Origin: Thermoleophilia bacterium
GTDB lineage: Bacteria; Actinomycetota; Thermoleophilia; BMS3ABIN01
Direction of reading: 5' to 3'
DNA length: 64,000 nucleotides
NCBI GenBank assembly: GCA_014874265.1
Contig: JACWAM010000018.1
Span: 5,955-69,954, forward strand
In this document: one piece after another, positions 1 through 64,000 of the stretch
Layout: each line of letters begins with the position of its first letter
Position numbering within the stretch: the first letter of the stretch is position 1
Position numbers and translations under genes: made by a program
The notes under the pieces: generated by a model
Databases searched by the model: none
What the model saw: the letters and a program-made list of their open reading frames with translations, nothing else
Told to the model about the DNA's origin: nothing

Positions 1-336
1 CAGCACCGTCTTGCCACTCACATCCGGAGGGGCTTCCTTGCCGCGGTATTTCTGATAGCGGCGCTTGATCTCTTCGGTCTGCGTCTCTACTTCCTCCCGG
101 ATGTAACGGTCACTTACTTCATACAATTTGGCGGTGTTTTCATCAAGCAACAGATTGCCATCCGAGTCAATGGAACCAATCGCGAGCTCCGGGTTGAGCG
201 GCGCGCCGATCTTCCGTGTTACCCAGACATCGAGCGGCAGCTCCAGCGCCCCCGCGATCTCGGCGGCGACAACGACGCCACCGCGCGGCAAGCCGAGAAC
301 GATGGCGTCGGCGGCGCCGCGGTACTGCTCCACCAT
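1..336 (-). CDS. phosphoribosyltransferase-family protein, 3'-partial view (gene continues beyond window start)
   Basis: Minus-strand frame from ATG at 336..334 reads MVEQYRGAADAIVLGLPRGGVVVAAEIAGALELPLDVWVTRKIGAPLNPELAIGSID..., a PRTase-type fold. The track ORF 128..385 (+) is the antisense frame. Confidence 0.5.
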   Translation of the reverse strand, partial: MVEQYRGAADAIVLGLPRGGVVVAAEIAGALELPLDVWVTRKIGAPLNPELAIGSIDSDGNLLLDENTAKLYEVSDRYIREEVETQTEEIKRRYQKYRGKEAPPDVSGKTVL

Positions 337-518
337 GGAGACCAGCCGCTCACCGGCGTCCTTTCGGTCTTTAAAGAACAATTAAACCTCTCATAGAATC
401 ATGATTGACCTGGCAGTAGTTTACAATGCCGCCGGCCGTATTCCCACTGTACAATAATTGTAACGGATTTGATGGCGGGTACGGCCCCAACCCGACCGGC
501 GCCGCCGATAAAATGGGC

Positions 519-1520
519 TTAAGGCGCAAATGCGCCGCTGGCTCTGGCTCCAATGGTCAGGTAACCGGGATAACCGATCGCCGGCCGGAACCTGGCGGCG
601 CTGGCGATCATGGCGGCATTGTCGGTACATAGCTGCGGCGGCGGAATTCTCAACCGCAAATCTCGCCGGTCACATTCCTGCTTGAGCCGCCGTCTCAGTT
701 CACTGTTGGCGCTGACGCCTCCCGCCAGGCAAATCCGGCGGCAGTCAAGCTGGACGGCAGCGCTGATCGTCTTTTTAATAAGCGCGGACACGACTGCTTT
801 CTGATAAGAAGCAGCGATGTCGGCCTTCCGGCTGCATGCCTGCTGCTCGCCCGCCTTGCGCAAGTAATAATAGAGGGCGGTCTTTACGCCGCTAAAACTG
901 AAGTCGAGGTTGCCGGGACGATCGAGCCCAATCGGAAAGGCGGTAAAATCGGGATCGCCGCCAGCGGCCAGCGAGTCAAGCTCCGCGCCTCCGGGATAAC
1001 CGAGGCCGAGCAGCCTGGCTCCTTTATCCAGCGCTTCACCCGCCGCGTCGTCGAGTGTCCGGCCGGCAATCTCCAATGAGCCGCGCTCCGGAACGTGAAC
1101 GATTGACGTATGTCCCCCGGAAGCAATTAGACAGATCATCGGCGGCTCCAGCGGCTCCGGTGGAAGGTAATTGGCGGCGATATGTCCTTCCAGATGATCG
1201 ACGGGAACAAAATCAGCTTCGAAAGCGTAAGCTACCGCCTTGGCGGTAGCGACGCCGACCATGAGAGCGCCGATGAGACCCGGGCCCGTGGTTGCGGCGA
1301 CCTTGCCGATCTGACCGGGACGGACGCCTGCCTCGGACAGCGCCGCTTCGATTACGGGGTTAATTAGCTCCAGATGACGGCGAGAAGCCACTTCCGGCAC
1401 GATGCCGCCGTAACGGGCATGAAACTCGTCCTGGGATGAGACAACGCTGGCAAGCAGTTTGCCGTTATCCAGAACGGCGGCGCAGGTATCATCGCATGAG
1501 GTCTCGATGGCGAGGATCAA
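519..1520 (-). CDS. tsaD: tRNA N6-adenosine threonylcarbamoyltransferase TsaD
   Basis: 333 aa, MILAIETSCDDT...GHIAANY...SGGV, Kae1/TsaD family. Part of the tsaE-tsaB-rimI-tsaD operon order. Confidence 0.9.
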   Translation of the reverse strand: MILAIETSCDDTCAAVLDNGKLLASVVSSQDEFHARYGGIVPEVASRRHLELINPVIEAALSEAGVRPGQIGKVAATTGPGLIGALMVGVATAKAVAYAFEADFVPVDHLEGHIAANYLPPEPLEPPMICLIASGGHTSIVHVPERGSLEIAGRTLDDAAGEALDKGARLLGLGYPGGAELDSLAAGGDPDFTAFPIGLDRPGNLDFSFSGVKTALYYYLRKAGEQQACSRKADIAASYQKAVVSALIKKTISAAVQLDCRRICLAGGVSANSELRRRLKQECDRRDLRLRIPPPQLCTDNAAMIASAARFRPAIGYPGYLTIGARASGAFAP

Positions 1521-1969
1521 GCCAGCATGTCCTCAGAGTCCTTCCACATGATCAACGCATCCTCGCCGTTGTCGCTGTAGTACCCTTTGCGAAGACCGGT
1601 GCAGATGAACCCGAAACTTTCATACATCTTGATGGCGCCCCGGTTTGATTTTCTTACCTCCAGCGTGTAGCCGCGATGTTGCTCACGACCGCACAGCTCG
1701 AACAGGTATTCGAGGAGCTCGGTGGCGATATACTGGCGTCGGTGATCTTCGTGTACCGCGAGATCAAGCAGATGCCAGACCTCCACGTACTGCGTGGCGA
1801 TCGTATAACCAACAACCTGCTGGTCTGCTTCGGCCACGAGGCAGACGCTTGCGTCCTTGGCCAGCTGCGTGATGAAGGCGTTATGCGACCACGGCCGGGG
1901 AAACGAATCCTTTTCGATTTTAACCACGTCATTCAGGTCGGCCAGTCGCATCGGCCTGATCAGAGCCAT
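1517..1969 (-). CDS. rimI: ribosomal-protein-alanine N-acetyltransferase RimI (GNAT)
   Basis: 150 aa GNAT fold between tsaB and tsaD, with 4-nt overlaps typical of this operon. Confidence 0.8.
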   Translation of the reverse strand: MALIRPMRLADLNDVVKIEKDSFPRPWSHNAFITQLAKDASVCLVAEADQQVVGYTIATQYVEVWHLLDLAVHEDHRRQYIATELLEYLFELCGREQHRGYTLEVRKSNRGAIKMYESFGFICTGLRKGYYSDNGEDALIMWKDSEDMLA

Positions 1970-2685
1970 ATTCCCTTCTTTCGGAGCAGAACCGTCTTGT
2001 CGGCATCGGGCTCCCTGATGTAGGCGGGGAGCACATCAAGCAGATCGCGAGAATCATACTTCATCTTTAATCCCGGAGCGGGCAGATAATAAACCGCCCG
2101 CACCTTGTGGCGGCGGTCCGCCGCAGGAAGCGGCTGGACCGGCTTTTGGTCAAACAATGCGAAATAGGACAGGATACCGTTGCCGGCTGCCCGGACGGGC
2201 CTGTCTGTCAGCGCTGCAATTTTTCGGATCAGATCCTGAGGCGCTTCACAAAATACGCCGGAGGCGGCCATGACTGATGCCGCATCTGTTCGGTAAAGCT
2301 GGGCAAAAACCTGCCCCCGGCGCGCGTCGATGACGGGAAGTAGCAGCTCTTCCATGTTGCCGAACGCAAAATCCGCCATCCCTTCGGCCAGCGCCGCCAG
2401 CGAACTTTGACCCTGAAGGGGAGTCTCAAGCGATTGACTCAGGGCGCGCGCCGTCGCCACACCGACACGGAGGCCGCTGAAAGTGCCGGGGCCGGTGCCC
2501 ACACAGATGAGGTCCAGGCCCGCCGCGGTCATCCCGGCATTGCCAAGAAGATCGTTTATCGCCGGCAGAAGCAACTCCAGGTGCGATCTCCCGGCTTTAA
2601 TGTTGATTTCACCGAGCAGCTCCTGGCGGTTTCCCAGCGCGATGCTGAGGTCTTCTGTTGCCGTGTCAAAAGCGAGAGCCCGCAA
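1960..2685 (-). CDS. tsaB: tRNA threonylcarbamoyladenosine biosynthesis protein TsaB
   Basis: 241 aa, MRALAFDTATEDLSIAL... Inactive Kae1 paralog placed between tsaE and rimI. Confidence 0.85.
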   Translation of the reverse strand: MRALAFDTATEDLSIALGNRQELLGEINIKAGRSHLELLLPAINDLLGNAGMTAAGLDLICVGTGPGTFSGLRVGVATARALSQSLETPLQGQSSLAALAEGMADFAFGNMEELLLPVIDARRGQVFAQLYRTDAASVMAASGVFCEAPQDLIRKIAALTDRPVRAAGNGILSYFALFDQKPVQPLPAADRRHKVRAVYYLPAPGLKMKYDSRDLLDVLPAYIREPDADKTVLLRKKGIWL

Positions 2686-3133
2686 TCAGCTCCTCCACCT
2701 TTTTTTTCAAGTCATCACGAACCCGGTAGAAAGATATCAGCCGGCTGGTCTCATCAATATGCTCAAGTTGAATGATCATGGCCGGCTCGGCCAGCCCGTC
2801 AGCGCCCCGCTGGGGCCACTCGACAAACGTGATCGCGTCAGCCTCAAAAAACGGCTCCAGCTCGGCAGCGTCCGCCCCGGTCACTTCAGGCAGGCGGAAA
2901 AGGTCGAGATGGTGTACTTTGACCTTGCCTGGATAAGTCTGCCCGATAGTAAAGCTGGGGCTGGTCACCGGCGCGTTGACCCCCAGCTCCCTTGCCGCGG
3001 CCCGAATAAATAAAGTCTTGCCAGCGCCGAGCTCGCCGGATAAAAAAATGACATCGCCGGGATTTAGCAGCCGGGCGGTGATGGCGGCCAGCTTCCCGGT
3101 GTCTGCATCCGAGATCGACAGATACTCCAGCAC
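2666..3133 (-). CDS. tsaE: tRNA threonylcarbamoyladenosine biosynthesis ATPase TsaE
   Basis: 155 aa with Walker A LSGELGAGKT, YjeE/TsaE family. Confidence 0.85.
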   Translation of the reverse strand: MLEYLSISDADTGKLAAITARLLNPGDVIFLSGELGAGKTLFIRAAARELGVNAPVTSPSFTIGQTYPGKVKVHHLDLFRLPEVTGADAAELEPFFEADAITFVEWPQRGADGLAEPAMIIQLEHIDETSRLISFYRVRDDLKKKVEELIAGSRF

Positions 3134-3141
3134 TTGAATTC

Positions 3142-3846
3142 CTAAAAAAGGCCCAGCTGAATGTCGCCGTCTACCTGCTTCGCCGGGGGCGGATCGGGTT
3201 CATCCCTCTTACGGGAAGTCTTGCCAGGGGCCGCCGCTGATGCCGCCGCGCCGGAAGTGGGCAGCGTGCCCGCCGCCCCCGCCTGTTTGAGTAACTCGGC
3301 AAGCTGGTCAAAATCTTTCTCAAGAGCCTGCAGATTTGACGGAGTGTATAGAGCCGCCGCCGGATGATAAACGGGGAAAATTGTTACCTCGCGGTCCGCC
3401 ATGGTTGAACGGACAGGTTTACCGTGTACCCGGGAGATGCCATCATCTTTGCCTGATAAAAGTTTTGTGGCGAAGTTTCCTAGCGTGCAGATGACGCTCG
3501 GCTCGATCAGGGACACCTGCCGTTCCAGATATCCTCGGCACTGCTCGATCTCGCCGGCCTGGGGGTCGCGGTTCCCGGGCGGACGGCACTTAAGCACATT
3601 GGCGATGAAAACGGCGCCGCGGCTTAAGCCGATTCTGTCGAGCAGTCTGTCCAGCAGCTTGCCAGCCTGGCCGACGAACGGCTGGCCGAGCCTGTCTTCA
3701 TGGTAACCCGGAGCTTCGCCGACGAACATGAGTCTGGCGCCAGGGTCACCGGAGCCAAAAACGGATTTGTTCCTGGTTTGATAAAGAGGGCACAAGCGGC
3801 AGGAATCAACCTGCCTGGCGAGTTCTTCAAGGCTGGAAAGGTCCAC
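3142..3846 (-). CDS. uracil-DNA glycosylase, family 4 (4Fe-4S)
   Basis: Motifs CRLCPL, GEAPG, VLKCRPPGNR and HPAA. Track ORF 3142..4032 has a long unlikely N-terminus that overlaps the FmdB gene. GTG at 3846..3844 gives a family-4-like N-terminus immediately after the FmdB stop. Confidence 0.7.
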   Translation of the reverse strand: MDLSSLEELARQVDSCRLCPLYQTRNKSVFGSGDPGARLMFVGEAPGYHEDRLGQPFVGQAGKLLDRLLDRIGLSRGAVFIANVLKCRPPGNRDPQAGEIEQCRGYLERQVSLIEPSVICTLGNFATKLLSGKDDGISRVHGKPVRSTMADREVTIFPVYHPAAALYTPSNLQALEKDFDQLAELLKQAGAAGTLPTSGAAASAAAPGKTSRKRDEPDPPPAKQVDGDIQLGLF

Positions 3847-3848
3847 GA

Positions 3849-4118
3849 TCAGCGGCAGCCGGCGCAGGATGATTTGTTGCAGGGGGCGCAGTTCTTCGCG
3901 GAACCGGCGCTGCCGGATGAGGAGAACGAGAAAGCTGAAAGCAGCCGGTTCACATCCACCGACGCACAAGCAGGACAGCAGACAGCGGTGGCATCCTGTG
4001 ACCGGACCAGTTCCTCGAACCGGACGCCGCATGAGTGACAGCTAAATTCATATATCGGCATGACAGCACCGTCATTATCTTGCAAATTGCAGGCTAAAAT
4101 TGAACGAAAAAGCGGCAT
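3849..4118 (-). CDS. FmdB-family zinc-ribbon protein
   Basis: MPIYEFSCHSCGVRFEEL...CPACAS with a Ser/Gly-rich tail. Classic FmdB CxxC...CxxC ribbon. Confidence 0.75.
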   Translation of the reverse strand: MPLFRSILACNLQDNDGAVMPIYEFSCHSCGVRFEELVRSQDATAVCCPACASVDVNRLLSAFSFSSSGSAGSAKNCAPCNKSSCAGCR

Positions 4119-4207
4119 TTGCCACCAATTAAAACTCTAATTTATATAGGTGCTCTTTGCAAGAATTGGCCGCCGGCTGTTATGCTTTTTCTTTAAAGCC
4201 AAAGCGT

Positions 4208-4243
4208 GGACCCACAAGCGCCGCCAGGCGCTTGGGTGGGTCC
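4208..4243 (+). other. GC-rich hairpin (7+7 bp stem with a 2-nt bulge) in the panC/fmdB divergent intergenic region
   Basis: ggacccacaagcgc-cgccag-gcgcttgggtgggtcc. No T-run follows it. Confidence 0.4.
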
Positions 4244-4301
4244 GGCAAGCCGGCCAATGTCTGGTATCTCGTTTTCGAGAACTGGAACGGAGGAATGACT
4301 G

Positions 4302-5219
4302 ATGAGCATTAAAGAGAACGCCGAAATCCGGCCCAACCTTCGATCTCGGTTGCTTGTTTCTACCGTCGGCGAATTGCGCCGCCGCGTCGACCGGGCGCGT
4401 TCGCAGCCCGGGGCCGTTATCGGACTGGTTCCCACCATGGGTTTCTTCCATGAAGGCCACTTGAGCCTGATGCGGGCGGCGCGGGCGGAATGCTCTTATG
4501 TTATAGTCAGCGCTTTCGTCAACCCGATTCAGTTTGGAGCCACGGAAGATTTCAATACATATCCGCGCGATCTTGACCGCGACCTGGCCGTGGCCGCCGG
4601 CGAAGGTGTCGATCTCATGTTCGTCCCGCCGGAGCATGAGGTTTATCAACAGGGTTTTGACACGATGGTTGTTCCCGGCAAGGTATCGGAAGGGCTTTGC
4701 GGCGCCAGCCGGCCGGGTCACTTTCGCGGCGTTGCCACTATCGTGGCAAAACTATTTAACATAGTCAAACCGGACGTTTCATATTTGGGCCAGAAGGACG
4801 CTCAGCAGGTCGCCGTCATCCGCCGCATGGCCACCGATCTAAATTTCGATGTCGCCATCAGGGTCTGCCCGATTGTCAGGGAACCCGGCGGACTGGCGAT
4901 GAGTTCCAGGAACACTTATCTGTCCGATGAGGAGCGGGAGCAGGCATCTGTTCTTTTCCGCGCCCTTTCTGCGGCGAAGGAGGCTGCCGCTTCCGGAGAG
5001 ACAAGCGTATCCAGGATCAGGAGAAAGATAAAAAAAATGATCGGCGGCGAGTATCTGGTTGATCTCGAGTATGTCAAGATCGTCAATCCAGTTGACCTGG
5101 AGCCTGTCGAAGAAGTAAAAACGGAGGCGCTGGCTGCAGTAGCCGCCAGGGTGGGCCGCACCAGGCTGATCGACAATATGATTCTTACGCCGGGAGGCCC
5201 AAATGCGGCTGATGCTTAA
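4302..5219 (+). CDS. panC: pantoate--beta-alanine ligase
   Basis: 305 aa with motifs VPTMGFFHEGHLSLM and GHFRGVATIV. Confidence 0.9.
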   Translation: MSIKENAEIRPNLRSRLLVSTVGELRRRVDRARSQPGAVIGLVPTMGFFHEGHLSLMRAARAECSYVIVSAFVNPIQFGATEDFNTYPRDLDRDLAVAAGEGVDLMFVPPEHEVYQQGFDTMVVPGKVSEGLCGASRPGHFRGVATIVAKLFNIVKPDVSYLGQKDAQQVAVIRRMATDLNFDVAIRVCPIVREPGGLAMSSRNTYLSDEEREQASVLFRALSAAKEAAASGETSVSRIRRKIKKMIGGEYLVDLEYVKIVNPVDLEPVEEVKTEALAAVAARVGRTRLIDNMILTPGGPNAADA

Positions 5220-5562
5220 GAGCAAAATTCACCGGGCCACGGTCACAGGAGCGAGCATTGATTACGAAGGCAGCATCAGCATCGACAGCAGACTGATGGC
5301 GGCGGCCGACATCCGCGAGTACGAGCAGGTGCAAGTTCTTGACCTCGACAATGGCGCCCGGCTAACAACTTACGCCATCGCCGGAGCCGCGGACGAGATA
5401 TGCATAAACGGCGCTGCCGCCAGGCTGGTGACGGTCGGAGACCGCGTCATTATCCTGACTTACCACTGGCTGGATGAGGCGGAGTGCGGTTCGCTGCCGG
5501 TCATAATCCATGTTGACGAGAAGAATACTCCGGTAGCCAGGACGGGGACGGCAGCGGTTTAA
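5203..5562 (+). CDS. panD: aspartate 1-decarboxylase
   Basis: 119 aa, MLKSKIHRATVTGASIDYEGSISID, pyruvoyl-dependent PanD. Overlaps the panC stop. Confidence 0.9.
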   Translation: MRLMLKSKIHRATVTGASIDYEGSISIDSRLMAAADIREYEQVQVLDLDNGARLTTYAIAGAADEICINGAAARLVTVGDRVIILTYHWLDEAECGSLPVIIHVDEKNTPVARTGTAAV

Positions 5563-5601
5563 CACGGAAGCGGTCATAGCGAAAAAGGGGAGACTTCAAA
5601 C

Positions 5602-6066
5602 ATGCAGGCAAAGAAAAGAACTGTTCCGGACGCTGCGGGCGGGAAAGCGGCGGTGTTTACTAGGCAGCTCGAATACCGGACTGAGGAAGAGCTTGATCTG
5701 GTCAACGTCACTGAGGACGTGGTCCGCGCTGTCGCGGAGAGCGGCCTCGCCCAAGGGACCGCCACGGTGTTCGTGCCCGGCGCCACCGGCGCCGTCACCT
5801 GTCTTGAGTACGAGCCGGGAGTCATAGCAGATTTCAAGGCGGCGCTGGAAAGGATCGCCCCCCGCGGCCTCCCCTATGACCATAATGTTTACCAAGCGGA
5901 TGGCAACGGCCATTCACACGTGCGCGCCGGCCTGCTCGGCCCTTCCCTGACGGTGCCGGTAATTGACGGCGAACTGAATCTGGGAGTATGGCAAAGCATA
6001 GTTTTGGTTAATTTTGACAACCGCCGCCGCAACCGCCGCCTGACCATCCAACTGGTCGGATTTTAA
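5602..6066 (+). CDS. YjbQ/UPF0047 family protein (secondary thiamine-phosphate synthase-like)
   Basis: 154 aa with GNGHSHVRAGLLGPSLTVPV and LNLGVWQSIVLVNFD. Confidence 0.7.
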   Translation: MQAKKRTVPDAAGGKAAVFTRQLEYRTEEELDLVNVTEDVVRAVAESGLAQGTATVFVPGATGAVTCLEYEPGVIADFKAALERIAPRGLPYDHNVYQADGNGHSHVRAGLLGPSLTVPVIDGELNLGVWQSIVLVNFDNRRRNRRLTIQLVGF

Positions 6067-6079
6067 GCGGGTTCTTGCC

Positions 6080-7369
6080 GTGACTCCCATCATTCAGATC
6101 GCCCTGGATTTTGTGGATCTCCCCCGCGCCCTCGTGGTTGCCGCCGAGGCCGTCCAGGGGGGCGCCGACTGGCTTGAGGCGGGCACGCCGCTGATCAAGA
6201 GTGAAGGGCTTGAGGCGGTGCGCGAGCTGAAACGGCGCTTTCCGGATCATCCGATCGTCGCTGATCTCAAGACGATGGACGCTGGCCGGTACGAGATGGA
6301 AGCGGCGGCCAAGGCCGGCGCCGCCGTCGCCGGCGTCCTGGGGACGGCCTCGGACTCTACCATCGTCGAGTGCATTGAGGCGGGCTCAAATTACGGTCTC
6401 AGGATAATCGTCGACATGATCGAGGTCGCCGATCCGGTGAGACGCGCCCGGGAGGCGGAAAAGATGGGCGCCCATTATATCGGCATCCACACCGCTATCG
6501 ACCGGCAGATGCGCGGCGAGACGCCGTTTGAAATCCTGAGGCGTGTCAGGGAGGCGGTCAGCATCCCGGTTGCGGTGGCCGGGGGGATCAACTCGGAGAC
6601 GGCCGCGGAAGCAGCCCGCTCCGGCGCCGGCATCATCATAATCGGCGGCGCCGTCACCAAGGCGGCCGACGCTGTTGTCGCGGTACGCCAGATCAGGCAG
6701 GCGGCTGATACCGGCCAGGCGATTGGCACCACTCTTTACAAGCGGGCCGCCGGCGAGGATATCCGCGACATCCTGGCGCAGGTTTCCACCGCTAATATCT
6801 CCGATGCCCTGCACAGGGGCGGCGCCGTTGCCGGCCTCCGTCCTGTGTTTACGCCTGTCAAGATGGCCGGGCCGGCGGTGACGGTCAGAACTTACCCGGG
6901 GGACTGGGCAAAACCAGTAGAAGCGATCGATCGCGCCGCGCCGGGCGACATAATCGTTATCGACGCCGGTGGCGTCGGTCCGGCCGTCTGGGGCGAACTC
7001 GCCACCGAGAGTGCTCGCGAACGCGGCTTGGCCGGGGCGGTAATCTTTGGCGCCGCGCGCGACACCCCCGAGATCCGCCGGCTCGAATTCCCTGTCTTTG
7101 CCAGCCTGGTGATGCCGGCGGCGGGTGAACCGAAGGGATTTGGTGAGATCGACGTTCCCGTGACGATCGGCGGCGTTAAGTTAAACCCCGGGGACTGGAT
7201 CGCCGGAGACGAGGACGGCATTGTCGTCCTCCCCCGGGCGAGAGCGGCGGAGACCGCCAACCGGGCGATGGACGTGCTCGAGAGGGAGAACCGGCTCCGG
7301 CGGGAGATTCAGGAGGGCAGCACGCTCAGCAAGGCGGCGCACCTGCTTAAATGGGAGAAGACGAGGTAA
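6080..7369 (+). CDS. fusion protein: 3-hexulose-6-phosphate synthase-like (OMP-decarboxylase fold) N-domain + RraA-like (class II aldolase/DMK-methyltransferase-like) C-domain
   Basis: N-terminal IIQIALDFVDL...DLKTMDAG...GIHTAIDRQ (HPS/KGPDC family). C-terminal ISDALHRGG...VIDAGG...GELATESARERGLAGAVIFGAARD...DWIAGDEDGIVV (RraA family). Confidence 0.65.
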   Translation: MTPIIQIALDFVDLPRALVVAAEAVQGGADWLEAGTPLIKSEGLEAVRELKRRFPDHPIVADLKTMDAGRYEMEAAAKAGAAVAGVLGTASDSTIVECIEAGSNYGLRIIVDMIEVADPVRRAREAEKMGAHYIGIHTAIDRQMRGETPFEILRRVREAVSIPVAVAGGINSETAAEAARSGAGIIIIGGAVTKAADAVVAVRQIRQAADTGQAIGTTLYKRAAGEDIRDILAQVSTANISDALHRGGAVAGLRPVFTPVKMAGPAVTVRTYPGDWAKPVEAIDRAAPGDIIVIDAGGVGPAVWGELATESARERGLAGAVIFGAARDTPEIRRLEFPVFASLVMPAAGEPKGFGEIDVPVTIGGVKLNPGDWIAGDEDGIVVLPRARAAETANRAMDVLERENRLRREIQEGSTLSKAAHLLKWEKTR

Positions 7370-7394
7370 CGCTGTGAACAGGCGGCAGGACCGT

Positions 7395-7616
7395 TTACCT
7401 GAGATTGATGATCCGGTGCAGTCTTAGCCTGACGTCATCGGGTATCTTCTGGCTGGGAATCGAGTGGTAAAGCTCAATAGTCTGACGCAGCGTGTCAACC
7501 ACCACCCGGCAATTCTTGCAGGTCTTAAGATGCAGCTCCAGCTCCCGGCACTTGATCTGCGCCAGATCCTCATCGAGATAATCGGAGAGGTTTTCAAATA
7601 TTTCCTGGCAGTTCAT
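7395..7616 (-). CDS. zinc-binding (ZAS-type) anti-sigma factor, soluble
   Basis: 73 aa with the H-x3-C-x2-C motif HLKTCKNC plus upstream Cys residues and no TM segment. Sits immediately downstream of the ECF sigma gene. Confidence 0.65.
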   Translation of the reverse strand: MNCQEIFENLSDYLDEDLAQIKCRELELHLKTCKNCRVVVDTLRQTIELYHSIPSQKIPDDVRLRLHRIINLR

Positions 7617-7622
7617 ATTATT

Positions 7623-8225
7623 TCACTCTTCCTCTGCGAAGTAACTTGAAAGCCGGTTTCTCAGGTAAAGCCGGGCCCTGTGCAGCCGCGATTTAACCGC
7701 TGCCACCGACAGCCCCAGAACCTCGGCTACATCCGCCGCGGGCAATCCCTGCACGTCACGCAGGACAAAAACCGCCTTGTAAATCTCGGGCAGCTCGCCG
7801 ATTGCTTTTTGCAGCTCTTTTCTGGCTTCTTCGTCCAGCAGGCTTGTGGCGGGATTCGTCGACCAATCTGTCAGAACAACGCCGGAATGGGCGGCTTGCC
7901 GCACCGAATACACGTCATCGAGAAACTCGCTTTCGCTTTTTTCCCTCCTGCTTCTTTTTCGAATCTTGGTCAGCGCCGCGTTCGCGGCGACCCGGTAAAG
8001 CCAGGTAGAAAAGCTTGATTTCCCCTTGAAGCTGTCCAGCCCCCGGACCGCGTTCAGAAAGGTATCCTGGAGGACGTCCTCTGCGTCTTCCTTGTTGCCC
8101 AGCATCCGATATGCCAGGTTATAGACTCTGTCCTCATAACGGGAAACAAGTTCTTCCAGAGCTTCAGAATCGTCCCCCCTGATCAGCGCGATTAATTCAT
8201 CATCAGTGTGAACATTTTTATTCAT
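7623..8225 (-). CDS. ECF-type RNA polymerase sigma factor (sigma-70 family)
   Basis: 200 aa with region 2 (LQDTFLNAVRGL, FSTWLYRVAANA) and region 4 (AADVAEVLGLSVAAVKSRLHRAR). Confidence 0.85.
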   Translation of the reverse strand: MNKNVHTDDELIALIRGDDSEALEELVSRYEDRVYNLAYRMLGNKEDAEDVLQDTFLNAVRGLDSFKGKSSFSTWLYRVAANAALTKIRKRSRREKSESEFLDDVYSVRQAAHSGVVLTDWSTNPATSLLDEEARKELQKAIGELPEIYKAVFVLRDVQGLPAADVAEVLGLSVAAVKSRLHRARLYLRNRLSSYFAEEE

Positions 8226-8227
8226 CT

Positions 8228-8280
8228 GTTAGACTATTTGTTGATGTAAAGGATTCTCTGCATGTCAGCGATAGTCTAAC
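8228..8280. repeat. 10-bp inverted repeat (gttagactat / atagtctaac, 33-nt spacer) abutting the sigma-factor start codon
   Basis: Arms at 8228..8237 and 8271..8280. The start codon is at 8225..8223, so on the mRNA the proximal arm covers the -12..-3 region. Confidence 0.5.
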
Positions 8281-8424
8281 ACGTGAGGGCCTTCCCCGGT
8301 GGAAATGAATCCTTCCCCGGGGATCATCATCAAATAAATAGCAAATTCGGAGCAAGTTCGGACTTCCATGCAAGCAGGCTGAACCGGCGGAAAAACCAGC
8401 AGGTTAAAACGGAAGGTGATTCAG

Positions 8425-8636
8425 TGGCAATCTATGATTTGAAGTGCAATGAATGCGGGAACGAATTTGAAAAGTTCGTTACGGGCTTCTTGAAAGATTC
8501 TGACAAGGAGTGCCCCGACTGCAATAGCCGGGAAGTTATCCAGGTTTTTACCTCCTTTGGTATCGGCTCCTCCGGGAGCGGAGGCGGCGGCAGTTATGGC
8601 GGGGGCTGCGGCCCCGTCGGGAGCCCGTTTGGCTGA
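8425..8636 (+). CDS. FmdB-family zinc-ribbon protein
   Basis: GTG start, (M)AIYDLKCNECGNEFEKF...CPDCNS with a Gly-rich tail. The track ORF 8283..8636 has an implausible N-extension. Confidence 0.7.
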
Positions 8637-8701
8637 GGCTAGAGTCCCGGGTCCGTGCGGCCCGCGAACAGGAGCCTAAATAAGGAATTCTGAAGGAAAA
8701 G

Positions 8702-8896
8702 ATGCAGCAGGCAACGGTAAACAGCAATTTGTGTACGGCGCATGAGCGGTGCCCGGCGAGGGAGGCCTGTCCGACGAAAGCGCTGTTTCAGATGGATCCC
8801 GGAGAGGTGGCGACGGTAAACAGCGCCCTTTGCCGAGGCTGCGGCACCTGCGTTTCCGCTTGTCCCGCGATGGCAATCAAGATTCGCCATTTATAA
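8702..8896 (+). CDS. small 4Fe-4S ferredoxin
   Basis: 64 aa with CRGCGTCVSACP and a second Cys cluster CTAHERCPAREACP. Confidence 0.7.
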   Translation: MQQATVNSNLCTAHERCPAREACPTKALFQMDPGEVATVNSALCRGCGTCVSACPAMAIKIRHL

Positions 8897-8985
8897 ATAG
8901 GGTATTATCACATAAAATAATCAGGGGTATGGCGGAACGGCGGCTTTAAGAGAGCGCTGCCGGTTAATAAACGAAAGGAGAAAAA

Positions 8986-9312
8986 GTGGCAACGGATAGT
9001 GTGATGGAAGTAAGCGACGCCAATTTTCAGGCTGAGGTTCTTAATGCAGAACTGCCTGTGATCGTTGACTTTTGGGCGGCCTGGTGCGGTCCTTGCCGGA
9101 TGGTCAGTCCTCTAATTGAAGAGATCGCCAAGGATTACGAGGGAAAGGTCAAGGTCACCAAGCTGAACGTTGATGAGAACAGGGAAACGGCGGGCAAGTA
9201 CGGGATCATGAGTATCCCGACAATATTGCTATTCAAGGACGGCTCCGTGTCAAAGCAGGTGGTGGGCGCCATGCCAAAGACGGCGCTCGTAGCCGAGCTG
9301 GGCTTGTCTTAA
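8986..9312 (+). CDS. trxA: thioredoxin
   Basis: 108 aa with the WCGPC active site (FWAAWCGPCRM). Confidence 0.95.
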   Translation: MATDSVMEVSDANFQAEVLNAELPVIVDFWAAWCGPCRMVSPLIEEIAKDYEGKVKVTKLNVDENRETAGKYGIMSIPTILLFKDGSVSKQVVGAMPKTALVAELGLS

Positions 9313-9338
9313 AAAGCCTTTCAGCAAGAAGTTAATTA

Positions 9339-9369
9339 AAGCGGGAAGCTCGTCTTCCCGCTTTTTTTG
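9339..9369 (+). terminator. rho-independent terminator after trxA
   Basis: aagcgggaag-ctcgt-cttcccgctt followed by TTTTTT. Confidence 0.85.
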
Positions 9370-9453
9370 TGGCGCGCTCTCGGATTGTTGATGTGTTAAG
9401 CGACAGATAAGGCGAGGTAAAGAAGCCGATCCGGCGGCAATCTGTGTAGCGCT

Positions 9454-10944
9454 CTAGTAATGAATGCGCACGACCGTCCCGATCGGCGTCCAGTCCCACA
9501 GCCAGTGGGCGTCCGGCACCGGCAGCCCCACGCAACCGTGGCTGGTCGGGACGCCGAACCGGGTGGCCCAGTAGTTGCCATGGATGGTATAGTCGCCGTT
9601 AAACATCAGCACCCAGGGGACGTTGGGCGCGTTGTAACCGGGACCGGACATGTTGACCTTGTCCGCCTTGGCGTAGACGGTATAGGTTCCCGTGAGGCTC
9701 GGCGTTGCCTGGGAGCCGCTGGAGCAGATGAGTGTCCGGACGAGCTGGTTATTGTCATAAGCGCGAACCCTTTGCTCAGTCAAGTTGACATCGATCATCT
9801 TTGAAGGCTGGACGGTAAAGGTGCTCTGGACATCCTCCCGGAGAAAACTGCCACTGACTCCCCTGAGCGCGTCCTGCCCACCCTTCAGTTTAATGGTTAC
9901 TTTGCTGCCTTCGGTCCAATCCTGGTCGGGTTTAAACTCAAGCCTGTTTGGTTTGACCCAGGCCCATGATCCAGGTGTGGCGGGATCGATTGACACCAGG
10001 TCTTTGACGGCATCCTGATTCTTAATGTCCTCGGAGAAAGTCAGCGTCGGCCGCTCGCCGGTGGCGACAGCGGCCTCTCCATCTCCCGGGACAAACTCAA
10101 CTTTGAGCGGTTCGGTGGTTGAGACTTTTTGAGTGTAACTATGCGGCATCTGGACACCGTTCTTGCCGGTCGCTGCCGTTATCGTCAGGTTGAATTTCTC
10201 GCCTTGCTGATAAGGGGTATTGAGATCAATGTACGCTCGGGTCGGGTTTTTGCTATCGATGCGTGAAGAGCTCTTTATATCTGGTGACAGCTGATAGGAA
10301 AAAGACTTGATTGGTGTATTGAAGTCAACTGTAATTGGCTGCCCCATCGGGACTACCTGGACATTCTGGGAAAATATTGGCGCCGGCGTTGTGATTGTCG
10401 TAAACGAAAAATGGTCCGTGACTTGATTATGATGGGGACCGGTAAATGTGAGGCTGGTAAGCTCGGCGCTGACAGTAACGTCATAGCGGCAGTTGGAATG
10501 CAGTTGCATCGGCCCCCCCGAGGTGAGAAAGACGCCGTCCTGGAGATGACCGTCGATGTTTTTTTCTCCCGTGGAAGAGCCGGCGGGATCCAGCGAAGTC
10601 TCCTTCACCGTCACGCTCTTGATGCTGCCGCGCAGCCAGCTCGTCGATATTTTCAGCTGTTGATCGAGCGGTACCTCTTTGCTGCCATCTGCCGGTGAGA
10701 TTTTTACCGACGCGGGAAAAACTGACCCCAATGTGATGTAAAGGAGGATGATGACCGCCAGGAGGGAGATTCCCGCAAGGGCAATTGTCCTGCGCCGGCG
10801 GGAGTTCAGCGGAATACTGTTATGCCTCTGTATGGATGTAACCCTACTCATGAGCCGCGCCCGTAACCACCTCGAAGCTGTGGGCATATAACTATTATAT
10901 CGCGGCTGGTCCCTAAGAAAAAACCGGCAGGAGCGGTACGACAA
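9454..10944 (-). CDS. L,D-transpeptidase (YkuD domain) with N-terminal TM anchor and Ig-like repeats
   Basis: 496 aa with C-terminal HGNYWATRFGVPTSHGCVGLPVPDAHWLW, the catalytic His/Cys of the YkuD fold. Confidence 0.8.
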   Translation of the reverse strand: MSYRSCRFFLRDQPRYNSYMPTASRWLRARLMSRVTSIQRHNSIPLNSRRRRTIALAGISLLAVIILLYITLGSVFPASVKISPADGSKEVPLDQQLKISTSWLRGSIKSVTVKETSLDPAGSSTGEKNIDGHLQDGVFLTSGGPMQLHSNCRYDVTVSAELTSLTFTGPHHNQVTDHFSFTTITTPAPIFSQNVQVVPMGQPITVDFNTPIKSFSYQLSPDIKSSSRIDSKNPTRAYIDLNTPYQQGEKFNLTITAATGKNGVQMPHSYTQKVSTTEPLKVEFVPGDGEAAVATGERPTLTFSEDIKNQDAVKDLVSIDPATPGSWAWVKPNRLEFKPDQDWTEGSKVTIKLKGGQDALRGVSGSFLREDVQSTFTVQPSKMIDVNLTEQRVRAYDNNQLVRTLICSSGSQATPSLTGTYTVYAKADKVNMSGPGYNAPNVPWVLMFNGDYTIHGNYWATRFGVPTSHGCVGLPVPDAHWLWDWTPIGTVVRIHY

Positions 10945-10984
10945 CTCTAATCGAAAGATTTGCCAAGCCGATATTTATAATACG

Positions 10985-11070
10985 AGAACGAAAAAGGCAA
11001 ACCCATCGCGAGGTGGGGGCGCAAAGCTAGGGGTCTCCGAGAGAGACAGCCCGGCCGCCGAAGCTTGATA
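10985..11070 (+). promoter_or_regulatory. c-di-GMP-I (GEMM) riboswitch aptamer
   Basis: aaGGCAAACC-CAUCGCGAGGUGGG-GGCGCAAAGC-uaGGGGUCUCcgagaGAGACaGCCC. The GGCAAACC ... (GNRA hairpin) ... ACGCAAAGC hallmark is present, with P2 capped by the GCGA tetraloop. Confidence 0.7.
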
Positions 11071-11108
11071 AGCTGCTCTGGTTTGAGTGGCAAAGATGCT
11101 CGCACCGC

Positions 11109-11149
11109 AGCTCATCTCCTCTGACCCGTCGGGCAGGATGAGCTTTTTT
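11109..11149 (+). terminator. intrinsic terminator (riboswitch expression platform)
   Basis: agctcatctcctctgacccgtcgggcaggatgagct followed by TTTTT. Long GC stem with a T-run. Confidence 0.75.
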
Positions 11150-11218
11150 ACGCTCCCATCGGGAAGCCAAGCGCAAGCAAAGCAGCGACGCGGTTTGTCC
11201 ATTGAGCTGGCAGGAACA

Positions 11219-11650
11219 ATGGACAACGCAGGCAAAACAGGCACAAGAACAGGTAGCAACGGCAGATATCAGGCTTTGGTGCCAATGCTCATCTTGCTCG
11301 CTTGCGTTTGGCTTGTTCCGGCAGGGGGCGCCCTGGCGGTGTCTTCTCCCTCTCAAAGCGGCTCTACCAGTGTTTCCGTTACCGTCAGGGATGCTGTTTT
11401 TGTCAATGCTGCCAATCCCCTGCTCAGCGCTCCGCATGGATCACAAAAGCTTCAGATCACCACAACAATCGTCACCCGGACGGCATCCGGCTGTCACGAG
11501 ACTCAGTTGAAATCAGCAGGAGAGGCAGGACTCCCAATCGGGCAAGAGGCAGTCTCGGCCGCCGGAGCCGTCCGGGGCGGCTGCGCCCACCCAATGGCCG
11601 GATCGGCGTCCGGACCAACCGAGGTTTTTGTTACGGTGACGATGCTCTAA
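11219..11650 (+). CDS. small secreted protein of unknown function (Sec signal peptide; Ser/Thr/Val-rich beta-type mature region, two Cys)
   Basis: MDNAGKTGTRTGSNGRYQALVPMLILLACVWLVPAGGALA|VSSP... The track ORF 11087..11650 starts inside the riboswitch. ATG 11219 has AGGA 4 nt upstream; ATG 11285 is an alternative start. Confidence 0.45.
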   Translation: MDNAGKTGTRTGSNGRYQALVPMLILLACVWLVPAGGALAVSSPSQSGSTSVSVTVRDAVFVNAANPLLSAPHGSQKLQITTTIVTRTASGCHETQLKSAGEAGLPIGQEAVSAAGAVRGGCAHPMAGSASGPTEVFVTVTML

Positions 11651-11651
11651 G

Positions 11652-11703
11652 GGCTATCTCAAAGTCACATACCTGCCCTCCCTGGAACGATTTTGAGATA
11701 GCC
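11652..11703 (+). other. 12-bp perfect inverted repeat (ggctatctcaaa / tttgagatagcc) with 28-nt loop just after the secreted-protein stop
   Basis: Seen directly; no T-run follows it. Confidence 0.4.
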
Positions 11704-11954
11704 TTTACCGGTCTCAATCGCCTCTTTCGTTAAGTACCTCTTTCTGAGCCGCTAATTTCCTGTCGGAACAGGCTCCGCAGCCCGAAAAAACTTGCATTCC
11801 ATAGATTTAAAGGAAAAAGAAATCGGGTAGTAGAAATACTTCCTGCGGCCGCATACCAGTTGGCGCCGCGCTCCTCGAAAGGCCCTGCGTGCCCAAGAAA
11901 AATGAGCATCTGGTTTTTTGGCTTTGACTTTGCGCTCCCGGGTCCCAAGGAACA

Positions 11955-12455
11955 GTGAAAGCGATGAGTGATGACAGGAGGCAGATGGACATTCAAGAGA
12001 TGGTTGATCGAAGGATCGCCGAAATAACATCCCGGGCGGAACCAGAAAACCGCACAAGAGGAAATGAGAGTGAGCGTGAGCCCGGAGCCGCCCCTGTCAG
12101 CCAACTTGACAGGTTGGCTGAATTTGGAGAAATCATGGATGCAGCCCTGACCCAGGTAGCAGCCGAGGTTCTCGATGTAACCGAGCGCCTTGCGGGAGAC
12201 TATACGCGGCTGGAAAAGAACATTCTGAAATCAAAGCTGGAGGCGCTTAACGCTGTCGAGTCCGTTCTGGATACGGCTCTGTTTTTGAGGCGCGAGGCCA
12301 GGGAACGCCTGAGCCAGATTGAGAAAGGATTGCGCCGTGAAGTGGAAATCCCCGCTTCGAGGCGGGAAAGCGTTAGGGAACCGGTCACTCCGGAAGGAAG
12401 CCAGCGCGCCAGCATGCACGAAGGCGTTGCCGCACTGTTTAGAAGAACGCTTTGA
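11955..12455 (+). CDS. hypothetical charged/coiled-coil protein
   Basis: 166 aa, Glu/Arg/Leu-rich heptad-like sequence, no recognisable domain. Precedes the GGDEF gene. Confidence 0.35.
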   Translation: MKAMSDDRRQMDIQEMVDRRIAEITSRAEPENRTRGNESEREPGAAPVSQLDRLAEFGEIMDAALTQVAAEVLDVTERLAGDYTRLEKNILKSKLEALNAVESVLDTALFLRREARERLSQIEKGLRREVEIPASRRESVREPVTPEGSQRASMHEGVAALFRRTL

Positions 12456-12521
12456 CGTCCGAAAGATTCCGTACCATTGTCGCGCCGATAAGGGCGGTGC
12501 GGCGCGAGAGCATTTGATTGC

Positions 12522-13538
12522 ATGGAACAATCTTTCACATCGGGAGGCAGTCCGGGCGCTAACGCGGCGGAAGTGGTGGCGCGCAAAGCCGGCGAGTCAC
12601 TCAAGAGCAATGAAACCTGGATCGTCAGGGAGTGGATCAAGGGGATCATTGACGATCTTGGTCTGCTTTCACTGAAAGAATTTCCCAGCGGCGAGCTGGC
12701 AGGCAGTCTTCCGGGGATGATCCAGGCAATAGCCAGAGCCGTTTCTGACCCCGGTGAGGACCTCGCGGGAAACGCTGATTTGCAGGACGTGGCGGCGCGC
12801 CTGGCGGCGCTCAGGCGGGAAGAGCCAGCGGTCGCCAAGCTGATTGACGACCTGTCACTGCTTAAGAAGGTAATTCTGGCAGCGGCCGCCACGGATCTCA
12901 GGCGCTCGGACCTCGCCGTCCTTGACGTTGTTCAAAATCTTGACGACGGTTTTCGCCACCTGTTTAAGACAGGCATCGAAGCCTACTTCGAGCGCCACTC
13001 GGAAGAGCTGCAGCGGCAGGCCGACACCGACGCGCTCACCGGCCTCTACAACGTCCGCTTTTTTAGGCACCAGCTCCACCGGAATCTGGAAATGTACAAG
13101 CGCTACCGCATCCCTTTTTCGCTTCTGATGGTCGACTTGGATAAACTCAAGCAGCTAAACGATGTCCGCGGTCATGTCGCGGGAGACCTCGCCCTTAAGC
13201 ACCTGGCCAATATCATGACCGGCGAGAAACGGGAGACCGATGTTGCCGTCCGTTACGGCGGTGATGAGTTTTTCCTGCTGGCTCCCGGAACAACGGCCGA
13301 GGATGCCGAGCGCCTGGCGCGCCGGATAATCGACCGGGTAAAAGCGCTCAACCTGAGCACCTCCGGACGCGAGATGACCGGCGCCTCCATTGGCGTCGTC
13401 TGGTGCCCTGGAGACGGCACAGATGTTGGCACTCTGCGGGCAAAGGCGGACCGCGCCCTCTACCTGGCCAAATCGATTGGCGGCGCCGCGGTGGCGCATT
13501 ATGTCGAGTTCAGCGTGCAGCCGCAGATTGTGTTTTAA
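12522..13538 (+). CDS. diguanylate cyclase (GGDEF) with N-terminal sensor domain
   Basis: Motifs RYGGDEFFLL, HVAGDLALK and DALTGLYNVRFF. Confidence 0.85.
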   Translation: MEQSFTSGGSPGANAAEVVARKAGESLKSNETWIVREWIKGIIDDLGLLSLKEFPSGELAGSLPGMIQAIARAVSDPGEDLAGNADLQDVAARLAALRREEPAVAKLIDDLSLLKKVILAAAATDLRRSDLAVLDVVQNLDDGFRHLFKTGIEAYFERHSEELQRQADTDALTGLYNVRFFRHQLHRNLEMYKRYRIPFSLLMVDLDKLKQLNDVRGHVAGDLALKHLANIMTGEKRETDVAVRYGGDEFFLLAPGTTAEDAERLARRIIDRVKALNLSTSGREMTGASIGVVWCPGDGTDVGTLRAKADRALYLAKSIGGAAVAHYVEFSVQPQIVF

Positions 13539-14371
13539 CCCGGCGTCACCTTTTGACATGCCGGACAAAAATATGTTCCTCTCCCCCCCACCCTGATTTT
13601 CTCGACGCTACCCCCGCAACCGGGACAGGGCTCGCCCTGGCGGCGGTGGACGCGGAAGGTCTCCTGAAACCTGCCGCGCCTCCCCAGGGCGCTCCGGTAA
13701 TTGCTAATCGAGCTGCCCTCCAGCTTAATGGCGTCCCTGAGCGTGGATTTAATGGCGCCGCTTAGCCGCTTTACCTCGGCCTCGTTGAGGCTGCCGGCCT
13801 CGCGAAGCGGATGGATCCAGGCGCGAAACAGCGCCTCATCAGCATAAATGTTGCCGATGCCCGCAATAACCCCCTGGTCAAGCAGGAGCGATTTTACGGG
13901 CCGTTTTCTGTTTCGGACCAGGCGGGCCAGCTGAACCGCGCCAAACGACCGCGTAAGGGGTTCCGGCCCCAGACGGTCAAACAGGGAGGCTGCCTCCGGC
14001 GCCGTCAGAAGCGCCGCCGTGCCGAATCGTCGCTGATCCTGAAAAACGAGACTGTCGCCGTCGGTAAATTCGAGGATTAAGCTAAGGTGCGGCCAGTTGC
14101 TCTGGCTGGCGCCCTTTTCCACGAAAGTGAGCACACCCGTCATCCGCAAATGGATAATCATCATGTCGCCGTCATCCAGCTCCAGGCAAAGATATTTTCC
14201 CCGCCGTGTGACGCCGCTGATCTTTTTTCCCGGCAGCTTCTTCGCCAGTGCCTGCGGGTTCGCCGGTCTGGTCATCCTGGCGTCGATTACGCGCACGTGC
14301 ATGATCTCCTTGCCGGTAAGCACCGGCTTAAGCTGGCGCCGGATCGTCTCAACTTCGGGAAGTTCTGGCAG
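13535..14371 (-). CDS. fpg: formamidopyrimidine-DNA glycosylase (Fpg/MutM)
   Basis: Upstream in-frame codons read L-PELPEVETIRRQL-, so the true start is a non-ATG codon (CTG 14371..14369) before catalytic Pro2. The track ORF begins at an internal Met. C-terminal CPGCGG...YFCPACQ zinc finger. Confidence 0.8.
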   Translation of the reverse strand: MPELPEVETIRRQLKPVLTGKEIMHVRVIDARMTRPANPQALAKKLPGKKISGVTRRGKYLCLELDDGDMMIIHLRMTGVLTFVEKGASQSNWPHLSLILEFTDGDSLVFQDQRRFGTAALLTAPEAASLFDRLGPEPLTRSFGAVQLARLVRNRKRPVKSLLLDQGVIAGIGNIYADEALFRAWIHPLREAGSLNEAEVKRLSGAIKSTLRDAIKLEGSSISNYRSALGRRGRFQETFRVHRRQGEPCPGCGGSVEKIRVGGRGTYFCPACQKVTPG

Positions 14372-14386
14372 TGATTGCTCCTTTTG

Positions 14387-15592
14387 CTAAAGAGGTTTTA
14401 CGGGCGCCCTCAAGAGCGCTCCGCTCGCTAGCACCAGCAAGACACTAGCAAAAAATATGACTGCATCAAACGCCATTGGCGCCTCCGTGCTGATGGCGTG
14501 CCACAACAGCGGCGCCGCCACGGCGCTGCCGATGATGCTTCCCCACTCTCCGAAGGAGCCGATAAAGCCGGTTACCGCTCCGCGCTCAAATGGCCGGGTA
14601 ACGTCGCCAATCAATGAGAGGAACGAATTAAAGTAAGCGGGCGCGCCCAGGCCGCCCACCGCGAAAGCGGCTATCGTCAGAGCAGTACCGGGATGAAACA
14701 GCACCGCAAGGCTTTCCAGCCCCATGATGATGAGGCCGGCCATCATGACGCCGATCCGTCCCTGGCGATCGGAGAGCTGGCCCAGCGTCGGGCTGGAGAT
14801 GGCGGAAACGGCGCCGCTGACGGCCAGCGCCACCGCCACCAGGCCGACGCCCCAGCCCAGTTTTTCCGCCGTGATAATTGGCGCCATCGTCAGGAAAATG
14901 GTGATTCCCATCCACTGGAGAAAGTGAATCATCGATAACGCAAAGGAGCGCCGCGAAATCACCGGGGCCAGCAGCTCTTTCAGGAAATAGCGATCCGGCC
15001 GGGAAGGCCTGTCGGGAGCATGCGAGTAGGACACTTCCGGAATTCGCAGACTTAGCAACAGGCAAATTGCGGCCAGGGCGCCGCCGATCCAGAAAGGAGT
15101 CCCGATTGAATACGTCTGTGACAGAAAACCGGCGAGCAGGGGGCCGACGATTACGCCAATGTTGATGGCGCTGCTGTTGATGCCGTTCGCCAGGCCCCTT
15201 AGCTCCATCGGTGTACAATCGTTGATGTATGCCTGGGAGCCAACAACAAAGGCGGAAGCGGCCACACCCTGCAGCAGCCTTAAAAACATCATCAGCTCGG
15301 GGGTTGTCGTGAGCGCGTAGGCCGCGGTCGCGACCGCGGACAGGGATAGCGCCGCCCACATTACCAGCCGGCGGCCGATGTAATCTGACACGATGCCCAC
15401 CGGGAATTCAAACAGTACACGGCCGGCGAAAAAGGAGGCTACCAGGATTCCGATCTGAAAATCATTAAACGACAGCTGGCTGATGTAGCGGGGAAGCAGC
15501 GGCAGTAGCATCATGAAGCCGGTCATGACGGCCCCGTTAGCTAAAGCCAGCACCATGATGCTCCAGTGGAGTTGACGGACGGATCTAAACAA
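14387..15592 (-). CDS. MFS transporter
   Basis: 401 aa, 12 predicted TM helices, DYIGRR-type loop motif. Confidence 0.75.
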   Translation of the reverse strand: MFRSVRQLHWSIMVLALANGAVMTGFMMLLPLLPRYISQLSFNDFQIGILVASFFAGRVLFEFPVGIVSDYIGRRLVMWAALSLSAVATAAYALTTTPELMMFLRLLQGVAASAFVVGSQAYINDCTPMELRGLANGINSSAINIGVIVGPLLAGFLSQTYSIGTPFWIGGALAAICLLLSLRIPEVSYSHAPDRPSRPDRYFLKELLAPVISRRSFALSMIHFLQWMGITIFLTMAPIITAEKLGWGVGLVAVALAVSGAVSAISSPTLGQLSDRQGRIGVMMAGLIIMGLESLAVLFHPGTALTIAAFAVGGLGAPAYFNSFLSLIGDVTRPFERGAVTGFIGSFGEWGSIIGSAVAAPLLWHAISTEAPMAFDAVIFFASVLLVLASGALLRAPVKPL

Positions 15593-15617
15593 CGTATCGG
15601 CTATCGGCCGGAGCCGC

Positions 15618-17333
15618 TCACATCCGCTCTGGAGCCGAGACCCCGACCAGATCGAGTGAGCGCGCGATGACGTTACGGGTCAGCCGACAGAGTTCGAGGC
15701 GGAAAGCAGCCTGAGCCGGTTCGGCTTTTAGCACCGGACAGTTATGGTAAAAGACATGAAAGGAGGCCGCCAGTTCTCGCACGTAGGCGGTTAGTCGCTG
15801 CGGGCTATGGGTTGTCGACGCCGCCGCCGTGGTGGCCGGAAACCATAAGATATGAAGGATGAGCTCGCGCTCCTGGCGTTCCAGGCTGTCGCCGTGTGGC
15901 TTGCTGGCCGGGATATTCTCTGCTATCGCCCTCCTGAGGATGCTCGAGATACGCGCGTGTGCATACTGAACATAGTAGACCGGATTTTCCTCAGTTTTTT
16001 GTTTTGCTTTTTCCAGATCAAGGTCGAGAGTGCTGTCATGGCTGCGGTCGACCAGAAAGAAGCGGGCGGCGTCAACGCCGATGCTGCCGAGCAGCTCCTC
16101 CAGCGTGACCATCGTACCCGCCCGCTTTGACATCTGTTTCCTTTCTCCCTGCTCGACTAGATTCACCAGTTGACCGATGACGATCTCGAGTTTATCCGGA
16201 TCATGGGAAAGCGCCGCAAAAGCGGCCTGCATCCGGCGAACGTAGCCGTGGTGATCAGCACCCCAGATATTGATCAGGCGGTCAAAGCCGCGCGCGAGCT
16301 TCTGGCTGTGATAGGCGATGTCAGAAGCAAAATAAGTCGGCTCACCGCCGCTCCGGATGAGCACCCTGTCCTTATCGTCGCCGCGGGCCTTCGTTTTTAA
16401 CCACAACGCTTCCTCTTTATCAAATGTCTGTTTTCGCGTCTTGAGCTCGTCGATGGCGGCGGCGGCCTGCCCCGATTCATACAGGCTGGCTTCGGAAAAC
16501 CAGCTGTCGAATCTGACCCGGAACTGCTGCAGCAGGTTCCGCATTTCCGTGAGAACAATCTCGCAGCCTCTTTGCTTGAAAAAATCAACCGCTGACGGTG
16601 ACGCTGACGGTGATACCTGACCGGCCAGCTCGTCTCCGATTTCCTCTTTGATTAAAGCTGCCAGGTGCCGGGGATAGTCGCCGCGGTAGCCATCCTCGGG
16701 AAACTTGGCCGGCATGCCCAGCGCCTCGGCGTATCTGGCCGCCAGGGTCCGGCCGAAGATATTCATCTGGGAACCGTAATCGTTGATGTAAAACTCCGCC
16801 GTGACGTCGGCCGCCTCCAGCGGTCCCTCCCTGCAAAAACGATACCCGGCGAATTCAATGATTCTTTTCAAGGAGTCACCATAGGCAGCGTAACGGGCGT
16901 GTCCCACGTGCAGCTGCCCGGTGGGATTGGCGCTGACATACTCCAGCAGTATCTTCCTGCTCCTGGCGGCCGGCGTCACCGACCCGAACCCAGCGCCCAG
17001 CGCCAGGGAATCGTGCACCGCCTCCATCAGCGCGCCGTCATTAAGGAAAAAGTTGATAAAACCCGGTCCCGTCACTTCATAGCGAGCCAGGTTGCTCAAT
17101 TCATTGTTGGCGCGCATAACCGAGATTAACTTCTCCGCCAGCTCCCGCGGCGGCCGCTTCAGACGGGACGCCGCCACCAGGGCAATACCGGTCGCGAGGT
17201 CACCATGGCCGCGTTTTGACGCCGGCTCGAGCGTGTAGTTTTCCGCCAGATCGCCCGCCCCCCAGGAATTCAGCACCGGCTTCATGGTTTCAGCCACTAC
17301 TTTAAAAAAGTGATTTATAAAATCGTCCGTCAT
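15618..17333 (-). CDS. argS: arginine--tRNA ligase
   Basis: 571 aa with HVGH and QMSKR class-I motifs and an ArgRS anticodon-binding C-terminus. Confidence 0.9.
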   Translation of the reverse strand: MTDDFINHFFKVVAETMKPVLNSWGAGDLAENYTLEPASKRGHGDLATGIALVAASRLKRPPRELAEKLISVMRANNELSNLARYEVTGPGFINFFLNDGALMEAVHDSLALGAGFGSVTPAARSRKILLEYVSANPTGQLHVGHARYAAYGDSLKRIIEFAGYRFCREGPLEAADVTAEFYINDYGSQMNIFGRTLAARYAEALGMPAKFPEDGYRGDYPRHLAALIKEEIGDELAGQVSPSASPSAVDFFKQRGCEIVLTEMRNLLQQFRVRFDSWFSEASLYESGQAAAAIDELKTRKQTFDKEEALWLKTKARGDDKDRVLIRSGGEPTYFASDIAYHSQKLARGFDRLINIWGADHHGYVRRMQAAFAALSHDPDKLEIVIGQLVNLVEQGERKQMSKRAGTMVTLEELLGSIGVDAARFFLVDRSHDSTLDLDLEKAKQKTEENPVYYVQYAHARISSILRRAIAENIPASKPHGDSLERQERELILHILWFPATTAAASTTHSPQRLTAYVRELAASFHVFYHNCPVLKAEPAQAAFRLELCRLTRNVIARSLDLVGVSAPERM

Positions 17334-17561
17334 TTAGCCTTCGCTTCCATTGAGATGTTTTTTTAGCCTGGTTATCTCGCTTGCCGACATGCGTTTTTTG
17401 TTCTCGTCGATCCTGATATCAAGCGAAAGAAAATCACCGGGAGACGCTTCTTCCGGCAGGAGCTTGCGGGGAAGGTTGATCTGCGTTTGATCAATCAGGA
17501 GGACCGCAAAATTACCTTCAAACCGGTCAAGATAAAGATTCAGCAGCTTTGTCAACTTCAC
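17334..17561 (-). CDS. DUF3006-like small protein
   Basis: 75 aa, LDRFEGNFAVLLIDQTQINLPRKLLPEEASPGDFL. Confidence 0.5.
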   Translation of the reverse strand: MKLTKLLNLYLDRFEGNFAVLLIDQTQINLPRKLLPEEASPGDFLSLDIRIDENKKRMSASEITRLKKHLNGSEG

Positions 17562-18571
17562 GAGAAGGGACTGCTTGATGGCGAGAAGAGATTTTCCAGG
17601 GACCGGATCTCATCCGGAGTTCCAACAGTGATCAAAACGTCGTTTTCCTCTAGGACCGCATCCGGGTCTGGGTTTGTGTCAAAAGCGCCACCCGGCTTGC
17701 GCACGGCCAGGATGATGGCGCCGGTTTCTCGTCGCACCTGAAGCTCTTTAATGCTCTTGCCGATGACGCTGTTGTCCGGCTTTAGGATGAATTGCTCAAC
17801 CCGGAGCTGCAGCTCTCCTCCCCCGGTCATGAAATCGAGATAATCACTGACCATCGGCTTTAGCATCAGCGTTGCCATTTCCCGGCCCCCGATGCCGTAG
17901 GGTGAAATGACCTTATTAGCGCCTGCCTTTTCCAGCTTTCCGATTGACTCCTCGACATTTGCGCGCGCAACGATCCAGACGTCCGGCGCCATCACCCGGG
18001 CAGACAGCGTGACGAATACATTGTCAGAATCCGAGTCAACGCAAGCGACCAGGCCTTTGGCCCGGTTAAGACCCGCCGCCGCCAGAATCTCGTCCTCGGT
18101 AGCGTTTCCCTCGAGACACAATCGCCCGTGCTCCTTGCAACGGGCAATGGTGTCATTGCTGGAATCGACGACAACAAATGTCGCGCCGGCCTTGTCAAAC
18201 TCCCGGGCGACCTGTTCCCCAACTCTGCCGTAACCGCAAATGATGTAATGCTCGCTCAGGCCGGAAATTTTTTTCTTCATGCTGCGCTCCCCGAGCAGCT
18301 CGCCCAGATATCCCTCAACCAGAAATCTGATGATGCTGCCGAAAAAATAAATGAGTGTGCCTACGCCGACGACGATCAGCGCCACAGCAAGCAGCTTGCC
18401 GGCCGCCGTTGCCGGGGCCGCCCCCATCCCCACGGTGGAGATCAGCACCACCGTGGTATAAAAAGCGCCAAGGACGCCATAGCCTTCAAACAGGGAAAAC
18501 CCGGCGGTGCCTGCCGCGGCGATCACGATCAGGACCGCCATTAACACGAGTATGCGTTTAAAGGAGATCAT
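17558..18571 (-). CDS. potassium channel protein with RCK/TrkA-N and TrkA-C domains
   Basis: Two TM helices with the pore signature STVGMG, then a GYGRVG Rossmann motif. Confidence 0.75.
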   Translation of the reverse strand: MISFKRILVLMAVLIVIAAAGTAGFSLFEGYGVLGAFYTTVVLISTVGMGAAPATAAGKLLAVALIVVGVGTLIYFFGSIIRFLVEGYLGELLGERSMKKKISGLSEHYIICGYGRVGEQVAREFDKAGATFVVVDSSNDTIARCKEHGRLCLEGNATEDEILAAAGLNRAKGLVACVDSDSDNVFVTLSARVMAPDVWIVARANVEESIGKLEKAGANKVISPYGIGGREMATLMLKPMVSDYLDFMTGGGELQLRVEQFILKPDNSVIGKSIKELQVRRETGAIILAVRKPGGAFDTNPDPDAVLEENDVLITVGTPDEIRSLENLFSPSSSPFS

Positions 18572-18712
18572 GAAACGTCAAGCCGTCTTGGGGGCAATCA
18601 AAGTCTACTAAAGTGAGCATTGGGTTTTCAACGAAAGCGGAAGGTAAAGCGCGTCGCCGGGGCAGCCGCCATGTCAGTCCCTGGCGCGGAAATGCGCAGA
18701 CGCTCGCGGCTG

Positions 18713-19411
18713 TTACAGGAATGGAATGTCGTGCATGTGGTCGACCACGTCGACAGTCCGCAATTTATCGGGAGAAAAAATTGCTTCCCTCACGATGACC
18801 GGCATGTTTCGCCAGAGGCAGATTCCATCCTTGAGATATTTATCTTTCTGGCTATCATCGCAGTTGGCTGAGCAACTCGCGCAAAGCTCGTTTCCCGGCG
18901 GCCCAACTTTGTTTTTTGACGGTCGCTGTCCTTCATCGAGGCGCCGGCTGGTTTCCAGCAACAGATGCTGCACGTTAATTCGCGGCGAAAAAGGAAACAC
19001 GACCGGATGGCGCGGCACGACAAACTTAAACGTTCCGTTCACCCAGTTAGACAGCTCAAGGGTATTTTCGTAGGCTTGTTCAGTGATCGTCTGCGCAATG
19101 ATCTCCCGGTCAACCATGCCGCTTTTCATCAGGGTCAGTCCCAGAAACTCGCGCTTGTTATCCCTGAGCACCGAGGTAAGGATTATTTTTCTTAGATCGG
19201 ATTGGGAAAGATGACCGGCTTTCACCAGCTTGGCGCCCAGAAGATGATCGGAACGCGGCACAGAAACCGCTTCAACAAGGCCGTTGTTCAGATAAATAGT
19301 TGATCTTTCTTCATTGTCTTCAATCTCCAGCAGCCCGGATTTGTTGTAGCTTGCCAGGAGCTGGAGCACCATGAAGACAGAAAAATGACTTATCTTACCC
19401 CAGAGGATCAT
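18713..19411 (-). CDS. DUF4388 (PATAN-like) domain protein with GspE-N-like repeats
   Basis: LQLLASYNKSGLLEI...IYLNNGLVEA, then LGAKLVKAGHLSQSDLRKIL-type repeats. Confidence 0.5.
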   Translation of the reverse strand: MILWGKISHFSVFMVLQLLASYNKSGLLEIEDNEERSTIYLNNGLVEAVSVPRSDHLLGAKLVKAGHLSQSDLRKIILTSVLRDNKREFLGLTLMKSGMVDREIIAQTITEQAYENTLELSNWVNGTFKFVVPRHPVVFPFSPRINVQHLLLETSRRLDEGQRPSKNKVGPPGNELCASCSANCDDSQKDKYLKDGICLWRNMPVIVREAIFSPDKLRTVDVVDHMHDIPFL

Positions 19412-19538
19412 TGTTGCATGCGAGGAAATTTGATCCCGCTATAGTAATGATATCGGCAGGGCTGTCACACCCTGAAGCCGGGGAATGAAACCAGCCACCA
19501 GCCGCGTTTGAAACCGGCGGCGTTCCTCCCTCTTGCTC

Positions 19539-20474
19539 TTAGATATCGCACACCTCATCCATCGGGACGTGGTGAGGCCTTTCCTTGCATAAGTCTACTT
19601 CGCCGGCATAAACCTGGTTTTTGCCGAACTTCTTCGCTTTATACATACGGGCGTCGGCTATCTGCACCAGCCGGTCGGCCAGATCGGCATCGCGGCCGAA
19701 AGTGGCAATTCCAATCGAAACAGTGATGCTGCGCTTGATATTGGGATCGGCAAAGGTCGAGCACCGTTCCTCAATGCTGGCGCGGAGGCGCTCGGCTACC
19801 CGGAATGCGGTCTCAAATTTGCAGCCCAGGATCAGGGTAAACTCCTCGCCGCCGTAGCGGGAGGCGATGTCTTCGCCACGCGCCTCGAGCTGGATTGTCC
19901 GGGCTACTTTCTGGAGCACGTAATCGCCTTCCTGGTGGCCGAACTGGTCGTTGTATTCTTTGAAATCATCAATGTCGAGAAAGAGCACCGTCAGCCGCGT
20001 GCCGTCGGTTTTCAGATTGCTCACTTTATTGACCAGGTAAGTCTGAAAAAAGCCATGTGTGTAGAGATTTGTCAAATCATCGGTAGTGGATTGCCGTCTC
20101 AGTTTGAGGGCTTCCACGTGTTCCGTAGTGAACATATAGTAAAAGCCGGTAACGAAAAGTATCACGAAGACGGCCTCGATGGATTCGTATAACCCTTCGA
20201 TTTCAAGGCCGCCAAGTTCCCGGAGGGCGCCGATGACCTCGGCGATGCCGAAGGTCATGGCCGCCAGGCTGAGAAATAGCCATGATCTTTTTCTGATGTC
20301 GAGGGAGATGCCGGGAAGCACTCTAATGGCGAAATAAAAGGCAACCAGCGCCCCCGTCATGTTAAACACCTCAATCATTGCCGGAAAAAGCTCTTCCTGC
20401 CTTCCGGCCGCTTCGGCAACGTCGCGTCCGCCAAAACCCGCAAGCAGTGCATTTATGTGAAATAAAATACTCAT
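19539..20474 (-). CDS. membrane-anchored diguanylate cyclase (GGDEF)
   Basis: Motifs RYGGEEFTLIL and QEGDYVLQKVA after an N-terminal multi-TM region. Confidence 0.85.
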   Translation of the reverse strand: MSILFHINALLAGFGGRDVAEAAGRQEELFPAMIEVFNMTGALVAFYFAIRVLPGISLDIRKRSWLFLSLAAMTFGIAEVIGALRELGGLEIEGLYESIEAVFVILFVTGFYYMFTTEHVEALKLRRQSTTDDLTNLYTHGFFQTYLVNKVSNLKTDGTRLTVLFLDIDDFKEYNDQFGHQEGDYVLQKVARTIQLEARGEDIASRYGGEEFTLILGCKFETAFRVAERLRASIEERCSTFADPNIKRSITVSIGIATFGRDADLADRLVQIADARMYKAKKFGKNQVYAGEVDLCKERPHHVPMDEVCDI

Positions 20475-20537
20475 TTATTGGCGTTTTTCGTGGCTATGGC
20501 CTGTTTATCGGCTCGCCGGCCTTGTTTGTTAGTTTTT

Positions 20538-23009
20538 TTAAGCGCCCATCCTCATCGCTTCATCGTTTTGACCCTTTTCGCCGGCTGTAATCACGTTAAT
20601 GAAGGCATCGACAACCTTTGGATCAAACTGAGCGCCCTTATTGTTCACCAGCTCGCTCAAGGCTCGCTGGACAGACAGCGCTTTGCGGTAGGGCCGATCG
20701 GACGTCATGGCCTCGTAGGCATCGGCGACAAAAAGGATCCTTGCCCCCAGCGGAATCTCTTCCGCCACCAGGCCGTCGGGATAGCCGCGCCCGTCGTATC
20801 GCTCGTGATGATGACGGACAATGGGCTGTATCGGGAAGGGGATTCCCACCGGCTTGAGGATGCGCTCGCTCAGAACCGGATGTTTCTTAATGATGTGAAA
20901 TTCCTCCAGGCTCAGTTTTCCGGGTTTCCTGAGGATTTCGTCAGGTATGCCGATCTTGCCGACGTCATGCAGATAACCGGCGTAGCGAATCGTGACTACC
21001 TCTTCGCTGCTTAAACCAAGTGACCTGGCGATCGCTTCGCCGTAGAGCGACACTTTCTCGGAGTGACCTCTCGTATAAGTGTCTTTGGCGTCGATTGTCT
21101 CGGCGAGAGACCGGATCGTTCCCACGAATGCTTCCTGAAGGTCATTAAAGATGCGGGAATTCTCGATCGCGATGGCGGCTTCATTTGCGGCGGTGGTCAG
21201 CAGTTCGATCTCATCGGAATTCAGGAGGCGCGGCTCGGCAAAATAGATGCAGATGACTCCGATACTCTCGTCTTTCGCCATCAGTGGCAGAGCTACCAGG
21301 GATGAATAACCCTGGACGGAAGCCATGTGCTTCCACGGCTCATAACCCGGATCGGAGAGAACGTTTTCCACGAAAACCGGTCTTTGCTGCGAGAAGGCAT
21401 CGCCGATCGGACCCTTGTTTAACGGTATTCGCTGCTTCTTGTTGACAGCCCAGATGTACTCGGCCGACAGGTTAAAGCTGGCGACGATACTGAGAAACCG
21501 CCCGCCGGCATCGGGAAGCAGCACGGATGCAAACTGGGCTTCGATCAGGCTGCCGACGCGCATTGCCACCACCCTGATAACGTCCTGATAATTGAGTGTT
21601 GATGTGAAAGCCTGGCTCATATTGTGCAAGGCCGACAGTTCCTGGACGTGCCATTCCGTTTTTTCGTACAGGCGGGCGTTATCGATTGTCACCGCTGCCT
21701 GATCCAGCAGCGTCTGATACAGCTCGATCTTCTTTTCCGAGAGCGGTGTGCGCTCACAACTCTCGACTTCGCCCAGGATAACTACGCCAACGATTTCCTG
21801 CTTCGACTTAAGCGGCAGCAGCACTGCCGCGCGCGTGTCCTGGGTCAAGGCCCATTCTTTTTCATCGGCACTGGGAATAGAAGAAGGGGTATACTTTCTC
21901 AGTATCACGGGTTTTCCAGTTTCCAGCACGGAGCAATGATGTGGGGCTTCCTGCAGGCCGATTTTCTCGCCCAGGCCATAGTTCCATTTGATTTTCCTCG
22001 TGGGCGAAGCGGCTTTTACCGTCAGTGAGCATCCGTGTTGATCAAGCATAGCTATACGGCAATAAGAGACTCTTTGCGAACTGGCAATTTTGTCACATAG
22101 AGTTTGTAAAATCCTGTCAACCTTAAGCGTTGAAGAAACTGCTGCGGCTGTCTCGAACAAAAGGCCGACTTCTTCATCTCTGGTTTTAAGAGATAAGGCC
22201 AGTTTGCGGAATTCTTGCGCCAGATCGCCGAGCTCATCCCGGCGTTTTAACACTGGAGTATGTTCGTAGTCCTCTTCACTCATTTGACTGGTGGCTTTTG
22301 TCAATTGCTTGACCGGCTTGATCAGCATTCTGTTGAGGGCAAAGTATAGCATTATCACCAATGCCAGGAGCGACAGGTTGATGATTATGGCAAACTGTAT
22401 CTGTTGTGATCTAATCAGGTGGTCGCGTTCTGCCGTGTTTAAATAAATCCCGACAGAAGCGATAATCCTGCCGGAATGATCGTGAAGAGACGTGATTGAT
22501 TCTTCACCGAATTGTGTCAGTTTACCCGTGGTGAAATTTGCCGGCTGTATGGTTGCGCCGGTCATTTTTGCGGCAACGGCGCCGGTGGCTGCGGCTGTTG
22601 AAGGCGCCTGGCTGTTGCCGCTGAGAAGAGGGACGGATTCGGCGGCCAGGGCGGGTAAGCCCACATCTGCATGATCGCTGCTGGCAATATTGATAATCCC
22701 GTTTTTCCCGGGGGCGTAAACGGAGATGCGATCAATTTCATGGGCTTTTACCATGACCGAGTCAATCTCGCCCTGCATGTGCTGGGCCAGGGTCATCCCG
22801 TGCATGTAGACAAGGCTGGCTTCCAGGAAGCTGGAGATTGTCTGGGCGCTGTCCTGGTATCTTTTGTTGATACCATCACTTAAAAACCGGGAAGAATAGA
22901 ATGTCAGAACGGAGCCGATTACCAGCACCGCCGCGCAGATTAATATGGACAGCTTGCCCCGCAAGCCGATTTGGGAATTAAAGTTCAAACCTGCCCGCCC
23001 GGATTCCAC
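20538..23009 (-). CDS. HD-GYP phosphodiesterase with periplasmic sensor, HAMP and tandem GAF domains
   Basis: 823 aa with HDVGKIGIPDEIL...HHERYDGRGYPDGL at the C-terminus. Confidence 0.85.
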   Translation of the reverse strand: MESGRAGLNFNSQIGLRGKLSILICAAVLVIGSVLTFYSSRFLSDGINKRYQDSAQTISSFLEASLVYMHGMTLAQHMQGEIDSVMVKAHEIDRISVYAPGKNGIINIASSDHADVGLPALAAESVPLLSGNSQAPSTAAATGAVAAKMTGATIQPANFTTGKLTQFGEESITSLHDHSGRIIASVGIYLNTAERDHLIRSQQIQFAIIINLSLLALVIMLYFALNRMLIKPVKQLTKATSQMSEEDYEHTPVLKRRDELGDLAQEFRKLALSLKTRDEEVGLLFETAAAVSSTLKVDRILQTLCDKIASSQRVSYCRIAMLDQHGCSLTVKAASPTRKIKWNYGLGEKIGLQEAPHHCSVLETGKPVILRKYTPSSIPSADEKEWALTQDTRAAVLLPLKSKQEIVGVVILGEVESCERTPLSEKKIELYQTLLDQAAVTIDNARLYEKTEWHVQELSALHNMSQAFTSTLNYQDVIRVVAMRVGSLIEAQFASVLLPDAGGRFLSIVASFNLSAEYIWAVNKKQRIPLNKGPIGDAFSQQRPVFVENVLSDPGYEPWKHMASVQGYSSLVALPLMAKDESIGVICIYFAEPRLLNSDEIELLTTAANEAAIAIENSRIFNDLQEAFVGTIRSLAETIDAKDTYTRGHSEKVSLYGEAIARSLGLSSEEVVTIRYAGYLHDVGKIGIPDEILRKPGKLSLEEFHIIKKHPVLSERILKPVGIPFPIQPIVRHHHERYDGRGYPDGLVAEEIPLGARILFVADAYEAMTSDRPYRKALSVQRALSELVNNKGAQFDPKVVDAFINVITAGEKGQNDEAMRMGA

Positions 23010-23145
23010 CCGATTTCACCCTAAAATAGTTCCGGCAAGCGCCGTATGTTAGATAATCGGTAGCTGGCGGAAAGGCTTTAGCGCCAAACTTGGATTGGGC
23101 GCTCGCGCCGGATCCGTCCAGGGCTGGCGCCGGCGGGCAGGTGTT

Positions 23146-23535
23146 TTAGACTGTTTCTTTTTTTGCGTGACGGGCGCGGTAATCCTCGATTGCTTTTTGG
23201 AGTCCGTCTGAAGCCAGATTAGAGCAATGCATCTTTTGCGGCGGCAGCCCCCCCAGGGCTTCGGCAACTACCTTTCTGGAGATTTCCTGGGCTTCATCCA
23301 GCGTCTTGCCTTTGGCGAGCTCAGTGACCATGCTGCTGGTAGCAATCGCTGCCCCGCAGCCAAGGGTCTTGAACTTGACGTCGTCGATCCGGTCTTGCTC
23401 CTCGTCCACCTTGATGGTAATGCGCATAACGTCTCCGCATTGCGGATTTCCCACTTCCCCGACTCCATCGGGATTTTCGACCTCGCCCATATTGCGCGGA
23501 TTCTGGAAATGATCCATTACCTTTTCGGTATACAT
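23146..23535 (-). CDS. iscU: Fe-S cluster assembly scaffold IscU/NifU-like
   Basis: MYTEKVMDHFQNPRNMGEV...GNPQCGD...LGCGAAIATSS...HCS. Start chosen at the second Met of the track ORF. Confidence 0.85.
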   Translation of the reverse strand: MYTEKVMDHFQNPRNMGEVENPDGVGEVGNPQCGDVMRITIKVDEEQDRIDDVKFKTLGCGAAIATSSMVTELAKGKTLDEAQEISRKVVAEALGGLPPQKMHCSNLASDGLQKAIEDYRARHAKKETV

Positions 23536-23588
23536 ATTCCATCTCTCCTTTATCAAATGCTAATAAATGAACAATTGGCAATCATGAG

Positions 23589-24830
23589 TCAGCTCGCGGC
23601 TTCGCAGTCACATCCCTGAGAGGAGTTCCCCGCCGAGCACTTCTTATTGCCGCGCTTGTAGACGGGCGACATGCTCCTGAGCCGCTCGGCGACGGCCGCG
23701 ATAGTCTCCAGGGCATAATCCACATCTTCCTGAGTATCTGCCTTGGCCATCGTAATCCTCACCGAGCCATGCGCGAGCTCTGCCGGCAGGCCCAGCGCCA
23801 GCAGGATGTGCGATGGCTCCAGACTCCCTGACACGCAGGCGGAGCCGGTAGAGACATAGACGGGCCTGGCGTCACCGGCCGTCGGGTATGACAGCGACAG
23901 CATGATCGACTCGCCTTCTATCCCCTCGATGGAGAAGTTGACATTGCCCGGCAGTCGCTCGGTCCGGTGCCCGTTGATGCGGATGTCATCAATGTTACCC
24001 TCAACCCAGTCAAAGATGTGGTTCCTGAGTCCGGCAAGCCGCGTCGCCTCCGCTTCGAGAGAGTGGCGGGCAATCTCTGACGCCTTACCCATGCCGACAA
24101 TCCCGGGGACGTTATGCGTGCCGGCGCGACGCTTCTTTTCCTGAGTGCCGCCGTGCAGGAGAGGCGTTATCCTGACGCCGTGTCTGATGTACATGGCTCC
24201 GACACCCTTAGGACCATAGAACTTATGCGCCGATGATGAAAGCAGGTCAACCCCAAGATGATTGACATCGACAGGGATGTGTCCAACGGTCTGGGCGGCG
24301 TTTACGTGAAAGATCACGCCCTTTTCCGAGGTTATTTTGCCGATCGCGGTGATTGGCTGGATGGTGCCGATCTCGTGGTTGGCGTGAACGATGGAAACAA
24401 GCACGGTGTCATCCCGGATAGCGGCGGCAACCGCTTCGGGATTGACCACGCCGTCGCTGTCAGTAGGAAGGTAGGTTACTTCCCAGCCTTTTTTCTCGAG
24501 GTAACGCAGAGGCATCAGGATTGAATGATGCTCCGCCACATCGGTGATGATGTGCCGGCCCTTGGATTCCAGCGCGTCTGCAACTCCCTTGATCGCCCAG
24601 TTGTTGCTTTCAGTGGCGCCGCTGGTAAAAAAAATGTCCTTTTGATCGGCGCCGATCAGGTCCGCAAAACTCTGCCTTGCCGCATCGATTGCCTGTTTTG
24701 CCTGGGAGCCCATCGAGTAGAGAGTGGCCGGACTGCCAAATTTCTCTGAAAGCCAGGGCTCCATCGCGTCGATTACTTCTGGGTCCGCCCGGGTAGTGGC
24801 GGCGTTGTCTAAGAATATGGCGTTTTTCAT
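23589..24830 (-). CDS. iscS: cysteine desulfurase (IscS/NifS)
   Basis: 413 aa with the PLP lysine region SSSAHKFYGPKGVG and the SGSACVS active-site Cys loop. Confidence 0.9.
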   Translation of the reverse strand: MKNAIFLDNAATTRADPEVIDAMEPWLSEKFGSPATLYSMGSQAKQAIDAARQSFADLIGADQKDIFFTSGATESNNWAIKGVADALESKGRHIITDVAEHHSILMPLRYLEKKGWEVTYLPTDSDGVVNPEAVAAAIRDDTVLVSIVHANHEIGTIQPITAIGKITSEKGVIFHVNAAQTVGHIPVDVNHLGVDLLSSSAHKFYGPKGVGAMYIRHGVRITPLLHGGTQEKKRRAGTHNVPGIVGMGKASEIARHSLEAEATRLAGLRNHIFDWVEGNIDDIRINGHRTERLPGNVNFSIEGIEGESIMLSLSYPTAGDARPVYVSTGSACVSGSLEPSHILLALGLPAELAHGSVRITMAKADTQEDVDYALETIAAVAERLRSMSPVYKRGNKKCSAGNSSQGCDCEAAS

Positions 24831-24890
24831 TTGGCGTTTCTCCCGGTTTCACTCGGACCGGCCCCGGGGCCGGCAGAGCGTTTGTTTATC

Positions 24891-25565
24891 TCATACCCTT
24901 TTTCTGATCATGAATTTCATCTGGCCGCCGAATTCTTCCCGGCAGATAAACTCGTTTCCAGTCCCAGTGCACCATGCCGGTATATCAGCTTTGGAACCTT
25001 CATCGTCGGCCCACACTTCCAGGATCTCCCGGTGCCGCAAATTCCTCATCTCCTCCGCAATCCTGACAATCGGCAGCGGGCAGGAGTACCCAATACAGTC
25101 GAGCTTTCGGCTCGGGGTTTCGCCGGCCGCCGGGCCTGTTTTCAATCCCGGGCCGAGCCGGCCGGAGATTACATCTTTCAGGCTGGTTTTGCCCAGCACA
25201 TCTTCGCTCACGCTTTGCAGCCTTGACCAGACCCCGGCCAGAGTGCAGCCATCATGGAAATCGCAGCCATCAACTGCTCCTCCGGCGCCGCAACTTGTAG
25301 GAACAACCGGGCCTTGCAAAACATTGACGACCTTGAGCAGGCTGATTTGCTCGGGAGCCTTTCCCAGCAAATAACCTCCCGCTGGTCCCCGTGTGCTTTT
25401 CAGCAGGCCGCCACCCACCAAAGCCCTGAGAACCTGTGTCAGAAACGGCAAAGGTATCCGCTGCCGCTCAGCAATGCCGGTTCGACCAACCGGCTCGCTG
25501 CCTTCGCGAGTAGCAATATCTATCAGGGCCCGCAGGCCGTATTCGCTTTTTGATGAAATCAGCAC
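24891..25565 (-). CDS. Rrf2-family (IscR-like) transcriptional regulator fused to a C-terminal TusA-like sulfur-carrier domain
   Basis: Rrf2 N-terminus (V)LISSKSEYGLRALIDIA with Cys ligands SCGAGGAVDGCDFHDGC. C-terminus LDCIGYSCPLPIVRIAEEM...ILEVWADDEGSKADIPAWC...FMIRK aligns with E. coli TusA (CPxP motif). Start uncertain: GTG 25565 or ATG 25604. Confidence 0.65.
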   Translation of the reverse strand: MLISSKSEYGLRALIDIATREGSEPVGRTGIAERQRIPLPFLTQVLRALVGGGLLKSTRGPAGGYLLGKAPEQISLLKVVNVLQGPVVPTSCGAGGAVDGCDFHDGCTLAGVWSRLQSVSEDVLGKTSLKDVISGRLGPGLKTGPAAGETPSRKLDCIGYSCPLPIVRIAEEMRNLRHREILEVWADDEGSKADIPAWCTGTGNEFICREEFGGQMKFMIRKRV

Positions 25566-25869
25566 GGGATAAAGTTTAATAATGTAGACCGTGTGAGTCA
25601 ACATTAATCAGGCCATTTATACCCGGTGGCTTCATTGGTCAAACAGTTTACTGTCTGATAAGACAGCTAAATATAAGGGATCCTTATGTTGGAATAATGT
25701 GTTTTTTTTGCGGGTGATTTATCAATCGGCATGGCTGGGGGCTGATTTTGGCCCGGGGAAAACTCCCGGATTATCCAGTTCTTTGCCAAGGCCTGACGCG
25801 ATATTCCCAAAGCCGGGCCAGCCCGGAGTCTGTCCAGCAGTTATCCCGCTGTGGCAGGCAGAACTTTTG

Positions 25870-26652
25870 TTAATGGATGATCTTGAAAGCGCGGTCGAAA
25901 TTGGCGCTGATATACGCGGCCAGTTCGTCGATTGGTTCATCGCGGAGACGGGAAACCTCCTCGATCACCTGCCTGACCAGGGCAGGACGGTTAGGTTTTC
26001 CCCGGAAAGGCGTTGGAGCAAGGTACGGGGAATCAGTCTCAGTCAGCAGCAGTTCCGGCGGGATAAGCCGGACTGCCGCTTTTAACGCAGTTGCATTTTT
26101 AAAAGTGACATTTCCCGCCACTGACATGAAATAGCCGCGCCGGATGCATTCCTCTATCTGGACGACAAGCGAAAAGCAGTGAAGCACCACGGTGATGCCT
26201 TCGGCACGGTCTTTTAGAATCTCGAGGGTTTTGGCGCCCGCCTCACGAGTGTGCACCATTAACGTCAGGCCCGTTTCCCGGGCCAGCTCAATCTGACGAT
26301 GGAATGCATCTTTCTGGACAGACGGCGGGGAAAGGTTGCGATAAAAATCCAGTCCGGTCTCGCCAATAGCGACCGTACGGGGCAAACCGGCAAGCTCTCT
26401 TAATTCCTCAAACGCAGTGCTATCTAGCTTTTCGGCATAGTGAGGATGAACGCCAACGGACGCCCAAACCTTTTCATGACGTGCAGCGAGATCGGCCGCC
26501 GCCCGGCTGCTGGCCATATCGATACCCACCGCCAGCATTTTTTCGAGGCCGGCGGAAATGGATTCCTCGACTCCGGCGTCAAGGTCTGGCAGCAGGTCGA
26601 AATGTGCGTGCGCGTCGACTAATGCCGGCCGGCTGTCTGATCTACCGCTCAA
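25870..26652 (-). CDS. tatD: TatD-family metal-dependent hydrolase
   Basis: 260 aa, LVDAHAHFD...HCF...TDSPYL. Confidence 0.85.
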   Translation of the reverse strand: MSGRSDSRPALVDAHAHFDLLPDLDAGVEESISAGLEKMLAVGIDMASSRAAADLAARHEKVWASVGVHPHYAEKLDSTAFEELRELAGLPRTVAIGETGLDFYRNLSPPSVQKDAFHRQIELARETGLTLMVHTREAGAKTLEILKDRAEGITVVLHCFSLVVQIEECIRRGYFMSVAGNVTFKNATALKAAVRLIPPELLLTETDSPYLAPTPFRGKPNRPALVRQVIEEVSRLRDEPIDELAAYISANFDRAFKIIH

Positions 26653-26673
26653 CGCTTCTACCTATAAAAGCCT

Positions 26674-28197
26674 TTAACTTCGCTCGATCTTAGGGAATAG
26701 CGGTTCTCCGGCGATAACCCTGCCGCCGGTTTTAAGTCCGCCCCACAATATCCTCTGCTGCAATCCGCCTGTTTCCGTGGCTTGACCCAGGCGGCTGAGA
26801 ATCTCAGTCGATGTTTCCGGCATGAAGGATTGCAGTAGCAGGGCGCAGATCCTTAAGCCTTCGGCCAGGTTATAAAGAACCAGCTCCAGCCTGCTTGCGG
26901 CAGTTTCATCCTTCGCCAGCTTCCATGGCGCTTCATCCTCAATATATTTGTTGAGTCTTCGTACCAGGACCCAGATCTTTTCCAGGGCGCCGGTAAGATC
27001 TACGCGGCTCATCGCGGCGGTTACGTCAGATGTGACGGATCCGGCCAGCGAGGCAATATCCGACTTGGAACTCTCGGTTGCCGCCGGCACCAGTCCGCCG
27101 CCGAATTTTTCGATCATTGTGGTTGTCCGGCTGACCAGGTTCCCCAGATCATTGGCAAGTTCGGAATTATAACGGGCTTCGAGGCCTTCTATCGACACGA
27201 CGCCATCCTGGCCAAAGGTGACCTCCCGAAAGCAGTAGAACCGGAAGGCGTCCGTTCCGTAACGGTTGATGATGTCGAACGGATCAAGAACATTTCCGCG
27301 TGTCTTGCTCATCTTCTGCCCGCCCATGAGAAGGTAACCATGGATAAACAAGTGCTCAGGCAGTTTATTGCCGGCAGCCATCAGCAGCGCCGGCCAGATG
27401 ACCGCGTGAAATTTGAGGATATCTTTTGCCATCATGTGGTAACTTGCGGGCCAGAATTCAGGTGTAAGATCATGATCGCCGGCATACTCAAGCGCGCTTA
27501 GATAGTTCAGAAGGGCATCGACCCAGACATAAACAACCTGGCTTTCATCCCAGGGGATCGGTATCCCCCATTTCAAAGTGGCGCGGCTGATGCTGATATC
27601 TTCCAGCCCGCCAGTGATGAAGCTTCTGGCCTCGTTAAAACGGCTCTGCGGCTTGACAAACTCTGGATGTTTATCAAAATGTTCAATCAGCCTTGATTGA
27701 TAGGCCGAGAGGCGGAAGAAGTAATTTTCTTCCTCAACCTCATCGCAGACGGTGCCGTGGTCGGGGCACTTCCCCGCGAGCAGGTCCTTGGGCGCATAAA
27801 ATGCCTCGCAGGCGGGGCAATAAAGCCCTTTGTACGATTTCAAATAAATATCGCCGCGGTCATATAGTTTGCTAAGAAAATTTTGCACGGATTGCTCATG
27901 TTCGGAATCCGTCGTCCGGATAAAGAAATCGTTACTGGCGTTGACTCGCTGAGCCAGCTCCTGGAACCGTTTCACCATCTCGTTTACATGCTCCAGCGGC
28001 GACAGGCCACGGCGCTCTGCCGCCCGCGCCGCCGGATTGCCGTGTTCGTCGGTGCCAGTAAGGAAAAAAACATCATCACCCAACTGCCGGTGATAGCGCG
28101 CCAGAATATCGGCGGCAATCGTCGTATAGGCGTTGCCGATATGCGGCACATCGTTGACATAGTAGATGGGAGTTGTAATGTAAAAATGATTTGTCAT
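26674..28197 (-). CDS. metG: methionine--tRNA ligase (short form, no C-terminal tRNA-binding domain)
   Basis: FYITTPIYYVNDVPHIGNAYTT and KMSKTRGN motifs with a CPxC Zn knuckle. Start trimmed to MTNHFYITT. Confidence 0.9.
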   Translation of the reverse strand: MTNHFYITTPIYYVNDVPHIGNAYTTIAADILARYHRQLGDDVFFLTGTDEHGNPAARAAERRGLSPLEHVNEMVKRFQELAQRVNASNDFFIRTTDSEHEQSVQNFLSKLYDRGDIYLKSYKGLYCPACEAFYAPKDLLAGKCPDHGTVCDEVEEENYFFRLSAYQSRLIEHFDKHPEFVKPQSRFNEARSFITGGLEDISISRATLKWGIPIPWDESQVVYVWVDALLNYLSALEYAGDHDLTPEFWPASYHMMAKDILKFHAVIWPALLMAAGNKLPEHLFIHGYLLMGGQKMSKTRGNVLDPFDIINRYGTDAFRFYCFREVTFGQDGVVSIEGLEARYNSELANDLGNLVSRTTTMIEKFGGGLVPAATESSKSDIASLAGSVTSDVTAAMSRVDLTGALEKIWVLVRRLNKYIEDEAPWKLAKDETAASRLELVLYNLAEGLRICALLLQSFMPETSTEILSRLGQATETGGLQQRILWGGLKTGGRVIAGEPLFPKIERS

Positions 28198-28341
28198 GAC
28201 GCGGATCAACCCACGCTTTCTTGCTTGCCTTCTGAACCGGCACCACTATGAAAATACAAGCAGAGCCAAGCAATGGGCGGCACGAACGCTTTGCGCTATT
28301 ATTCACTCGTAGCGGATATATTAGCAGCTGCCGGTAATGAG

Positions 28342-29391
28342 TCAAATGGGCAACGCCGGCGCAGCCTCTTTGACGGTCAAGACGCCGGTAGCGATTCCAG
28401 CGGTTGCCATCAGCAGTGCGGCTCCTATTGAAGCGGCCAGGCGGATCGGCCAGCCCCGGCTGGAAGCTCCAGATTCAGTGGCAGCTTTTATGGCTTGCGG
28501 CTCTTTAATGGAAGAAGAGGCGAAGGCTGGTGGGAAAACCACGGTACCGGAATCAGGTTCGATTTCCGGTGGCGTGGTTGAAACTACCGATTTTACCGAC
28601 AAGGCTGCTTCCCGGCTGGCGGAATCCGCCGCCTCTGATACGGCGCGAGAATGTGACGGCTCCGCCATCGCCGGTATCTTGTGCGCCGCACTGCTTACGC
28701 CGGTGGCGCGCGCAGTTACTCCCGCGCCGGAATTTGCCGTTGTGCCTGAAAGGTGGTTGACGCCCGCCGGTGGCGTCGGCGGCGAGCCTGCATTCGGAAC
28801 CGGCGCCGGTTCCGGGACTGCACCCGGGGCCTGACCCGTCGGGGACGAGTTTGTTTGGTGATCGGCGGGAATATCTTTCAGATACAAGAGAGGATTATAG
28901 TAATGGTCAAATGCGTCACCGGCGCTCCCGGTCTTAATGCCGAAGTGTATCGCCGGCCCGATGCTGGAAGCAATCGTTTCTCCCTGGGAGACCTTCTGGC
29001 TGGGCGCCACCCGAACTCCCGTCAGATGCAGATAAGTACTGATCAGGCCGCCGGGATGCGCGATTGAAACAGTGGCGCCGCCCCCTTCGGCGGGAGTGTA
29101 TCCGGTAAACAAAACGGTGCCCGCGGCAGCCGCCTTGACTTCGCTGCCTCGGGGAGCGGCAATGTCAACACCGCGGTGTCCCTTGCCCGTTAAGCAATTG
29201 AGACTCCAGGTATTTGTGATATTTGCCTCGACGGGCCAGATAACGCCATCGGGCGGAAGCGGCGGACTGGATCCACAAAATGTCACAGCCATAGCGGCTT
29301 CGGGCAGGCAATACAAAAAACCAGTAAAAAATAACAGCATCCACGTCCGCTTCCACATGTTCGCCTCCGCTTCATCAGCAACCGTTGTCAT
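28342..29391 (-). CDS. M23/LytM-family peptidase, secreted
   Basis: HRGVDIAAPRGSEVKAAAAGTV...IAHPGGLISTYLHL with an N-terminal TM/signal segment and a Pro/Ala/Ser-rich linker. Confidence 0.8.
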   Translation of the reverse strand: MTTVADEAEANMWKRTWMLLFFTGFLYCLPEAAMAVTFCGSSPPLPPDGVIWPVEANITNTWSLNCLTGKGHRGVDIAAPRGSEVKAAAAGTVLFTGYTPAEGGGATVSIAHPGGLISTYLHLTGVRVAPSQKVSQGETIASSIGPAIHFGIKTGSAGDAFDHYYNPLLYLKDIPADHQTNSSPTGQAPGAVPEPAPVPNAGSPPTPPAGVNHLSGTTANSGAGVTARATGVSSAAHKIPAMAEPSHSRAVSEAADSASREAALSVKSVVSTTPPEIEPDSGTVVFPPAFASSSIKEPQAIKAATESGASSRGWPIRLAASIGAALLMATAGIATGVLTVKEAAPALPI

Positions 29392-29497
29392 AATAGACGA
29401 CGAATGAAACCTATCAAAGATATGCTGTAATTACAATAGGGATTAACGGGCTAACGCAAAGCAAATGTGCAAATAGCGGTATATTTTAGCGGTCCAT

Positions 29498-30973
29498 TTA
29501 GCCAAGAATCTCTTTAACGACCGCGCTGTCGCTGAACGGAACCGGTCCAGCCGCCAGCATTTGTTTTGTTTCATGGCCCTTTCCGGCAATGAGAACCAGG
29601 TCGCCGTCCCCGGCCGACTTAAGCGCAGTTTCGATGGCAAGGCGCCTGTCTTCGACCCGCAGGTAATTTCCACCGGACTCTGCCAGACCCGGCTCGGTCT
29701 CATCCATAATCTGCCCAGCAGGCTCCTGGTAGCAATCGTCAGTAGTTAATATGGCTAGGTCAGCCATCATGCCGGCAATCCGGCCCATGCCGGGGCGTTT
29801 GTCACGGTCGCGTTCACCCGGGCAACCAAAGACGAGGATCAGATTCCGCTCCGTCATCCGCCGCGCCGCCGCCAGAGCCCGCTCCAGCCCGTCTTCGTTG
29901 TGGGCGTAATCAACAACAACCGTGAACGGGGCACCTGCGTCGATAAAGTCGAATCTACCGGGGACGCGGGACAGCTGCCCGATGCCGGCCGTTATTGATT
30001 GCAAGGGAACGCCGAGCTGACAGGCCGCTGCCGCGGCGGCCATCGCGTTGTCCAGATTGTGGCGCCCCGGCAGCTGAAGCCGCGCCGGCGCCGATCCGTC
30101 AGGAGTCACCAGCTCAAACGTGTAGCCGCGACCAATTTCCCGGATGTCTACGGCAGTCACGCTGGCGTCGTTAACCCAGCCAAATCCAAGCGCTTCTCCT
30201 TCTTTTAGCTCCCGGTACAGCCGCCGGCCATACTCGCCGTCGAGGCATATGGCGGCCTGCGGCCTCCTGATTTCTTGACCGGGGCAGGTTTGACCCTCTT
30301 CCGGGATAAACAGTTTCCTCTTGGTCAGAAAGTAGGTTTCCATATCCTGGTGCAGGTCCAGGTGGTCCCGGGTCAGATTAGTGAAAACAGCCACGTCGAA
30401 AGCAACGCAGGCAGAGCGTTTGAGATCGATCCCGTGTGATGATACCTCCAGCGTCGCAAAGCCGGCGCCTGCCGCGACCATTTCCGCCAGCGCCCGTTGC
30501 AGATCAGGCGACTCGGGAGTGGTCCGCGCGGCCGGAGCAACCTTGCTGGCGATCCGGCACTCAACGCCGCCGATGAGCCCAGTCAGGTTTCCGGCAGCCC
30601 GCAGAATGCTGTCCAGCAGAAACGTGGTAGTCGTTTTTCCATTGGTCCCGGTAACGCCGGTGACCGTCAGCCGGCGGGACGGCCGGCCATAAAAATTAGC
30701 AGACGCGGCCGCCATGGCCAGGCGGGTATCGCGAACCTGGACCTGCGGCAGGCCGAGCCCCTCCACCCAGCGTTCGGTAACGATGGCGCCGGTGCCGCGC
30801 GCCCGGGCGTCGGCAACATAAGAATGGCCGTCAGTCTTGAATCCGGGCAGGGCAAAAAAAAGTGCGCCCGGTTCGACCTGGCGCGAATCATAGGTAATGG
30901 CTGAGATTTCCGGCTCGGGGTCCACTGTCTGGCGGACAATGAGACTGACGGGAAGAATTTTCGAGAGCTTCAT
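29498..30973 (-). CDS. murE: UDP-N-acetylmuramoyl-L-alanyl-D-glutamate--2,6-diaminopimelate ligase
   Basis: 491 aa Mur ligase with GTNGKTTT P-loop and MurE-type N-terminus. Confidence 0.85.
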   Translation of the reverse strand: MKLSKILPVSLIVRQTVDPEPEISAITYDSRQVEPGALFFALPGFKTDGHSYVADARARGTGAIVTERWVEGLGLPQVQVRDTRLAMAAASANFYGRPSRRLTVTGVTGTNGKTTTTFLLDSILRAAGNLTGLIGGVECRIASKVAPAARTTPESPDLQRALAEMVAAGAGFATLEVSSHGIDLKRSACVAFDVAVFTNLTRDHLDLHQDMETYFLTKRKLFIPEEGQTCPGQEIRRPQAAICLDGEYGRRLYRELKEGEALGFGWVNDASVTAVDIREIGRGYTFELVTPDGSAPARLQLPGRHNLDNAMAAAAAACQLGVPLQSITAGIGQLSRVPGRFDFIDAGAPFTVVVDYAHNEDGLERALAAARRMTERNLILVFGCPGERDRDKRPGMGRIAGMMADLAILTTDDCYQEPAGQIMDETEPGLAESGGNYLRVEDRRLAIETALKSAGDGDLVLIAGKGHETKQMLAAGPVPFSDSAVVKEILG

Positions 30974-30999
30974 CGGATCCTGCGGACTATTATCATAAG

Positions 31000-32163
31000 T
31001 TACGCCGATTCGCCTTCCTCAACGACATTGCCATCCAGAAAGTTCTGAGGCTGCTCGGCCGCAACTATTTCTTCTGAATCAACGATTTTCTTCTCCAGAA
31101 TGGGCCTGTCCCATTTCTCGAGGATAAATTCCTCCTTCACAAACTTGACGACAGCGTTGATGACCGCTACGGTCGGCACTGCCAGCAGCGCTCCCAGGAA
31201 GCCACCAAAGGTAGCTCCGCTGAGGACGGCAAACATGACCCACAGCGGATGGACGCCGACGCTCTTGCCCATAATCTTGGGCACCAGAATCTGGCCTTCC
31301 AGTTGCTGGGCTACCAGAAACATGCCAATGACGATGAGCGCATGAATCCCGCCGCCGGCCAGCCAGGCCAGGATGACCGCCGGGGTCATGCCCAGAAAAG
31401 GGCCCACGAAGGGAATCACCTCCGTCAGGAATACCCAAACGCCAACGATGGCAGCGTAACCGCCGCCCCCATATAACGCGATGGAACCCCCGATGACACC
31501 CATGCAGGAAGAGATGATGAATTGTCCGCGGAGGTAGCTGCCCAGCGCATGCTGCAACTGGCTGAAAAGGCAGACGGCGTCCGGACGGAATTTCTCCGGA
31601 AGTGCATTCTTGACAGCCCGCTTGATCCGGCGCGCGTCGACCAGCATATAAATTGATATGACCAGGATGATCAGGGAGTTAAAGCCAATCCTGCCGATAG
31701 TCGTGGCGACTCCGAGCGAGGCGGTGGCGGCGGATTCTGCCAGCGATTCCAGGCGCGTGGCAACATCCTGCGCCGTGATGTTTGGCTTGAAAGGAAAATT
31801 AACCTGTCGGAACCAGTGCTGGATGCTCTCGACCAGGTTCTGGACCCTGCCGGCATATGAAGGCAGGTTGCCGATCAGGTTGTTTAGTTCATTAATTACC
31901 ATCGGGATGATCAAGGCCAGCAAACCGCCGACGATGGCGAGAATGACCAGCCAGACGGCCAGCGCCGCCAGCAGTCTTGGCAGCTTCAGCCTGTCTTGTA
32001 AAAAACTTACCGGCACGTCGAGAACAAACGCCAGCACGGCGGCCAAAATGAACAGTATGACGATGTCCCGGAGAGCGCTGATAAACCAGAGTCCCAGGAT
32101 CGCCGCGGCGGGCAACAAAAAATACTGCACATATTTGGGAACAAGTATTTTTTCTCTGGTCAA
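31000..32163 (-). CDS. AI-2E family transporter (UPF0118)
   Basis: 387 aa multi-TM protein with typical AI-2E organisation. Confidence 0.7.
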   Translation of the reverse strand: MTREKILVPKYVQYFLLPAAAILGLWFISALRDIVILFILAAVLAFVLDVPVSFLQDRLKLPRLLAALAVWLVILAIVGGLLALIIPMVINELNNLIGNLPSYAGRVQNLVESIQHWFRQVNFPFKPNITAQDVATRLESLAESAATASLGVATTIGRIGFNSLIILVISIYMLVDARRIKRAVKNALPEKFRPDAVCLFSQLQHALGSYLRGQFIISSCMGVIGGSIALYGGGGYAAIVGVWVFLTEVIPFVGPFLGMTPAVILAWLAGGGIHALIVIGMFLVAQQLEGQILVPKIMGKSVGVHPLWVMFAVLSGATFGGFLGALLAVPTVAVINAVVKFVKEEFILEKWDRPILEKKIVDSEEIVAAEQPQNFLDGNVVEEGESA

Positions 32164-32216
32164 CGGCCTTACCTCAGCCGATCAGTAGCATATTTACTTA
32201 TGCCGGATACCGGTGT

Positions 32217-33329
32217 TTATTGCTCGCCGGTTGTCTCTTCGAGCGGCGGCAGGCTGTCTTCATGCCATTTTTCCAGTGAGACCCTGCTCCGGAAGAAAGA
32301 GATTATCTCGCGCCCCAGCGCCACCAAGGGGAGCGCCAGAATGATGCCGCTAAACCCCCGCAGCTCAGCGCCGGCCAGCATCGCAAAGATAACGACAAGT
32401 GGGTGAACGCCGACCGCAGAGCCCATGATATTGGGCACCAGAATATGGGCCTCGACCTCTTGGATAAAAATAAACACGCCCACGACTGCCAGAGCGGCCC
32501 AGGGAGAGGCAAACAGGGCCGTAATCACGGGCGGCACGGCTCCCAGGATCGGTCCCAGATAGGGAATAAACTCGGTGAGACCGGCCCAGGCTCCAAAAAA
32601 GACACTGTATTTAGCGCCCTCGGGCCAGATGCCGATCAGCCCCAGGAACCAGATGCCGATGCCGACGCTCAGTCCTATCAGAAAGCTTAGCAGGGCCTGC
32701 GCCTGAATCCAATGAGTCACCGCCCGTTGCGTCCGGGAGACAAATTCATCTGCGTCCGCCTGCAGCCCCTGCGGGAAGAGGCTTCTGACGAATCTTCCGA
32801 TCCGTTTGGCATCTAGCAGCATATAGATGGAAATAACGATGATGATTAAAAACTGTGACAGGTCGCCGACTACATTGATCGAGTAGGCAAGAATGGATGG
32901 CCCCAGATCTAGCAAGGCTCCAGAGATGCGGTCCGCGAGCCGGTTGATTTCCTGACCAACATCGAAGGGAAGATTAAGCCGCACAAGCGCCGTTTTCCAG
33001 CTCTCAATCTGATGGCGGACCGTCTCGGCGTAGCTGGGGAAGTTGTTGATAAGCTGCTGCAATTGATTAATGGTCGGTGGAATGACCACAATGAAGAAGA
33101 CGACGATCGCCGCCAGGAGCGCCAGGTAAACGATGAAGACGCCGAGATAACGGGGGATGTGCACGTCCTCAAGTCTTCGCACCAGCGGGTTGAGCATCAA
33201 CGAGATGATGCCGGCGCTCAGGAAAATAAATAGCGCCGTGGTAATCATGGACGCTGTAAACCAGACCAGGATGATGAGCACCGGCAGGCCCACCATTTGC
33301 ATCCATCTGGGTATACGGATCTTCAACAA
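32217..33329 (-). CDS. AI-2E family transporter (UPF0118), paralog
   Basis: 370 aa, similar TM pattern; tandem paralog of the preceding gene. Confidence 0.7.
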   Translation of the reverse strand: MLKIRIPRWMQMVGLPVLIILVWFTASMITTALFIFLSAGIISLMLNPLVRRLEDVHIPRYLGVFIVYLALLAAIVVFFIVVIPPTINQLQQLINNFPSYAETVRHQIESWKTALVRLNLPFDVGQEINRLADRISGALLDLGPSILAYSINVVGDLSQFLIIIVISIYMLLDAKRIGRFVRSLFPQGLQADADEFVSRTQRAVTHWIQAQALLSFLIGLSVGIGIWFLGLIGIWPEGAKYSVFFGAWAGLTEFIPYLGPILGAVPPVITALFASPWAALAVVGVFIFIQEVEAHILVPNIMGSAVGVHPLVVIFAMLAGAELRGFSGIILALPLVALGREIISFFRSRVSLEKWHEDSLPPLEETTGEQ

Positions 33330-33627
33330 ATGCTCCCTGATCGCGTTGCAGGCAGATCGCGGATCAGCCCGAACGGCTGGACGGCTCCATTAGCTTTCCG
33401 GGTCCGCCTTCCCGGCCTAGCCAGCTGCTTGACGCTAAAGGCCAACTGCGAATCACCGCACCATGATTTTATCAATATATCAGCATTGTTCACGATTTTT
33501 CTGTCTTCGGTAATTACGCTCGGCTCAGTAAGGATGACCTTTAACCCCAGATTCCAAGCAACACAACTTTGTATCATTTGACACAAAGGGGGTTGAAAAA
33601 AAATATAGAGATGGTTTAATTACCACA

Positions 33628-34389
33628 ATGGCTTCACGGCCCCAAACTTACAAGCCGCGGTTTGCCGGCAGATACCGGTATAAATGGCACTCCGCGGCTT
33701 TTCTTGCGGCTATGTTTGTCATTGCGGTGCTGGCGCTTGGCGTCACTCTCGTATCTTCGAGGGCGTCGTCAAGTCCCCTGCTTGATAACGAAACCATGTC
33801 CGCCGCAAGAGAGATGGCATCCATGATGTCGCCGAAGCAGATTCCACTGGCCCAGGCCGGGAACCTGCAATTAATGCTGCCAATTTACGAGAAAGCCGTC
33901 ACGGTCATTGGTTTCCAGCCCGTTAACGACGCAAATGTTGTCGCTCTTACACCCATGGGGCGTCAGGTGGACGGTCCGTCCGGCCTTCAGGCTCTGGGCA
34001 AAATTTCGCCGCAGGATGGTCCTCAATACGTGGTGCTTGACGGAGGCGATGAGTCGGGATCACAGATCGGGGAAATGGATGTCGGGGCTCCGGCTGGCAG
34101 CTCTGTATTTGCCCCGGTCGATGGGGTTGTCGTGGGCATTTCGGATTACAGTATCGATGGGCAATGTCCAGATATCATGGTACAGATTCAGCCACAGGCA
34201 CAAACGCAGGTGCTGGTAGTACTGAGTCATGTTGATCAGCCGGTGATCAGTCTGGGACAACCGGTCAGGTCCGGCGTCACCAGGATCGGCACTGTCCGGG
34301 GTCTGGACGGATGCCTCGATCAGCCCCTCAAACAATACACCTCCGATAACGGCAACCACCTGCAATTGCAGGTGGAAGCAGTCAATTAA
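33628..34389 (+). CDS. membrane-anchored hypothetical protein with degenerate LytM/lipoyl-like C-domain
   Basis: N-terminal TM helix. C-terminal GAPAGSSVFAPVDGVVVGI...VLSHVDQPVISLGQPVRSGVTRIGTV resembles the M23 barrel but lacks the metal-binding His residues. Confidence 0.4.
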   Translation: MASRPQTYKPRFAGRYRYKWHSAAFLAAMFVIAVLALGVTLVSSRASSSPLLDNETMSAAREMASMMSPKQIPLAQAGNLQLMLPIYEKAVTVIGFQPVNDANVVALTPMGRQVDGPSGLQALGKISPQDGPQYVVLDGGDESGSQIGEMDVGAPAGSSVFAPVDGVVVGISDYSIDGQCPDIMVQIQPQAQTQVLVVLSHVDQPVISLGQPVRSGVTRIGTVRGLDGCLDQPLKQYTSDNGNHLQLQVEAVN

Positions 34390-34413
34390 AGCAACGTGCG
34401 GGTCTTCTAAGCG

Positions 34414-35235
34414 ATGGTTTTACCGGAGATTCCCGAGGCCACCTGGGCGGTAATTGGCGGCTCCGGCATTCAAGCTTCTGAATTTCCCGAAGATGCCGGA
34501 AGCAGCGCCAAGGTACTGGACCAGGATCTCATCTTTACTACACCCTACGGCGATTCGCCGCCTTTTAAATTATTTGCGACGGCCGCCGGCCGGCGCTGCC
34601 TCACGGTGCGGCTGCATGGATGGCGTCATGGCGCCAGCCGGGGGCAAGCTTCCCGGAAGGTATTCTGGGTGCTGGCCCAGGCAGGGGTAAAACGCATCTT
34701 TTCCGAGGCGGGAGCCGGCAGTCTGAACCCGTTGCTGGACCCTCGCGACATCGTCATACCCGACGATTTTATTGATCTGACCAAAGACAGAGGCTCGGAA
34801 ACAGTCGTTGGTGGACGCCTGCTAATCATGCGCGATCCGGTGTGCGCCGTGCTTGGTGGCGCCCTTGCCAAAGCCGCCGACCGGCACGCCCGCGGCCGCG
34901 TCTTCGGCCGCGGCACCTGTGTCGTTACTGAAGGCCCCCGGTTTGAAAGCCGGGCCGAGATCCGGATGATGCAACCGTACGGGGATATTATCGGTCAAAG
35001 TATGTGCCCGGAAGTCTGGCTGGCGCGGGATATCGGCGCTTGTTACGCCTCGCTTTATCTCGTCGTCAACTACGCCGAAGGCGTCGTGCGCAACTGGGAG
35101 CATTCGCTTCTGAAGGAAATCTTTCAGGAAGATGCTGTCAATCAATCACGGATTCTTCTGGAAGCGCTGGACGCCGTGGACGAGGCCCGCTCCTGCTCCT
35201 GCTCCGGGCTTGGAAAACCAACGCTGCTGGGCTGA
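34414..35235 (+). CDS. S-methyl-5'-thioadenosine/purine nucleoside phosphorylase family protein
   Basis: 273 aa with AVIGGSG and SMCPEVWLARDIGACYASLYLVVNYAEG (PNP/MTAP family). Confidence 0.7.
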   Translation: MVLPEIPEATWAVIGGSGIQASEFPEDAGSSAKVLDQDLIFTTPYGDSPPFKLFATAAGRRCLTVRLHGWRHGASRGQASRKVFWVLAQAGVKRIFSEAGAGSLNPLLDPRDIVIPDDFIDLTKDRGSETVVGGRLLIMRDPVCAVLGGALAKAADRHARGRVFGRGTCVVTEGPRFESRAEIRMMQPYGDIIGQSMCPEVWLARDIGACYASLYLVVNYAEGVVRNWEHSLLKEIFQEDAVNQSRILLEALDAVDEARSCSCSGLGKPTLLG

Positions 35236-35337
35236 CGCTTTTCGCGGCTTCAGCTTGAATTTCTCCGGTCTTGAGGAAGTGAAAAATTGCTTGGCGCCTG
35301 GCGCCCGACAGCGAAAAATTGAATGCCTTTCTTGACT

Positions 35338-36771
35338 TTACCCTTTGATTACTCCCAGTGGCCGCAGTTTCGCTACCCTGAGCGATAACCCCGCATGATG
35401 GCAGATGTCAACTACTTTGTTAACGTCTTTATAAGCCTCTGGAGCTTCTTCCGCTAGCGCTCTGGTGCTGCCGGCCCTGACGGTGATCCCCTGCGCCTCC
35501 AGGCGCTGCTTTAATTCATGGCCATCGATCATTCGTTTGGCTGCCCGCCTGCCCATAACCCGGCCGGCGCCATGGCAGGTGGAGCCGAAGCTGGCGGTCA
35601 TCGCCGCGGGCGCGCCCTTTAGCAAATAGGAAGCGGTTCCCATGTCGCCGGGAACGATGACCGGCTGGCCCACCGACCGGTAGCGGACGGGAGTGTCCGG
35701 GTGGCCTGCGGGGAAGGAGCGGGTGGCTCCTTTCCGGTGAACGCAGAGTTTCATCCTCTCCCCTCCCACTTCGTGCTCCTCGAATTTGGCCACATTATGT
35801 GACAAATCATAAATAAGGTCAAGTCCCAGTCTTTCTGACGGCGATTTAAAGATGTTCTGAAAGGATTCGCGCACAAGGTGCGTCATCACCTGGCGGTTGC
35901 ACCGGGCGAAATTGACCGCGCAGGCCATTGCCGCGTAGTAATTGTGGCCCTCGGGGCTTTCAATCGGGGCGCATGCCAGCTGCCGGTCCGGCAGATCGAT
36001 GCCGGCGCGGGCCGCCGCGCCGCCCATTGTTTTCACAAACTCGGTGCAGATCTGGTGTCCGAGTCCGCGGGAACCGGTGTGGATCATCACGCACAGCTGA
36101 TCTTTGAAAACGCCAAAGGCGTCGGCCGCCTCATTGTCAAAAACCTCTTCAACGATCTGCACCTCGGCGAAGTGGTTACCGGCGCCCAGGGTACCCGGCT
36201 GGTCCAGTCCCCGCTGGCGCGCGCGGGCGCTGACAAGATCCGGATTGGCGCCCTCCAGACAGCCGCCGTCCTCGATCGATTCTAAATCTTCCGAGCGGCC
36301 AAATCCCCGCTTGATCGCCCAGGATACGCCGCCGGTCATCAGATCGTCCAACTCTTTCTGTTTCAGCCGGATATTCCCGCCGCGGCCGACCCCCGCTGGA
36401 ATCATCCGGGAAAGCTCATGCACCAGGGCCGGCAGCTGGTCTTTTATTTCGGGAACGGGCAGATTGGTTTTCAGCAGGCGGACGCCACAGGCTATGTCGT
36501 AACCGACACCGCCGGGAGAGATGACGCCGCCGTCCATCCGGAAGGCGGCAACCCCACCGATGGCAAAGCCGTAGCCCCAATGAATGTCAGGCATCGCCAG
36601 AGAGGCCTTGACAATACCGGGAAGACAGGCGACGTTCATGACCTGGTCCATTGCCTTTTCTTCCCGAGCTTTTTCCATCAGCTGGCGGTCGGCGAAGATC
36701 CGGCCCGGGACGAGCATGTTGCCGGTGCGGGGAATCTCCCAGAGATATGGATTTAGCTCAACCAGTTCCAT
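35338..36771 (-). CDS. rtcB: RNA-splicing ligase RtcB
   Basis: 477 aa with PDIHWGYGFAIGGVAAF and GAGNHF, C-terminal HxAGR. Confidence 0.9.
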   Translation of the reverse strand: MELVELNPYLWEIPRTGNMLVPGRIFADRQLMEKAREEKAMDQVMNVACLPGIVKASLAMPDIHWGYGFAIGGVAAFRMDGGVISPGGVGYDIACGVRLLKTNLPVPEIKDQLPALVHELSRMIPAGVGRGGNIRLKQKELDDLMTGGVSWAIKRGFGRSEDLESIEDGGCLEGANPDLVSARARQRGLDQPGTLGAGNHFAEVQIVEEVFDNEAADAFGVFKDQLCVMIHTGSRGLGHQICTEFVKTMGGAAARAGIDLPDRQLACAPIESPEGHNYYAAMACAVNFARCNRQVMTHLVRESFQNIFKSPSERLGLDLIYDLSHNVAKFEEHEVGGERMKLCVHRKGATRSFPAGHPDTPVRYRSVGQPVIVPGDMGTASYLLKGAPAAMTASFGSTCHGAGRVMGRRAAKRMIDGHELKQRLEAQGITVRAGSTRALAEEAPEAYKDVNKVVDICHHAGLSLRVAKLRPLGVIKG

Positions 36772-36810
36772 GTTTTCCCCACTTGCAGATTAAGAATCTC
36801 CGCAGGAGGC

Positions 36811-37233
36811 CTAAACGTCAAAAATTACTTCAGTCACCCATCTGTCCTCAGATTGCTCCACCCTCAGCTGGTAATAGGTGGCGGCCTTGATATCTGTCTT
36901 GATCTCGACCGGGCTTTCCGATATTGGAGCGCCATAAGCAACTCCCTTGAGCCTGGTTACGCCCAACTCATCGATGTGAAAACGTTTTAAAATGACGCCG
37001 TTGCTTTCATACGTGTACAGAAGTTCGTTGAGCCATTCAACCAGGAGTGTCTCGTGTTCTTCCTCTTCTGCTTCCACTTCCACCGGAAATTCCAGCCTGG
37101 CCCCCACTTTCTCAAGATCAGCAATCAGGCAGAACATGCCGTAGGCGGCATTTTCAAAGGCTTCGACTTCGGTAGAACCAAAGGCTCGAATGCCAATGTC
37201 GGCAGTGTGCTCGATTGTCTCAAATGATTTCAT
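36811..37233 (-). CDS. archease (RtcB activator)
   Basis: 140 aa, MKSFETIEHTADIGIRAFGST. Located directly upstream of rtcB. Confidence 0.85.
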   Translation of the reverse strand: MKSFETIEHTADIGIRAFGSTEVEAFENAAYGMFCLIADLEKVGARLEFPVEVEAEEEEHETLLVEWLNELLYTYESNGVILKRFHIDELGVTRLKGVAYGAPISESPVEIKTDIKAATYYQLRVEQSEDRWVTEVIFDV

Positions 37234-37310
37234 ATGCGGGTATATTTATGCCAAGTCTCAGTAATTGGAGTTAAATTCACCGGTATTGATTTATATCGCT
37301 AAATTAATAC

Positions 37311-37339
37311 TTGACAAAAGCTCTAGGCCACGATATAAT
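37311..37339 (+). promoter_or_regulatory. sigma-A-type promoter TTGACA-17-TATAAT upstream of the Rrf2 regulator/cysK operon
   Basis: ttgacaaaagctctaggccacgatataat inside an AT-rich island. GGAG RBS precedes ATG 37390. Confidence 0.6.
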
Positions 37340-37389
37340 TCACGAAAGATTAAAGCTGATAATACCTATCAAATTTATGGAGTTATCGT

Positions 37390-37830
37390 ATGAACATTTC
37401 AGCTAAGAGCAAGTATGCGGTACGAGCCCTGGTTGAACTGGCGCAGCACAATGGCGGAGCCCCGGTGCCGATTGGTGACATTGCGTCCAGGCGTGACATC
37501 CCCCTTCAGTTCTTGGAACAGCTTTTTTCTAGTCTCCGTAAAGCCGGAATCTTAAACAGCCATCGTGGCGTCCGTGGCGGTTTCAGTTTTAAAAAGCTTC
37601 CGGAAGACGTCAGCGTGCTCGATGTGGTGGAAATTCTTGACGGGAATATTGCTCCCGCTGCCTGCACAATCGGCGGCGAATGCGACAAGCTGAGCCGTTG
37701 CGCGGTTCGCGACGTCTGGGTTGACGCCAAAAAAAGCCTAGAACAGGCGCTTGGCGCCTCCAGCATCGCCGAGCTTGCCGACCGGGAGCAGGCGATGCAG
37801 GAGAATGTCCGGGAGATGTATTACATCTAA
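37390..37830 (+). CDS. Rrf2-family transcriptional regulator (CymR/IscR-like, 3 Cys)
   Basis: MNISAKSKYAVRALVELA... with Cys ligands CTIGGECDKLSRC. Confidence 0.8.
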   Translation: MNISAKSKYAVRALVELAQHNGGAPVPIGDIASRRDIPLQFLEQLFSSLRKAGILNSHRGVRGGFSFKKLPEDVSVLDVVEILDGNIAPAACTIGGECDKLSRCAVRDVWVDAKKSLEQALGASSIAELADREQAMQENVREMYYI

Positions 37831-37867
37831 AGTCGCGGCAAGGTTTTACTGTTAAGGAGGTTGGGTT

Positions 37868-38824
37868 ATGAGAACTGTCGAAACCGGGGCAAAAACCATA
37901 GTTGATGATGTAACTGAACTGATAGGCAACACGCCGATGATCAGGTTACGGCGGCTTGGCGGGGATCAGGCCGGCATGGTCGTGGCGAAGCTTGAGAGTT
38001 TTAATCCGGGTGGCAGCGTCAAGGACCGGATCGGGATTGCCATGATCGAAGCGGCCGAGCACGACGGCAAGATCGTGCCCGGCCAGACCGTCATAATCGA
38101 ACCCACTAGCGGCAACACCGGCATCGCGCTGGCGTTCGTCTGCGCCGCCAAAGGTTACCGTTTAATCCTGACCATGCCCGAAACTATGAGTATTGAGCGG
38201 CGGTCCCTTCTGAAGGCGTTCGGCGCCGAGCTGATTCTAACCCCGGGCCCGGGGGGCATGCGTGGAGCAGTGGAAAAAGCCGAGGAGTTAATCGGCCTTT
38301 ATGATGACGCATTCGTGCCGCAGCAGTTCAATAATCCCGCCAATCCAGAGGTGCATCGGCAATCGACCGCAGAGGAAATCTGGCGTGACACGCAGGGCGC
38401 CGTCGACATCTTTGTGTCGGCCGTCGGTACCGGCGGCACCATTACGGGTGTTGGCGAAGTGATCAAGGAAAGAAAACCCTCCGCGAGGGTAATCGCCGTG
38501 GAGCCCAAGGCGTCGCCGGTGCTTTCCGGCGGCGAAGCCGGACCGCACCGGATTCAGGGCATCGGCGCGGGCTTTGTTCCGGATGTGCTCAATACCGGAA
38601 TTTATGATGAGGTTGTCCAGGTGAGTAATGAAGAGGCCGAGCAGATGGCCCGGCGGCTGGCGCTCGAGGAAGGACTGCTCTGCGGTATCTCCTCAGGGGC
38701 GGCTGCTTTTGGAGCGCTCACGGTTGCGCGCCGGCCCGAAAATAAGGATAAAATGACGGTAGTCCTTCTTCCGGACACGGGAGAACGATATCTGACCACG
38801 CAATTGTTTGGCGATGCCAGATAG
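37868..38824 (+). CDS. cysK: cysteine synthase (CysK/CysM-type PLP enzyme)
   Basis: 318 aa with PLP lysine GGSVKDR and SGNTG. CysK vs CysM cannot be assigned. Confidence 0.85.
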
Positions 38825-38877
38825 GAACGGCGCCCGGGCAGGCGGTTTCTTCAAGGCAATTCCTGCGGGAGGTAGAT

Positions 38878-39117
38878 TTGAATATCAAGGAGGATTTCCT
38901 GCTGGACGCACGCGGTCTCAAGTGCCCCATGCCTTCGGTAAAGACCGCCCTCGCGCTTGAGCAGCTGGGCGGGGGCGGGATTGTCAAGGTGATGATTGAC
39001 GATCCGGTAAGTAAAAAGGATCTGCCGGCGTGGGTGCGCGGAAACGGCCACCAGGTGTTAGGCATTGACGACCGGGATGGTTTTGTTGAGGTATACGTTA
39101 AAAAATCCGGAGGTTAG
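38878..39117 (+). CDS. tusA: TusA-like sulfurtransferase
   Basis: 79 aa, LDARGLKCPMPSVKTALALEQL, CPxP motif. Confidence 0.8.
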   Translation: MNIKEDFLLDARGLKCPMPSVKTALALEQLGGGGIVKVMIDDPVSKKDLPAWVRGNGHQVLGIDDRDGFVEVYVKKSGG

Positions 39118-39118
39118 C

Positions 39119-39448
39119 ATGAATCAACACCACCCCGGTTCAAAAAAGGAAGACAAGCTGTTAGAATTAGAAGACAGGCCGCCGTTGGCGGCTTCTGCTC
39201 TTCATCTGGTCGTGCAAGGGCGGGAGAAGGTTTATCTTGGTCCCCGGGATATGCGGTCTTTGCTGGAAGCTCTGGGCGAGAACCTGTCATACGCCAATGT
39301 GCGTCTCAACGGCACGGTCCTAAACAGGCGGGATTTTGAAAATATCCCTTTGCAAGACGGGGACAGAGTAGATTTCCTTTATTTTATGGGAGGGGGAAGT
39401 TGTTCGATCTCTCCGAAGCTGAAATCGAGCGTTACTCCAGGCATATAA
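39119..39448 (+). CDS. ThiS/MoaD/CysO-like sulfur-carrier protein with an encoded C-terminal tail beyond Gly-Gly
   Basis: ...VRLNGTVLNRRDFENIPLQDGDRVDFLYFMGGG-SCSISPKLKSSVTPGI*. The beta-grasp core ends GGG and the frame runs 18 codons further, overlapping the moeB start. GGAGG RBS precedes ATG 39119. Confidence 0.6.
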   Translation: MNQHHPGSKKEDKLLELEDRPPLAASALHLVVQGREKVYLGPRDMRSLLEALGENLSYANVRLNGTVLNRRDFENIPLQDGDRVDFLYFMGGGSCSISPKLKSSVTPGI

Positions 39449-40230
39449 TCCTGCCCGAGCTGGGTGGCGCGGGGCAGCAGAAACTGAAACAGGCGAGCGT
39501 CCTTGTGGTTGGCGCCGGCGGGCTTGGATCTCCGGCGCTGCTTTACCTTACCGCGGCGGGAGTGGGCCGGATTGGCGTCATCGAGGACGACGTTGTCGAT
39601 TTGACCAATCTTCAGCGCCAGGTTCTACATGGCACCTCTGACGTGGGACGGCCGAAGGTGGTCAGCGCCAGCGAGACGATGAAACAGCTCAACCCGCATG
39701 TCCAGATCGATGTTTACAATCAACGCCTCACCAAGGAAAACATTTTTGACATCATTGAAAAATATGATGTTATTGTCGACGGCGTTGATAACTTTCCGAC
39801 GCGTTACCTTTTAAACGACGCCTGCGTCATGAAGCAGAAAACGCTGGTGGAGGGCGGCATACTCCGCTTTATGGGACTGATCATGAGTATTCGCGGTGGC
39901 GAGACCGCCTGCTACCGCTGCGTTTTTGAGGATCCACCTCCGCCCGGAGCTGTGCCCAGTTGCGCTGAAGCTGGAGTCCTGGGCGCGGTCGCCGGCGTGG
40001 TCGGGACCATGCAGGCCACCGAAGTGCTCAAAATTCTGACTGGATTCGGGCAGCCGCTTTATGATCGGCTACTCCAATTCGACGCCGAGGAGCTCCGTTT
40101 CCACGAGGTTAAGGCAAGGCGCAATCCAAAATGCCCGGTTTGCGGCGAAGATCCCAGTATTACCGAGCTCATCGAGTATGAATACACCTGTGAAACCCAG
40201 ACTCCGCTAGCTGATGCCGGGGGGGATTAA
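39400..40230 (+). CDS. ThiF/MoeB-type E1-like adenylyltransferase (no rhodanese domain)
   Basis: TTG start after RBS ggaggggga. (M)FDLSEAEIERYSRHIILPELGGAGQQKL...VGAGGLGSP with C-terminal CxxC...CPVC Zn site. Confidence 0.8.
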   Translation: MFDLSEAEIERYSRHIILPELGGAGQQKLKQASVLVVGAGGLGSPALLYLTAAGVGRIGVIEDDVVDLTNLQRQVLHGTSDVGRPKVVSASETMKQLNPHVQIDVYNQRLTKENIFDIIEKYDVIVDGVDNFPTRYLLNDACVMKQKTLVEGGILRFMGLIMSIRGGETACYRCVFEDPPPPGAVPSCAEAGVLGAVAGVVGTMQATEVLKILTGFGQPLYDRLLQFDAEELRFHEVKARRNPKCPVCGEDPSITELIEYEYTCETQTPLADAGGD

Positions 40231-40651
40231 TCTTACCCGCTCCCAGCTCGAGGCTGTTTTTGAGCACGCGAAGCGGCAGCAGCCTGAAGAAGCATGCGGT
40301 ATTCTCGCGGGCGATCCGGACGGAAGCGTGCGCCGCGTCTTTTTGATGGAGAACGCCGAGCACAGCTCGATCCTGTATATGATGGACTCGACCGAGCAGT
40401 TCGAGGTTTTTGATCAGATGGAAAAGGATGGCCTTGAACTGGTCGCCATCTTTCATTCTCACCCCCACTCTCCCGCCTTTCCCTCTGCCCGCGACTTGGA
40501 ACTGGCTTTCTATCCGGAATCGCTATACCTGATCGTGTCTCTCATGGATGACGAGCCTCAGTATCATGCCTTCAGGCTCGCCAGAGGCCAGGTTGCTGAA
40601 GCCCCGCTGGTTATTCTGGATGATATAAAAGAGAGCCTTGATGAAGCCTGA
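40214..40651 (+). CDS. JAMM/MPN+ metalloprotease (Mec+/CysO-processing type)
   Basis: EACGIL...HSHPHSPAFPSARD, the JAMM motif. Confidence 0.75.
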   Translation: MPGGINLTRSQLEAVFEHAKRQQPEEACGILAGDPDGSVRRVFLMENAEHSSILYMMDSTEQFEVFDQMEKDGLELVAIFHSHPHSPAFPSARDLELAFYPESLYLIVSLMDDEPQYHAFRLARGQVAEAPLVILDDIKESLDEA

Positions 40652-41477
40652 AACCGGGCCGGCTGGCGCTGCAAATGATTTAAACCGGCTCATTCTTGCC
40701 ATCAAGCCGCTGGATAGCCTGGCGGTGGGATTCTCCGGCGGAGTCGATTCATCGGTAGTGGTAGCCGCTGCGGTTGAAGCGTTGGGAGCGGGAAATGTGG
40801 TGGCCGTTACCTCAGCCTCGGAGACCTTGCCGGCCCGGGAGATGAAAGCAGCCCGCCATCTGGCCCGGAAAATCGGATGCCGCCACGAAATCATCCGGAC
40901 CGGCGAGCTTGAGATGAATGAGTTTGCCGCCAACCCTCCCGACCGCTGTTACTATTGCAAAACGGAGCTGTGGAAACAGGTTAGGAAAATCGCTTCGGAA
41001 TTGGGGCTAAAGAATATTGCTGACGGCGTCAACGCCTCCGATTTGGGAGACTTCCGTCCCGGGATCAGGGCCAGCGACGAATGCGGCGTCGCGCACCCGC
41101 TCGCGGCGATCGGCGCCGGCAAGGAGCAGGTCCGTGGCATCGCCCGGGAGCTGGGCCTTCCCAACTGGGGCAAGCCCGCCGAGGCATGCCTTTCATCCCG
41201 CTTTCCTTACGGTAACACCATTACGGCCGCCGGCCTCAAGCGCGTGGAGCGGGCCGAGGAACTGCTCAAGGAGAACGGGTTTAGGCAGCTGCGCGTTAGA
41301 GACCACGGGGACATCGCCCGCATTGAGGTGCCGCCAGAGGTGTTTCATAAACTGACGAATGGCAGCAGATCAGAAATTGTAAAAGGACTCAAGGAACTTG
41401 GTTATAGCTACGTTACCGTTGACCTGGAAGGGTTCCGGAGTGGCAGCATGAACGAAACGCTAAAAAACAGTTCATAG
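40638..41477 (+). CDS. LarE-like PP-loop ATP pyrophosphatase (TIGR00268 family)
   Basis: SGGVDSS PP-loop, then DRCYYCK...ACLSSRFPYG. Confidence 0.65.
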   Translation: MMKPETGPAGAANDLNRLILAIKPLDSLAVGFSGGVDSSVVVAAAVEALGAGNVVAVTSASETLPAREMKAARHLARKIGCRHEIIRTGELEMNEFAANPPDRCYYCKTELWKQVRKIASELGLKNIADGVNASDLGDFRPGIRASDECGVAHPLAAIGAGKEQVRGIARELGLPNWGKPAEACLSSRFPYGNTITAAGLKRVERAEELLKENGFRQLRVRDHGDIARIEVPPEVFHKLTNGSRSEIVKGLKELGYSYVTVDLEGFRSGSMNETLKNSS

Positions 41478-41482
41478 TCGCC

Positions 41483-41536
41483 AGTTTCTGGTTTTTGAAA
41501 AAAACAATTAAAAAGTGCAGCCCAAAACCAGAAACT
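41483..41536. repeat. 13-bp inverted repeat (agtttctggtttt / aaaaccagaaact) with 28-nt A-rich loop between convergent genes
   Basis: Seen directly; probable bidirectional terminator-like structure. Confidence 0.4.
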
Positions 41537-41553
41537 AAAAACTCGAAGCTGAC

Positions 41554-41811
41554 TTATTCGATGAACGAATCCAGAAACTCGACCTCAATGCCCAGATCCT
41601 GTAAATAGTTGATTGCTCTGTCAAGCTCATTGTCCTCGCCGCTTAATTCCAGGACCATCCAGCCGAATTTCTCGTCGACGTTGGCGCGCCTGATGTTGGG
41701 GATGACATCGAATTCCTTGGCGAGATTGTATGTGACGGGTTTCTGAATCAGACGTTCCGGAAAGGTAAGTTCGAGCCGCTTTGTTCTCATTTTTTCCTCC
41801 TGACAATTCAC
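41554..41811 (-). CDS. small NIL/ACT-like domain protein
   Basis: 85 aa, RLELTFPERLIQKPVTYNLAKEFDVIPNIRRANVDE...GWMVLELSGEDNELDRAINYL. Likely start at MRTKRL (41790). Confidence 0.45.
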   Translation of the reverse strand: MNCQEEKMRTKRLELTFPERLIQKPVTYNLAKEFDVIPNIRRANVDEKFGWMVLELSGEDNELDRAINYLQDLGIEVEFLDSFIE

Positions 41812-41922
41812 CGCTCCGGTGTGGGTATTTTGTTAATATAAAAGATAGATGAACACATTGCCACAGGTCATAAAATTAACAGATTGTTCTCAAATCCGGC
41901 ATGGTTGTTATCGTAGTGGAAT

Positions 41923-42771
41923 TTGCCGTTATTTAGTTTTGTGAAGCGAGATATGAAATTTTTTCGAAAAACAGCTTCACTGATGGCCGCCACCGGCGCC
42001 GCTAGCTATTTCTGGTTTAACCGCGGCGGCGATCTGAGCCGCGCCATGACAGCAATCAGGAGCGACATTGAAGCTATTCGGGAGCGCGACCCGGCGGCCG
42101 CAAGTCTGATTGAGACGCTAACATGCTATTCCGGACTACACGCCATCTTCCTGCACCGCCTGGCAAATTTTCTCTATCAGGAGAAGATCCCCCTGGCTCC
42201 CAGGCTGGTTTCGCAGATGAACCGTTTCATCACAGGGATCGAGATCCACCCGGCGGCGCGGATCGGCGAAGGTTTTTTTATCGATCACGGTGCCGGCGTT
42301 GTGATCGGAGAGACTGCCGAAGTTGGTGACAATGTAACACTTTATCAGGGCGTTACTCTCGGAGGCACTGGCAAGGAGTGCGGCAAGAGGCATCCGACTC
42401 TGCTCGATGGCGTCACCGTCGGAGCGGGAGCGAAAGTTCTGGGAGCGGTGACGATTGGCAAGAATGCCAAAATCGGCGCGGGCAGCATAGTCATCCACGA
42501 TGCGCCGGCGGATTCGACCGTGGTGGGCAACCCCGGCCGGCCGGTTAGAGAGCGGGGACGCAAGGTGGGGGCCGCCGATATCGACTGGACGCACCTGCCG
42601 GACCCGGTTGCCGACGCGATGCAATCGCTGGTCCGCCGTGTCGTCGAGCTGGAGAACGAGTTCAAGGAAGCTTTCCCGGAGAAGCGCGAGGAGATTGAGA
42701 AGGCGCAAGAGCAGGGCGAACGCGAGATTGAAAAAGTTTTTGATTATTATCACAGAAGCGGCAACAAATAG
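41923..42771 (+). CDS. cysE: serine O-acetyltransferase
   Basis: 282 aa with hexapeptide-repeat core GIEIHPAARIGEGFFIDHGAGVVIGETAEVGDNVTLYQGVTLGG and an unusual charged C-terminal extension. Confidence 0.85.
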   Translation: MPLFSFVKRDMKFFRKTASLMAATGAASYFWFNRGGDLSRAMTAIRSDIEAIRERDPAAASLIETLTCYSGLHAIFLHRLANFLYQEKIPLAPRLVSQMNRFITGIEIHPAARIGEGFFIDHGAGVVIGETAEVGDNVTLYQGVTLGGTGKECGKRHPTLLDGVTVGAGAKVLGAVTIGKNAKIGAGSIVIHDAPADSTVVGNPGRPVRERGRKVGAADIDWTHLPDPVADAMQSLVRRVVELENEFKEAFPEKREEIEKAQEQGEREIEKVFDYYHRSGNK

Positions 42772-42953
42772 TTTTGCGGGCATTCGCGCCGGAAACGGTG
42801 AATGCTGACGTGAAGCGGGCTGTCTGATATTATTGTTTATATGGCAAGTCCGCAAACATGACTAGCACAGCAGGTAATTGCGGCAGGGCCGTAGCCGGAT
42901 ATATCCTGCCGGGATAGGTCTCAAATCAATTAATTACGGAGAGTGAATTACAA

Positions 42954-43262
42954 TTGAGCAAAGTACGGAGGTTAGTACTTGACGTTCTTAAACCGCACCA
43001 GCCGACCATACTTGACCTGGCGGTCAAACTGGGCGACCTGGAAGGTATCGAGGGAACCGACGTCGTTCTGAACGAGATTGACAACAAGGTGGAAAATATC
43101 AAGATCACGCTGGAAGGATCGCATATAAACTTTGATGAAGTGGCGGCAGTAGTCCAGGAGAGTGGCGGCAGTATCCACAGCATCGACAAGGTGTCCACCG
43201 GCCGCGAGCTGATCGAGGAAGCAAATACGCCCCAGGATATCACTGCCCGCTGGATGAGATAA
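42954..43262 (+). CDS. DUF211-family protein
   Basis: 102 aa, VRRLVLDVLKPHQP. Confidence 0.5.
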   Translation: MSKVRRLVLDVLKPHQPTILDLAVKLGDLEGIEGTDVVLNEIDNKVENIKITLEGSHINFDEVAAVVQESGGSIHSIDKVSTGRELIEEANTPQDITARWMR

Positions 43263-43328
43263 GGGGGCCGACGGCTCCTGAAAATTCCATCTATTCGCAC
43301 CCTTCGTGAATATCATCGCATCGCCCGT

Positions 43329-43868
43329 GTGGGCGAGATCGTCCGGCGCTACTTCGCACTCAATGCGTTTGACGGAGCGCTCACTATTCTCGGAGTTCTG
43401 GTGGGTGGTTATTTCGGCCAGATCAGGAGCGCGGGCTCGGTCATCACGCTGGTATTAACTGCCGCGTTTGCCATCGGTATTTCCGGTTTTTACGGGGCAT
43501 ATATGATCGAGCGGGCGGAGCGGCGCCGTTCGCTGGCTGAACTGGAGCGGTCAACCTTAAGCAACCTGGAGCATACCGAGATCGGCCGGGCCTCGGTTTA
43601 CGCCACCGTCGTCGTATCGCTGGTTGATGGTCTCTCTCCTTTTGGAGCGTCGCTGATCGCCGTCTCGCCGTTTTTTTTGGGGAGGTCGCTCGGTATAGAA
43701 ACGGAATATTACGCCGCCTTTGCGCTGGCGTTCGCCGAACTGTTTGGCTTGGGCATCTTCCTCGGGTTGATTTCCCGGGAGCATGTGGTTTTTTCCGGGT
43801 TCAAGATGGTGGTCGCAGGGCTTCTCTGCCTGTTGGTGGGATACCTGCTTAAGGGAGCGGCGCTTTAA
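43329..43868 (+). CDS. VIT1/CCC1-like membrane protein
   Basis: 179 aa, FALNAFDGALTILGVLVGG with 4-5 TM helices. Confidence 0.4.
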   Translation: MGEIVRRYFALNAFDGALTILGVLVGGYFGQIRSAGSVITLVLTAAFAIGISGFYGAYMIERAERRRSLAELERSTLSNLEHTEIGRASVYATVVVSLVDGLSPFGASLIAVSPFFLGRSLGIETEYYAAFALAFAELFGLGIFLGLISREHVVFSGFKMVVAGLLCLLVGYLLKGAAL

Positions 43869-43946
43869 AAAAGTTTCCGGTTTCAGGTTTCTAGTTTAAG
43901 AATCGGTATTTTGTTGCCAGTGTGATAAAAGCGACAAGACCTAAGA

Positions 43947-46154
43947 TTGATTATTAAGTCATTGGCAAACATGTCAATAAATCAAACAAATATCGCGTCC
44001 CTTGTCGAGGGGCTGAACCAGCCCCAGCGCCTGGCCGTGGAGCAAGCCGGAGGCCCGCTGCTGGTCCTGGCCGGGGCCGGCAGCGGCAAGACGCGGGTGT
44101 TGACCCACCGGGTGGCCTATCTGATCGCCGCTGGCGCCGCCAGACCGCACGAGATTCTGGCGATTACTTTTACCAATAAGGCAGCAAATGAGATGAAGGA
44201 GCGGATCGAAGCCCTGATCGGACCAATAGCGCGCACCATGTGGATCAGCACGTTTCATGCGGCTTGCGCCCGTATTCTTCGCCGGGATGCGCAACTGCTG
44301 GGCTATCAGAGAAACTTCACTATCTACGACGCGGCAGATCAGGTGCGCCTGGTTAAGCGCTGCCTGTCAGATTTAGGATATGATGTAAAGCGTTTCCCGC
44401 CCAAGGGTGTGCACGCCAATATTTCTGCCGCTAAAAACAAGCTGATCGATGCAAACGAATTTGCCGAAATGGTGGATGGCTTTTTCGACGATACCGTTTC
44501 CAAGGCATACGAGCTTTATCAGAAAAAACTGTTCGCCAACAACGCAATGGACTTTGATGATCTACTGCTCAGGACCGTCGATCTTTTCCGCCGGTTTCCG
44601 GAGCGGCTGGAGCATTATCAAAACAGTTTCCGGCACATTCTCGTGGATGAATACCAGGATACGAATCACGCCCAGTACACGCTGGTAAACATGCTGGGGC
44701 AACTGCACCGGAATGTGTGCGTCGTCGGAGACGACGACCAGAGCATCTACTCATGGCGCGGCGCTGACATCCGGAACATCCTCGATTTCGAGCAGGATTA
44801 TCCCGAGGCGGTTACAGTCAAACTGGAACAGAACTACCGATCGACGCAAACGATTCTGAGCGCCGCCAATTGTATTATCGCAAATAACCGCGACCGCAAA
44901 AACAAGGAATTGTGGACGGCGCTTGGCCAGGGAGAAACGATCCAGATAATGGAAGCGGAGGACGAGCACTCAGAGGCGCGTTTTGTCGCCGGCGAGATTT
45001 CGAGGATGAAGCATGAGGAGGGATTCTCTTATGGAGACGTTGCCGTTTTTTACCGCGTGAACGCCCAATCGCGGGTGCTGGAGGATATTCTCGTCCGCTA
45101 CGGTATCCCCTACCGCGTTGTTGGCGGGACAAAGTTTTACGAGCGGGCCGAGATCAAGGATGCGCTTGCTTATCTGCAACTGCTGGAGAATCCCGCTGAT
45201 TCCGTCGCCTTTGCCAGGATTGTCAATTCGCCCAAGCGCGGGATTGGCATTGCCAGCGTGGCAACGCTGACAAGATACGCCGACGCTGAGGGGTTGTCCA
45301 TGATGGAGGCAGCCGGACAAGCGGCCGGGATCGCTGATCTCAGGCCGGCGTCGGCCCGGGCGCTGGAAGATTTCAGCCACCGAATGTCTGAGTTGGCGGA
45401 AGCGGCCGCGGGTACGCCCGTGGCGGAGATCATGGATGAGATGTTAAACGCGACCGGTTACGTCGAGGCCCTGCAGGCCGAGCGGACTATCGAAGCCGAG
45501 GGACGCCTGGAAAACCTGATGGAGATTGTCGGTGTGGCGGGGGAATACGACCGCCGGGCGCCCGGCGGCTCTCTCGGCGATTTCCTCCAGGAGATTTCAC
45601 TCTATACAGATATCGATCAGCTGGCCGAGGAAAAAGAAGTGGTGACGCTGATGACGCTTCACAACGCCAAGGGGCTGGAGTTTCCGGTTGTACTTATTAT
45701 CGGCGCCGAGGAGGGCGTTTTCCCCCACTCCCGCTCTCTGGAGGAACAAAATCTGGAAGAAGAGCGCCGCCTCTGCTATGTCGGCATGACACGCGCGATG
45801 AGCAGACTTTATTTCTCATTTGCGGTTACCCGCAACCTGTACGGCTCGCGCAGCTATAACATGGCCTCTCGCTTTATCGCCGAGATGCCGGAAGATCTGG
45901 TTGAGGTGCGGACGGCCCGGGCGGGGCGCGATTTTCGTCCGGCGCATGACGCCGCTGGAGCGTCTCCGGCTGCTTTCATCGGTGAAAAGGATCCAGACGC
46001 ATTTTTCCGCGTTGGCGATAATGTGATTCACGCGGCGTTTGGCAAAGGAAAAGTTACCGGGGTCGAACCGGGTGGAACCGTGGCGGTTAAATTCGACCTG
46101 GACGGTAGCGAGCGCAAGCTAATGATAGACTACGCTCCCATACGGAAAGCGTAA
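43947..46154 (+). CDS. pcrA: ATP-dependent DNA helicase UvrD/PcrA
   Basis: 735 aa with AGAGSGKT (motif I), DEYQDTN (motif II) and a C-terminal UvrD-C/Tudor-like region. Start could be Met at 43971. Confidence 0.9.
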   Translation: MIIKSLANMSINQTNIASLVEGLNQPQRLAVEQAGGPLLVLAGAGSGKTRVLTHRVAYLIAAGAARPHEILAITFTNKAANEMKERIEALIGPIARTMWISTFHAACARILRRDAQLLGYQRNFTIYDAADQVRLVKRCLSDLGYDVKRFPPKGVHANISAAKNKLIDANEFAEMVDGFFDDTVSKAYELYQKKLFANNAMDFDDLLLRTVDLFRRFPERLEHYQNSFRHILVDEYQDTNHAQYTLVNMLGQLHRNVCVVGDDDQSIYSWRGADIRNILDFEQDYPEAVTVKLEQNYRSTQTILSAANCIIANNRDRKNKELWTALGQGETIQIMEAEDEHSEARFVAGEISRMKHEEGFSYGDVAVFYRVNAQSRVLEDILVRYGIPYRVVGGTKFYERAEIKDALAYLQLLENPADSVAFARIVNSPKRGIGIASVATLTRYADAEGLSMMEAAGQAAGIADLRPASARALEDFSHRMSELAEAAAGTPVAEIMDEMLNATGYVEALQAERTIEAEGRLENLMEIVGVAGEYDRRAPGGSLGDFLQEISLYTDIDQLAEEKEVVTLMTLHNAKGLEFPVVLIIGAEEGVFPHSRSLEEQNLEEERRLCYVGMTRAMSRLYFSFAVTRNLYGSRSYNMASRFIAEMPEDLVEVRTARAGRDFRPAHDAAGASPAAFIGEKDPDAFFRVGDNVIHAAFGKGKVTGVEPGGTVAVKFDLDGSERKLMIDYAPIRKA

Positions 46155-46224
46155 AAAAGACATCACCCGATTACACTTCTCTCCACTTCTCTCCCATTCA
46201 GCGGTAACCGGTACGGCTATTTGA

Positions 46225-46662
46225 TCAGCGGCAATCCCAAGATTCCTGCTCCAGCTTCTCTCTTAGAGCCGCCTTTGCTTCGCTGCCCTGCCTGAGCAGC
46301 TTCACTTCCGCTTCCAGGTTGGAAGGTTTCATCCGCAAGATCCAGCCGGCTCCGTAGGGATCCTCATTGATGAGGCCTGCCTTGGTCCGCAGATTCTCGT
46401 TTATCTCGATGATCTTGCCGGAGAGCGGCGCGTGAACCGGACCGACATACTTCCCGCTTTCGATGATGGCGACGCGCTTGCCCATTGAAACATCGTCGCC
46501 GATTTCGCGTGGCCGGAGAAAAAGAATGTTGCCGGCAATATGCTGGCCGACATCGGTCAGCCCGGCGGTGACGTTGCCGTCGTCATCAAACCGGACCCAC
46601 ATCTGATCCTCGACGTCGTAAAGGATTCCGTCTTCGGGAAAAACGCAGCCCTCTATTTCCAC
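46225..46662 (-). CDS. glycine-cleavage H-protein-like (lipoyl-carrier, LbpA-like) protein
   Basis: 145 aa, GTG start, AIIESGKYVGPVHAPLSGKII (GcvH lipoyl-Lys region). Stand-alone with no gcvT/gcvP nearby. Confidence 0.65.
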   Translation of the reverse strand: MEIEGCVFPEDGILYDVEDQMWVRFDDDGNVTAGLTDVGQHIAGNILFLRPREIGDDVSMGKRVAIIESGKYVGPVHAPLSGKIIEINENLRTKAGLINEDPYGAGWILRMKPSNLEAEVKLLRQGSEAKAALREKLEQESWDCR

Positions 46663-46726
46663 CTTGCTCCCCCTTGCTGTAACCCGGCAAAGCCTTGCGA
46701 ATCAAAAAATCCAGACAAACGAAAAA

Positions 46727-46755
46727 ATTCTATTCCTGGAGCGGGTTCTTGTCAA
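46727..46755 (-). promoter_or_regulatory. sigma-A-type promoter TTGACA-17-TAGAAT for the gcvH-like gene
   Basis: Minus strand ttgacaagaacccgctccaggaatagaat. Confidence 0.5.
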
Positions 46756-46842
46756 TTGACGTGTTGTTACCCGTATCGACCGAGATTGGCGCCCGGCTCG
46801 CCCGTCCGGTAGGTCAGGGCCCCTCCTTCCCGGGTTTTTGGA

Positions 46843-47184
46843 TCACATGCCGGGCCGGGCTCCAAGCGAGGCGCGGCGGCGTTTATCCGCCCGTATTTGT
46901 GGATCGTCGTCAAGCCACCCGATAAGCAGGGCCAGGACTGCGGGGGCATACCGGTTCTGCTTGCTGCTGCTTAAGACGTACCATACCCTGCGTCCGTCCC
47001 GCCTGCGGGTGACCAGCCCGGCGCTACTCAAGACCGCCAGGTGACTTGAGACAGTTGACTGGCGGGCCCTGATAACGGCCACCATCTGGTCAACCGTGAG
47101 CTCGCCGCCTTCCAGCAGCTTTAAAATCCTGACCCTCGTGGGATCGCCTGCGGCTTTCATAACCTGTTCAAATTGCCGGATCAA
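46843..47184 (-). CDS. ArsR/SmtB-family transcriptional regulator (no cysteines)
   Basis: 113 aa, TTG start, GDPTRVRILKLL...LTVDQMVAVIRARQSTVSSHLAVL. Confidence 0.8.
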   Translation of the reverse strand: MIRQFEQVMKAAGDPTRVRILKLLEGGELTVDQMVAVIRARQSTVSSHLAVLSSAGLVTRRRDGRRVWYVLSSSKQNRYAPAVLALLIGWLDDDPQIRADKRRRASLGARPGM

Positions 47185-47283
47185 GGTTGCTCCGGTCTGG
47201 AATTGCCATTATTCCAGGCAGCATCATAATATAAAATGCTATTATATCGATTTTTATCGATGCTTAAAATCATGCTTAATGAA

Positions 47284-47307
47284 ATACATCGTTGTAAAAC
47301 GATGTAT
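47284..47307. promoter_or_regulatory. perfect 10-4-10 palindrome ATACATCGTT-gtaa-AACGATGTAT in AT-rich ArsR upstream region (candidate operator)
   Basis: Seen directly. Lies between the tandem repeat and a TATAAT-like box upstream of the ArsR gene. Confidence 0.5.
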
Positions 47308-47355
47308 TATTTCAGAGAGAATAACTGCTCGCTCAGCATAGCCAACAACATATCA

Positions 47356-47395
47356 AGTGCGGGGATTGACGAGATAGTGCGGGGATTGACGAGAT
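47356..47395. repeat. perfect tandem duplication 2 x 20 bp (agtgcggggattgacgagat)
   Basis: Seen directly. Lies between the dsrE-like stop and the arsR promoter. Confidence 0.8.
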
Positions 47396-47443
47396 ACGGC
47401 CGAGCGAGGACGAAGCGCAGCAAGAGGACGTTCGGGAGATCAG

Positions 47444-47827
47444 TTAAAAATACATTACCTTGTCGGCTTCCATAACGGCTTCGATGATCGCGGCAGCCCC
47501 CCGCATTTCGCAACCATCGATGAGATCATCCATGGTTAGATCTTCCGCCTCCATGGCTTGGGCGCATACCATGAATTTCACGCTGTCCCGCCGGGCGCGG
47601 TCCAGCCAGGTCCTTAAATTGACACCGCTATCAGGGACAAGCTCAATTTTTTCTGCCGTCTCCCTTCTCAGAATTGTTACCCCTTCCATCATGAACCAAA
47701 TGGAAGCCTCGATGTCCATCGCTACCGCTGTAATGGCAAGATAAAGAGGAGCATAGGTTCTTTTTGGCTCCCTGATGCCACTGGTTTGAATTATCAGGAT
47801 AGACTGCTTCTCTATGGATGCTTCCAC
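47444..47827 (-). CDS. DsrE/DsrF-like family protein
   Basis: 127 aa, SILIIQTSGIREPKRTYAPLYLAITAVAMD...FMVCAQA with a conserved Cys. Confidence 0.7.
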   Translation of the reverse strand: MEASIEKQSILIIQTSGIREPKRTYAPLYLAITAVAMDIEASIWFMMEGVTILRRETAEKIELVPDSGVNLRTWLDRARRDSVKFMVCAQAMEAEDLTMDDLIDGCEMRGAAAIIEAVMEADKVMYF

Positions 47828-48154
47828 CGGACATCCTCTGCAGTTGCGGACCGGTTTTTATGGTTTTTATCGCTGCCCAGATGTTCGCAGTTTTGTTGCG
47901 GCCCAAACTGAATTTAGCACCCTCCGGCAATCAATGTCAACCAGACAGGACAATGGGGCGACTATTTGGCCAGACCGGAAAATGATCGACCGGAACGTGG
48001 CATTAAATGAGCTGATGGGATGATTTTGACGGTTGTTTCGCTCAATGAGCGTCACCACCGTTGATCACGCTACCCGGTTTGACTGTGACGGGATCGCCTG
48101 ATATCTTTTTTCCTGGAAATTGACGGGGCCGGGTGCCTTTTTCTTCTATCTCGG

Positions 48155-48335
48155 CAGGTAAACCTGCTTGGATGGAGTTCTAAGGAGAATAGGGAAGCCG
48201 GTGCAAATCCGGCGCGGGCCCGCCGCTGTAACCGGGAATCATCCCCTTAGTTACGTCACTGGACGCAAGTCTGGGAAGGCGGGGATTGTCGAAACCCGGG
48301 AGCCAGAAGACCTGCCCGGCAAACTGTAAATGCCG
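48155..48335 (+). promoter_or_regulatory. cobalamin (AdoCbl-type) riboswitch aptamer
   Basis: aatAGGGAAGCCGGTGCAAATCCGGCGCGGGCCCGCCGCTGTAACCGGG ... GTCACTGG ... GGGAAGGCGG ... GAGCCAGAAGACCTGCCCGG. B12-box and flanking conserved blocks are present; this does not match the TPP consensus. Confidence 0.75.
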
Positions 48336-48377
48336 CTCTTCGTGGACGGAGAGGACCGGCTGGCCGGTCTGACTGAT

Positions 48378-48405
48378 AACCCCATGCCTGCGGCGTGGGG
48401 TTTTT
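48378..48405 (+). terminator. intrinsic terminator of the riboswitch expression platform
   Basis: aacccca-tgcctgcggcg-tggggtt followed by TTT. RBS GAGGAGG then ATG 48445 follows. Confidence 0.6.
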
Positions 48406-48444
48406 CGTTCCGAGAGGGCGGCGCTGAACGAGGAGGAAGAAGAT

Positions 48445-49719
48445 ATGGCTACACAATTGGAACGGGCCCGGGCGGGCATTATTACAACAGAAATGGAGAA
48501 GGTGGCAGCTGAGGAGGACCTGTCGCCGGAGCAGATCCGGCAAGGCATGGTTGATGGTTCAATCGTGATTATCAGCGGGAACGGCCGCGCTGAAACCGCC
48601 ACCGGGATTGGGAGAGGCTTAAGAACGAAGGTCAATGCCAGTATTGGCACCTCATCCGACCTGATCGACATTGAGATGGAGCTGGAAAAGGCGGCTGTCG
48701 CGGCGGATACGGGCGCCGATACGCTCATGGAGCTAAGCACCGCCGGCGATCTTGATGATGTTCGCCGGCGCGTCCTGGCCGCAGTTTCCGTGCCGGTGGG
48801 AAATGTCCCTCTGTACCAGGCCAGCGCCGAAGCTGCGGCCAGTCTGGGCTCGAATCTGAAGATGACGGAAGATCTTCTGTTTGAGTTGGTGGAAAGGCAG
48901 TCAGCCGATGGTATCGGTTTCATGGCGATCCACTGTGGTATTAACCGGCTGACGCTAAGCGTCCTCAAGTCGCAAGGAGGGCGCAGCGGCGGTCTGGTAA
49001 GCCGTGGCGGGGCGTTTATGTCGGCATGGATGCAGGCGACTGATTCAGATAACCCGCTTTACGAACAATTTGACCGTCTGATTGAAATTCTGCATCAATA
49101 TGACGTCGTGCTGAGCCTGGGCAACGGCATGCGCGCCGGCGCCGTTAGCGACGCTACCGACAAGGCACAGATCCAGGAGTTAATCATCAACTGTGAACTG
49201 GCGGACCGGGCTCGGGACGCCGGGGTACAAGCGATGCTGGAAGGTCCCGGTCATATCCCCATCGACGAGATCAAGGCCAATGTCATCCTGGAGAAGAAGA
49301 TGAGCGGCGGCAAACCGTTTTATATGCTGGGGCCGATCACGACTGATGTCGCTCCTGGATATGACCATATTACGGCGGCTATCGGGTCTGCCTGGGCAGC
49401 CGCCTACGGTACGGATTTCATCTGTTACGTGACGCCAGCCGAGCACCTGGGCCTCCCCTACCCTGACGATGTGCGCCAGGGGGTCATGTCGTCCCGGATT
49501 GCCGCTCACGTGGGCGATATGATCAAGCTGGGCCGCCGCCAGGCGGATTACGAAATGGGCAAGGCCCGGCGGGATCTGGATTGGGAGAAGCAGTTTGCGC
49601 TGGCGCTTGATCCGGAGCAGGCCCGTTCGGTTCGCGATGCGCGCCCCGGCTCCGGCAGCGAGGGCTGCAGTATGTGCGGCGATCAGTGCGCTTTAAAGGT
49701 CGGAGAAGCCGCCTGCTAG
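48445..49719 (+). CDS. ThiC-family radical-SAM enzyme; candidate 5-hydroxybenzimidazole synthase (BzaF-like) rather than thiamin ThiC
   Basis: 424 aa ThiC fold with C-terminal CSMCGDQC Cys cluster. Preceded by a cobalamin riboswitch. Confidence 0.6.
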   Translation: MATQLERARAGIITTEMEKVAAEEDLSPEQIRQGMVDGSIVIISGNGRAETATGIGRGLRTKVNASIGTSSDLIDIEMELEKAAVAADTGADTLMELSTAGDLDDVRRRVLAAVSVPVGNVPLYQASAEAAASLGSNLKMTEDLLFELVERQSADGIGFMAIHCGINRLTLSVLKSQGGRSGGLVSRGGAFMSAWMQATDSDNPLYEQFDRLIEILHQYDVVLSLGNGMRAGAVSDATDKAQIQELIINCELADRARDAGVQAMLEGPGHIPIDEIKANVILEKKMSGGKPFYMLGPITTDVAPGYDHITAAIGSAWAAAYGTDFICYVTPAEHLGLPYPDDVRQGVMSSRIAAHVGDMIKLGRRQADYEMGKARRDLDWEKQFALALDPEQARSVRDARPGSGSEGCSMCGDQCALKVGEAAC

Positions 49720-49752
49720 GCCTGCCAGGAAGAAGCCAAAGCCAGAAAGCCA

Positions 49753-49785
49753 GAAAGGGCGGATATTCAATCCGCCCTTTCTTAA
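49753..49785. terminator. hairpin gaaagggcgga-tattcaa-tccgccctttc between the convergent ThiC-paralog and dsrE-like genes
   Basis: 10-bp stem followed by a TTTCTT tract; usable on both strands. Confidence 0.6.
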
Positions 49786-49819
49786 TACCTACCTACGCCT
49801 TCTTTGCCGGTGAGTCACG

Positions 49820-50287
49820 TCAGATAAACAGGCTCATGTCGGCATCGACGGCGTAATCAAGGAACGCGCCGGCGCCACAGGTCGGCTCTACTTCATCAAT
49901 CAGATCTTCGGGATTAATGCCCATGATGTCGAGCGTCAGCTGACAGGGCCACATTTTGACACCGGTTTCATGACATATCTCGATAAATTCAGGGATAGAC
50001 GGCGTGTTTGACTTCTTGATCATATCCTTCATCATCTTGGTTGCCATCGCCGTCATGCCAGGAAGCATACCAACAATGTTCGGCACGGACACTGGCATCG
50101 CTGGATTGGCGATTGGCGACACCTTTAGGTTGGCATATTTCTTTTTGTTGACAATATCCAGCCCGTAAAAAGTGAAAAAGATGCCGCATTCCATGTCCAG
50201 CGCCGCGGCGGTGCTAGCCAGGATAAATACCGGGTACGCCATATCCAGCGTTCCCTTGGACGCGATAATCGCTAAACGCTTAGCCAT
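49820..50287 (-). CDS. DsrE/DsrF-like family protein (COG2044-type)
   Basis: 155 aa, MAKRLAIIASKGTLDMAYPVFILASTAAALDMECGIFFTFYGL. Confidence 0.65.
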   Translation of the reverse strand: MAKRLAIIASKGTLDMAYPVFILASTAAALDMECGIFFTFYGLDIVNKKKYANLKVSPIANPAMPVSVPNIVGMLPGMTAMATKMMKDMIKKSNTPSIPEFIEICHETGVKMWPCQLTLDIMGINPEDLIDEVEPTCGAGAFLDYAVDADMSLFI

Positions 50288-50295
50288 CTAGTAGC

Positions 50296-50550
50296 TCACT
50301 TCCCTTTCCGAACAAAGAAGTGAAATACTTCACCGCCTTCTTCTTCAGTGAAGCCCAGAAACTCGTTACCCGACCTTTTTGCCCACGCCGGCATATCCCC
50401 CTTCGAACCGGCATCAGTACCGATTACCTCGAGCACCTGGCCGGGTTCAAGAGCGTCCATCGCCTTTTTTGCCTTCACTACCGGCATCGGGCAACACAGC
50501 CCCTTTACGTCAAGAACAGAATCCGGCTTTACATCGATTGTCTCTGCCAT
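50296..50550 (-). CDS. tusA: TusA-like sulfurtransferase
   Basis: MAETIDVKPDSVLDVKGLCCPMPVVKAKKAM, CPxP motif. Start chosen at MAETID, the internal Met of track ORF 50296..50580. Confidence 0.8.
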   Translation of the reverse strand: MAETIDVKPDSVLDVKGLCCPMPVVKAKKAMDALEPGQVLEVIGTDAGSKGDMPAWAKRSGNEFLGFTEEEGGEVFHFFVRKGK

Positions 50551-50918
50551 TATTCCTCCCAGGTGGTTGAAATTAAACATCTATTGGACGCCAGAAAACT
50601 GAAAAGGGTCCAATAATGACCGGCCGTTTATCATAAAATATTTTTGGCCCTAATTACCACCTCCTCCAGGCCGGTTTTTTTACTGATAGTTAAGAAACAC
50701 TGAACATTTCCTGTTATCGTTCGATTCGGGCACAGCGACTGGCAGTTGGATAGATGGATTATTTTTTATTATATCATAGCCATTTGCAGGCAAATTGTCG
50801 CAAGAGCTTACTCAGGGAGTCGGGAAATTTAACTAAAGTTAATTTATCATATCTGGCAATTTTGAAGCTTTGGGCTATAATTCATATGCACGGGGTTAAT
50901 TTGAGTGAGGGGATAGGA

Positions 50919-51965
50919 ATGGTCAAGAAGTTTTTTTCCATCACAATCATCGCCGCGATTGTTTTCGCGGTTGCCTTCTTTGCCACAGGATGCTCGAGCC
51001 TGCCCGATAATGCTGCGGCGTCCGTCAACGGGGTAATCATCACCAAGGCTGCCGTCAGGGACAGGCTGCGTCAAATTGTTGGCATGTCGCCGGGGATGAT
51101 CTCGCCTGATCCCAGTAGTCAGCAGTACAGGGACAGCTTGCGGGATATCACCTCTCAAATGGTAAATGAGGAAATTGAGCGGCAGGAAGCGGCGAAAAGA
51201 AACATAACCGTCTCCGATAATGAGGTTACCAAGGAGCTGGATCAGGTCATCGAAGATAACTTTTACGGCGACGCCTCCAAACTGCAGGATTTTCTCAGTA
51301 AACGCAACGTCACGGTAAACGACGTGCGGGCTGACTTGAAGCGCCGCATTATGCACCAGAAGGTGTTGGATTCAGTCAAGGCCGGGGTAAAGGTCACCGA
51401 CGCCGATGTCCAGGCGGTGTATCAGCAAAACATTAGCAATTATGTTCATCCGGAACGGCGGCAGGTACGCGAGATCGTATTGGCTGATCAGGCCACCGCA
51501 CAGCAGATCGAAAGCCGCCTCGCCGGCGGCGAGGATTTCTCCACCCTTGCCGGCCAGAATTCGATAGATCCAAAGACAAAGAATAACGGTGGCTTTGTAG
51601 GCATAGTCAGCAAGGATTCCCTGCCTCCGGCCGTGGGCGACGCCGCGTTTTCGCTGAAAGTGAACCAGGTGTCGGCGCCGGTGCAGACAGATCAGGGGTG
51701 GTACATCGTTAAGGTGGAGCTGATCCAGCCGCCGTTGAACCAGTCTTATGACAGTGTCAAGAAACAGCTGACTGATTCAATCACCAATCAGAAATTCTCG
51801 CAGGCGTGGGCGGATTATGAAAAACAGATTCATGACCGCTACACCGTGCAGTTTGCCGACGGTTACTCGCCCCGGACCACAGCGGAAACGGGAACGTCCT
51901 CGACGGGGTCTTCCCTTGGTAGCGGCCAGGCCGGCCAGACACAAACCACTCCCCAGGCTCCGTAA
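50919..51965 (+). CDS. PrsA/SurA-like peptidyl-prolyl isomerase lipoprotein (parvulin domain)
   Basis: MVKKFFSITIIAAIVFAVAFFATGCSS lipobox, parvulin GGFVGIVSKDSLPPAVGDAAFSLKVNQVSAPVQTDQGWYIVKVE. RBS GAGGGGA before ATG 50919. The track ORF starts further upstream. Confidence 0.75.
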   Translation: MVKKFFSITIIAAIVFAVAFFATGCSSLPDNAAASVNGVIITKAAVRDRLRQIVGMSPGMISPDPSSQQYRDSLRDITSQMVNEEIERQEAAKRNITVSDNEVTKELDQVIEDNFYGDASKLQDFLSKRNVTVNDVRADLKRRIMHQKVLDSVKAGVKVTDADVQAVYQQNISNYVHPERRQVREIVLADQATAQQIESRLAGGEDFSTLAGQNSIDPKTKNNGGFVGIVSKDSLPPAVGDAAFSLKVNQVSAPVQTDQGWYIVKVELIQPPLNQSYDSVKKQLTDSITNQKFSQAWADYEKQIHDRYTVQFADGYSPRTTAETGTSSTGSSLGSGQAGQTQTTPQAP

Positions 51966-52235
51966 GAACCGTCACGTCAGGCAGCGAAAATCCCTGTCCC
52001 GACGGTTAATTCCATCCGTAAACAAGGCCGGGCAGATTTACGCTGCCCGGGCCGCGGTCCCTCTTGCCGCCGCCGCCGGCCAATGATAAAATCTGGAACT
52101 CTTTAGCGATTCAGCTGTTGCCGTCTCCTGGCATTAATCAAGATATTATCAAATGAGGCCGCTTCCGGGCGGTAACCTGAGTTTTATTGCAGCTATGCAC
52201 GGTTAGCGTCAACGCTGAAGATCGGAAACGTTATT

Positions 52236-53177
52236 TTGGGGGGCATCATCAACGCCGCAGTCATCGAAACCAAGGATCTTTCCAAGATTTACGGTTATGG
52301 CGATAGCGAAATAGCAGCTGTTGACAAATTGAGTTTGAGCGTTGGTAAAGGAGAGATTGTTGGTATTCTCGGTCCGAATGGCTCCGGCAAGACGACGGCG
52401 ATGCGGATGCTGGCAGGAATCGTCTTCCCCACTTCCGGCACCGTCAGTTTATTGGGAAGGCAGCCGAATGACCTTTGGGTAAAGCACCGTATCGGTTACC
52501 TTCCCGAGACGCTCCAGTTCAGATCGTCGATCCGGGCGGATGAATTTCTTGACTTTCATGCCCAATTATATGGGATCGGCAAGGACGCGAGAAGTCGCCG
52601 GATTGATGAAGTTCTCCAAGCGGTGGGCTTGATAGAGAACGCGCAATCGCGTGTCAGGACTTTTTCCAAGGGGATGCTGCAAAGAATTGCTCTGGCTCAA
52701 GCCATCCTTCATGAGCCGCAGCTCTTGTTTCTGGATGAGCCTGCGTCGGCCCTTGATCCCGCCGGCCGCCGCCATTTGCGGGAGCTGCTCTTGAGCATGC
52801 AAGAGAGAGGAGCAACAATTTTCATCAACTCGCATCAGCTGTCCGAGGTGGAGTTGATCTGCTCGCGCGTCGGCATTATGCGGCGGGGCAGATTAATCAA
52901 AATTGACGATCTCGAATCAATGTTAAAACCGGTTCATCAGGTGGATGTCAAGGTTACAGGTTTGCCGGAATCATCCCTGGCACTAATAAAAAAGCTGGCG
53001 GTCAAGGTTGTTGACAAAGGCGGCGGAGTTTTAACTGTCAGCCTTAGGCGCGAGGAAAATGTCTCCGAGCTGGCCGAAATCATCGTGCATAGCGGCGCCG
53101 ACTTGCAAGAATTTACGCCGCGCAGGCAGGATCTGGAGTCGGCATTCCTGGAGGAGATTGAGGGAGTGGAGAGATGA
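52236..53177 (+). CDS. ABC transporter ATP-binding protein
   Basis: GPNGSGKTT Walker A, LSKGMLQRIALAQAIL signature, LLFLDEP Walker B. Confidence 0.85.
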   Translation: MGGIINAAVIETKDLSKIYGYGDSEIAAVDKLSLSVGKGEIVGILGPNGSGKTTAMRMLAGIVFPTSGTVSLLGRQPNDLWVKHRIGYLPETLQFRSSIRADEFLDFHAQLYGIGKDARSRRIDEVLQAVGLIENAQSRVRTFSKGMLQRIALAQAILHEPQLLFLDEPASALDPAGRRHLRELLLSMQERGATIFINSHQLSEVELICSRVGIMRRGRLIKIDDLESMLKPVHQVDVKVTGLPESSLALIKKLAVKVVDKGGGVLTVSLRREENVSELAEIIVHSGADLQEFTPRRQDLESAFLEEIEGVER

Positions 53178-53986
53178 AGGCATGGCCGTTGGCTCTTTAT
53201 ACCCTCAAGGTAACGCTGAAATCCAAAGCCACAATCGCGGGCCTGTTTGTCAGCCTCATTTACCTGACGATCATTCCTGCTATCAGCTCAGCCGGGGAAG
53301 GCACCGCTGTTTCCGGAAACGTGGGAGCCGGCGCCGCGGGACTGGATTTTCTCAGGTTTGCTCTTGGAGGCCTCGATTTTATTGGCATGATAATGGCGGT
53401 TTTTATTTCATTGGGCTCGATCCATAACGAGATTGAGAGCGGGATGATGGGAGTCATCGCCACCAAACCAATCCGCCGCTGGCAGATAATTGCCGGCAAA
53501 TGGACGGGACACGCCCTCTTGATGACAATTTATGTTTTTGCTATTGGATTCATTCTCTGGCTGCCGCTAACACTGAGCACGGGCATACACGCATGGAGTT
53601 TTGCTCCAGCCACCGCCCTGGTTGGCTTGAACCTGATGGCGATGATCGCGCTGACGCTGGCCCTGTCAATATACATGCCGGCCGTCTCCAATGGCCTTGT
53701 TGTTTTTATAATATTTGCCCTCACATCGAGTCTGCGCGTTGTAAACGCCATCAGTGGCTTCTCCAGCGGCATTCCAGGCGCTGTCAGCGCCGATCTGTTC
53801 CGTATGTTGCTGCCGGTGGGGCCGGTCGCAGCCGAAGCGGCCAACCTGATGGGAGGCAAAGTTGACCCAGACGCCCAGACCGCCTTTTTCCTGACGGGAA
53901 CCTGGTCATTTGTATATGAGATCATTTATATCGGCGCTCTGATTTTGATTGCCTCGCTGGCTTTTCAGAAATTGGATCTTGACTGA
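53174..53986 (+). CDS. ABC-2-type transporter permease
   Basis: 270 aa with 6 TM helices, translationally coupled to the ATPase. Confidence 0.65.
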   Translation: MKAWPLALYTLKVTLKSKATIAGLFVSLIYLTIIPAISSAGEGTAVSGNVGAGAAGLDFLRFALGGLDFIGMIMAVFISLGSIHNEIESGMMGVIATKPIRRWQIIAGKWTGHALLMTIYVFAIGFILWLPLTLSTGIHAWSFAPATALVGLNLMAMIALTLALSIYMPAVSNGLVVFIIFALTSSLRVVNAISGFSSGIPGAVSADLFRMLLPVGPVAAEAANLMGGKVDPDAQTAFFLTGTWSFVYEIIYIGALILIASLAFQKLDLD

Positions 53987-54196
53987 GTTACCTTTTGGAT
54001 ATCGTTTCAAATTTCGGGTTTTGCTCCATGTTGCTGTTTTGTTTAACGTTTGAGGTTAAAGGTTAGGCGTCTGACCAGAAATTTGCTAAAACATTAAACG
54101 TTAAACGTTCAGCTGAAGGTATATCTTGTTTCGACTGCGCCACGAATCAGCTATCCGGGAATCAAGGCCTTCAATACTATGTTCATTTAGGCTAGA

Positions 54197-54700
54197 ATGT
54201 TGCTCATGTTTGGCAGGAGCCTCAAACTGATTATACTGACGGTGATGGCGCCGGTTTTCCTGATGCTTGCTTCGGGGTGCGGGGGTAACGCTGGCGTCAG
54301 GACGAGCACCTCCAAGGTTGTGGCAAATAAACCGAGCCCCACCGCGCCTGCCGCAAATAATTGCGCGTCAGCTCCCGGAATCATTCCCAAAACCGCACCC
54401 GGCGTGCCGATGATCGTCGAGTTTTACCGGGACACGTGACTTACCTGCCAGCAGGAGAAGCCCATCGTGGATGAGCTGGAAAAAGACTATCAGGGAGAAA
54501 TAACCTTTGTCAGGCTGGATGAAGAAAGCCCGTCATCCGGCCAGGCGGTGGTATGCCAGGCAAGCAAGTTCGGCCTTGCAAGCACTCCCGGCTTTGTTTT
54601 TTATGACGCCACGGGTAACAAGACAGGTGCGGTCGATTCCTTCCAGACGCGAGCGCAGCTGCAACAGCAAATAACCGACCTGCTGCAAGGAAACGCATAA
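54197..54700 (+). CDS. thioredoxin-fold lipoprotein with in-frame TGA at 54437..54439 (candidate selenoprotein, U-L-T-C redox motif)
   Basis: Track ORFs 54197..54439 and 54467..54700 share one frame, separated only by TGA. The joined protein ...PMIVEFYRDT-[TGA]-LTCQQEKPIVDELEKDYQGEITFVRLDEES... aligns with this genome's TrxA ([40 protein letters not shown]), and TGA falls exactly on the first Cys of CxxC. N-terminal lipobox LASGCGG. Confidence 0.6.
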
Positions 54701-54721
54701 ATCCTGGATTCTTCTTTAAGG

Positions 54722-55138
54722 TTAAATTATCCGGTCGGCGGCCGCCAGTTCTTGAAAGTTAACGCTTCTTAGCCTTTCTTCCAGGTCAGCTGTCATCTTG
54801 TGCCAGAACTGATGCAGACGGCAGGCCTGGCCTTCATTAAAGCACTCACCGGGACGGATCAAACAGCGGTTTAACAGGATCTGCCCTTCGACCGCTTCAA
54901 CCACCTCGAGCAGATTGATCTGGCTTGGCAGGCGCGAAAGCGAGACGCCACCCTGGCTTCCCCTCATGGTCCTGATCAGGCCCGCCCGGGCCAGCGCCCG
55001 GATGATTGACGGCAGATAGTTCTCGGGAATATTTTGGCCCCGGGCTATATCCTCCGTGTGGAAATATCTTCCCGGCGACGCTTTGGCCAGCTCAACCATG
55101 GTTCTGACGGCGTAATCAGCCTGACGGCTTAACTCCAT
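54722..55138 (-). CDS. Rrf2-family transcriptional regulator (3 Cys)
   Basis: MELSRQADYAVRTMVELA... with Cys ligands CLIRPGECFNEGQAC. Confidence 0.8.
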   Translation of the reverse strand: MELSRQADYAVRTMVELAKASPGRYFHTEDIARGQNIPENYLPSIIRALARAGLIRTMRGSQGGVSLSRLPSQINLLEVVEAVEGQILLNRCLIRPGECFNEGQACRLHQFWHKMTADLEERLRSVNFQELAAADRII

Positions 55139-55305
55139 TCTTCCTCCCCCGGGGTCAATGACACTAATAAAAATAATAAAATTAGATTGGTAGACTTTAG
55201 ATCAGAAATGGAATCGTGTCAAATCAAAGTGAGCAGCCGGGAGAATTGTGATATCCGTTAAGTCGAGTTGAAGCGCTGCGCAGGCGAAGGGCGGAGGCGG
55301 TTTTC

Positions 55306-55785
55306 CTAGAACTCGGATACGAGGAATTTATACGTTTCTTCGAGAGCTTGCGGGACGACGCGGATGTCGTCCAGCACCGGCATAAAATTATTGTCTCCCT
55401 GCCAGCGGGGAACAACGTGCATATGCAGGTGTTCCTTTATGCTGGATCCCGCGACCTCCCCCAGGTTCAGGCCGACGTTTAAGGCTTGCGCCGCCATCTT
55501 CTTCTTGAGCACGGCGGCACATTTTTGCGTCAACTCCATGACTTCGGCGGCGGTAGGCGTGTCCAGGTTTTCCAGTTCCGAAATGTGCGGGTACGGAGCT
55601 ACCATCAGATGGCCGGGATTGTATGGATAGAGATTCATAATGACAAAAGCAAGCCGGCCGCGATAAAGAACCAGATTTGCCTCATCGTTATCCTCTTCGA
55701 TCACGCGGCAAAAAAGACAGGTTTCTTCCTTCTCACCCAGGATGTATGATATGCGCCACGGCGCCCAGATCGGCCTGTCAGTCAT
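55306..55785 (-). CDS. HIT-family (histidine triad) protein
   Basis: CLFCRV...HLHMHVVPR. Confidence 0.8.
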
Positions 55786-55841
55786 TCCCTAACCCCAGTT
55801 ACAAGTTAAAAGTTAACGGTTTCCAGTTATTGTGTTTACGT

Positions 55842-55865
55842 AAAACGCTTCAGGTTAAGCGTTTA
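55842..55865 (-). terminator. hairpin aaacgctt-caggtt-aagcgttt followed by a U-rich tract downstream of tRNA-Arg(CCG)
   Basis: 8-bp stem. On the minus strand it is followed by UUUACG. Confidence 0.4.
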
Positions 55866-55887
55866 TCGTTTTCAACCATCTGCTCTT

Positions 55888-55964
<77 letters not shown>

Positions 55965-56040
55965 ATTGAGACAGTTTATTGATGGTGAACTTTGGACGGT
56001 CGTATCTGCCATCTATCATCCACAATCTGCCATCCGTTTT

Positions 56041-56134
56041 TGGCGGAGAGGGAGGGATTCGAACCCTCGAGACGAGTCAACCCCGCCTACACGATTTCCA
56101 GTCGTGCTCCTTCGGCCAACTCGGACACCTCTCC
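56041..56134 (-). tRNA. tRNA-Ser (anticodon GGA)
   Basis: 94 nt, long variable arm, anticodon loop CUGGAAA, GGAGAGG acceptor stem, CCA encoded. Confidence 0.9.
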
Positions 56135-56198
56135 CTGAAGCGGATGCTGGATGCTGGAAAAACCGGATCCTGGTCCCAGTGTCTTCTGTCCGCTTTTT

Positions 56199-56292
<94 letters not shown>

Positions 56293-56375
56293 ATCTTAAA
56301 AATGTGTCACGTTTCGCTTTAACGATCTTAGCATTAAACGTTGAACTTGCTTAACGATCTAGTTTAGCGGAAAGG

Positions 56376-57647
56376 ATGGGCAGGGGAAAAGTAGAACTAA
56401 TATCCACTGCCATGGCGATAACCAGCATTGAGAAATATGAATCCTTGATCGGGGTAGAAGCCACCGAGCGCATCCTCCGCAAAGCGGCGCCGCTAATGGG
56501 GGCTCGGGTGGCATGCGTCAATTCGACCTATTACGGAGGCGGGGTTAGCGAGATTCTCGATCCATTGACGTTGCTTTTTGATAGTGTTGGTATCTCGGTG
56601 GAATGGCGTGTAATCATGGGGTCGCCCGACTTCTTCAGCATTACCAAGAAGATGCACAACGCCCTGCAGGGCGACCGTATCAACCTCTCCCTCCGGAAAA
56701 AGCGCATATATGAACGGACCACGTTTGAAAACGCGGTTCGCAACCAGCTTGACCACGATTATGTCATAGTACATGATCCGCAGCCGCTGGCTTTAATCGA
56801 GCACTATTCCCGGAAGGGTCCCTGGATCTGGCATTGCCATCCTGATATGTCGCAGCCAAATCCGGAGATCTGGAGCTACCTGCGCCCCTTTGTTGATCAA
56901 TATCAGGCCGCCATCTTTAGCATTCCGGCGTACCGCCAGGAACTGGACATCCCGCAGCTGTTTATTCAGCCGGCAATTGATCCCTTTTCCATAAAAAACA
57001 GAAAGCTCGACCGCAAGGTCATCGCGGACCGGCTCCGGCGTTACGGGATTCCAACCGATCTGCCGCTGGTGGCGCAAGTTTCCCGCTTTGACCGCTGGAA
57101 GGATCCCGAAGGGGTTATCGAGTCTTTCCGGCTGGCGCGAAAGCAGGTAGACTGCACCCTGGTGCTGCTGGGAGATGTCGCCACCGATGACCCTGAAGGC
57201 GAGGAGGTCTACCGTTCGCTGCTTGGCTCCCGTGAAGAGCGCATCATTATCCTCAGCCGTCAGGATTCAGCTCTGGTAAATGCGTTGCAGCAAAGCGCTA
57301 CGGTTATTTTGCAGAAATCCATCAAGGAAGGGTTCGGCATCACCGTTTCGGAAGCGTTGTGGAAAGGAACCCCGGTGATTGGTGGCAACGTGGGCGGCAT
57401 TCCATATCAGATCAAGGATGGCATCAATGGTTTTCTGGTTTCTACGATCGAAGAAGCGGCGGATAGAATAGTCCGGTTGCTGCATGACAGCGAGCTTCGC
57501 CGGCAGATGGGACATGGCGGCCGGAGGAGGGTCAAGGAGCAGTTTCTGATGAGCCGGCTGCTGGAAGATTATCTGGACCTGCTGGGATCTTTCGAGACCG
57601 TTTACCGGATGAAACAGGAGCCGCCGGCGGGATCGGAAGGCGGCTGA
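56376..57647 (+). CDS. glycosyltransferase family 4 (GT-B, retaining) protein
   Basis: 423 aa, N-terminal NSTYYGGGVSEIL and C-terminal EGFGITVSEALWKGTPVIGGNVGG, the EX7E-like motif region. Confidence 0.7.
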   Translation: MGRGKVELISTAMAITSIEKYESLIGVEATERILRKAAPLMGARVACVNSTYYGGGVSEILDPLTLLFDSVGISVEWRVIMGSPDFFSITKKMHNALQGDRINLSLRKKRIYERTTFENAVRNQLDHDYVIVHDPQPLALIEHYSRKGPWIWHCHPDMSQPNPEIWSYLRPFVDQYQAAIFSIPAYRQELDIPQLFIQPAIDPFSIKNRKLDRKVIADRLRRYGIPTDLPLVAQVSRFDRWKDPEGVIESFRLARKQVDCTLVLLGDVATDDPEGEEVYRSLLGSREERIIILSRQDSALVNALQQSATVILQKSIKEGFGITVSEALWKGTPVIGGNVGGIPYQIKDGINGFLVSTIEEAADRIVRLLHDSELRRQMGHGGRRRVKEQFLMSRLLEDYLDLLGSFETVYRMKQEPPAGSEGG

Positions 57648-58138
57648 TGGGAGGCTAAGCGCCGGGTCAGGAAGAACTCCCGAAGCAGAGACGCCGATTC
57701 CCCGGCCAATATTCCCCCGGTGACTGTCACTCTGTGATTCAGGCGCGGGTCGCCAACGATATCCATCAGGGTGCCGGCTGCGCCCGCCTTGGCATCCGGG
57801 GCTCCATAAAAGATGTTGTCAATGCGGGCCTGATAGATAGCGCCGGCGCACATTGGGCATGGCTCGATGGTAACATAAATATTACACCCGGTTAATCTCC
57901 AGCCACCCAACTGCTTCGCGGCCCGCCTGATTGCCAGGATCTCCGCGTGCGCGGTCGGGTCCCGGCGCTGCTCCCGCTCGTTTCCAGCGGCGGCAAGCAC
58001 CTCTCCCCTCCTCTCGATTACGGCTCCGACCGGCACATCTCCATTGACACCGGCCTGACGAGCCTCCTCCAGAGCCAGAAACATAAATTGCCCGGAGGCT
58101 GGAGGCTGGAGGCTGGAGGCTGGATAGAAAGAACTCAT
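57602..58138 (-). CDS. tadA: tRNA-specific adenosine-34 deaminase
   Basis: HAEILAIRRAA...VTIEPCPMCAGAI CDA zinc motif. Probable true start MFLALEEARQAG (58084); the 5' extension is encoded by a heptamer repeat. Confidence 0.85.
   Translation of the reverse strand: MSSFYPASSLQPPASGQFMFLALEEARQAGVNGDVPVGAVIERRGEVLAAAGNEREQRRDPTAHAEILAIRRAAKQLGGWRLTGCNIYVTIEPCPMCAGAIYQARIDNIFYGAPDAKAGAAGTLMDIVGDPRLNHRVTVTGGILAGESASLLREFFLTRRLASHQPPSDPAGGSCFIR
58094..58123. repeat. tandem heptamer (GAGGCTG) x4 at the 5' end/upstream of tadA
   Basis: Seen directly. Confidence 0.8.
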
Positions 58139-58232
58139 TCAGAGGATTTTGAAGACGTGGTGGGCTCCATTAGCACTTGGTTTAGATTTTGGTTTGATCT
58201 AAATTCAAAAATCGGTGTCGGCACCTGCTTTT

Positions 58233-58309
58233 TGGCGCGCCCGACAGGATTCGAACCTGTGGCCTTTGGATTCGTAGTCCAACGCTCTATCCAGCTGAGC
58301 TACGGGCGC
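58233..58309 (-). tRNA. tRNA-Arg (anticodon ACG)
   Basis: 77 nt, anticodon loop CUACGAA. Nearly identical backbone to the Arg(CCG) tRNA. Confidence 0.9.
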
Positions 58310-58405
58310 TTAAAAGCGGGACTTTAAACACCAGATGCTGGACATTTGGATGAACCTGGAAGCAATAATTGCAATGTCCGAAGTCTAACATCCAATATCC
58401 GCTTT

Positions 58406-58501
58406 TGGCGGAGAGGGAGGGATTCGAACCCTCGAAGGAGGCTCAAAACCCCCTTAATCGCTTAGCAGGCGATCGCCTTCAGCCGGCTCGGCCACCTCTC
58501 C
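58406..58501 (-). tRNA. tRNA-Ser (anticodon GCU)
   Basis: 96 nt, long D-loop and variable arm, anticodon loop CUGCUAA. Confidence 0.85.
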
Positions 58502-58526
58502 AGTCTTGAGCCTTCCAAAGTACATC

Positions 58527-59411
58527 CTACTGGCTCCTGCCCTCTCTAATCCGTGCTTCACGGGCAGCTCTCTCTGCCACCTCGCGCGCCCGCTTCTCAT
58601 CAACGGCGCGGCGCTGTTCCTCGGCCAACTGAGGCTTCAGCCTGAGCTGCTGCGATATGCCTAACATATACTTGATGTAATCGAAAGCAAAGTGCATTAG
58701 CTCAATCTCGTCATTTTTAATTTTTTCCAACCGCTCGGGTTCGACATCGAATATCTCCAGGAAGCGGCTTTCTAGCACGTAACGTCTAAAAGCATCGATA
58801 TCATAACTTGCCAGGTAGAACATTTTCTGCCGGCGCTCCCGGTCTTCATCTTCACGCGGAAGGTTTTGCTTCATCATGATATTCTTCCATTCAAGATTAA
58901 GCTCGTCTGCGCGGGCAGCCTCCTGATCTTCTCGCCATTTCCCAATCGTCCATTGCCGGTCTTCGTCAAAGCCGCGGCAGTGATCCTCCTTGATGATCAC
59001 ATAAAACTCCTGATGGACCGGATCTTCATCCTCTTTTTCACTGGCTGTCCGATGTGTCGCCTGCCCAACCGGGTAGTAACGGCAGGCGGCCGGCCGGTCC
59101 GTATAGATGCGGCAGCCCTCTTTCTCCGCGACAAAGGGACAAAGTTTTTGATCATCTTCGTTCATTTTAATGAAGACGAGCGGATGGGTGGTTTTTTCGT
59201 CTTCCCGATAGCGGGTGTACCGGGCCAGAAACTCAGTGCTGCTCAGTCCCAACCGGTTTTTCATTCGGATGACATCATGTGGCGTCAGCAGCAACTCAAT
59301 ATTGCGGCAGCAGCGGGTAAAGCATGAGATGCCCGGATAGCACCGGAAATTGAACTCCGATTCCAATTCGAATTTAGCCGGTATGACTGATTTGTTGTTT
59401 AGGGAAACCAT
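58527..59411 (-). CDS. YkgJ-like Cys-cluster (putative Fe-S/Zn) protein with charged C-terminal coiled-coil
   Basis: FNFRCYPGISCFTRCC...CPFVAEKEGCRIYTDRPAACRYYP, then an Arg/Glu-rich C-terminus. Confidence 0.5.
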   Translation of the reverse strand: MVSLNNKSVIPAKFELESEFNFRCYPGISCFTRCCRNIELLLTPHDVIRMKNRLGLSSTEFLARYTRYREDEKTTHPLVFIKMNEDDQKLCPFVAEKEGCRIYTDRPAACRYYPVGQATHRTASEKEDEDPVHQEFYVIIKEDHCRGFDEDRQWTIGKWREDQEAARADELNLEWKNIMMKQNLPREDEDRERRQKMFYLASYDIDAFRRYVLESRFLEIFDVEPERLEKIKNDEIELMHFAFDYIKYMLGISQQLRLKPQLAEEQRRAVDEKRAREVAERAAREARIREGRSQ

Positions 59412-59513
59412 AACTTGTCTTACCTATTGTAAAGCATTTTGCCGCAAAAAAACGCGGGCGGCCGCATCTTAGGCAGGACCCGCCCGCAGTCAGATCTTCT
59501 AAAAAAGAAGAGC

Positions 59514-60863
59514 CTACATAGGCGTGTCGCGCCCGGCTGTGCGGGCAAAAGCCATTGCTGTTGCCCTATAAACCATGTGTGACATTTTTGAGAAAGGAGC
59601 ATAAATGAACAGGAACATCACCAGAGAGAGGTGTATGAAGTAAGTGGGATAAGCCAGCACACCGATATCCCCCAGGCGGAAGGCGGCCGAACCGATCCCG
59701 GTGATCATCAGGAGGGCGATGACAATGATGAGCAGCCAGTCAAAATAACTGCCGAGACCCACCTTAACCTGATGTTTAAAGCGGTTGATCATGATTAAGC
59801 CGATGCCGATGATGCCGGCGATGGCGCCAGAGTAGCCAAACAGCTTTACCACACTGATGGTTGGATAGGGCGAGACAGAGCCGGTTCCACCCCAAAGCAG
59901 GGGAAAATCGGTAAAGACAGTAGAGGCGATCGTGGCCAGGAAGAGCAGTACGAAAGCATAAAGGATGAACAGATGCGATATCTTGCGGTCCTTGGTCTCA
60001 TCGCATTTGCCGAAGCGCTTGTGCACGGCGATCTCGCTGATCACGGGCCCCACCTGCGCCGCGCCACTGCCAGTAACGGGGCTCCCCTCTTCAGTGGCGT
60101 GCCGCTTCATCATCACCCAGTAATTGCGGATTCCCATGGCAAAGACGATGATCGAGATGACAAAGAATGTGCTAAAGACACCAACTATCGACCAGTGTCC
60201 GAGCAGCTGGCCGTAAACTATTTGCCCGGCATGCTCAAGCTTGCCGTCGACAATCTCTCCCCGCGGAGGATTGAAATGTCCCAGCAGGCCGACTGCCAAA
60301 CCGACGATGATCAGCGGGATGGCGGCCATGATGGCGATCATAGACGGGTTGCCAACGCCCTTGGCCAGAAAACCCGGCTTTGATAAAGAAGGAATCGACA
60401 TCTTGGCGACCGCCTGCATCACTCTGCCAGGCTTCGCGTCGCGCGGACACTGCGCGGTGCAATCATTGCACTGATGGCATAACCAGATATCAGGATCGGC
60501 AACCAGTTTATCTTTCAGGCCCCATTGCGCCCAGATCATCTCTTTCCGGGGGAAGGGATGATCATCGGGTGTGATGTTACAGACGACGGAGCAGGTCGCG
60601 CACTGGAAACATTTCTTCAGATCGGTGCCACCGGCGCCGATGACCTCGCGCACGAACTGGATGTCGGGTTCAATGCTCCTGGCCGGAGCCGCTACCGGTG
60701 CAGCGGCAGCCTCTGCCGTGGCCTCATCGCCCGAGGTTTCAGCCTCAGCCGAAGCAGCGCTTTCGTCTGTCGCCACCGCAGTCGTGCCCTCAGCCTCAGC
60801 GCTTGCCTTGGGCGCTTCAGCGCCGGTCGATTCTTCGTTGTTTTCTACTGACTCGTCCGCCAT
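59514..60863 (-). CDS. qmoC: QmoC-like membrane subunit (HdrC-like ferredoxin domain + heme-b-type HdrE/NarI-like TM domain)
   Basis: Acidic Ala/Glu/Thr-rich N-terminus, then CFQCATCSVVC...CHQCNDCTAQCP (2x[4Fe-4S]), then 5-6 TM helices with conserved His. Confidence 0.65.
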   Translation of the reverse strand: MADESVENNEESTGAEAPKASAEAEGTTAVATDESAASAEAETSGDEATAEAAAAPVAAPARSIEPDIQFVREVIGAGGTDLKKCFQCATCSVVCNITPDDHPFPRKEMIWAQWGLKDKLVADPDIWLCHQCNDCTAQCPRDAKPGRVMQAVAKMSIPSLSKPGFLAKGVGNPSMIAIMAAIPLIIVGLAVGLLGHFNPPRGEIVDGKLEHAGQIVYGQLLGHWSIVGVFSTFFVISIIVFAMGIRNYWVMMKRHATEEGSPVTGSGAAQVGPVISEIAVHKRFGKCDETKDRKISHLFILYAFVLLFLATIASTVFTDFPLLWGGTGSVSPYPTISVVKLFGYSGAIAGIIGIGLIMINRFKHQVKVGLGSYFDWLLIIVIALLMITGIGSAAFRLGDIGVLAYPTYFIHLSLVMFLFIYAPFSKMSHMVYRATAMAFARTAGRDTPM

Positions 60864-60873
60864 CTCATCCCTC

Positions 60874-63264
60874 CTAAAATCCCTTGAACGGATTGGGCCC
60901 GAATTCCTTCAGTTTTTCGGCAAAGTCCTCCATGATCCGCGGCAACTGGTCCCATTCATTGAGAGCCAACTGGATCTGCGAGACACGCTCCGATTCCAGC
61001 ATGAGCCGCCCCAGCGTTTCCTGGACCTTGCCCAGGCGTTCATTGGCCGCCTTGCTCCCCTTGACAAAATGACACTGATAATCGTCATCGTAGCGGCAGC
61101 CGATCAGGAGGAACCCTTCGATTCCCGCCGAAAGCGCGTCGGCGATCCAGACCAGGTTTGTGCCACCCAGGCATCTCATCGTAATAAACCTGTAAAACGG
61201 GCTAATATTCAGACGGTTGAGCCCGGCTATATCGATAGCCGGATAGGCGTCATTTTCACAGATAAGGGCGATGATTCGCGGCTTGCTGTCTTCTTCCGGA
61301 ACCTTGACGGCTTTCATCTGCGAAGCGATCATCTCGACGCTGTAGTTTTTAAAGGAAATGATCCTTTGCGGGCACGCGCCCATACAGGTGCCGCAGCGGC
61401 GGCAGCGGTAGGTATTTGTCTTTGGCGTACCGTTCTCTTCCTCATCCAGGACGCCGAACGGGCATTCAACCGTGCAACGTCGGCACTGGGTGCAGTTGGT
61501 GTAGTTGATCTCCGGGAATGACTGGTCGCCAGCGCGGGGATGTACCCCCATGCCCTGGGAAGCCAGCTCCAGCACCTGGATGGCCTTGAGAGCAGCTCCT
61601 TTGCCATCGTTGACGGACTGCATCGCGGTCATCGGATGTCGTACGGCGCCGGCGGCGTAGATGCCGGTGCGGCGCGTTTCGTATGGAAAGCAGACAAAGT
61701 GAGAATCGGGATAGCCATATTTCAGGTACGGCATCTCCGGCCCCTGGCGGTACTCGAGGTTAAGCACCACCGGATCGGCGACGACTTCTTTGATGACGCC
61801 GTCAACCGTCTTGGTTTCCCGCCACTGACCGACATACTCAGGCGTCAGGTCATTCACGCCCTCAATATGCGCCGGCAGCGAGTTGGTCATCATGCCGGTG
61901 GCCAGCACCAGCATATCAGCCACAATCATCACCTTCTCACCCAGGATCGTGTTGTCGATTTCGAGGATGATATTGCCCGATTCGTCCTCGGTGATACTGG
62001 TCACCTCACCCTTGGTGAGCATGACTCCCGGGTTGTTTTGAGCTGATTTATAAAACTCCTCGTAGAGTCCAGGCGTCCGCATATCCTTGTAAATGATAAA
62101 CGCCGCTGCATCGGGATTGCCTTCAGTCACATAAAGGGCCTGTTTCAGTGAGGTCAGGCAGCAGACCGAAGAGCAATACGGCAGATGCTCGGGGTCGCGC
62201 TGGCCGGCACATTGAAGAAACGCCACCCGGGTGGCCTTCTGGCCGTCCGAGGGGCGCGCGATGACGCCGTCGCCGTCAAGGGCGATTTGCTCCACCTCCA
62301 CATTCGTGACAACGTTCTTGAATTTGCCGTAGCCGAGGTTTTCCAGCCGGTTGGCGTTATAAGGCTTCCAGCCGATCGCCAGCACAATGCTGCCGATATT
62401 GATGGTTTCCGAACTGCCGTTGCTGTTTACGGTAACCTCATATTTCCCCGGTTCACCGGCGGTCTTCTCAATGGCAGCTCCGGTAATCACGCGAATCTTG
62501 TCGCTGGCCTCAACAGCGTTGATCTTGTTCTCAATATCCGGTTTGCGGGTTTCGGCAAAAGGCATCTTGTCCGGCATGATCTTGTACATCTTTTTAGCCC
62601 AGCCACCCAGTTCGGCCTCTTTTTCGATCAGGATCACGTCGTAGCCTGCATTTGCCGATTCTAGGGCGCTGGACAGGCCGGTGGGCCCGCCGCCGACGAC
62701 AAGGATGGTTTTGTTAATGTCTTCGATGTGCGGCTCCGGCGGCTCGCTCGCCCTCGCCCTGACAATTCCCATCCGGAGATGGTCTTCGGCCATCTCCTGC
62801 GTATTCTCGTTAATTGCCGGCGCTGCCGCTTCAGTCTCAGCTTCTTCTGATGCGTCAGTTCCTGCGCCTTCTGCGTTTTCCGGGGCTGTTTCCGCGGCCG
62901 CTTCTGCTTCGGCGGGAGTTTCCTCACCGGCAGCGGGCTCTACTTCCTTTTGTGCGGGCGGATTTTGCGTCCAGATGATGTGGTCTCTCAGGTTAACCCG
63001 CTCGGTGACGTACTTGAGCGGATCAAAATCAAAAATATCAGTGTTGTGGCGCATAGAACACGCGCCTATCACTATGGTATTGACGCCCTCATTGTTTATG
63101 TCATCCTTGATCATTTGCGCCCCTTCCTGATTGCAGAGGAAGGGAGTGCTTTTGACGACATCCGCCTTGTACTCATTGGTGGCGATGTTCTTTAATGCCT
63201 CGATATCAAGCGCTTCGCCGAGGCCGCAATCGGAACAGATGTAGACGCCGATCTTCTTTTCCAT
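60874..63264 (-). CDS. qmoB: QmoB-like subunit (HdrA-like FAD/Fe-S protein with MvhD-like domains)
   Basis: 796 aa with FAD motif VVGGGPTGLSSAL, CSSVCC, two ferredoxin motifs CTQCRRCTVECP/CRRCGTCMGACP, and MvhD-like domains at both ends. GGGAGG RBS. Start codon overlaps the qmoA stop (TAATG). Confidence 0.7.
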   Translation of the reverse strand: MEKKIGVYICSDCGLGEALDIEALKNIATNEYKADVVKSTPFLCNQEGAQMIKDDINNEGVNTIVIGACSMRHNTDIFDFDPLKYVTERVNLRDHIIWTQNPPAQKEVEPAAGEETPAEAEAAAETAPENAEGAGTDASEEAETEAAAPAINENTQEMAEDHLRMGIVRARASEPPEPHIEDINKTILVVGGGPTGLSSALESANAGYDVILIEKEAELGGWAKKMYKIMPDKMPFAETRKPDIENKINAVEASDKIRVITGAAIEKTAGEPGKYEVTVNSNGSSETINIGSIVLAIGWKPYNANRLENLGYGKFKNVVTNVEVEQIALDGDGVIARPSDGQKATRVAFLQCAGQRDPEHLPYCSSVCCLTSLKQALYVTEGNPDAAAFIIYKDMRTPGLYEEFYKSAQNNPGVMLTKGEVTSITEDESGNIILEIDNTILGEKVMIVADMLVLATGMMTNSLPAHIEGVNDLTPEYVGQWRETKTVDGVIKEVVADPVVLNLEYRQGPEMPYLKYGYPDSHFVCFPYETRRTGIYAAGAVRHPMTAMQSVNDGKGAALKAIQVLELASQGMGVHPRAGDQSFPEINYTNCTQCRRCTVECPFGVLDEEENGTPKTNTYRCRRCGTCMGACPQRIISFKNYSVEMIASQMKAVKVPEEDSKPRIIALICENDAYPAIDIAGLNRLNISPFYRFITMRCLGGTNLVWIADALSAGIEGFLLIGCRYDDDYQCHFVKGSKAANERLGKVQETLGRLMLESERVSQIQLALNEWDQLPRIMEDFAEKLKEFGPNPFKGF

Positions 63265-64000
63265 TACAGATTACCTCCCGCCGTTGCGGCCGTTTTGGCG
63301 CTGGTCTGCAAAGTTGCGAGCGCCGCGCCGGTCGCGTCCTGAACCGACGTTGTTACATCATCAGGCCGGCAGGCAACGCCGCACGCATAGATGCCGTCAG
63401 CCAGCCTGTCCGGATCGATAAAGCCATGCTCCTCGAACGGAATGTCCAGAGGGATGTTCGCTCCCGGTCCCGCTGGCTCCATACCGGAAGCCAGGACAAC
63501 AAGGTCGAACTGCTTCTTGATCTTGCCGCCGCCAAGAATGTCCTCAACGGTGACGACCGGATCTCCTGTGCTCTGATCCATCTCGATTTTTGCCACTTTT
63601 CCTTTGGTCAGAGTGACATTTTCGTCGTCCTGCAACCGGCGGAGAAAGTCTTCGTACTTTCCGGGCGCCCGCAAATCAATGTAAAAGATTTCCGCCGTTG
63701 ATTCAGGGTCCCGATCACGCAAGTAAGTCGCTTGTTTCAGCGATGCCATGCAGCAGATCGCCGAACAGTAGGCAAGGTTATTCTCGTCCCGGCTGCCAGC
63801 GCACTGGGCAAAAGCGATCTTCTTGACTTCCTTGCCATCGGAGGGTCGGATGATCCGACCCTTGGAGGGACCATTCGGCGCCGCCAGCCGCTCCATCATC
63901 ACGTTAGTGACAACGTTGGGGATGGCGCCAAAATTGAGATTTTCAATCTTTGATGCATCATAAGGATTCCACCCGGTGGCCAGCACAATGCTGGATGCAG
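63264..64000 (-). CDS. qmoA: QmoA-like subunit (HdrA-like flavoprotein), C-terminal part; gene continues past window end
   Basis: ...FAQCAGSRDENNLAYCSAICCMASLKQATYL... The reading frame is open to position 64000. Confidence 0.65.
   Translation of the reverse strand, partial: ASSIVLATGWNPYDASKIENLNFGAIPNVVTNVMMERLAAPNGPSKGRIIRPSDGKEVKKIAFAQCAGSRDENNLAYCSAICCMASLKQATYLRDRDPESTAEIFYIDLRAPGKYEDFLRRLQDDENVTLTKGKVAKIEMDQSTGDPVVTVEDILGGGKIKKQFDLVVLASGMEPAGPGANIPLDIPFEEHGFIDPDRLADGIYACGVACRPDDVTTSVQDATGAALATLQTSAKTAATAGGNL

Follow-up and report, generated by a model that had tools for sequence, protein, structure and literature searches.

A c-di-GMP-I aptamer with a candidate attenuator upstream of an orphan, predicted secreted protein in Thermoleophilia-type Actinomycetota

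Riboswitches for c-di-GMP are familiar from much work on Firmicutes, Vibrio and Geobacter, and c-di-GMP signalling in Actinomycetota is known mainly through protein effectors; to our knowledge, c-di-GMP riboswitches have hardly been studied in this phylum. A 64,000-nt stretch of DNA from a Thermoleophilia bacterium (contig JACWAM010000018.1, hereafter called the window) raises the question of which gene such a riboswitch would control in this lineage, and in which direction. The first-pass annotation of the window had proposed a GEMM-I element followed by an intrinsic terminator and a gene whose product is small, secreted and without a known family, and every test run supports this overall interpretation. 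The riboswitch class is a known one; what the locus adds is a cargo that is uncharacterised and confined to one lineage, together with a further hairpin at the level of translation. The reading to which we give a slight preference is that of a canonical c-di-GMP-I riboswitch leading a gene that is transcribed on its own and encodes a small secreted protein, with c-di-GMP promoting termination.

The aptamer and the gene that it precedes

The outer limits of the presumed transcription unit and its two principal elements are as follows.

10970-10981, + strand: candidate promoter -10 region (leader sequences and alignment)
10987-11063, + strand: c-di-GMP-I (GEMM-I) aptamer (Rfam cmscan, full-length, model positions 1-80 of 80)
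11219-11650, + strand: ORF of 143 aa (translation; coding-type substitutions with respect to the homologue on contig L001)
11648-11706, + strand: long hairpin over the stop codon, then UUUAC (-26.7 kcal/mol, z -4.9)

Scanning the whole window with cmscan at curated thresholds placed a match to RF03167 at 10987-11063 of the + strand, scoring 69.8 bits (gathering score 59) with an E-value of 1.9e-14; another family from the clan, CL00126, likewise exceeds its own threshold at this position and is hidden by clan competition. A chance origin of the match is dismissed. An Rfam search had been proposed as the check on the first-pass assignment to GEMM-I (c-di-GMP-I), and it bears out the clan, the score lying over threshold and the ligand-contact nucleotides being canonical; the specific family has to be amended, since the top-scoring model is RF03167 and not RF01051. 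A further search by E-value for a second RNA family between 11064 and 11960 returned chance matches only. The core elements follow the order GGCAAACC (10996-11003), P2 hairpin (11002-11017), GGCGCAAAGC (11018-11027) and P3 hairpin (11025-11056). P2 has 6 bp (CCCAUC/GGUGGG) and the GNRA loop GCGA, and the short P1 pairs 10989-90 with 11059-60, with a possible extension of 10985-86 to 11064-65. All three helices and the GCGA loop are thus found in the sequence, which also has C11020 and G11049 available for the C44-G83 bridge, while docking of the tetraloop into P3 is predicted from the class. The inner stem of P3 covaries in L128, the most divergent related locus. On these sequence features the aptamer is of the canonical c-di-GMP-I (GEMM-I) type, with c-di-GMP as its predicted ligand.

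Upstream of the aptamer, comparison of the leaders points to GCCGATATTT as a candidate -10 element at a constant distance from P1, GATATT (10970-10975) lying 12 nt from the 'ACG' of P1 with fixed spacing in eight of nine full-length leaders. A perfect TATAAT at 10976-10981, within the same region, is specific to the leader of the window. No convincing -35 element was found, and a promoter scanner reported no promoter here. Transcription would start at about 10982-10989.

The association of aptamer and ORF was followed in 12 loci, for which the DNA around seven family members was fetched and the loci L048 and L102 were taken from an aptamer scan. It is established by all 12: each locus encoding the family carries, 150-250 nt before the small ORF, an aptamer of clan CL00126, and near-identical aptamers precede every homologous ORF. 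Each of the ten complete relatives has RF03167 as its top model, with 61-74.5 bits, and RF01051 wins in those truncated at the 5' end (46.7 and 35.1, threshold 35). The order of genes is equally constant in every locus long enough to judge, with thioredoxin (+), a YkuD L,D-transpeptidase (-), the aptamer with the small ORF (+), a hypothetical gene of 150-200 aa (+) and a GGDEF gene (+), the transpeptidase lying at 9454-10944 and the GGDEF gene at 12522-13538 in the window. The window had also been credited with several genes of c-di-GMP turnover; two were confirmed, this GGDEF gene and a gene for a HAMP-GAF-HD_5 protein (20538-23009).

The ORF itself has few close relatives. Among 5.8 billion proteins searched by a word index, the only matches were its own database call of 184 aa (start at 11096) and a single fragment, 86% identical, encoded on the 846-bp metagenome contig L001; this contig also has aptamer, hairpin and ORF. 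Between the two coding sequences, differences at codon positions 1/2/3 number 10/5/24. A 12-nt deletion in L001 preserves the frame of the ORF and a 2-nt indel at about 11101 disrupts that of the 184-aa call; because the L001 indels break the longer frame only, we take ATG 11219 as the true start and the 184-aa call as too long at its N-terminus, where it runs through the expression platform. Distant relatives came from an exhaustive HMMER search, and a profile search then gave a family of 14 proteins of 80-141 aa, the few named members of which belong to 'Thermoleophilia' or 'Actinobacteria' MAGs. (The protein P0006, found in a search of representatives, was excluded from the family as probable low-complexity noise). 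Judged from these sequences, the product is one of 14 members of an orphan family confined to Thermoleophilia-type Actinomycetota. Profile searches of Pfam, NCBIfam and PDB gave no significant match, in agreement with the earlier view that the protein has no known family, and AlphaFold2 with the 14-sequence alignment produced an unusable model (pLDDT 47.7) in which the signal helix alone is predicted.

Residues 1-40 (nt 11219-11338) form a candidate signal peptide, with K6, R10 and R16 in a charged N-terminus, a hydrophobic stretch at 19-40 (Kyte-Doolittle up to 2.8) and the cleavage motif A38-L39-A40 (A-x-A), of which A40 is invariant in the family. Such features agree with the first-pass description of a small secreted product, probably exported via a Sec signal peptide, even if the length of the 22-residue h-region would also suit a membrane anchor. 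The family motif AC.WL.P lies in this long hydrophobic segment, after the charged N-terminus. The mature part is rich in Ser, Thr and Val; in the family alignment, a strand-like V.V.V.DA..V is followed by (I/V)TT..VTRTASS, then by a variable middle rich in Gly, Pro and Asp that is wholly absent in the 80-aa member, and V.VTV..L is conserved at the extreme C-terminus. The two Cys noted previously do occur in the mature part (C92 and C122), out of three in all, but this pair is not conserved, the homologue with 86% identity having W and G in their places; C29 alone is conserved, within the signal peptide. Its context here, L-L-A-C29, suggested a lipoprotein cleaved by SPase II, a candidate that we rejected: the lipobox [LVI][ASTVI][GAS]C is not conserved, about half of the family having V-L-V-C or V-I-V-C and hence Val at -1, and hydrophobic residues follow the Cys. 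From composition and neighbourhood we would guess at a small extracellular or cell-surface structural protein. The long hairpin over the stop codon is probably the 3' end of the transcription unit, which would make the small gene a unit of its own; relatives have a different long hairpin with a T-run at the same place after the ORF.

Terminator, antiterminator and the sign of the switch

Between the aptamer and the ORF, the leader contains one strand with two possible partners, the surrounding elements being the following.

11067-11076, + strand: 5' arm of the antiterminator, GAUAAGCUGC, which pairs with 11107-11116 (nascent-RNA fold, covariation)
11072-11091, + strand: hairpin M1, GCUGCUC / GAGUGGC (RNAalifold consensus, compensatory changes at 3 pairs)
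11107-11116, + strand: switching strand GCAGCUCAUC, the 3' arm of the antiterminator and, from 11109, the 5' arm of the terminator
11109-11149, + strand: intrinsic terminator (folding and covariation in relatives)

The terminator already recognized in the first-pass annotation at 11109-11149 pairs 11109-11116 with 11137-11144 and, in an inner stem, 11121-27 with 11131-36; folded alone, the hairpin 11109-11144 has -17.1 kcal/mol (z -2.7) and a run of six U at 11144-11149. This combination of a stable, G+C-rich hairpin with a U-run predicts intrinsic termination, and the compensatory changes described below strengthen the assignment. Of the 11 relatives, three (L001, L128 and L130) have an interrupted run; in most it measures 6-7 nt. 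The internal loop of the hairpin 11109-11144 made it escape a simple terminator scanner, and RNAalifold missed it through indels in the alignment; the arms of terminator and antiterminator in the 11 leaders were for this reason compared in gap-free alignments, with the partner slid along as a control. For the terminator (seven distinct sequences), 88.9% of the cells are paired and three pairs have changed on both sides, whereas controls slid by one to three columns give 27-41%. For the antiterminator helix (nine distinct leaders) the corresponding values are 90.3%, two doubly changed pairs and 11-44%. The antiterminator is also the minimum-energy structure of nascent transcripts ending at 11114-11126, before the 3' arm of the terminator is made. 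Moreover, U11115 (column 7 in alignment A8, column 21 in alignment A9) covaries with both of its partners, 11068 in the antiterminator and 11138 in the terminator, and because it changes together with each of them there is good evidence that both helices are in use. Hairpin M1 and the core of the antiterminator are mutually exclusive. (The fold of the leader as a whole, with a z-score of -0.75, is uninformative).

A c-di-GMP-type aptamer next to a strand able to join either an antiterminator or a terminator suggests ligand-controlled transcription attenuation. The aptamer at 10987-11063 would bind c-di-GMP in the standard G20/A47/C92 pocket, and binding would decide whether the strand 11107-11116 joins 11067-11076 in the antiterminator or 11137-11144 in the terminator with its U6, so that the level of c-di-GMP would set the number of transcripts that reach the ORF. 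On the sign of the switch our analysis leans mildly towards OFF, namely c-di-GMP promoting termination, with ON as the less likely sign. In the OFF arrangement, P1 and its extension, stabilised by the ligand, would sequester the linker from which the antiterminator has to start in order to displace hairpin M1. Known systems offer both layouts. In Cd1, an OFF switch, the terminator forms alongside the aptamer and has a separate antiterminator as competitor, whereas in pilM, an ON switch, aptamer and terminator are mutually exclusive (PMC9262584). The locus resembles Cd1 in its non-overlapping downstream terminator and separate antiterminator, and differs from pilM in that its aptamer and terminator can coexist; our lean to OFF rests on this layout, in which aptamer and terminator share no nucleotides. 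L128 was counted on the same side, for its P1 3' strand and linker are complementary over 13 bp to the 5' arm of the terminator. Counted against OFF were leaders of the L102 type, the minimum-energy fold of which, before the terminator, leaves the 5' arm of the latter free. In the window, the 5' arm of the antiterminator barely overlaps P1: the two share nucleotides only if P1 reaches as far as 11067-11070, for which transcription would have to begin 5' of about 10981. When partners for the arms of the terminator were sought by duplex scans, several candidates emerged, all weak.

The strongest alternative, possible yet rather unlikely, is an ON switch of four-segment design, similar to the trp attenuator and built on AGCU palindromes. 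Its segments 1-4 would be the copies of AGCU at 11062 (in the 3' strand of P1), 11071, 11109 and 11141. Without ligand, a 1:2 hairpin (11062-66 with 11070-74) would leave segments 3 and 4 to make the terminator; with c-di-GMP, P1 would keep segment 1, so that segments 2 and 3 form the antiterminator and transcription reads through. All four copies are kept in nearly every leader and the 1:2 hairpin is seen in the full-length minimum-energy structure, but this hairpin is no longer than 4-5 bp, with 3 bp in L125 and L128, and lacks covariation, whereas M1, its competitor for segment 2, is much stronger and covaries. Equilibrium partition functions were computed with the aptamer locked or free for nine leaders, both full-length and ending before the 3' arm of the terminator, and locking did not shift the occupancy of terminator or antiterminator in any consistent way. 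Locking cuts the probability of the terminator base in the window and in L048, L124 and L127 (e.g. from 0.76 to 0.45), so that these four leaders lean slightly against OFF, but it is without effect in L102, L125, L128 and L130. Biological expectation also favors ON, since c-di-GMP usually activates the genes for secreted matrix components or adhesins. Conversely, the known ON switches for cyclic dinucleotides overlap their aptamer directly with the terminator (PMC9262584), and here there is no such overlap.

The hairpin over the start codon

Transcripts that pass the terminator enter a part of the leader that is unexpectedly conserved among the 11 leaders compared and forms three hairpins.

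11152-11165 and 11166-11194, + strand: two conserved leader hairpins (RNAalifold, 11 leaders)
11190-11229, + strand: hairpin sequestering the start codon (folding, shuffles, covariation)

In the first two of these hairpins, pair 31/53 covaries as A-U, G-C and U-A. The core of the third pairs 11195-11204 (UUGUCCAUUG) with 11217-11226 (CAAUGGACAA), with the Shine-Dalgarno AGGA (11212-11215) in a 12-nt loop and the AUG (11219-11221) in the stem. Its stability is -18.6 kcal/mol (z -4.3), matched by none of 200 shuffles, and compensatory double changes at three pairs across the 11 leaders are coupled to changes in codons 2-3. Since read-through transcripts would still carry this hairpin with the AUG buried, translation may be further limited or separately controlled.

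It might be argued that translation is the main regulated step, a proposal that we consider improbable. In the absence of ligand, the core element GGCAAACC (10996-11003) would pair with GGUUUGUCC (11192-11200), on the 5' flank of the AUG hairpin, and free the AUG; with ligand, the core would be locked in the aptamer and the AUG would stay buried. A hairpin that is real and very stable does require some opener, and the 8-nt complementarity is kept in every leader, being perfect in L102 and L122 and interrupted by one bulge elsewhere. However, an 8-mer match between a 77-nt aptamer and a 100-nt leader arises by chance in about 10% of cases by our estimate, the partners are about 195 nt apart with the terminator in between, and the invariance of GGCAAACC means that covariation cannot discriminate. 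The two adjacent local hairpins, moreover, already account for the invariance of GGUUUG. A more elaborate version joins both layers in a single c-di-GMP module and sees in the product a new small secreted subunit of a fibre or sheath, or a substrate of L,D-transpeptidase; it is a speculative proposal, to which we give little credence. If true, one aptamer would gate the terminator and, via the long-range pairing of GGCAAACC, the AUG hairpin, in a device peculiar to Thermoleophilia-type Actinomycetota; the mature core could be as short as about 45 aa, and the divergent L,D-transpeptidase in the neighbourhood would provide for the option of a substrate tethered to peptidoglycan.

The ligand pocket and the place of the locus among c-di-nucleotide riboswitches

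The preferred reading, c-di-GMP acting on termination, further depends on what the aptamer binds, given that its best model is named after a 'GGC' variant. Three nucleotides are relevant here.

10996, + strand: G, equivalent to Vc2 G20, contacts G-alpha (model alignment)
11023, + strand: A, equivalent to Vc2 A47 (cmscan alignments)
11058, + strand: C, equivalent to Vc2 C92, Watson-Crick pair with G-beta (model alignment)

For these equivalences we assume the numbering of the Vc2 construct, and we take A47 to be part of the ligand pocket. The label 'GGC' presumably refers to positions 20, 47 and 92, which agrees with the consensus of the RF03167 model. The roles of G20 in contacting G-alpha and of C92 in pairing with G-beta have been described, and the cGAMP-type GEMM-Ib is defined by A at position 20 (PMC6140456). 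Aligned to the models, the aptamer of the window carries the triad G20/A47/C92. At position 47 the consensus reads ...GACGC-G-AAgC... in RF03167 and ...GACGC-A-AAgC... in RF01051, and A11023 fits the latter; the same A is found in all 12 related loci, so that the G47 of RF03167 is absent throughout, and G10996 equally departs from the A20 of cGAMP riboswitches. The c-di-GMP-I-GGC motif does not appear in the main text of Weinberg et al. (2017).

A control scan covering one genome per species, with an aptamer scaffold pattern that left position 47 free, gave A at this position in all of at least 122 matches, among the matches listed. When Rfam models were applied to 18 of these matches, unrelated canonical A47 aptamers from many phyla, RF03167 outscored RF01051 in 16. 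Because the same model wins on 16 of the 18 ordinary controls, the RF03167 label is not diagnostic; 'GGC' is a property of the models and not of this aptamer, and we reject the identity of a 'GGC variant'. That the aptamer senses another ligand, 3',3'-cGAMP or some dinucleotide not yet recognized, is very improbable, for the top match to RF03167 is explained by the controls, positions 47 and 20 are those of c-di-GMP aptamers, and the G at position 43, where both families have A as consensus, recurs in 24 of 122 canonical-type aptamers among the matches listed.

Within the clan, the locus stands closest to the RF01051 aptamers Vc2 of Vibrio cholerae and Cd1 of Clostridioides difficile, with which it shares the three-helix architecture, the GGCAAACC and ACGCAAAGC cores, the GNRA loop on P2 and the G20/A47/C92 pocket. 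It differs from them in its short P3, very short P1 and G rather than A at position 43, as well as in its Thermoleophilia-type actinomycetotal host, its orphan secreted cargo and the extra AUG hairpin after the terminator. RF03167 is the best covariance model here, but the variant has G at position 47 and the locus has A. The 3',3'-cGAMP riboswitches of Geobacter (GEMM-Ib; Gs1761, pilM) have the same fold, clan and use of a terminator switch, and often precede genes for secreted or surface proteins, as at this locus; their position 20 is A (PMC6140456), whereas that of the locus is G.

For annotators, these results mean that a 'GGC variant' label does not equal a variant binding site, since most ordinary c-di-GMP-I aptamers with such a shape score higher with RF03167 than with RF01051. 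For the biology of the lineage, the locus provides a clean and conserved case from Actinomycetota, with the aptamer in 12 of 12 loci and covariation in the terminator, the antiterminator and the AUG hairpin. It would tie c-di-GMP to one orphan protein, predicted to be secreted, whose gene adjoins those for an L,D-transpeptidase and a diguanylate cyclase. Because of the linkage to the aptamer and the constant neighbours, this protein is a concrete candidate for a surface or matrix component controlled by c-di-GMP in an uncultured lineage.

The leader and its start codon

The foot of the hairpin that buries the start codon of the small ORF carries GGUUUG(U)CC (11192-11200), which is complementary to the invariant aptamer core GGCAAACC (10996-11003). 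This complementarity is kept across all leaders and is a perfect 8 nt in L102 and L122, two related loci with aptamer and small-ORF homologue.

Two database entries of the small-ORF family place the start codon elsewhere. The first is the public record of the riboswitch-controlled gene itself:

11096, plus strand: start ATG of P0001 (184 aa); 11096-11218 spans the terminator and the leader hairpins

In L001, a close relative, an indel of 2 nt interrupts the frame running from 11096, so the annotated N-terminus of P0001 is probably wrong. The database start of the second record, P0010 (L128/L129, 2468-2500), probably lies 33 nt too far downstream; an in-frame ATG upstream of it adds a charged N-terminus, and it is this ATG, not the database start, that is buried in the conserved hairpin.

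A conserved element downstream of the small ORF

In the related loci L048, L102 and L122-L127 the small ORF is directly followed by a conserved element of approximately 100 nt, which had no match to an Rfam family:

L048, 4110-4230: post-ORF element
L102, 1050-1170, minus strand: post-ORF element
L122-L127, same relative place: post-ORF element

The element consists of a GUCGG/CCGAC hairpin and then a long hairpin, GCUYUGGCGGC...GCCGCCRRAGC, which encloses UGCCC...UCCCU...GGGAU; in most cases a T-run comes next. At the corresponding place the window (11648-11706) and L001 carry another long hairpin, unlike this one.

Aptamer labels and other RNA elements

The model of the GGC variant, RF03167, outscores the c-di-GMP-I model RF01051 in 16 of 18 aptamers that have the canonical A47 (Vc2 numbering) and come from many phyla, so automated 'variant' labels for the c-di-GMP-I clan are unreliable. 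Among the matches listed, four unrelated genomes (L003, L011, L088 and L109) contain two c-di-GMP-I aptamers inside a single 8-kb stretch, those of L109 lying directly in tandem (2387-2448 and 2450-2524).

The window contains further RNA features:

48139-48333, plus strand: cobalamin riboswitch aptamer (Rfam RF00174, 112.7 bits, E 2e-27), with an ORF of 424 aa downstream (48445-49719)
55891-58501, minus strand: cluster of five tRNA genes found by the Rfam scan, three of the long-arm type (91-93 nt)

Gene neighbourhood and c-di-GMP turnover

9454-10944, minus strand: YkuD L,D-transpeptidase with Big domains
11955-12455, plus strand: hypothetical protein, no match in a Pfam search
12522-13538, plus strand: GGDEF protein, GGDEF motif intact and RxxD I-site present
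20538-23009, minus strand: HAMP-GAF-HD_5 protein of 823 aa

The last of these is a candidate c-di-GMP phosphodiesterase of the HD-GYP type, and it and the GGDEF gene are the only c-di-GMP turnover genes confirmed within the window. The YkuD, hypothetical and GGDEF genes flank the small ORF at every related locus long enough to judge. Since the divergent pairing of the small ORF with the L,D-transpeptidase gene is fixed, the small secreted protein could be a substrate of this enzyme.

Follow-up and report, generated by a model that had tools for sequence, protein, structure and literature searches.

The rrf2-tusA gene and its operon

The window analyzed here (the whole stretch of DNA, 64 kb in length) carries on its minus strand a gene in which an Rrf2-type regulator and a TusA-type sulfur carrier are joined in a single ORF, directly upstream of iscS and iscU on the same strand, as the first-pass annotation of this DNA had described. 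The genes and protein segments that concern us are the following.

24891..25565, minus strand: Rrf2-TusA fusion gene, encoding 224 aa between its GTG start codon and a TGA stop at 24891..24893; delimited by the ORF, Pfam matches to Rrf2 and TusA, and the starts of homologues
25161..25565, minus strand: Rrf2 domain, aa 1-135, with winged HTH, Cys loop and invariant Glu8
25290..25292, 25263..25265 and 25245..25247, minus strand: Cys-loop residues C92, C101 and C107, respectively
25110..25160, minus strand: flexible linker, aa 136-152, of low identity, variable length and low pLDDT
24894..25109, minus strand: TusA domain, aa 153-224, from the Pfam TusA match and alignment to E. coli TusA
25095..25097, 25080..25082 and 24969..24971, minus strand: TusA-domain residues C157, C162 (the acceptor Cys, in CPLP) and C199, respectively
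23589..24830, minus strand: iscS, NifS/IscS-type class I cysteine desulfurase (Aminotran_5 and NifS/IscS models)
23592..23657, minus strand: C-terminal tail of IscS, KRGNKKC-x8-CDCEAAS, with three Cys
23146..23556, minus strand: iscU, clostridial-type NifU/IscU scaffold (NifU_N, E 1.7e-52; TIGR03419, NifU_clost, 200.9 bits against a cut-off of 187.9)

The segment 24891..25604 (minus strand) is free of internal stops. In the 237-aa form of its product, the Pfam Rrf2 match covers aa 16-147 (E 4.1e-33) and the TusA match aa 167-235 (E 5.2e-21), both well over the gathering score, and the CPLP, WADDEG and IRK motifs of the TusA part are all present. A product of 224-237 aa had been proposed, of which the 224-aa, GTG-initiated form stands and the 237-aa, ATG-initiated form does not. 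Homologues of the fusion start with MLISSKSEYG, and the 80 full-length database clusters begin at the equivalent Met; the ATG at 25604 was rejected because it falls inside the conserved AATGTTGACT promoter/operator block. From these comparisons, translation almost certainly begins with the GTG at 25565.

The linker, previously placed at 25090..25150, lies at ~25110..25160. Among the 80 members its mean pairwise identity is 15% and its length ranges from 11 to 40 aa, as compared to identities of 76% for the TusA segment (the highest in the protein) and 65% for the Rrf2 segment. In an AF2 monomer model both domains fold, with no usable arrangement of one relative to the other (pTM 0.52); pLDDT is below 50 at aa 139-147 of the linker and is also low in the Cys loop (aa 89-111), as would be expected since the cluster site is empty in the model.

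Distribution and conservation of the fusion

The same fusion was found in related genomes, represented by 80 full-length clusters in the databases and by another 25 loci. At 50% identity the whole family falls into one cluster out of 1.84 billion representatives, and all of its members come from uncultivated Actinomycetota. The loci have in common the gene order metG-tatD-fusion-iscS-iscU-HD-GYP; iscS lies directly 3' of the fusion in 17/17 genome loci and in all 8 metagenome loci that include upstream sequence. Six Cys (three in Rrf2 and three in TusA) are invariant in the 80 members, as are D156, D194 and W198, and from this pattern we conclude that both domains are under selection.

It had been cautioned that a frameshift or missed stop between the domains might have made one gene out of two. 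The reading frame is uninterrupted, and the occurrence of the same collinear architecture in 80 full-length clusters from independent assemblies, in 17 species genomes and in 8 metagenome contigs excludes this explanation; nothing was found in favor of an assembly or annotation artefact beyond one database member (P0080) that is shortened by an apparent frameshift within its TusA domain, and we regard the probability of such an artefact as negligible. The fusion is genuine and conserved, and it heads the iscS-iscU unit.

One lineage nested inside the fusion clade (L053 and L054) has kept the Rrf2 gene with its operon and has lost the TusA domain, from which it is clear that Rrf2 can be maintained in the absence of TusA. 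No description of an Rrf2-TusA fusion was found by full-text searches of the literature, and this architecture seems to be undescribed so far. The family is currently labeled in databases only as "Rrf2 family transcriptional regulator".

The Rrf2 domain and its probable Fe-S cluster

Membership of the N-terminal half in the Rrf2 superfamily is evident from its scores with PF02082 (114.8 bits against a cut-off of 30) and TIGR00738 (111.7 against 73.3), and Foldseek matches this domain to CymR, IscR, RsrR and NsrR at E 1e-9 to 1e-6. The more specific designation "IscR-type" did not hold: the protein scores 77.5 bits with TIGR02010, where the cut-off is 207.55, and 67.2 with NF008110, where it is 275. 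It also lacks the IscR ligand set C-x5-C-x5-C-x2-H (Cys92, Cys98, Cys104, His107), the column of IscR His107 being occupied in the 80 members by Ala (46), Val (33) or Ser (1). The cysteine spacing reported earlier, C-x7-C-x5-C, requires correction to C-x8-C-x5-C; within the family, 50 members have x8 as the first gap and 27 have x9. By these sequence measures, the fusion protein is not an IscR orthologue.

There are nevertheless likenesses to IscR, as known from E. coli (4HF0, 4HF1) and Thermincola potens (4CIC), the latter being the best sequence match among solved structures (E 8.4e-21). IscR likewise has an Rrf2 winged helix with three clustered Cys past the wing and is likewise the first gene of an iscS-iscU unit, and the fusion protein is probably autoregulatory as well. 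The two differ in cysteine spacing, C-x5-C-x5-C in IscR as opposed to C-x8/9-C-x5-C in the fusion, and in the invariant Glu8 and C-terminal TusA domain of the fusion.

Residue 8, an invariant Glu in the fusion family, is collinear in HMMER alignments with Asp8 of NsrR and Glu8 of RsrR, which we take to be cluster ligands contributed by the partner subunit. NsrR (5N07) and RsrR (6HSD) are also Rrf2 regulators, although their similarity to the fusion is low (E 1e-6 to 3e-5), their regulons are different and neither carries an extra domain. The invariance of Cys92, Cys101, Cys107 and Glu8 suggests that the Rrf2 domain probably carries an Fe-S cluster on the three Cys, with Glu8 of the partner subunit as the likely fourth ligand.

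Promoter and candidate operator

The region upstream of the fusion gene contains the following elements.

25573..25601, minus strand: sigmaA-type promoter TTGACT-N17-TAAACT, the only sigma-70-like site in 24700..26000
25578..25608, minus strand: candidate operator dyad ATTAATGT-N15-ACATTATT, from conservation across 18 loci
25619..25644, minus strand: second promoter-like motif GTTTGA-N14-GGGTAT, upstream, at a fixed position in 13/18 loci
25651..25666, minus strand: palindrome CTGTCTGATAAGACAG (CTGTCT-TATC-AGACAG), upstream of the second promoter-like motif

The promoter block TGTTGACT is kept in 18/18 loci, and the GTG start codon follows the -10 element by 7 nt, so that the fusion mRNA is probably leaderless. 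The arms of the dyad lie on either side of the -35 element, the right one finishing at the first base of the -10. When the 18 loci were compared, the complementarity of the arms averaged 5.9 of 8 positions at a spacer of 15, as against 2.1-3.4 at other spacers from 9 to 21, and the half-sites were seen to co-vary (AATTGT/ACAATT in some loci vs TAATGT/ACATTA in others). The core pattern of the dyad occurs once in the 64-kb window. The dyad does not resemble the IscR type 1 motif. The fusion gene lies upstream of iscS-iscU in 25/25 loci, and a conserved dyad in its promoter would fit repression of the unit.

The palindrome at 25651..25666, which the first-pass annotation had put forward as a candidate operator, is present in the window, although only one of its halves is broadly conserved. 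The right arm (GGAyAG; rGAyrG) can be recognized in ~13/18 loci, 10-12 nt upstream of GTTT, whereas its left arm is found in roughly half of the 18 and the spacing between the arms varies from 4 to 16 nt; we therefore set it aside as the first choice for an Rrf2 operator, and the dyad at 25578..25608 appears to be the better candidate. A second and larger arrangement, a 13-N7-13 palindrome centered on TGACT, is strong in three loci (L006, L007 and L016) and missing from the subclade to which the window belongs; the 8-N15-8 dyad was preferred to it. The element GTTTGA-N14-GGGTAT conforms to what we take to be a sigmaB/SigF-type consensus, and the pattern GTTTNN-N13-14-GGGWA holds its fixed position in 13/18 loci, compared to a mean of 0.008 loci in shuffled sequences. 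A scan of 20000..30000 against Rfam yielded no matches at E values up to 1, and the conserved upstream elements thus do not represent a known RNA family.

The TusA domain and its possible interface with IscS

The C-terminal half belongs to the TusA/SirA family (PF01206, 74.7 bits against 28.6), and not to TusA proper as delimited by NF001423 (43.8 bits against 78). As had been stated from the sequence, it can be aligned over its whole length with E. coli TusA (3LVJ, 3LVK; PMC2854127), being collinear over E. coli residues 8-80, and its predicted fold lies within 1.2 A rmsd (73 residues; TM 0.89 relative to the target) of the TusA chain in the IscS-TusA complex (3LVJ_C). The domain retains equivalents of E. 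coli Cys19, Asp45, Asp51 and Cys56 and has Trp in place of Phe55. The acceptor Cys of the CPxP motif, whose loss from homologues would have spoken against the reading put forward earlier, is also present: C162, P163, P165 and D194 are invariant and D188 occurs in 79/80 members. E. coli TusA differs in that it has neither the extra invariant Cys157 nor a covalent tether to a DNA-binding dimer.

In E. coli, Cys19 of free TusA takes sulfur from Cys328 of IscS with the help of Asp45 and Asp51 (PMC2854127), and TusA and IscU compete for IscS and thereby alter its activity (PMC11302665). The residues through which TusA and IscS meet in E. coli have been kept in part. On the fused TusA, the equivalents of E21, M24, M25, R27, F58 and M59 are changed, and that of R31 is Arg or Lys in 22/30 sequences and otherwise Met or Ile. 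In the fusion-linked IscS, W45 is replaced by Ser, E49 by Gln and R220 by His, and D52 and R55 are kept, as is a basic residue at position 237. The pairs R27-E49, F58-W45 and E21-R220 are lost on both sides. The conservation of interface residues is, in our reading, mixed, and we do not take it as support for docking.

A cysteine-rich tail on the fusion-linked IscS

The three-Cys C-terminal tail of IscS is found in 16/16 complete fusion-linked IscS proteins in addition to that of the window. It is absent from L053 and L054, where Rrf2 stands without TusA, from three loci at which rrf2, tusA or both are separate genes (L051, L055 and L019) and from E. coli. A search with the last 66 residues of IscS alone returned three fragments and was uninformative; it was replaced by a scan of metagenomes for a DNA pattern of the tail, which identified 13 loci, and in 8/8 of those having upstream sequence the fusion was present. 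The correlation between the tail and the TusA domain is that of one clade with a single loss event.

The presence of three invariant Cys on each partner, their strict co-occurrence and their joint absence from the lineage that dropped TusA would be compatible with a shared metal site, in which the Cys triad of TusA and that of the IscS tail together hold an Fe-S cluster or a metal; the regulator would then be sequestered in an enzyme-repressor complex, much as by a trigger enzyme. Phylogenetically, however, the correlation amounts to one event, and we know of no TusA-family protein that binds a cluster; we consider this arrangement quite improbable.

Unfused relatives and the origin of the fusion

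For both halves of the fusion, the closest unfused relatives are encoded at the two ends of rrf2-iscS-DrsE_2-tusA operons, Rrf2 by the first gene and TusA by the last. The Rrf2 proteins that head these operons, the nearest of the unfused ones, are 51-52% identical to the fused Rrf2 domain and share its Cys loop and Glu8; the TusA proteins at the other end are 44-46% identical to the fused domain and have its three Cys. These operons provide a Rosetta-stone link between the two halves. Operons of this type in other Actinomycetota (L051, L055) have a DrsE_2 gene in place of iscU, and a Dehalococcoidales MAG (L019) has iscS-iscU-tusA, again as separate genes. In all three loci TusA has the Cys arrangement of the fusion (LDC..CPxP..PAWC) and a cysteine desulfurase is encoded in the operon; the IscS of the unfused operons differs from the fusion-linked IscS, with which it is only 48-49% identical, in having no Cys tail. 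Among 16 TusA-like ORFs of related loci, the LDC cysteine occurs in just the 3 that share a locus with IscS (L019, L051, L055), and the remaining 13 have Ala, Thr or Val at this position. By this comparison, the extra TusA Cys tracks linkage to IscS and not to sulfur-oxidation genes.

The same observation bears on the idea that the fused TusA might be a sensor of reactive sulfur, its C157, C162 and C199 taking up cytoplasmic sulfane sulfur to form a persulfide or polysulfide bridge that releases the repressor independently of IscS, which would be a mode of action like that of CstR, SqrR or SoxR on an Rrf2 scaffold. The three invariant Cys lie in a domain of the persulfide-carrying type, Rrf2 regulators and TusA genes are repeatedly linked in the window, and a hand-off of sulfur from TusA to the ArsR-type repressors SoxR and sHdrR has been proposed for Hyphomicrobium denitrificans by authors who call it unproven (PMC11582611). 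That proposal offers for the fusion the idea of a TusA-type carrier that delivers sulfur to a transcriptional repressor, although it concerns an interaction in trans, a different repressor family and sulfur oxidation genes. The fusion matches only the Rrf2 and TusA families and has no homology to persulfide-sensing repressors (CstR, SqrR, BigR and SoxR-type, on CsoR/ArsR scaffolds), so that any likeness would be in mode of action only. Moreover, the genes regulated are for Fe-S assembly and not for detoxification or oxidation of sulfide, the LDC cysteine goes with IscS, the Rrf2 domain retains its own three-Cys cluster site, next to which a second sensor in TusA would be redundant, and allosteric transmission is unlikely across a linker that is both variable and disordered. 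On balance, we think that the fused TusA is unlikely to work in this manner.

A simpler possibility is that the fusion is passive, the TusA domain serving as a metabolic carrier of sulfur from IscS to DsrE-like proteins, tRNA thiolation or cofactor synthesis, with no regulatory meaning beyond co-expression. The unfused operons, in which tusA is an ordinary member, would be in keeping with this, as would the nested lineage that dropped TusA while retaining the regulator and operon, and the unconstrained linker. On the other hand, two stand-alone TusA genes lie in the window itself (38878..39117 and 50296..50580), the genome having at least two, with a DrsE_2, within 25 kb, so that a fused copy is unnecessary as a general carrier; no tusBCDE or mnmA genes were found adjoining the fusion. 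The fused TusA is, in addition, the most conserved protein segment across the clade, a carrier attached to a DNA-bound dimer at the copy number of a regulator would make a poor bulk sulfur shuttle, and the co-evolution of the IscS tail points to a dedicated partnership. We judge a purely passive role to be rather unlikely.

A proposed model of autoregulation with a tethered sulfur carrier

The mechanism that we consider likeliest is that of a dimeric Fe-S Rrf2 autorepressor whose tethered TusA docks on the IscS of its own operon, the docking being a step that we infer, and the model as a whole has in our estimation about an even chance of being correct. The fusion protein would be a dimeric Rrf2-family repressor with an Fe-S cluster that binds the 31-bp dyad spanning the -35 to -10 region of its own sigmaA-type promoter, and when clusters are plentiful this binding would shut off the unit of regulator, iscS and iscU. 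The TusA domain, on its flexible tether, would most likely dock on the cysteine desulfurase of the operon as free TusA does on E. coli IscS and take a persulfide on Cys162, which would physically couple the regulator to its sulfur donor. Docked in this way, TusA could load the sensor cluster, or report on it, where clusters are assembled. It might compete with IscU as well, in which case the availability of the repressor would follow how busy IscS is. The three-Cys tail, which is seen only on fusion-linked IscS, would be a likely partner or relay for docking. A coupling of sulfur-flux sensing to isc control, as originally suggested for this gene, is plausible and would agree with the comparative data.

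An extension of this model, for which we see only a small likelihood, is that regulator and desulfurase form a dedicated sensor complex, in which the Cys triad of TusA (C157, C162, C199) meets that of the IscS tail through a persulfide/polysulfide relay or a shared Fe-S/metal site and the occupancy of IscS sets the repressor on DNA. If so, this would be a trigger-enzyme circuit that reads the mobilization of sulfur directly, beside the classical Rrf2 reading of cluster status.

How the sulfur of IscS is split between Fe-S assembly and other pathways is an unsettled balance, and in E. coli the connection of TusA, IscU and IscS with the expression of isc is an indirect one and still under debate (PMC11302665, PMC11302051). 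In the fusion, a TusA module has in the course of evolution been covalently joined to the protein that regulates a minimal iscS-iscU system, and the enzyme appears to have acquired a matching Cys-rich tail as well. The regulator may be directly connected to the enzyme under its control. The distribution of the fusion is narrow, comprising a single uncultivated actinobacterial clade, and the functional steps outlined above are all ones that we infer. As three proteins under one promoter, the system is compact enough to suit in vitro tests of how a carrier might feed sulfur or information to an Fe-S-sensing repressor, and the lineage that has lost both the TusA domain and the IscS tail provides a natural control.

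A single Rrf2-TusA reading frame

The fusion of an Rrf2 regulator to a TusA domain is real, conserved and open to experiment. The ORF at 24891..25604 (minus strand) has an unbroken frame in which Pfam recognizes both Rrf2 (E 4.1e-33) and TusA (E 5.2e-21), each well over its gathering score and in superfamily-level agreement with NCBIfam, and the single uninterrupted ORF proposed in the first-pass annotation is thereby borne out. A frameshift or missed stop, against which that annotation had cautioned, is excluded by the open frame and by ~80 protein clusters carrying both domains (50-92% identity to the query in a search of 5.8 billion proteins); the fusion is not an assembly or annotation artefact. 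On the same strand, a desulfurase gene and an IscU scaffold gene come next, as had been stated of the fusion's position directly upstream of iscS and iscU.

Some details of the gene model needed revision. Homologues 220-226 aa long begin MLISSKSEYG, equivalent to the GTG at 25565; the 237-aa form starting at ATG 25604, which falls within the conserved AATGTTGACT promoter block, is spurious. The Cys spacing, given before as C-x7-C-x5-C, is C-x8-C-x5-C (in the family, x8 n=50 and x9 n=27), and the linker, formerly placed at about 25090..25150, moves slightly:

~25110..25160, minus strand: fusion linker, corrected position

The survey of related genomes that had been recommended located the fusion in 17 species-representative genomes, all of uncultivated Actinomycetota that carry the label Thermoleophilia, Gaiellales or Actinomycetes and were sampled in the subsurface, groundwater and sediment; the nearest locus belongs to an Actinomycetota MAG (L001, 94% identity). 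The gene order metG-tatD-fusion-iscS-iscU-HD-GYP is found in 17/17, the HD-GYP gene being seen where loci reach far enough (16). C92, C101, C107, C157, C162, C199, D156, D194 and W198 are invariant in 80 full-length members, so that the CPxP Cys (C162), whose loss from homologues would have counted against the fusion, is kept in 80/80. When 1.84 billion representatives were searched exhaustively with HMMER, the whole family fell into one 50%-identity cluster (P0008), and the best 150 matches include no further Rrf2-plus-TusA protein, the rest being Rrf2-only or long multi-TusA proteins; the fusion thus appears to have arisen once, in one clade. It is limited to that uncultivated clade, and its function we infer. 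Full-text literature searches found no description of the architecture, and the databases name the protein 'Rrf2 family transcriptional regulator', nothing more.

Domain anatomy and a proposed mechanism

The AF2 model contains two well-folded domains, a disordered Cys loop (aa 89-111) and linker (aa 139-147), and no defined packing between the domains (pTM 0.52). In a Foldseek comparison the N-terminal part resembles CymR, IscR, RsrR and NsrR and the C-terminal part resembles TusA of the IscS-TusA crystal complex (1.2 A over 73 residues); no solved chain spans both. Averaged over pairs of members, identity reaches 76% in TusA, 65% in Rrf2 and 15% in the linker, whose length ranges from 11 to 40 residues, as expected of two domains under selection that are joined by a flexible tether.

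The description 'IscR-type' does not hold in the sense of orthology, since the protein scores far under the IscR equivalog cut-offs and the His107 column of IscR is Ala, Val or Ser in the fusion family; by context it is the functional counterpart of IscR. NsrR Asp8 and RsrR Glu8 are cluster ligands contributed by the partner subunit. Because residue 8 of the fusion is an invariant Glu and HMMER aligns the protein collinearly with NsrR and RsrR from residue 6-8 on, we infer a cluster site of three Cys plus Glu8'.

In the best-supported reading, the Rrf2 part would be an Fe-S-sensing autorepressor of a minimal iscS-iscU unit, while the tethered TusA domain would dock on the cognate IscS and take persulfide on C162, possibly via a Cys tail of IscS, tying the regulator to the sulfur donor. 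In E. coli, TusA Cys19 receives sulfur from IscS Cys328, assisted by Asp45 and Asp51 (PMC2854127), and TusA and IscU compete for IscS, modulating its activity (PMC11302665). Of the residues that form the E. coli interface, the fusion and its IscS each retain only a part, and the docking geometry thus stays putative.

IscS, IscU and the Cys tail

The class I cysteine desulfurase (23589..24830, minus strand) scores 500 bits with the NifS model and 446 with the IscS model, both under the equivalog cut-offs; the scaffold (23146..23556, minus strand) is of the clostridial NifU/IscU type, over its cut-off. The desulfurase ends in an extension:

23592..23657, minus strand: three-Cys IscS C-terminal tail, also in the fusion-bearing loci L001-L017 and L059-L071

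In a desulfurase alignment all fusion-linked IscS proteins (16/16 complete loci and the window) end KRGxK[KQ]C-x7-8-C[DE]CE. The tail is missing from the IscS beside the TusA-less regulator P0082 (L053/L054), from that of three related loci with unfused tusA (L051, L055, L019) and from that of E. coli. A motif scan of 241 million metagenome records returned 13 loci, with the fused regulator in 8/8 having upstream sequence. The correlation is perfect yet reflects a single gain and a single loss, which makes co-variation of tail and fusion suggestive only. The tail also figures in a rival explanation, a metal site shared between the TusA domain and the IscS tail.

A GC-rich perfect hairpin, CCGGCCCCGGGGCCGG (24846..24874, minus strand; about -21 kcal/mol, no T-run), lies between the regulator stop and iscS, whose ribosome-binding site is GGGAG or GGAGG. 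It is also present in L001, with similar ones in a few other loci, is not universal, and may set the regulator-to-enzyme expression ratio.

Origin of the halves and other TusA genes

Among unfused Rrf2 proteins the nearest, P0083 and P0085 (51-52% identity), stand first in operons of the order rrf2 - cysteine desulfurase - DrsE_2 - tusA, whose TusA shares 44-46% identity with the fused domain and has the same three Cys (LDCxGxxCPxP...PAWC). A Dehalococcoidales MAG has iscS-iscU-tusA, again with these three Cys. Among 16 TusA-like ORFs of related loci the LDC Cys is restricted to the three encoded at the same locus as IscS (L019, L051, L055), the remaining 13 having Ala, Thr or Val at that position. 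The fused parts are thus in a Rosetta-stone relationship, being operon partners elsewhere, always with an IscS-type enzyme. Another rival explanation of the fusion is a reactive-sulfur sensor acting independently of IscS.

P0082 (163 aa; L053 5001..5492, and L054, two independent assemblies) has the synteny of the fusion and stops at the end of the linker. The 86% identity between its Rrf2 domain and that of the fused P0065 places it within the fusion clade, with TusA lost secondarily. It is useful as a natural control.

A further rival is the passive fusion of a metabolic sulfur carrier. The window has other Rrf2 and TusA genes:

37390..37830, plus strand: second Rrf2, first gene of a CysK/M - TusA - ThiS - ThiF - JAB cluster
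49820..50580, minus strand: stand-alone TusA, then a DrsE_2 protein
54722..55138, minus strand: third Rrf2-family gene

The stand-alone TusAs have the CPxP Cys only, that of the DrsE_2 pair reading CCPMP and being devoid of the LDC and PAWC Cys. Their presence implies that the fused domain does not serve as the cell's general TusA; its role is more likely a specialised one. The cluster at 37390..41477 (plus strand; Rrf2, CysK/CysM-like PALP, stand-alone TusA, ThiS-like carrier, ThiF/MoeB-like E1, Prok-JAB and PP-loop ATPase), another Rrf2-TusA operon linkage, resembles a unit for thiocarboxylate-dependent cysteine synthesis (CysO/Mec-type) that includes TusA. The ORF at 48445..49719 (plus strand), neighbouring the DrsE_2 pair, appears ThiC-like by eye.

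Promoter and candidate operator

The tatD-regulator spacer (300 bp), which matches no Rfam family, contains a block, wTAAwTGTTGACT-N-ACAwTAT-TAAAnT, kept in 18/18 loci.

25601..25573, minus strand: sigma-70-like promoter TTGACT-17-TAAACT
25578..25608, minus strand: candidate operator dyad ATTAATGT-N15-ACATTATT, flanking that promoter
25619..25644, minus strand: second promoter-like motif GTTTGA-N14-GGGTAT, upstream of the sigmaA-type promoter

A promoter scan, independent of block conservation, found the first as the sole sigma-70-like site in 1.3 kb. Dyad arm complementarity averages 5.9/8 over the loci at spacing 15 vs 2.1-3.4 at any other, the half-sites shift in concert between subclades, and the window has a single copy of the core pattern. 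A regulator bound to this candidate operator would cover both the -35 element and the promoter spacer. In 12/18 loci, 7-9 nt separate the -10 element from the start codon (here GTG, 7 nt after the -10 hexamer; 25563..25578, minus strand), and our own reading of the window locus found no apparent Shine-Dalgarno sequence before the GTG; a leaderless mRNA is therefore probable for the regulator.

The form GTTTNN-N13-14-GGGWA, which we take to match the sigmaB/SigF consensus, recurs at a fixed position in 13/18 loci (chance expectation 0.008 loci) and suggests a stress-sigma input into isc expression. The palindrome at 25651..25666, first put forward as a candidate operator, adjoins the upstream side of this motif; its right arm is conserved, while the left is present in about half of the loci at variable spacing. 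Another palindrome, ATAAGG-ATC-CCTTAT, lies at 25673..25687 (minus strand), with the form ATAAG-N3-7-CTTAT in at least 8 related loci.

At the other end of the unit, a HAMP-GAF-GAF-HD-GYP protein (19539..23009, minus strand) follows iscU in 16/16 genome loci extending far enough, and a GGDEF protein comes next in the window; a c-di-GMP module is thus fixed beside the isc unit.

Follow-up and report, generated by a model that had tools for sequence, protein, structure and literature searches.

The closest described counterparts of the locus analysed here are the type 4e neighbourhoods, in which a ThiS/MoaD-like protein is encoded with a JAB peptidase, an E1 enzyme and SirA; the E1 ‘always lacks’ a rhodanese domain, the neighbourhoods ‘always contain a SirA’, and SirA was predicted to act like a rhodanese (Iyer, Burroughs and Aravind, 2006). 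The characterised example is the HcyS/HcyF/HcyD/MetY system of Wolinella succinogenes (Krishnamoorthy and Begley, 2011), and MetY and MetM are precedents for thiocarboxylate-dependent enzymes. In the CysO-CysM-Mec+-MoeZ pathway of Mycobacterium tuberculosis, a carrier thiocarboxylate and an activated serine yield a carrier-cysteine adduct, from which a JAMM hydrolase frees cysteine. During tRNA 2-thiolation in Thermus thermophilus (TtuA/TtuB/TtuC), the thiocarboxylate of the carrier TtuB is loaded onto the PP-loop ATPase TtuA at its open iron site. This precedent has been cited for the LarE of Thermotoga maritima, which does not use sulfide and requires a protein-mediated donor, the sulfur source in vitro having been cysteine plus IscS. 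Finally, the C-terminal pentapeptide YMFYI of Staphylococcus aureus CymR, an Rrf2-family regulator, inserts into the active site of CysK.

We analysed a 64-kb stretch of DNA (hereafter, the window) from a Thermoleophilia-like actinobacterium, which carries a real and conserved operon combining cysteine synthesis genes, a thiocarboxylate carrier cassette and a LarE sulfur insertase. The operon departs only modestly from known systems and does not amount to a new pathway. The reading that we favour, and hold to be reasonably probable, is that of a vertically conserved sulfur operon of three modules, namely, a cysteine route, an HcyS-type cassette and LarE, with a CymR-like Rrf2 regulator at its head.

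The operon, its regulator and the cysteine synthesis genes

Pfam and NCBIfam profile searches identified all nine genes (9/9) at the positions called in the original prediction and confirmed its gene order and motifs; coordinates below refer to the forward strand unless stated otherwise. Open reading frames overlap from thiS through larE (thiS/moeB, 49 nt; moeB/JAMM, 17 nt; JAMM/larE, 14 nt), which supports co-transcription and translational coupling, and hence a co-oriented, tightly packed sulfur operon headed by the Rrf2 gene. The anticipated clean sigma-70-type promoter in front of the regulator (TTGACA-17-TATAAT; 37311..37339) matches the consensus at 12 of 12 positions, is the only such match in the scanned region, and has its TTGACA box and 17-nt spacer kept upstream of the Rrf2 orthologs in four loci (L002, L022, L023 and L025). 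Between the −10 box and the ribosome-binding site, an imperfect palindrome, CTGATA-N5-TATCAA (37356..37372), read from the sequence and present as a single good copy in the window, is a weak candidate for the Rrf2 operator, with partial conservation in L002, L025 and L022.

Neighbourhood comparison, proposed with the original prediction, revealed that the whole 11-gene block recurs in Thermoleophilia/Gaiellales MAGs (L002 and L022-L025) with protein identities of 61%–92%, which excludes a chance arrangement. Much of this conservation is simple vertical synteny inside one lineage. The wider flanks, encoding MurC, AI-2E, RtcB, archease, UvrD and GcvH, are equally syntenic.

The Rrf2-family regulator (37390..37830; PF02082, 119 bits) contains three cysteines of the cluster type and ends in MYYI; both the Cys triad and the terminal M-Y-Y-I are conserved across all cluster orthologs. 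The proposed likeness to CymR holds in that the gene is encoded with cysK, as for the CymR-CysK complex of Bacillus and Staphylococcus, and that the C-terminal pentapeptide, EMYYI, resembles YMFYI; by analogy, the tail probably docks into CysK. However, the protein scores under the equivalog cutoffs of CymR (91 vs 195 bits) and IscR, and its three cysteines are typical of Fe-S-binding Rrf2 proteins.

CysK (37868..38824) is an O-acetylserine sulfhydrylase of the OASS-A/CysK1 type (TIGR01139, 452 bits vs a cutoff of 351). Among solved proteins, M. tuberculosis CysK1 (2Q3B) matches best, at 444 bits, whereas CysM-type chains reach at most 253 bits, and M. tuberculosis CysM is absent among the best 60 matches; on these scores, a CysM-type assignment was rejected. 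The serine O-acetyltransferase CysE (41923..42771, with the start uncertain between 41923, 41953 and 41983; TIGR01172, 238 bits) is devoid of the usual CysK-binding C-terminal Ile tail, ending in ...DYYHRSGNK, as opposed to ...GxGI in L026-L028, L042 and L068, and the terminal Ile is lost only in cassette-carrying lineages. Together, the two enzymes would constitute an ordinary two-step cysteine route, in which CysE provides O-acetylserine to the CysK1-type sulfhydrylase.

The sulfur-carrier cassette

All four components of the predicted sulfur-carrier cassette are encoded in the operon. The TusA/SirA protein (38878..39117; PF01206, 81 bits) carries the CPMP cysteine and is 78%–85% identical across syntenic loci. 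The ThiS-like, HcyS-type carrier precursor (39119..39448; PF02597, TIGR01683) has its mature MGGG end at 39397, followed by a 16-residue tail (39398-39445) that overlaps moeB. In all orthologs, MGGG is invariant and precedes a non-conserved tail of 1–16 residues, so the JAMM protein has to trim the carrier, as with HcyS and QbsE. The best solved relative, a Geobacter ThiS (2K5P), likewise ends in FLYFMGGG, and CysO gave no match in this search of solved relatives. The MoeB/ThiF-type E1 adenylyltransferase (39400..40230, 276 aa; PF00899, 284 bits) contains two CxxC pairs and the SCAEAGV loop cysteine, shows 82%–86% identity across syntenic loci and has ThiF and MoeB as best solved relatives; domain search detected the ThiF domain only and no rhodanese domain. 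The Prok-JAB metallopeptidase of the JAMM/MPN+ family (40214..40651; PF14464, 85 bits), which is HcyD/Mec+-like, retains an intact E...HxH...S..D motif and is closest among solved proteins to 2KKS, an uncharacterised protein.

This composition, with TusA next to a rhodanese-less E1, a JAB peptidase and ThiS, matches the type 4e neighbourhood, and the cassette type has thus been described already. The use of TusA in place of a rhodanese, which the original prediction placed outside the described pathway, was foreseen in that earlier work. Further shared features are the carrier residues past Gly-Gly, the adjoining gene for a PLP sulfhydrylase and the nearest solved proteins of both ThiS and JAMM. 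By contrast, the partner in the window is a CysK1-type O-acetylserine sulfhydrylase accompanied by CysE rather than an O-acetylhomoserine sulfhydrylase; Rrf2, LarE and NIL genes are added; and no genes for sulfite reductase, PAPS reductase or ATP sulfurylase are found within the 64 kb. The resemblance to the mycobacterial route suggested initially may extend to the overall logic of adduct formation and release, but not to the homology of the parts: CysK is the ortholog of CysK1 rather than of CysM, the carrier is HcyS-type and needs trimming, the E1 is without the rhodanese domain of MoeZ, and the activated serine would presumably be O-acetylserine, given the adjacent cysE, instead of O-phosphoserine.

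The sulfur-transfer steps that we infer run as follows. The JAMM protein would cut the tail off the ThiS-like precursor, exposing Gly-Gly; MoeB would adenylate the trimmed carrier; a TusA persulfide, or sulfide, would convert the adenylate into the thiocarboxylate; and, once the adduct has formed, the JAMM protein may also detach the amino acid from the carrier. CysK is the likely recipient of the thiocarboxylate sulfur, on the model of MetY/HcyS, CysM/CysO and MetM/MetO. This proposal is weakened by CysK being of the CysK1/OASS-A type, whereas it is the CysM type that is known to accept a carrier thiocarboxylate, and also by the PALP gene adjoining the cassette in L110, the one Nitrospirota locus checked, the product of which is just 38% identical to the window CysK.

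LarE and the destination of the thiocarboxylate

The last gene of the overlapping series (40638..41477, probable start ATG 40641) encodes a PP-loop sulfur insertase of the [4Fe-4S] LarE type, scoring 321 bits with TIGR00268 (cutoff 150) and 183 bits against Lactiplantibacillus plantarum LarE. The SGGVDSS and DRCYYCK motifs are present, and C104, C107, C184, S187, R219 and R221 are invariant among 22 homologs. As in T. maritima LarE, there is an SGGxDS PP-loop, CxxC...C cluster cysteines with the same displacement by one residue from L. plantarum Cys176, and the Ser/Arg/Arg ligands of the P2CMN phosphate (equivalents of Ser180, Arg212 and Arg214). The protein is 51% identical to the best larB/larC-linked LarE but only 40% to that of L. 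plantarum, the function of which is proven. In a tree, it interleaves with LarEs adjoining larB/larC, and the cys-linked LarEs form no separate subfamily. Judged by sequence, then, this is a true LarE in every respect, most likely one that inserts sulfur during nickel-pincer cofactor synthesis, and the second product that the original prediction read into the appended ATPase would most simply be the nickel-pincer cofactor precursor. Its setting is different, however: instead of accompanying larB/larC, larE lies behind a thiocarboxylate cassette, between rrf2/cysK and cysE, and no larA, larB or larC is encoded within the window or in the roughly 20 kb covered at each syntenic locus, which detracts from the three-module reading.

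The TtuA/TtuB pair suggests a second possible recipient of the ThiS thiocarboxylate, namely, the LarE cluster with its open iron site: the three-Cys [4Fe-4S] PP-loop ATPase of that system likewise has a ThiS-like carrier and an E1 lacking rhodanese encoded alongside. LarE, however, belongs to another PP-loop subfamily with a small-molecule substrate, and its binding of the carrier is putative. Conceivably, though with clearly lower probability than the three-module operon, the cassette supplies sulfur to LarE (or to other thiolation reactions) rather than to cysteine synthesis; CysE and CysK would then run the standard sulfide-dependent route and head the operon mainly as a CymR-CysK sensing module. 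The canonical CysK1 type of CysK and the need of T. maritima LarE for a protein donor are in line with this possibility, as are the E1-LarE adjacency throughout the actinobacterial clade and the loci L042 and L068, devoid of ThiS, JAMM and TusA, in which moeB directly precedes and overlaps larE. In relatives that lack TusA, ThiS and JAMM, LarE still stands beside Rrf2, CysE and an E1, an arrangement that counts against the preferred reading and indicates that the link of LarE is not strictly to the carrier protein. The independent locus L030 repeats the ThiS-MoeB-JAMM-LarE order, but a MetY-like gene is directly upstream there as well, and every characterised cassette of the ThiS/JAB/E1/SirA kind feeds a neighbouring PLP sulfhydrylase. 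Moreover, the CysK-blocking tail of CysE is lost exactly in the cassette lineages, which fits a carrier needing the CysK active site and thus favours the three-module operon.

It is rather improbable that the enzyme departs from nickel-pincer chemistry, forming some second thiocarboxylate-dependent product or acting directly in CymR-controlled sulfur assimilation. The missing larA, larB and larC would be explained, and the linkage to Rrf2 and CysE is tight and ancient (larE overlaps cysE by 4 nt in L027 and L028); cysK is near larE in 10 of the 80 sampled LarE loci, often immediately upstream, and membership of a CymR-type regulon points to induction when cysteine is limiting, an odd behaviour for a sulfur consumer. 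Yet the residues for LarE chemistry and phosphate binding are all invariant, the equivalog cutoff is cleared twofold, the tree sets no such group apart, and the L030 LarE shares 71% identity with a LarE whose gene precedes larB and larC. LarE is, besides, often encoded apart from these genes, linkage being seen in 15 of the 80 loci, many of them on short contigs. Least probable is that the gene order was simply inherited and reflects no functional coupling, with LarE, DUF211 and VIT merely neighbours of cys genes in one actinobacterial lineage: the equal synteny of the wider flanks means that conservation alone proves little, but the start/stop codon overlaps, the independent recurrences in unrelated LarE clades (L030, L071/L088/L107, L079, L097 and L100/L102) and a published survey that counts LarE with the sulfur-related genes next to Thi4 genes all speak against it.

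Flanking elements

An inverted repeat with a long loop (41481..41538; CAGTTTCTGGTTTT ... AAAACCAGAAACT), read from the sequence, separates larE from the convergent NIL gene and is a possible bidirectional terminator. The stand-alone NIL-domain protein is encoded on the reverse strand (41554..41811; PF09383, 74 bits), with a likely start at ATG 41790 that gives 78 aa, the length of its orthologs in L022-L025; a Nitrospirota thiocarboxylate cluster (L109) also carries a NIL protein, 49% identical to that of the window. Downstream of cysE, a DUF211 protein and a VIT1-like membrane protein (42954..43868; PF02680, 114 bits, and a weak VIT1 match) are conserved neighbours, syntenic in L002, L022-L025 and L068.

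Gene content and conservation of the operon

An ORF listing combined with profile searches recovered all genes of the original prediction where it had placed them, namely, those encoding an Rrf2 regulator (37390-37830), CysK (37868-38824; TIGR01139, 452 bits), TusA (38878-39117; PF01206, 81 bits, with the motif LKCPMP), a ThiS-like carrier (39119-39448), a 276-aa ThiF/MoeB (39400-40230), a Prok-JAB (JAMM) peptidase (40214-40651), LarE (40638-41477) and CysE (41923-42771), all on the forward strand, and a NIL-domain protein (41554-41811) on the reverse strand. The promoter was likewise confirmed by a sequence scan as a perfect match to TTGACA-17-TATAAT on the forward strand (37311-37339). Because thiS and moeB overlap by 49 nt, moeB and the JAMM gene by 17 nt, and the latter and larE by 14 nt, Rrf2 through larE look like a single, translationally coupled operon. 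An inverted repeat lies 3' of larE. The search for further copies of a candidate operator yielded four matches against 1.2 expected, of which only one was good and none convincing.

Beyond near-identical copies, the nearest LarE relatives display 61%–67% identity and originate from Thermoleophilia, Gaiellales and ‘Actinobacteria’ MAGs. An 11-gene block, in the order Rrf2-CysK-TusA-ThiS-MoeB-JAMM-LarE-NIL-CysE-DUF211-VIT1, is syntenic in the related loci L002 and L022-L025 (55%–94% identity), and TTGACA with a 17-nt spacer is kept upstream in L002, L022, L023 and L025. Synteny also covers both flanks, including MurC, AI-2E, RtcB and archease on one side and UvrD, GcvH-like, ArsR, DsrE, ThiC, DsrE2 and TusA on the other; given that the flanks are equally conserved, conservation by itself is no proof of functional coupling. 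Throughout the actinobacterial clade, the distant locus L068 included, cysE is always succeeded by genes for DUF211 and a VIT1-like membrane protein (42954-43868; 2654-3622 in L068), and a role of this pair in iron handling is possible. The predicted gene cluster is, in sum, real and conserved, whereas its interpretation as a mycobacterial-like cysteine route with a second thiocarboxylate-dependent product holds only in part.

The LarE clade to which the window protein belongs has 60% bootstrap support, its Thermoleophilia-like sub-clade 96%. The arrangement Rrf2-CysK-TusA-ThiS-MoeB-JAMM-LarE-(NIL)-CysE is found in the window, L002 and L022-L025, and Rrf2-CysK-MoeB-LarE-CysE in L042; L068 has MoeB-LarE-CysE as in L042, followed by DUF211-VIT1, and L026-L028 carry ThiF (345 aa)-Rrf2-(CysK)-LarE-CysE. 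The conserved core consists of Rrf2, an E1 enzyme, LarE and CysE, with no requirement in cis for ThiS, TusA or JAMM.

The carrier cassette, the cysteine synthase and the regulator

Among solved structures, the ThiS-like protein is closest to the ‘ThiS’ of Geobacter metallireducens (2K5P/3CWI), which shares its FLYFMGGG end. All orthologs have F/Y-M-G-G-G near the C-terminus and, beyond it, a non-conserved tail of 16 residues in the window, 10 in L022, two each in L002, L023 and L025, and one in L030. Since this tail is present beyond MGGG in every ortholog, the sequences identify the carrier as a predicted precursor that needs trimming by a peptidase, a process established for HcyS/HcyD and QbsE/QbsD. 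The JAMM protein, with 2KKS as its best solved relative, retains an intact JAB metal site (motif HSHPHSPAFPSARD). The E1 has ThiF (PF00899) as its sole domain and is missing the C-terminal rhodanese domain.

Iyer, Burroughs and Aravind (2006, PMC1779556) have described a class of neighbourhoods in which ThiS/MoaD and JAB occur with an E1; the E1 ‘always lacks’ the rhodanese domain, and the neighbourhoods ‘always’ include SirA, for which a rhodanese-like role was predicted. Sulfur-assimilation genes, as well as O-acetylhomoserine sulfhydrylase, are linked to this class. Consequently, the replacement of rhodanese by TusA, originally proposed as lying outside described systems, is a reasonable idea that had already been put forward for SirA. 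The window cassette resembles the type 4e SirA-ThiS-E1-JAB systems (HcyS/HcyF/HcyD-like) in the rhodanese-less E1, the SirA/TusA protein with a conserved cysteine, the Gly-Gly carrier and the intact JAB peptidase. Type 4e systems, however, include sulfate/sulfite reduction genes and O-acetylhomoserine sulfhydrylase, whereas the partner in the window is CysK; sulfite reductase, PAPS reductase, ATP sulfurylase and MetY were not found among the scanned ORFs of the 64-kb window.

Relatives of the JAMM protein in Nitrospirota reside in TusA-ThiF-JAB clusters together with ThiS and a gene for a ~411-aa threonine-synthase-like PLP protein, which we read as MetM-like; one such cluster, L110, encodes an additional PALP protein only 38% identical to the window CysK. 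A third characterised carrier-dependent route is MetM/MetO; its sulfur carrier, MetO, has been described as undergoing maturation by Mec and activation by MoeZ. A corresponding role for the window NIL protein was rejected, because it has no Gly-Gly end. A 78-aa stand-alone NIL protein is encoded in another Nitrospirota cluster, L109 (8424-8660; order TusA, ThiF, JAB, threonine-synthase-like PALP, ThiS, NIL), and is 49% identical to the window NIL (41554-41790). Such small, uncharacterised NIL proteins may belong regularly to thiocarboxylate amino-acid clusters.

The likeness to the mycobacterial CysM-CysO-Mec+ route could not be upheld, given that CysK is, by its sequence, of the CysK1/OASS-A type. 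It scores 444 bits against CysK1 of M. tuberculosis (2Q3B), its best match, and at most 253 bits against CysM-type chains; M. tuberculosis CysM is not among the best 60 PDB matches, and the score against the CysM equivalog (304 bits) falls below the cutoff of 394. The other components differ as well: mycobacterial CysO has a free Gly-Gly end, whereas the tailed window carrier had no CysO chain among its solved-structure matches, and mycobacterial MoeZ is an E1-rhodanese fusion, unlike the window E1. CysE in L026-L028, L042 and L068, which have no TusA-ThiS-JAMM, carries the usual CysK-docking tail, GxGI, at its C-terminus; in exactly the five loci with TusA-ThiS-JAMM, this tail has been lost (42745-42771 encodes the CysE C-terminus in the window). 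The loss fits a CysK active site left free for another partner, if weakly, since it represents a single evolutionary event.

The Rrf2 protein matches the Rrf2 superfamily (125 bits) and falls under both the CymR (91 bits; cutoff, 195) and IscR equivalog cutoffs. Three cluster-type cysteines are retained in this protein and all cluster orthologs. Its C-terminus (37816-37830) reads EMYYI, with M-Y-Y-I ends in the orthologs from L002 and L022-L028, MYFI in L042 and TYYI in L079; the MYYI end is also found in 4CIC, a solved Rrf2-family regulator. In S. aureus CymR, the C-terminal pentapeptide YMFYI binds inside the active site of CysK at nanomolar affinity, and the comparable, Ile-ending window peptide is predicted to bind CysK. 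Given the cluster-type cysteines and this CymR-like end, the regulator may plausibly act with the adjacent CysK in the manner of CymR and have an Fe-S sensor in addition.

Identity and genomic neighbourhoods of LarE

The PP-loop protein carries the SGGVDS motif and exceeds the TIGR00268 equivalog cutoff (321 versus 150 bits); aligned to L. plantarum LarE, it reaches 183 bits. Across 22 homologs, the PP-loop and residues C104, C107, C184, S187, R219 and R221 show no variation. When mapped to the L. plantarum enzyme through alignment to 5UDQ, the protein matches the [4Fe-4S] LarE class of T. maritima in its PP-loop and CxxC pair, with Cys replacing Trp97, and in a third Cys located one residue off Cys176; equivalents of the P2CMN phosphate ligands Ser180, Arg212 and Arg214 are present as well. 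With its best relative linked to larB/larC it shares 51% identity, with the proven LarE of L. plantarum only 40%. No larA, larB or larC was found in the 64-kb window or the syntenic loci.

When contigs were searched with the window LarE as the single query, most of the LarEs retrieved were from Gemmatimonadota and had none of the cluster genes close by. A pattern scan of JGI metagenomes identified 80 LarE loci (44%–52% identity), the neighbours of which were grouped by cross-locus clustering, with the clusters checked against Pfam. LarB and/or LarC was found near LarE in 15 of the 80 loci, CysK in 10, MnmA and a ThiI-like PP-loop protein in seven each, Rrf2 in six, NIL or NIL-ferredoxin in about six, HcyBio in four and a MoeB-type E1 in two, plus the truncated L068. 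The larB/larC and cys contexts (15 and 12 loci, respectively) never overlapped, with about two overlaps expected, a difference that is not significant. Locus L030 shows an independent arrangement, with Cys/Met-PLP (MetY-like), ThiS, MoeB, JAMM and LarE.

In the neighbour-joining tree, larB/larC-linked and cys-linked LarEs are interleaved, and the LarE of L030 is 71% identical to that of L054, downstream of which larB and larC lie. For these reasons, the larE product is best read, from sequence comparison, as a true LarE that has been recurrently recruited into sulfur-supply operons; its assignment to the LarE family agrees with the sequence, whereas a product other than the nickel-pincer precursor is the less simple reading.

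LarE, CysK, ThiS/ThiF, HcyBio and MnmA were listed as recurring sulfur-related neighbours in a 2026 survey of Thi4 neighbourhoods; beyond that table, which includes both partners as Thi4 neighbours, we found no published analysis or explanation of the LarE-cysteine link. Several unrelated LarE clades (L071, L079, L088, L107, L046, L097, L100 and L102) have cysK near larE, often with Rrf2, and in the first four cysK lies ~50 nt upstream of larE. HcyBio and NIL are further neighbours in both L100 and L102; MnmA and a ThiI-like gene are found in L100 as well, and L102 encodes a cysteine desulfurase. In Gemmatimonadales L003 (11049-12260) and metagenomic L102 (7838-9007), the gene directly after LarE encodes a class-V aminotransferase resembling cysteine desulfurases, and these pairs match the sulfur supply from cysteine and IscS reported for T. 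maritima LarE in vitro.

Proposed sulfur flow and further sulfur genes

We infer the following sulfur transfers from the observed gene identities, motifs, tails and linkages. JAMM would trim the ThiS tail, whereupon the exposed Gly would be adenylated by MoeB and converted to a thiocarboxylate with sulfur from a TusA persulfide, or sulfide; the persulfide might be charged by DsrE/TusA proteins or an IscS-like desulfurase encoded elsewhere in the window. The thiocarboxylate would then attack the CysK aminoacrylate, formed from the O-acetylserine of CysE, and cysteine would be freed from the carrier adduct by JAMM. In parallel or alternatively, it could load the fourth iron of the LarE cluster for P2CMN thiolation, modelled on TtuB, which loads the fourth iron of the TtuA cluster. 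Expression would be set by the CymR-like Rrf2 and CysK according to O-acetylserine and Fe-S status. We consider it rather unlikely that the [4Fe-4S] LarE obtains its sulfur from the ThiS-like thiocarboxylate in this TtuA/TtuB-like manner or, more boldly, that CymR/CysK-linked LarEs serve a sulfur-assimilation role distinct from nickel-pincer synthesis.

The system combines known kinds, in that LarE and a CymR-like Rrf2 are joined to a type 4e cassette and a CysK1/CysE pair; its parts and cassette type have already been catalogued, and current understanding is not overturned. Its main interest lies in the possible use of a protein thiocarboxylate by a cluster-type LarE, a CysK1-type enzyme, or both. 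If the thiocarboxylate feeds the CysK1-type enzyme, carrier-dependent cysteine synthesis would reach beyond CysM and a fourth enzyme-carrier pairing would join CysM/CysO, MetY/HcyS and MetM/MetO; if the LarE route is true, it would supply the missing in vivo sulfur donor for the common [4Fe-4S] LarE class. With its Fe-S-type cysteines and the CymR-like, predicted CysK-docking tail, Rrf2 would be a case of dual sensing (O-acetylserine and Fe-S status), a case that includes the loss by CysE of its own competing tail.

Other gene groups were noted elsewhere in the window. In the product of a single 237-aa ORF (24891-25604, reverse strand), an Rrf2 regulator is fused to a TusA domain at its C-terminus, an unusual case of a regulator with its own persulfide carrier; genes for a class-V aminotransferase (23589-24830, reverse strand), probably a cysteine desulfurase, and a NifU_N/IscU scaffold (23146-23556, reverse strand) lie directly downstream of it. 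The group at 46225-50538, syntenic in L023-L025, comprises a GcvH-like protein, an ArsR-type regulator, DsrE, ThiC, a DrsE_2-type DsrE and another TusA; it resembles carrier sets of sulfane-sulfur handling and could be the charging source for the operon TusA. Finally, a heterodisulfide-reductase-like set (58527-63986, reverse strand) encodes a 796-aa HdrA-like flavoprotein with a fused FlpD/MvhD domain; its other members are a CxxCxxCC-domain protein, a 4Fe-4S dicluster protein and a 240-aa ORF without a Pfam match.
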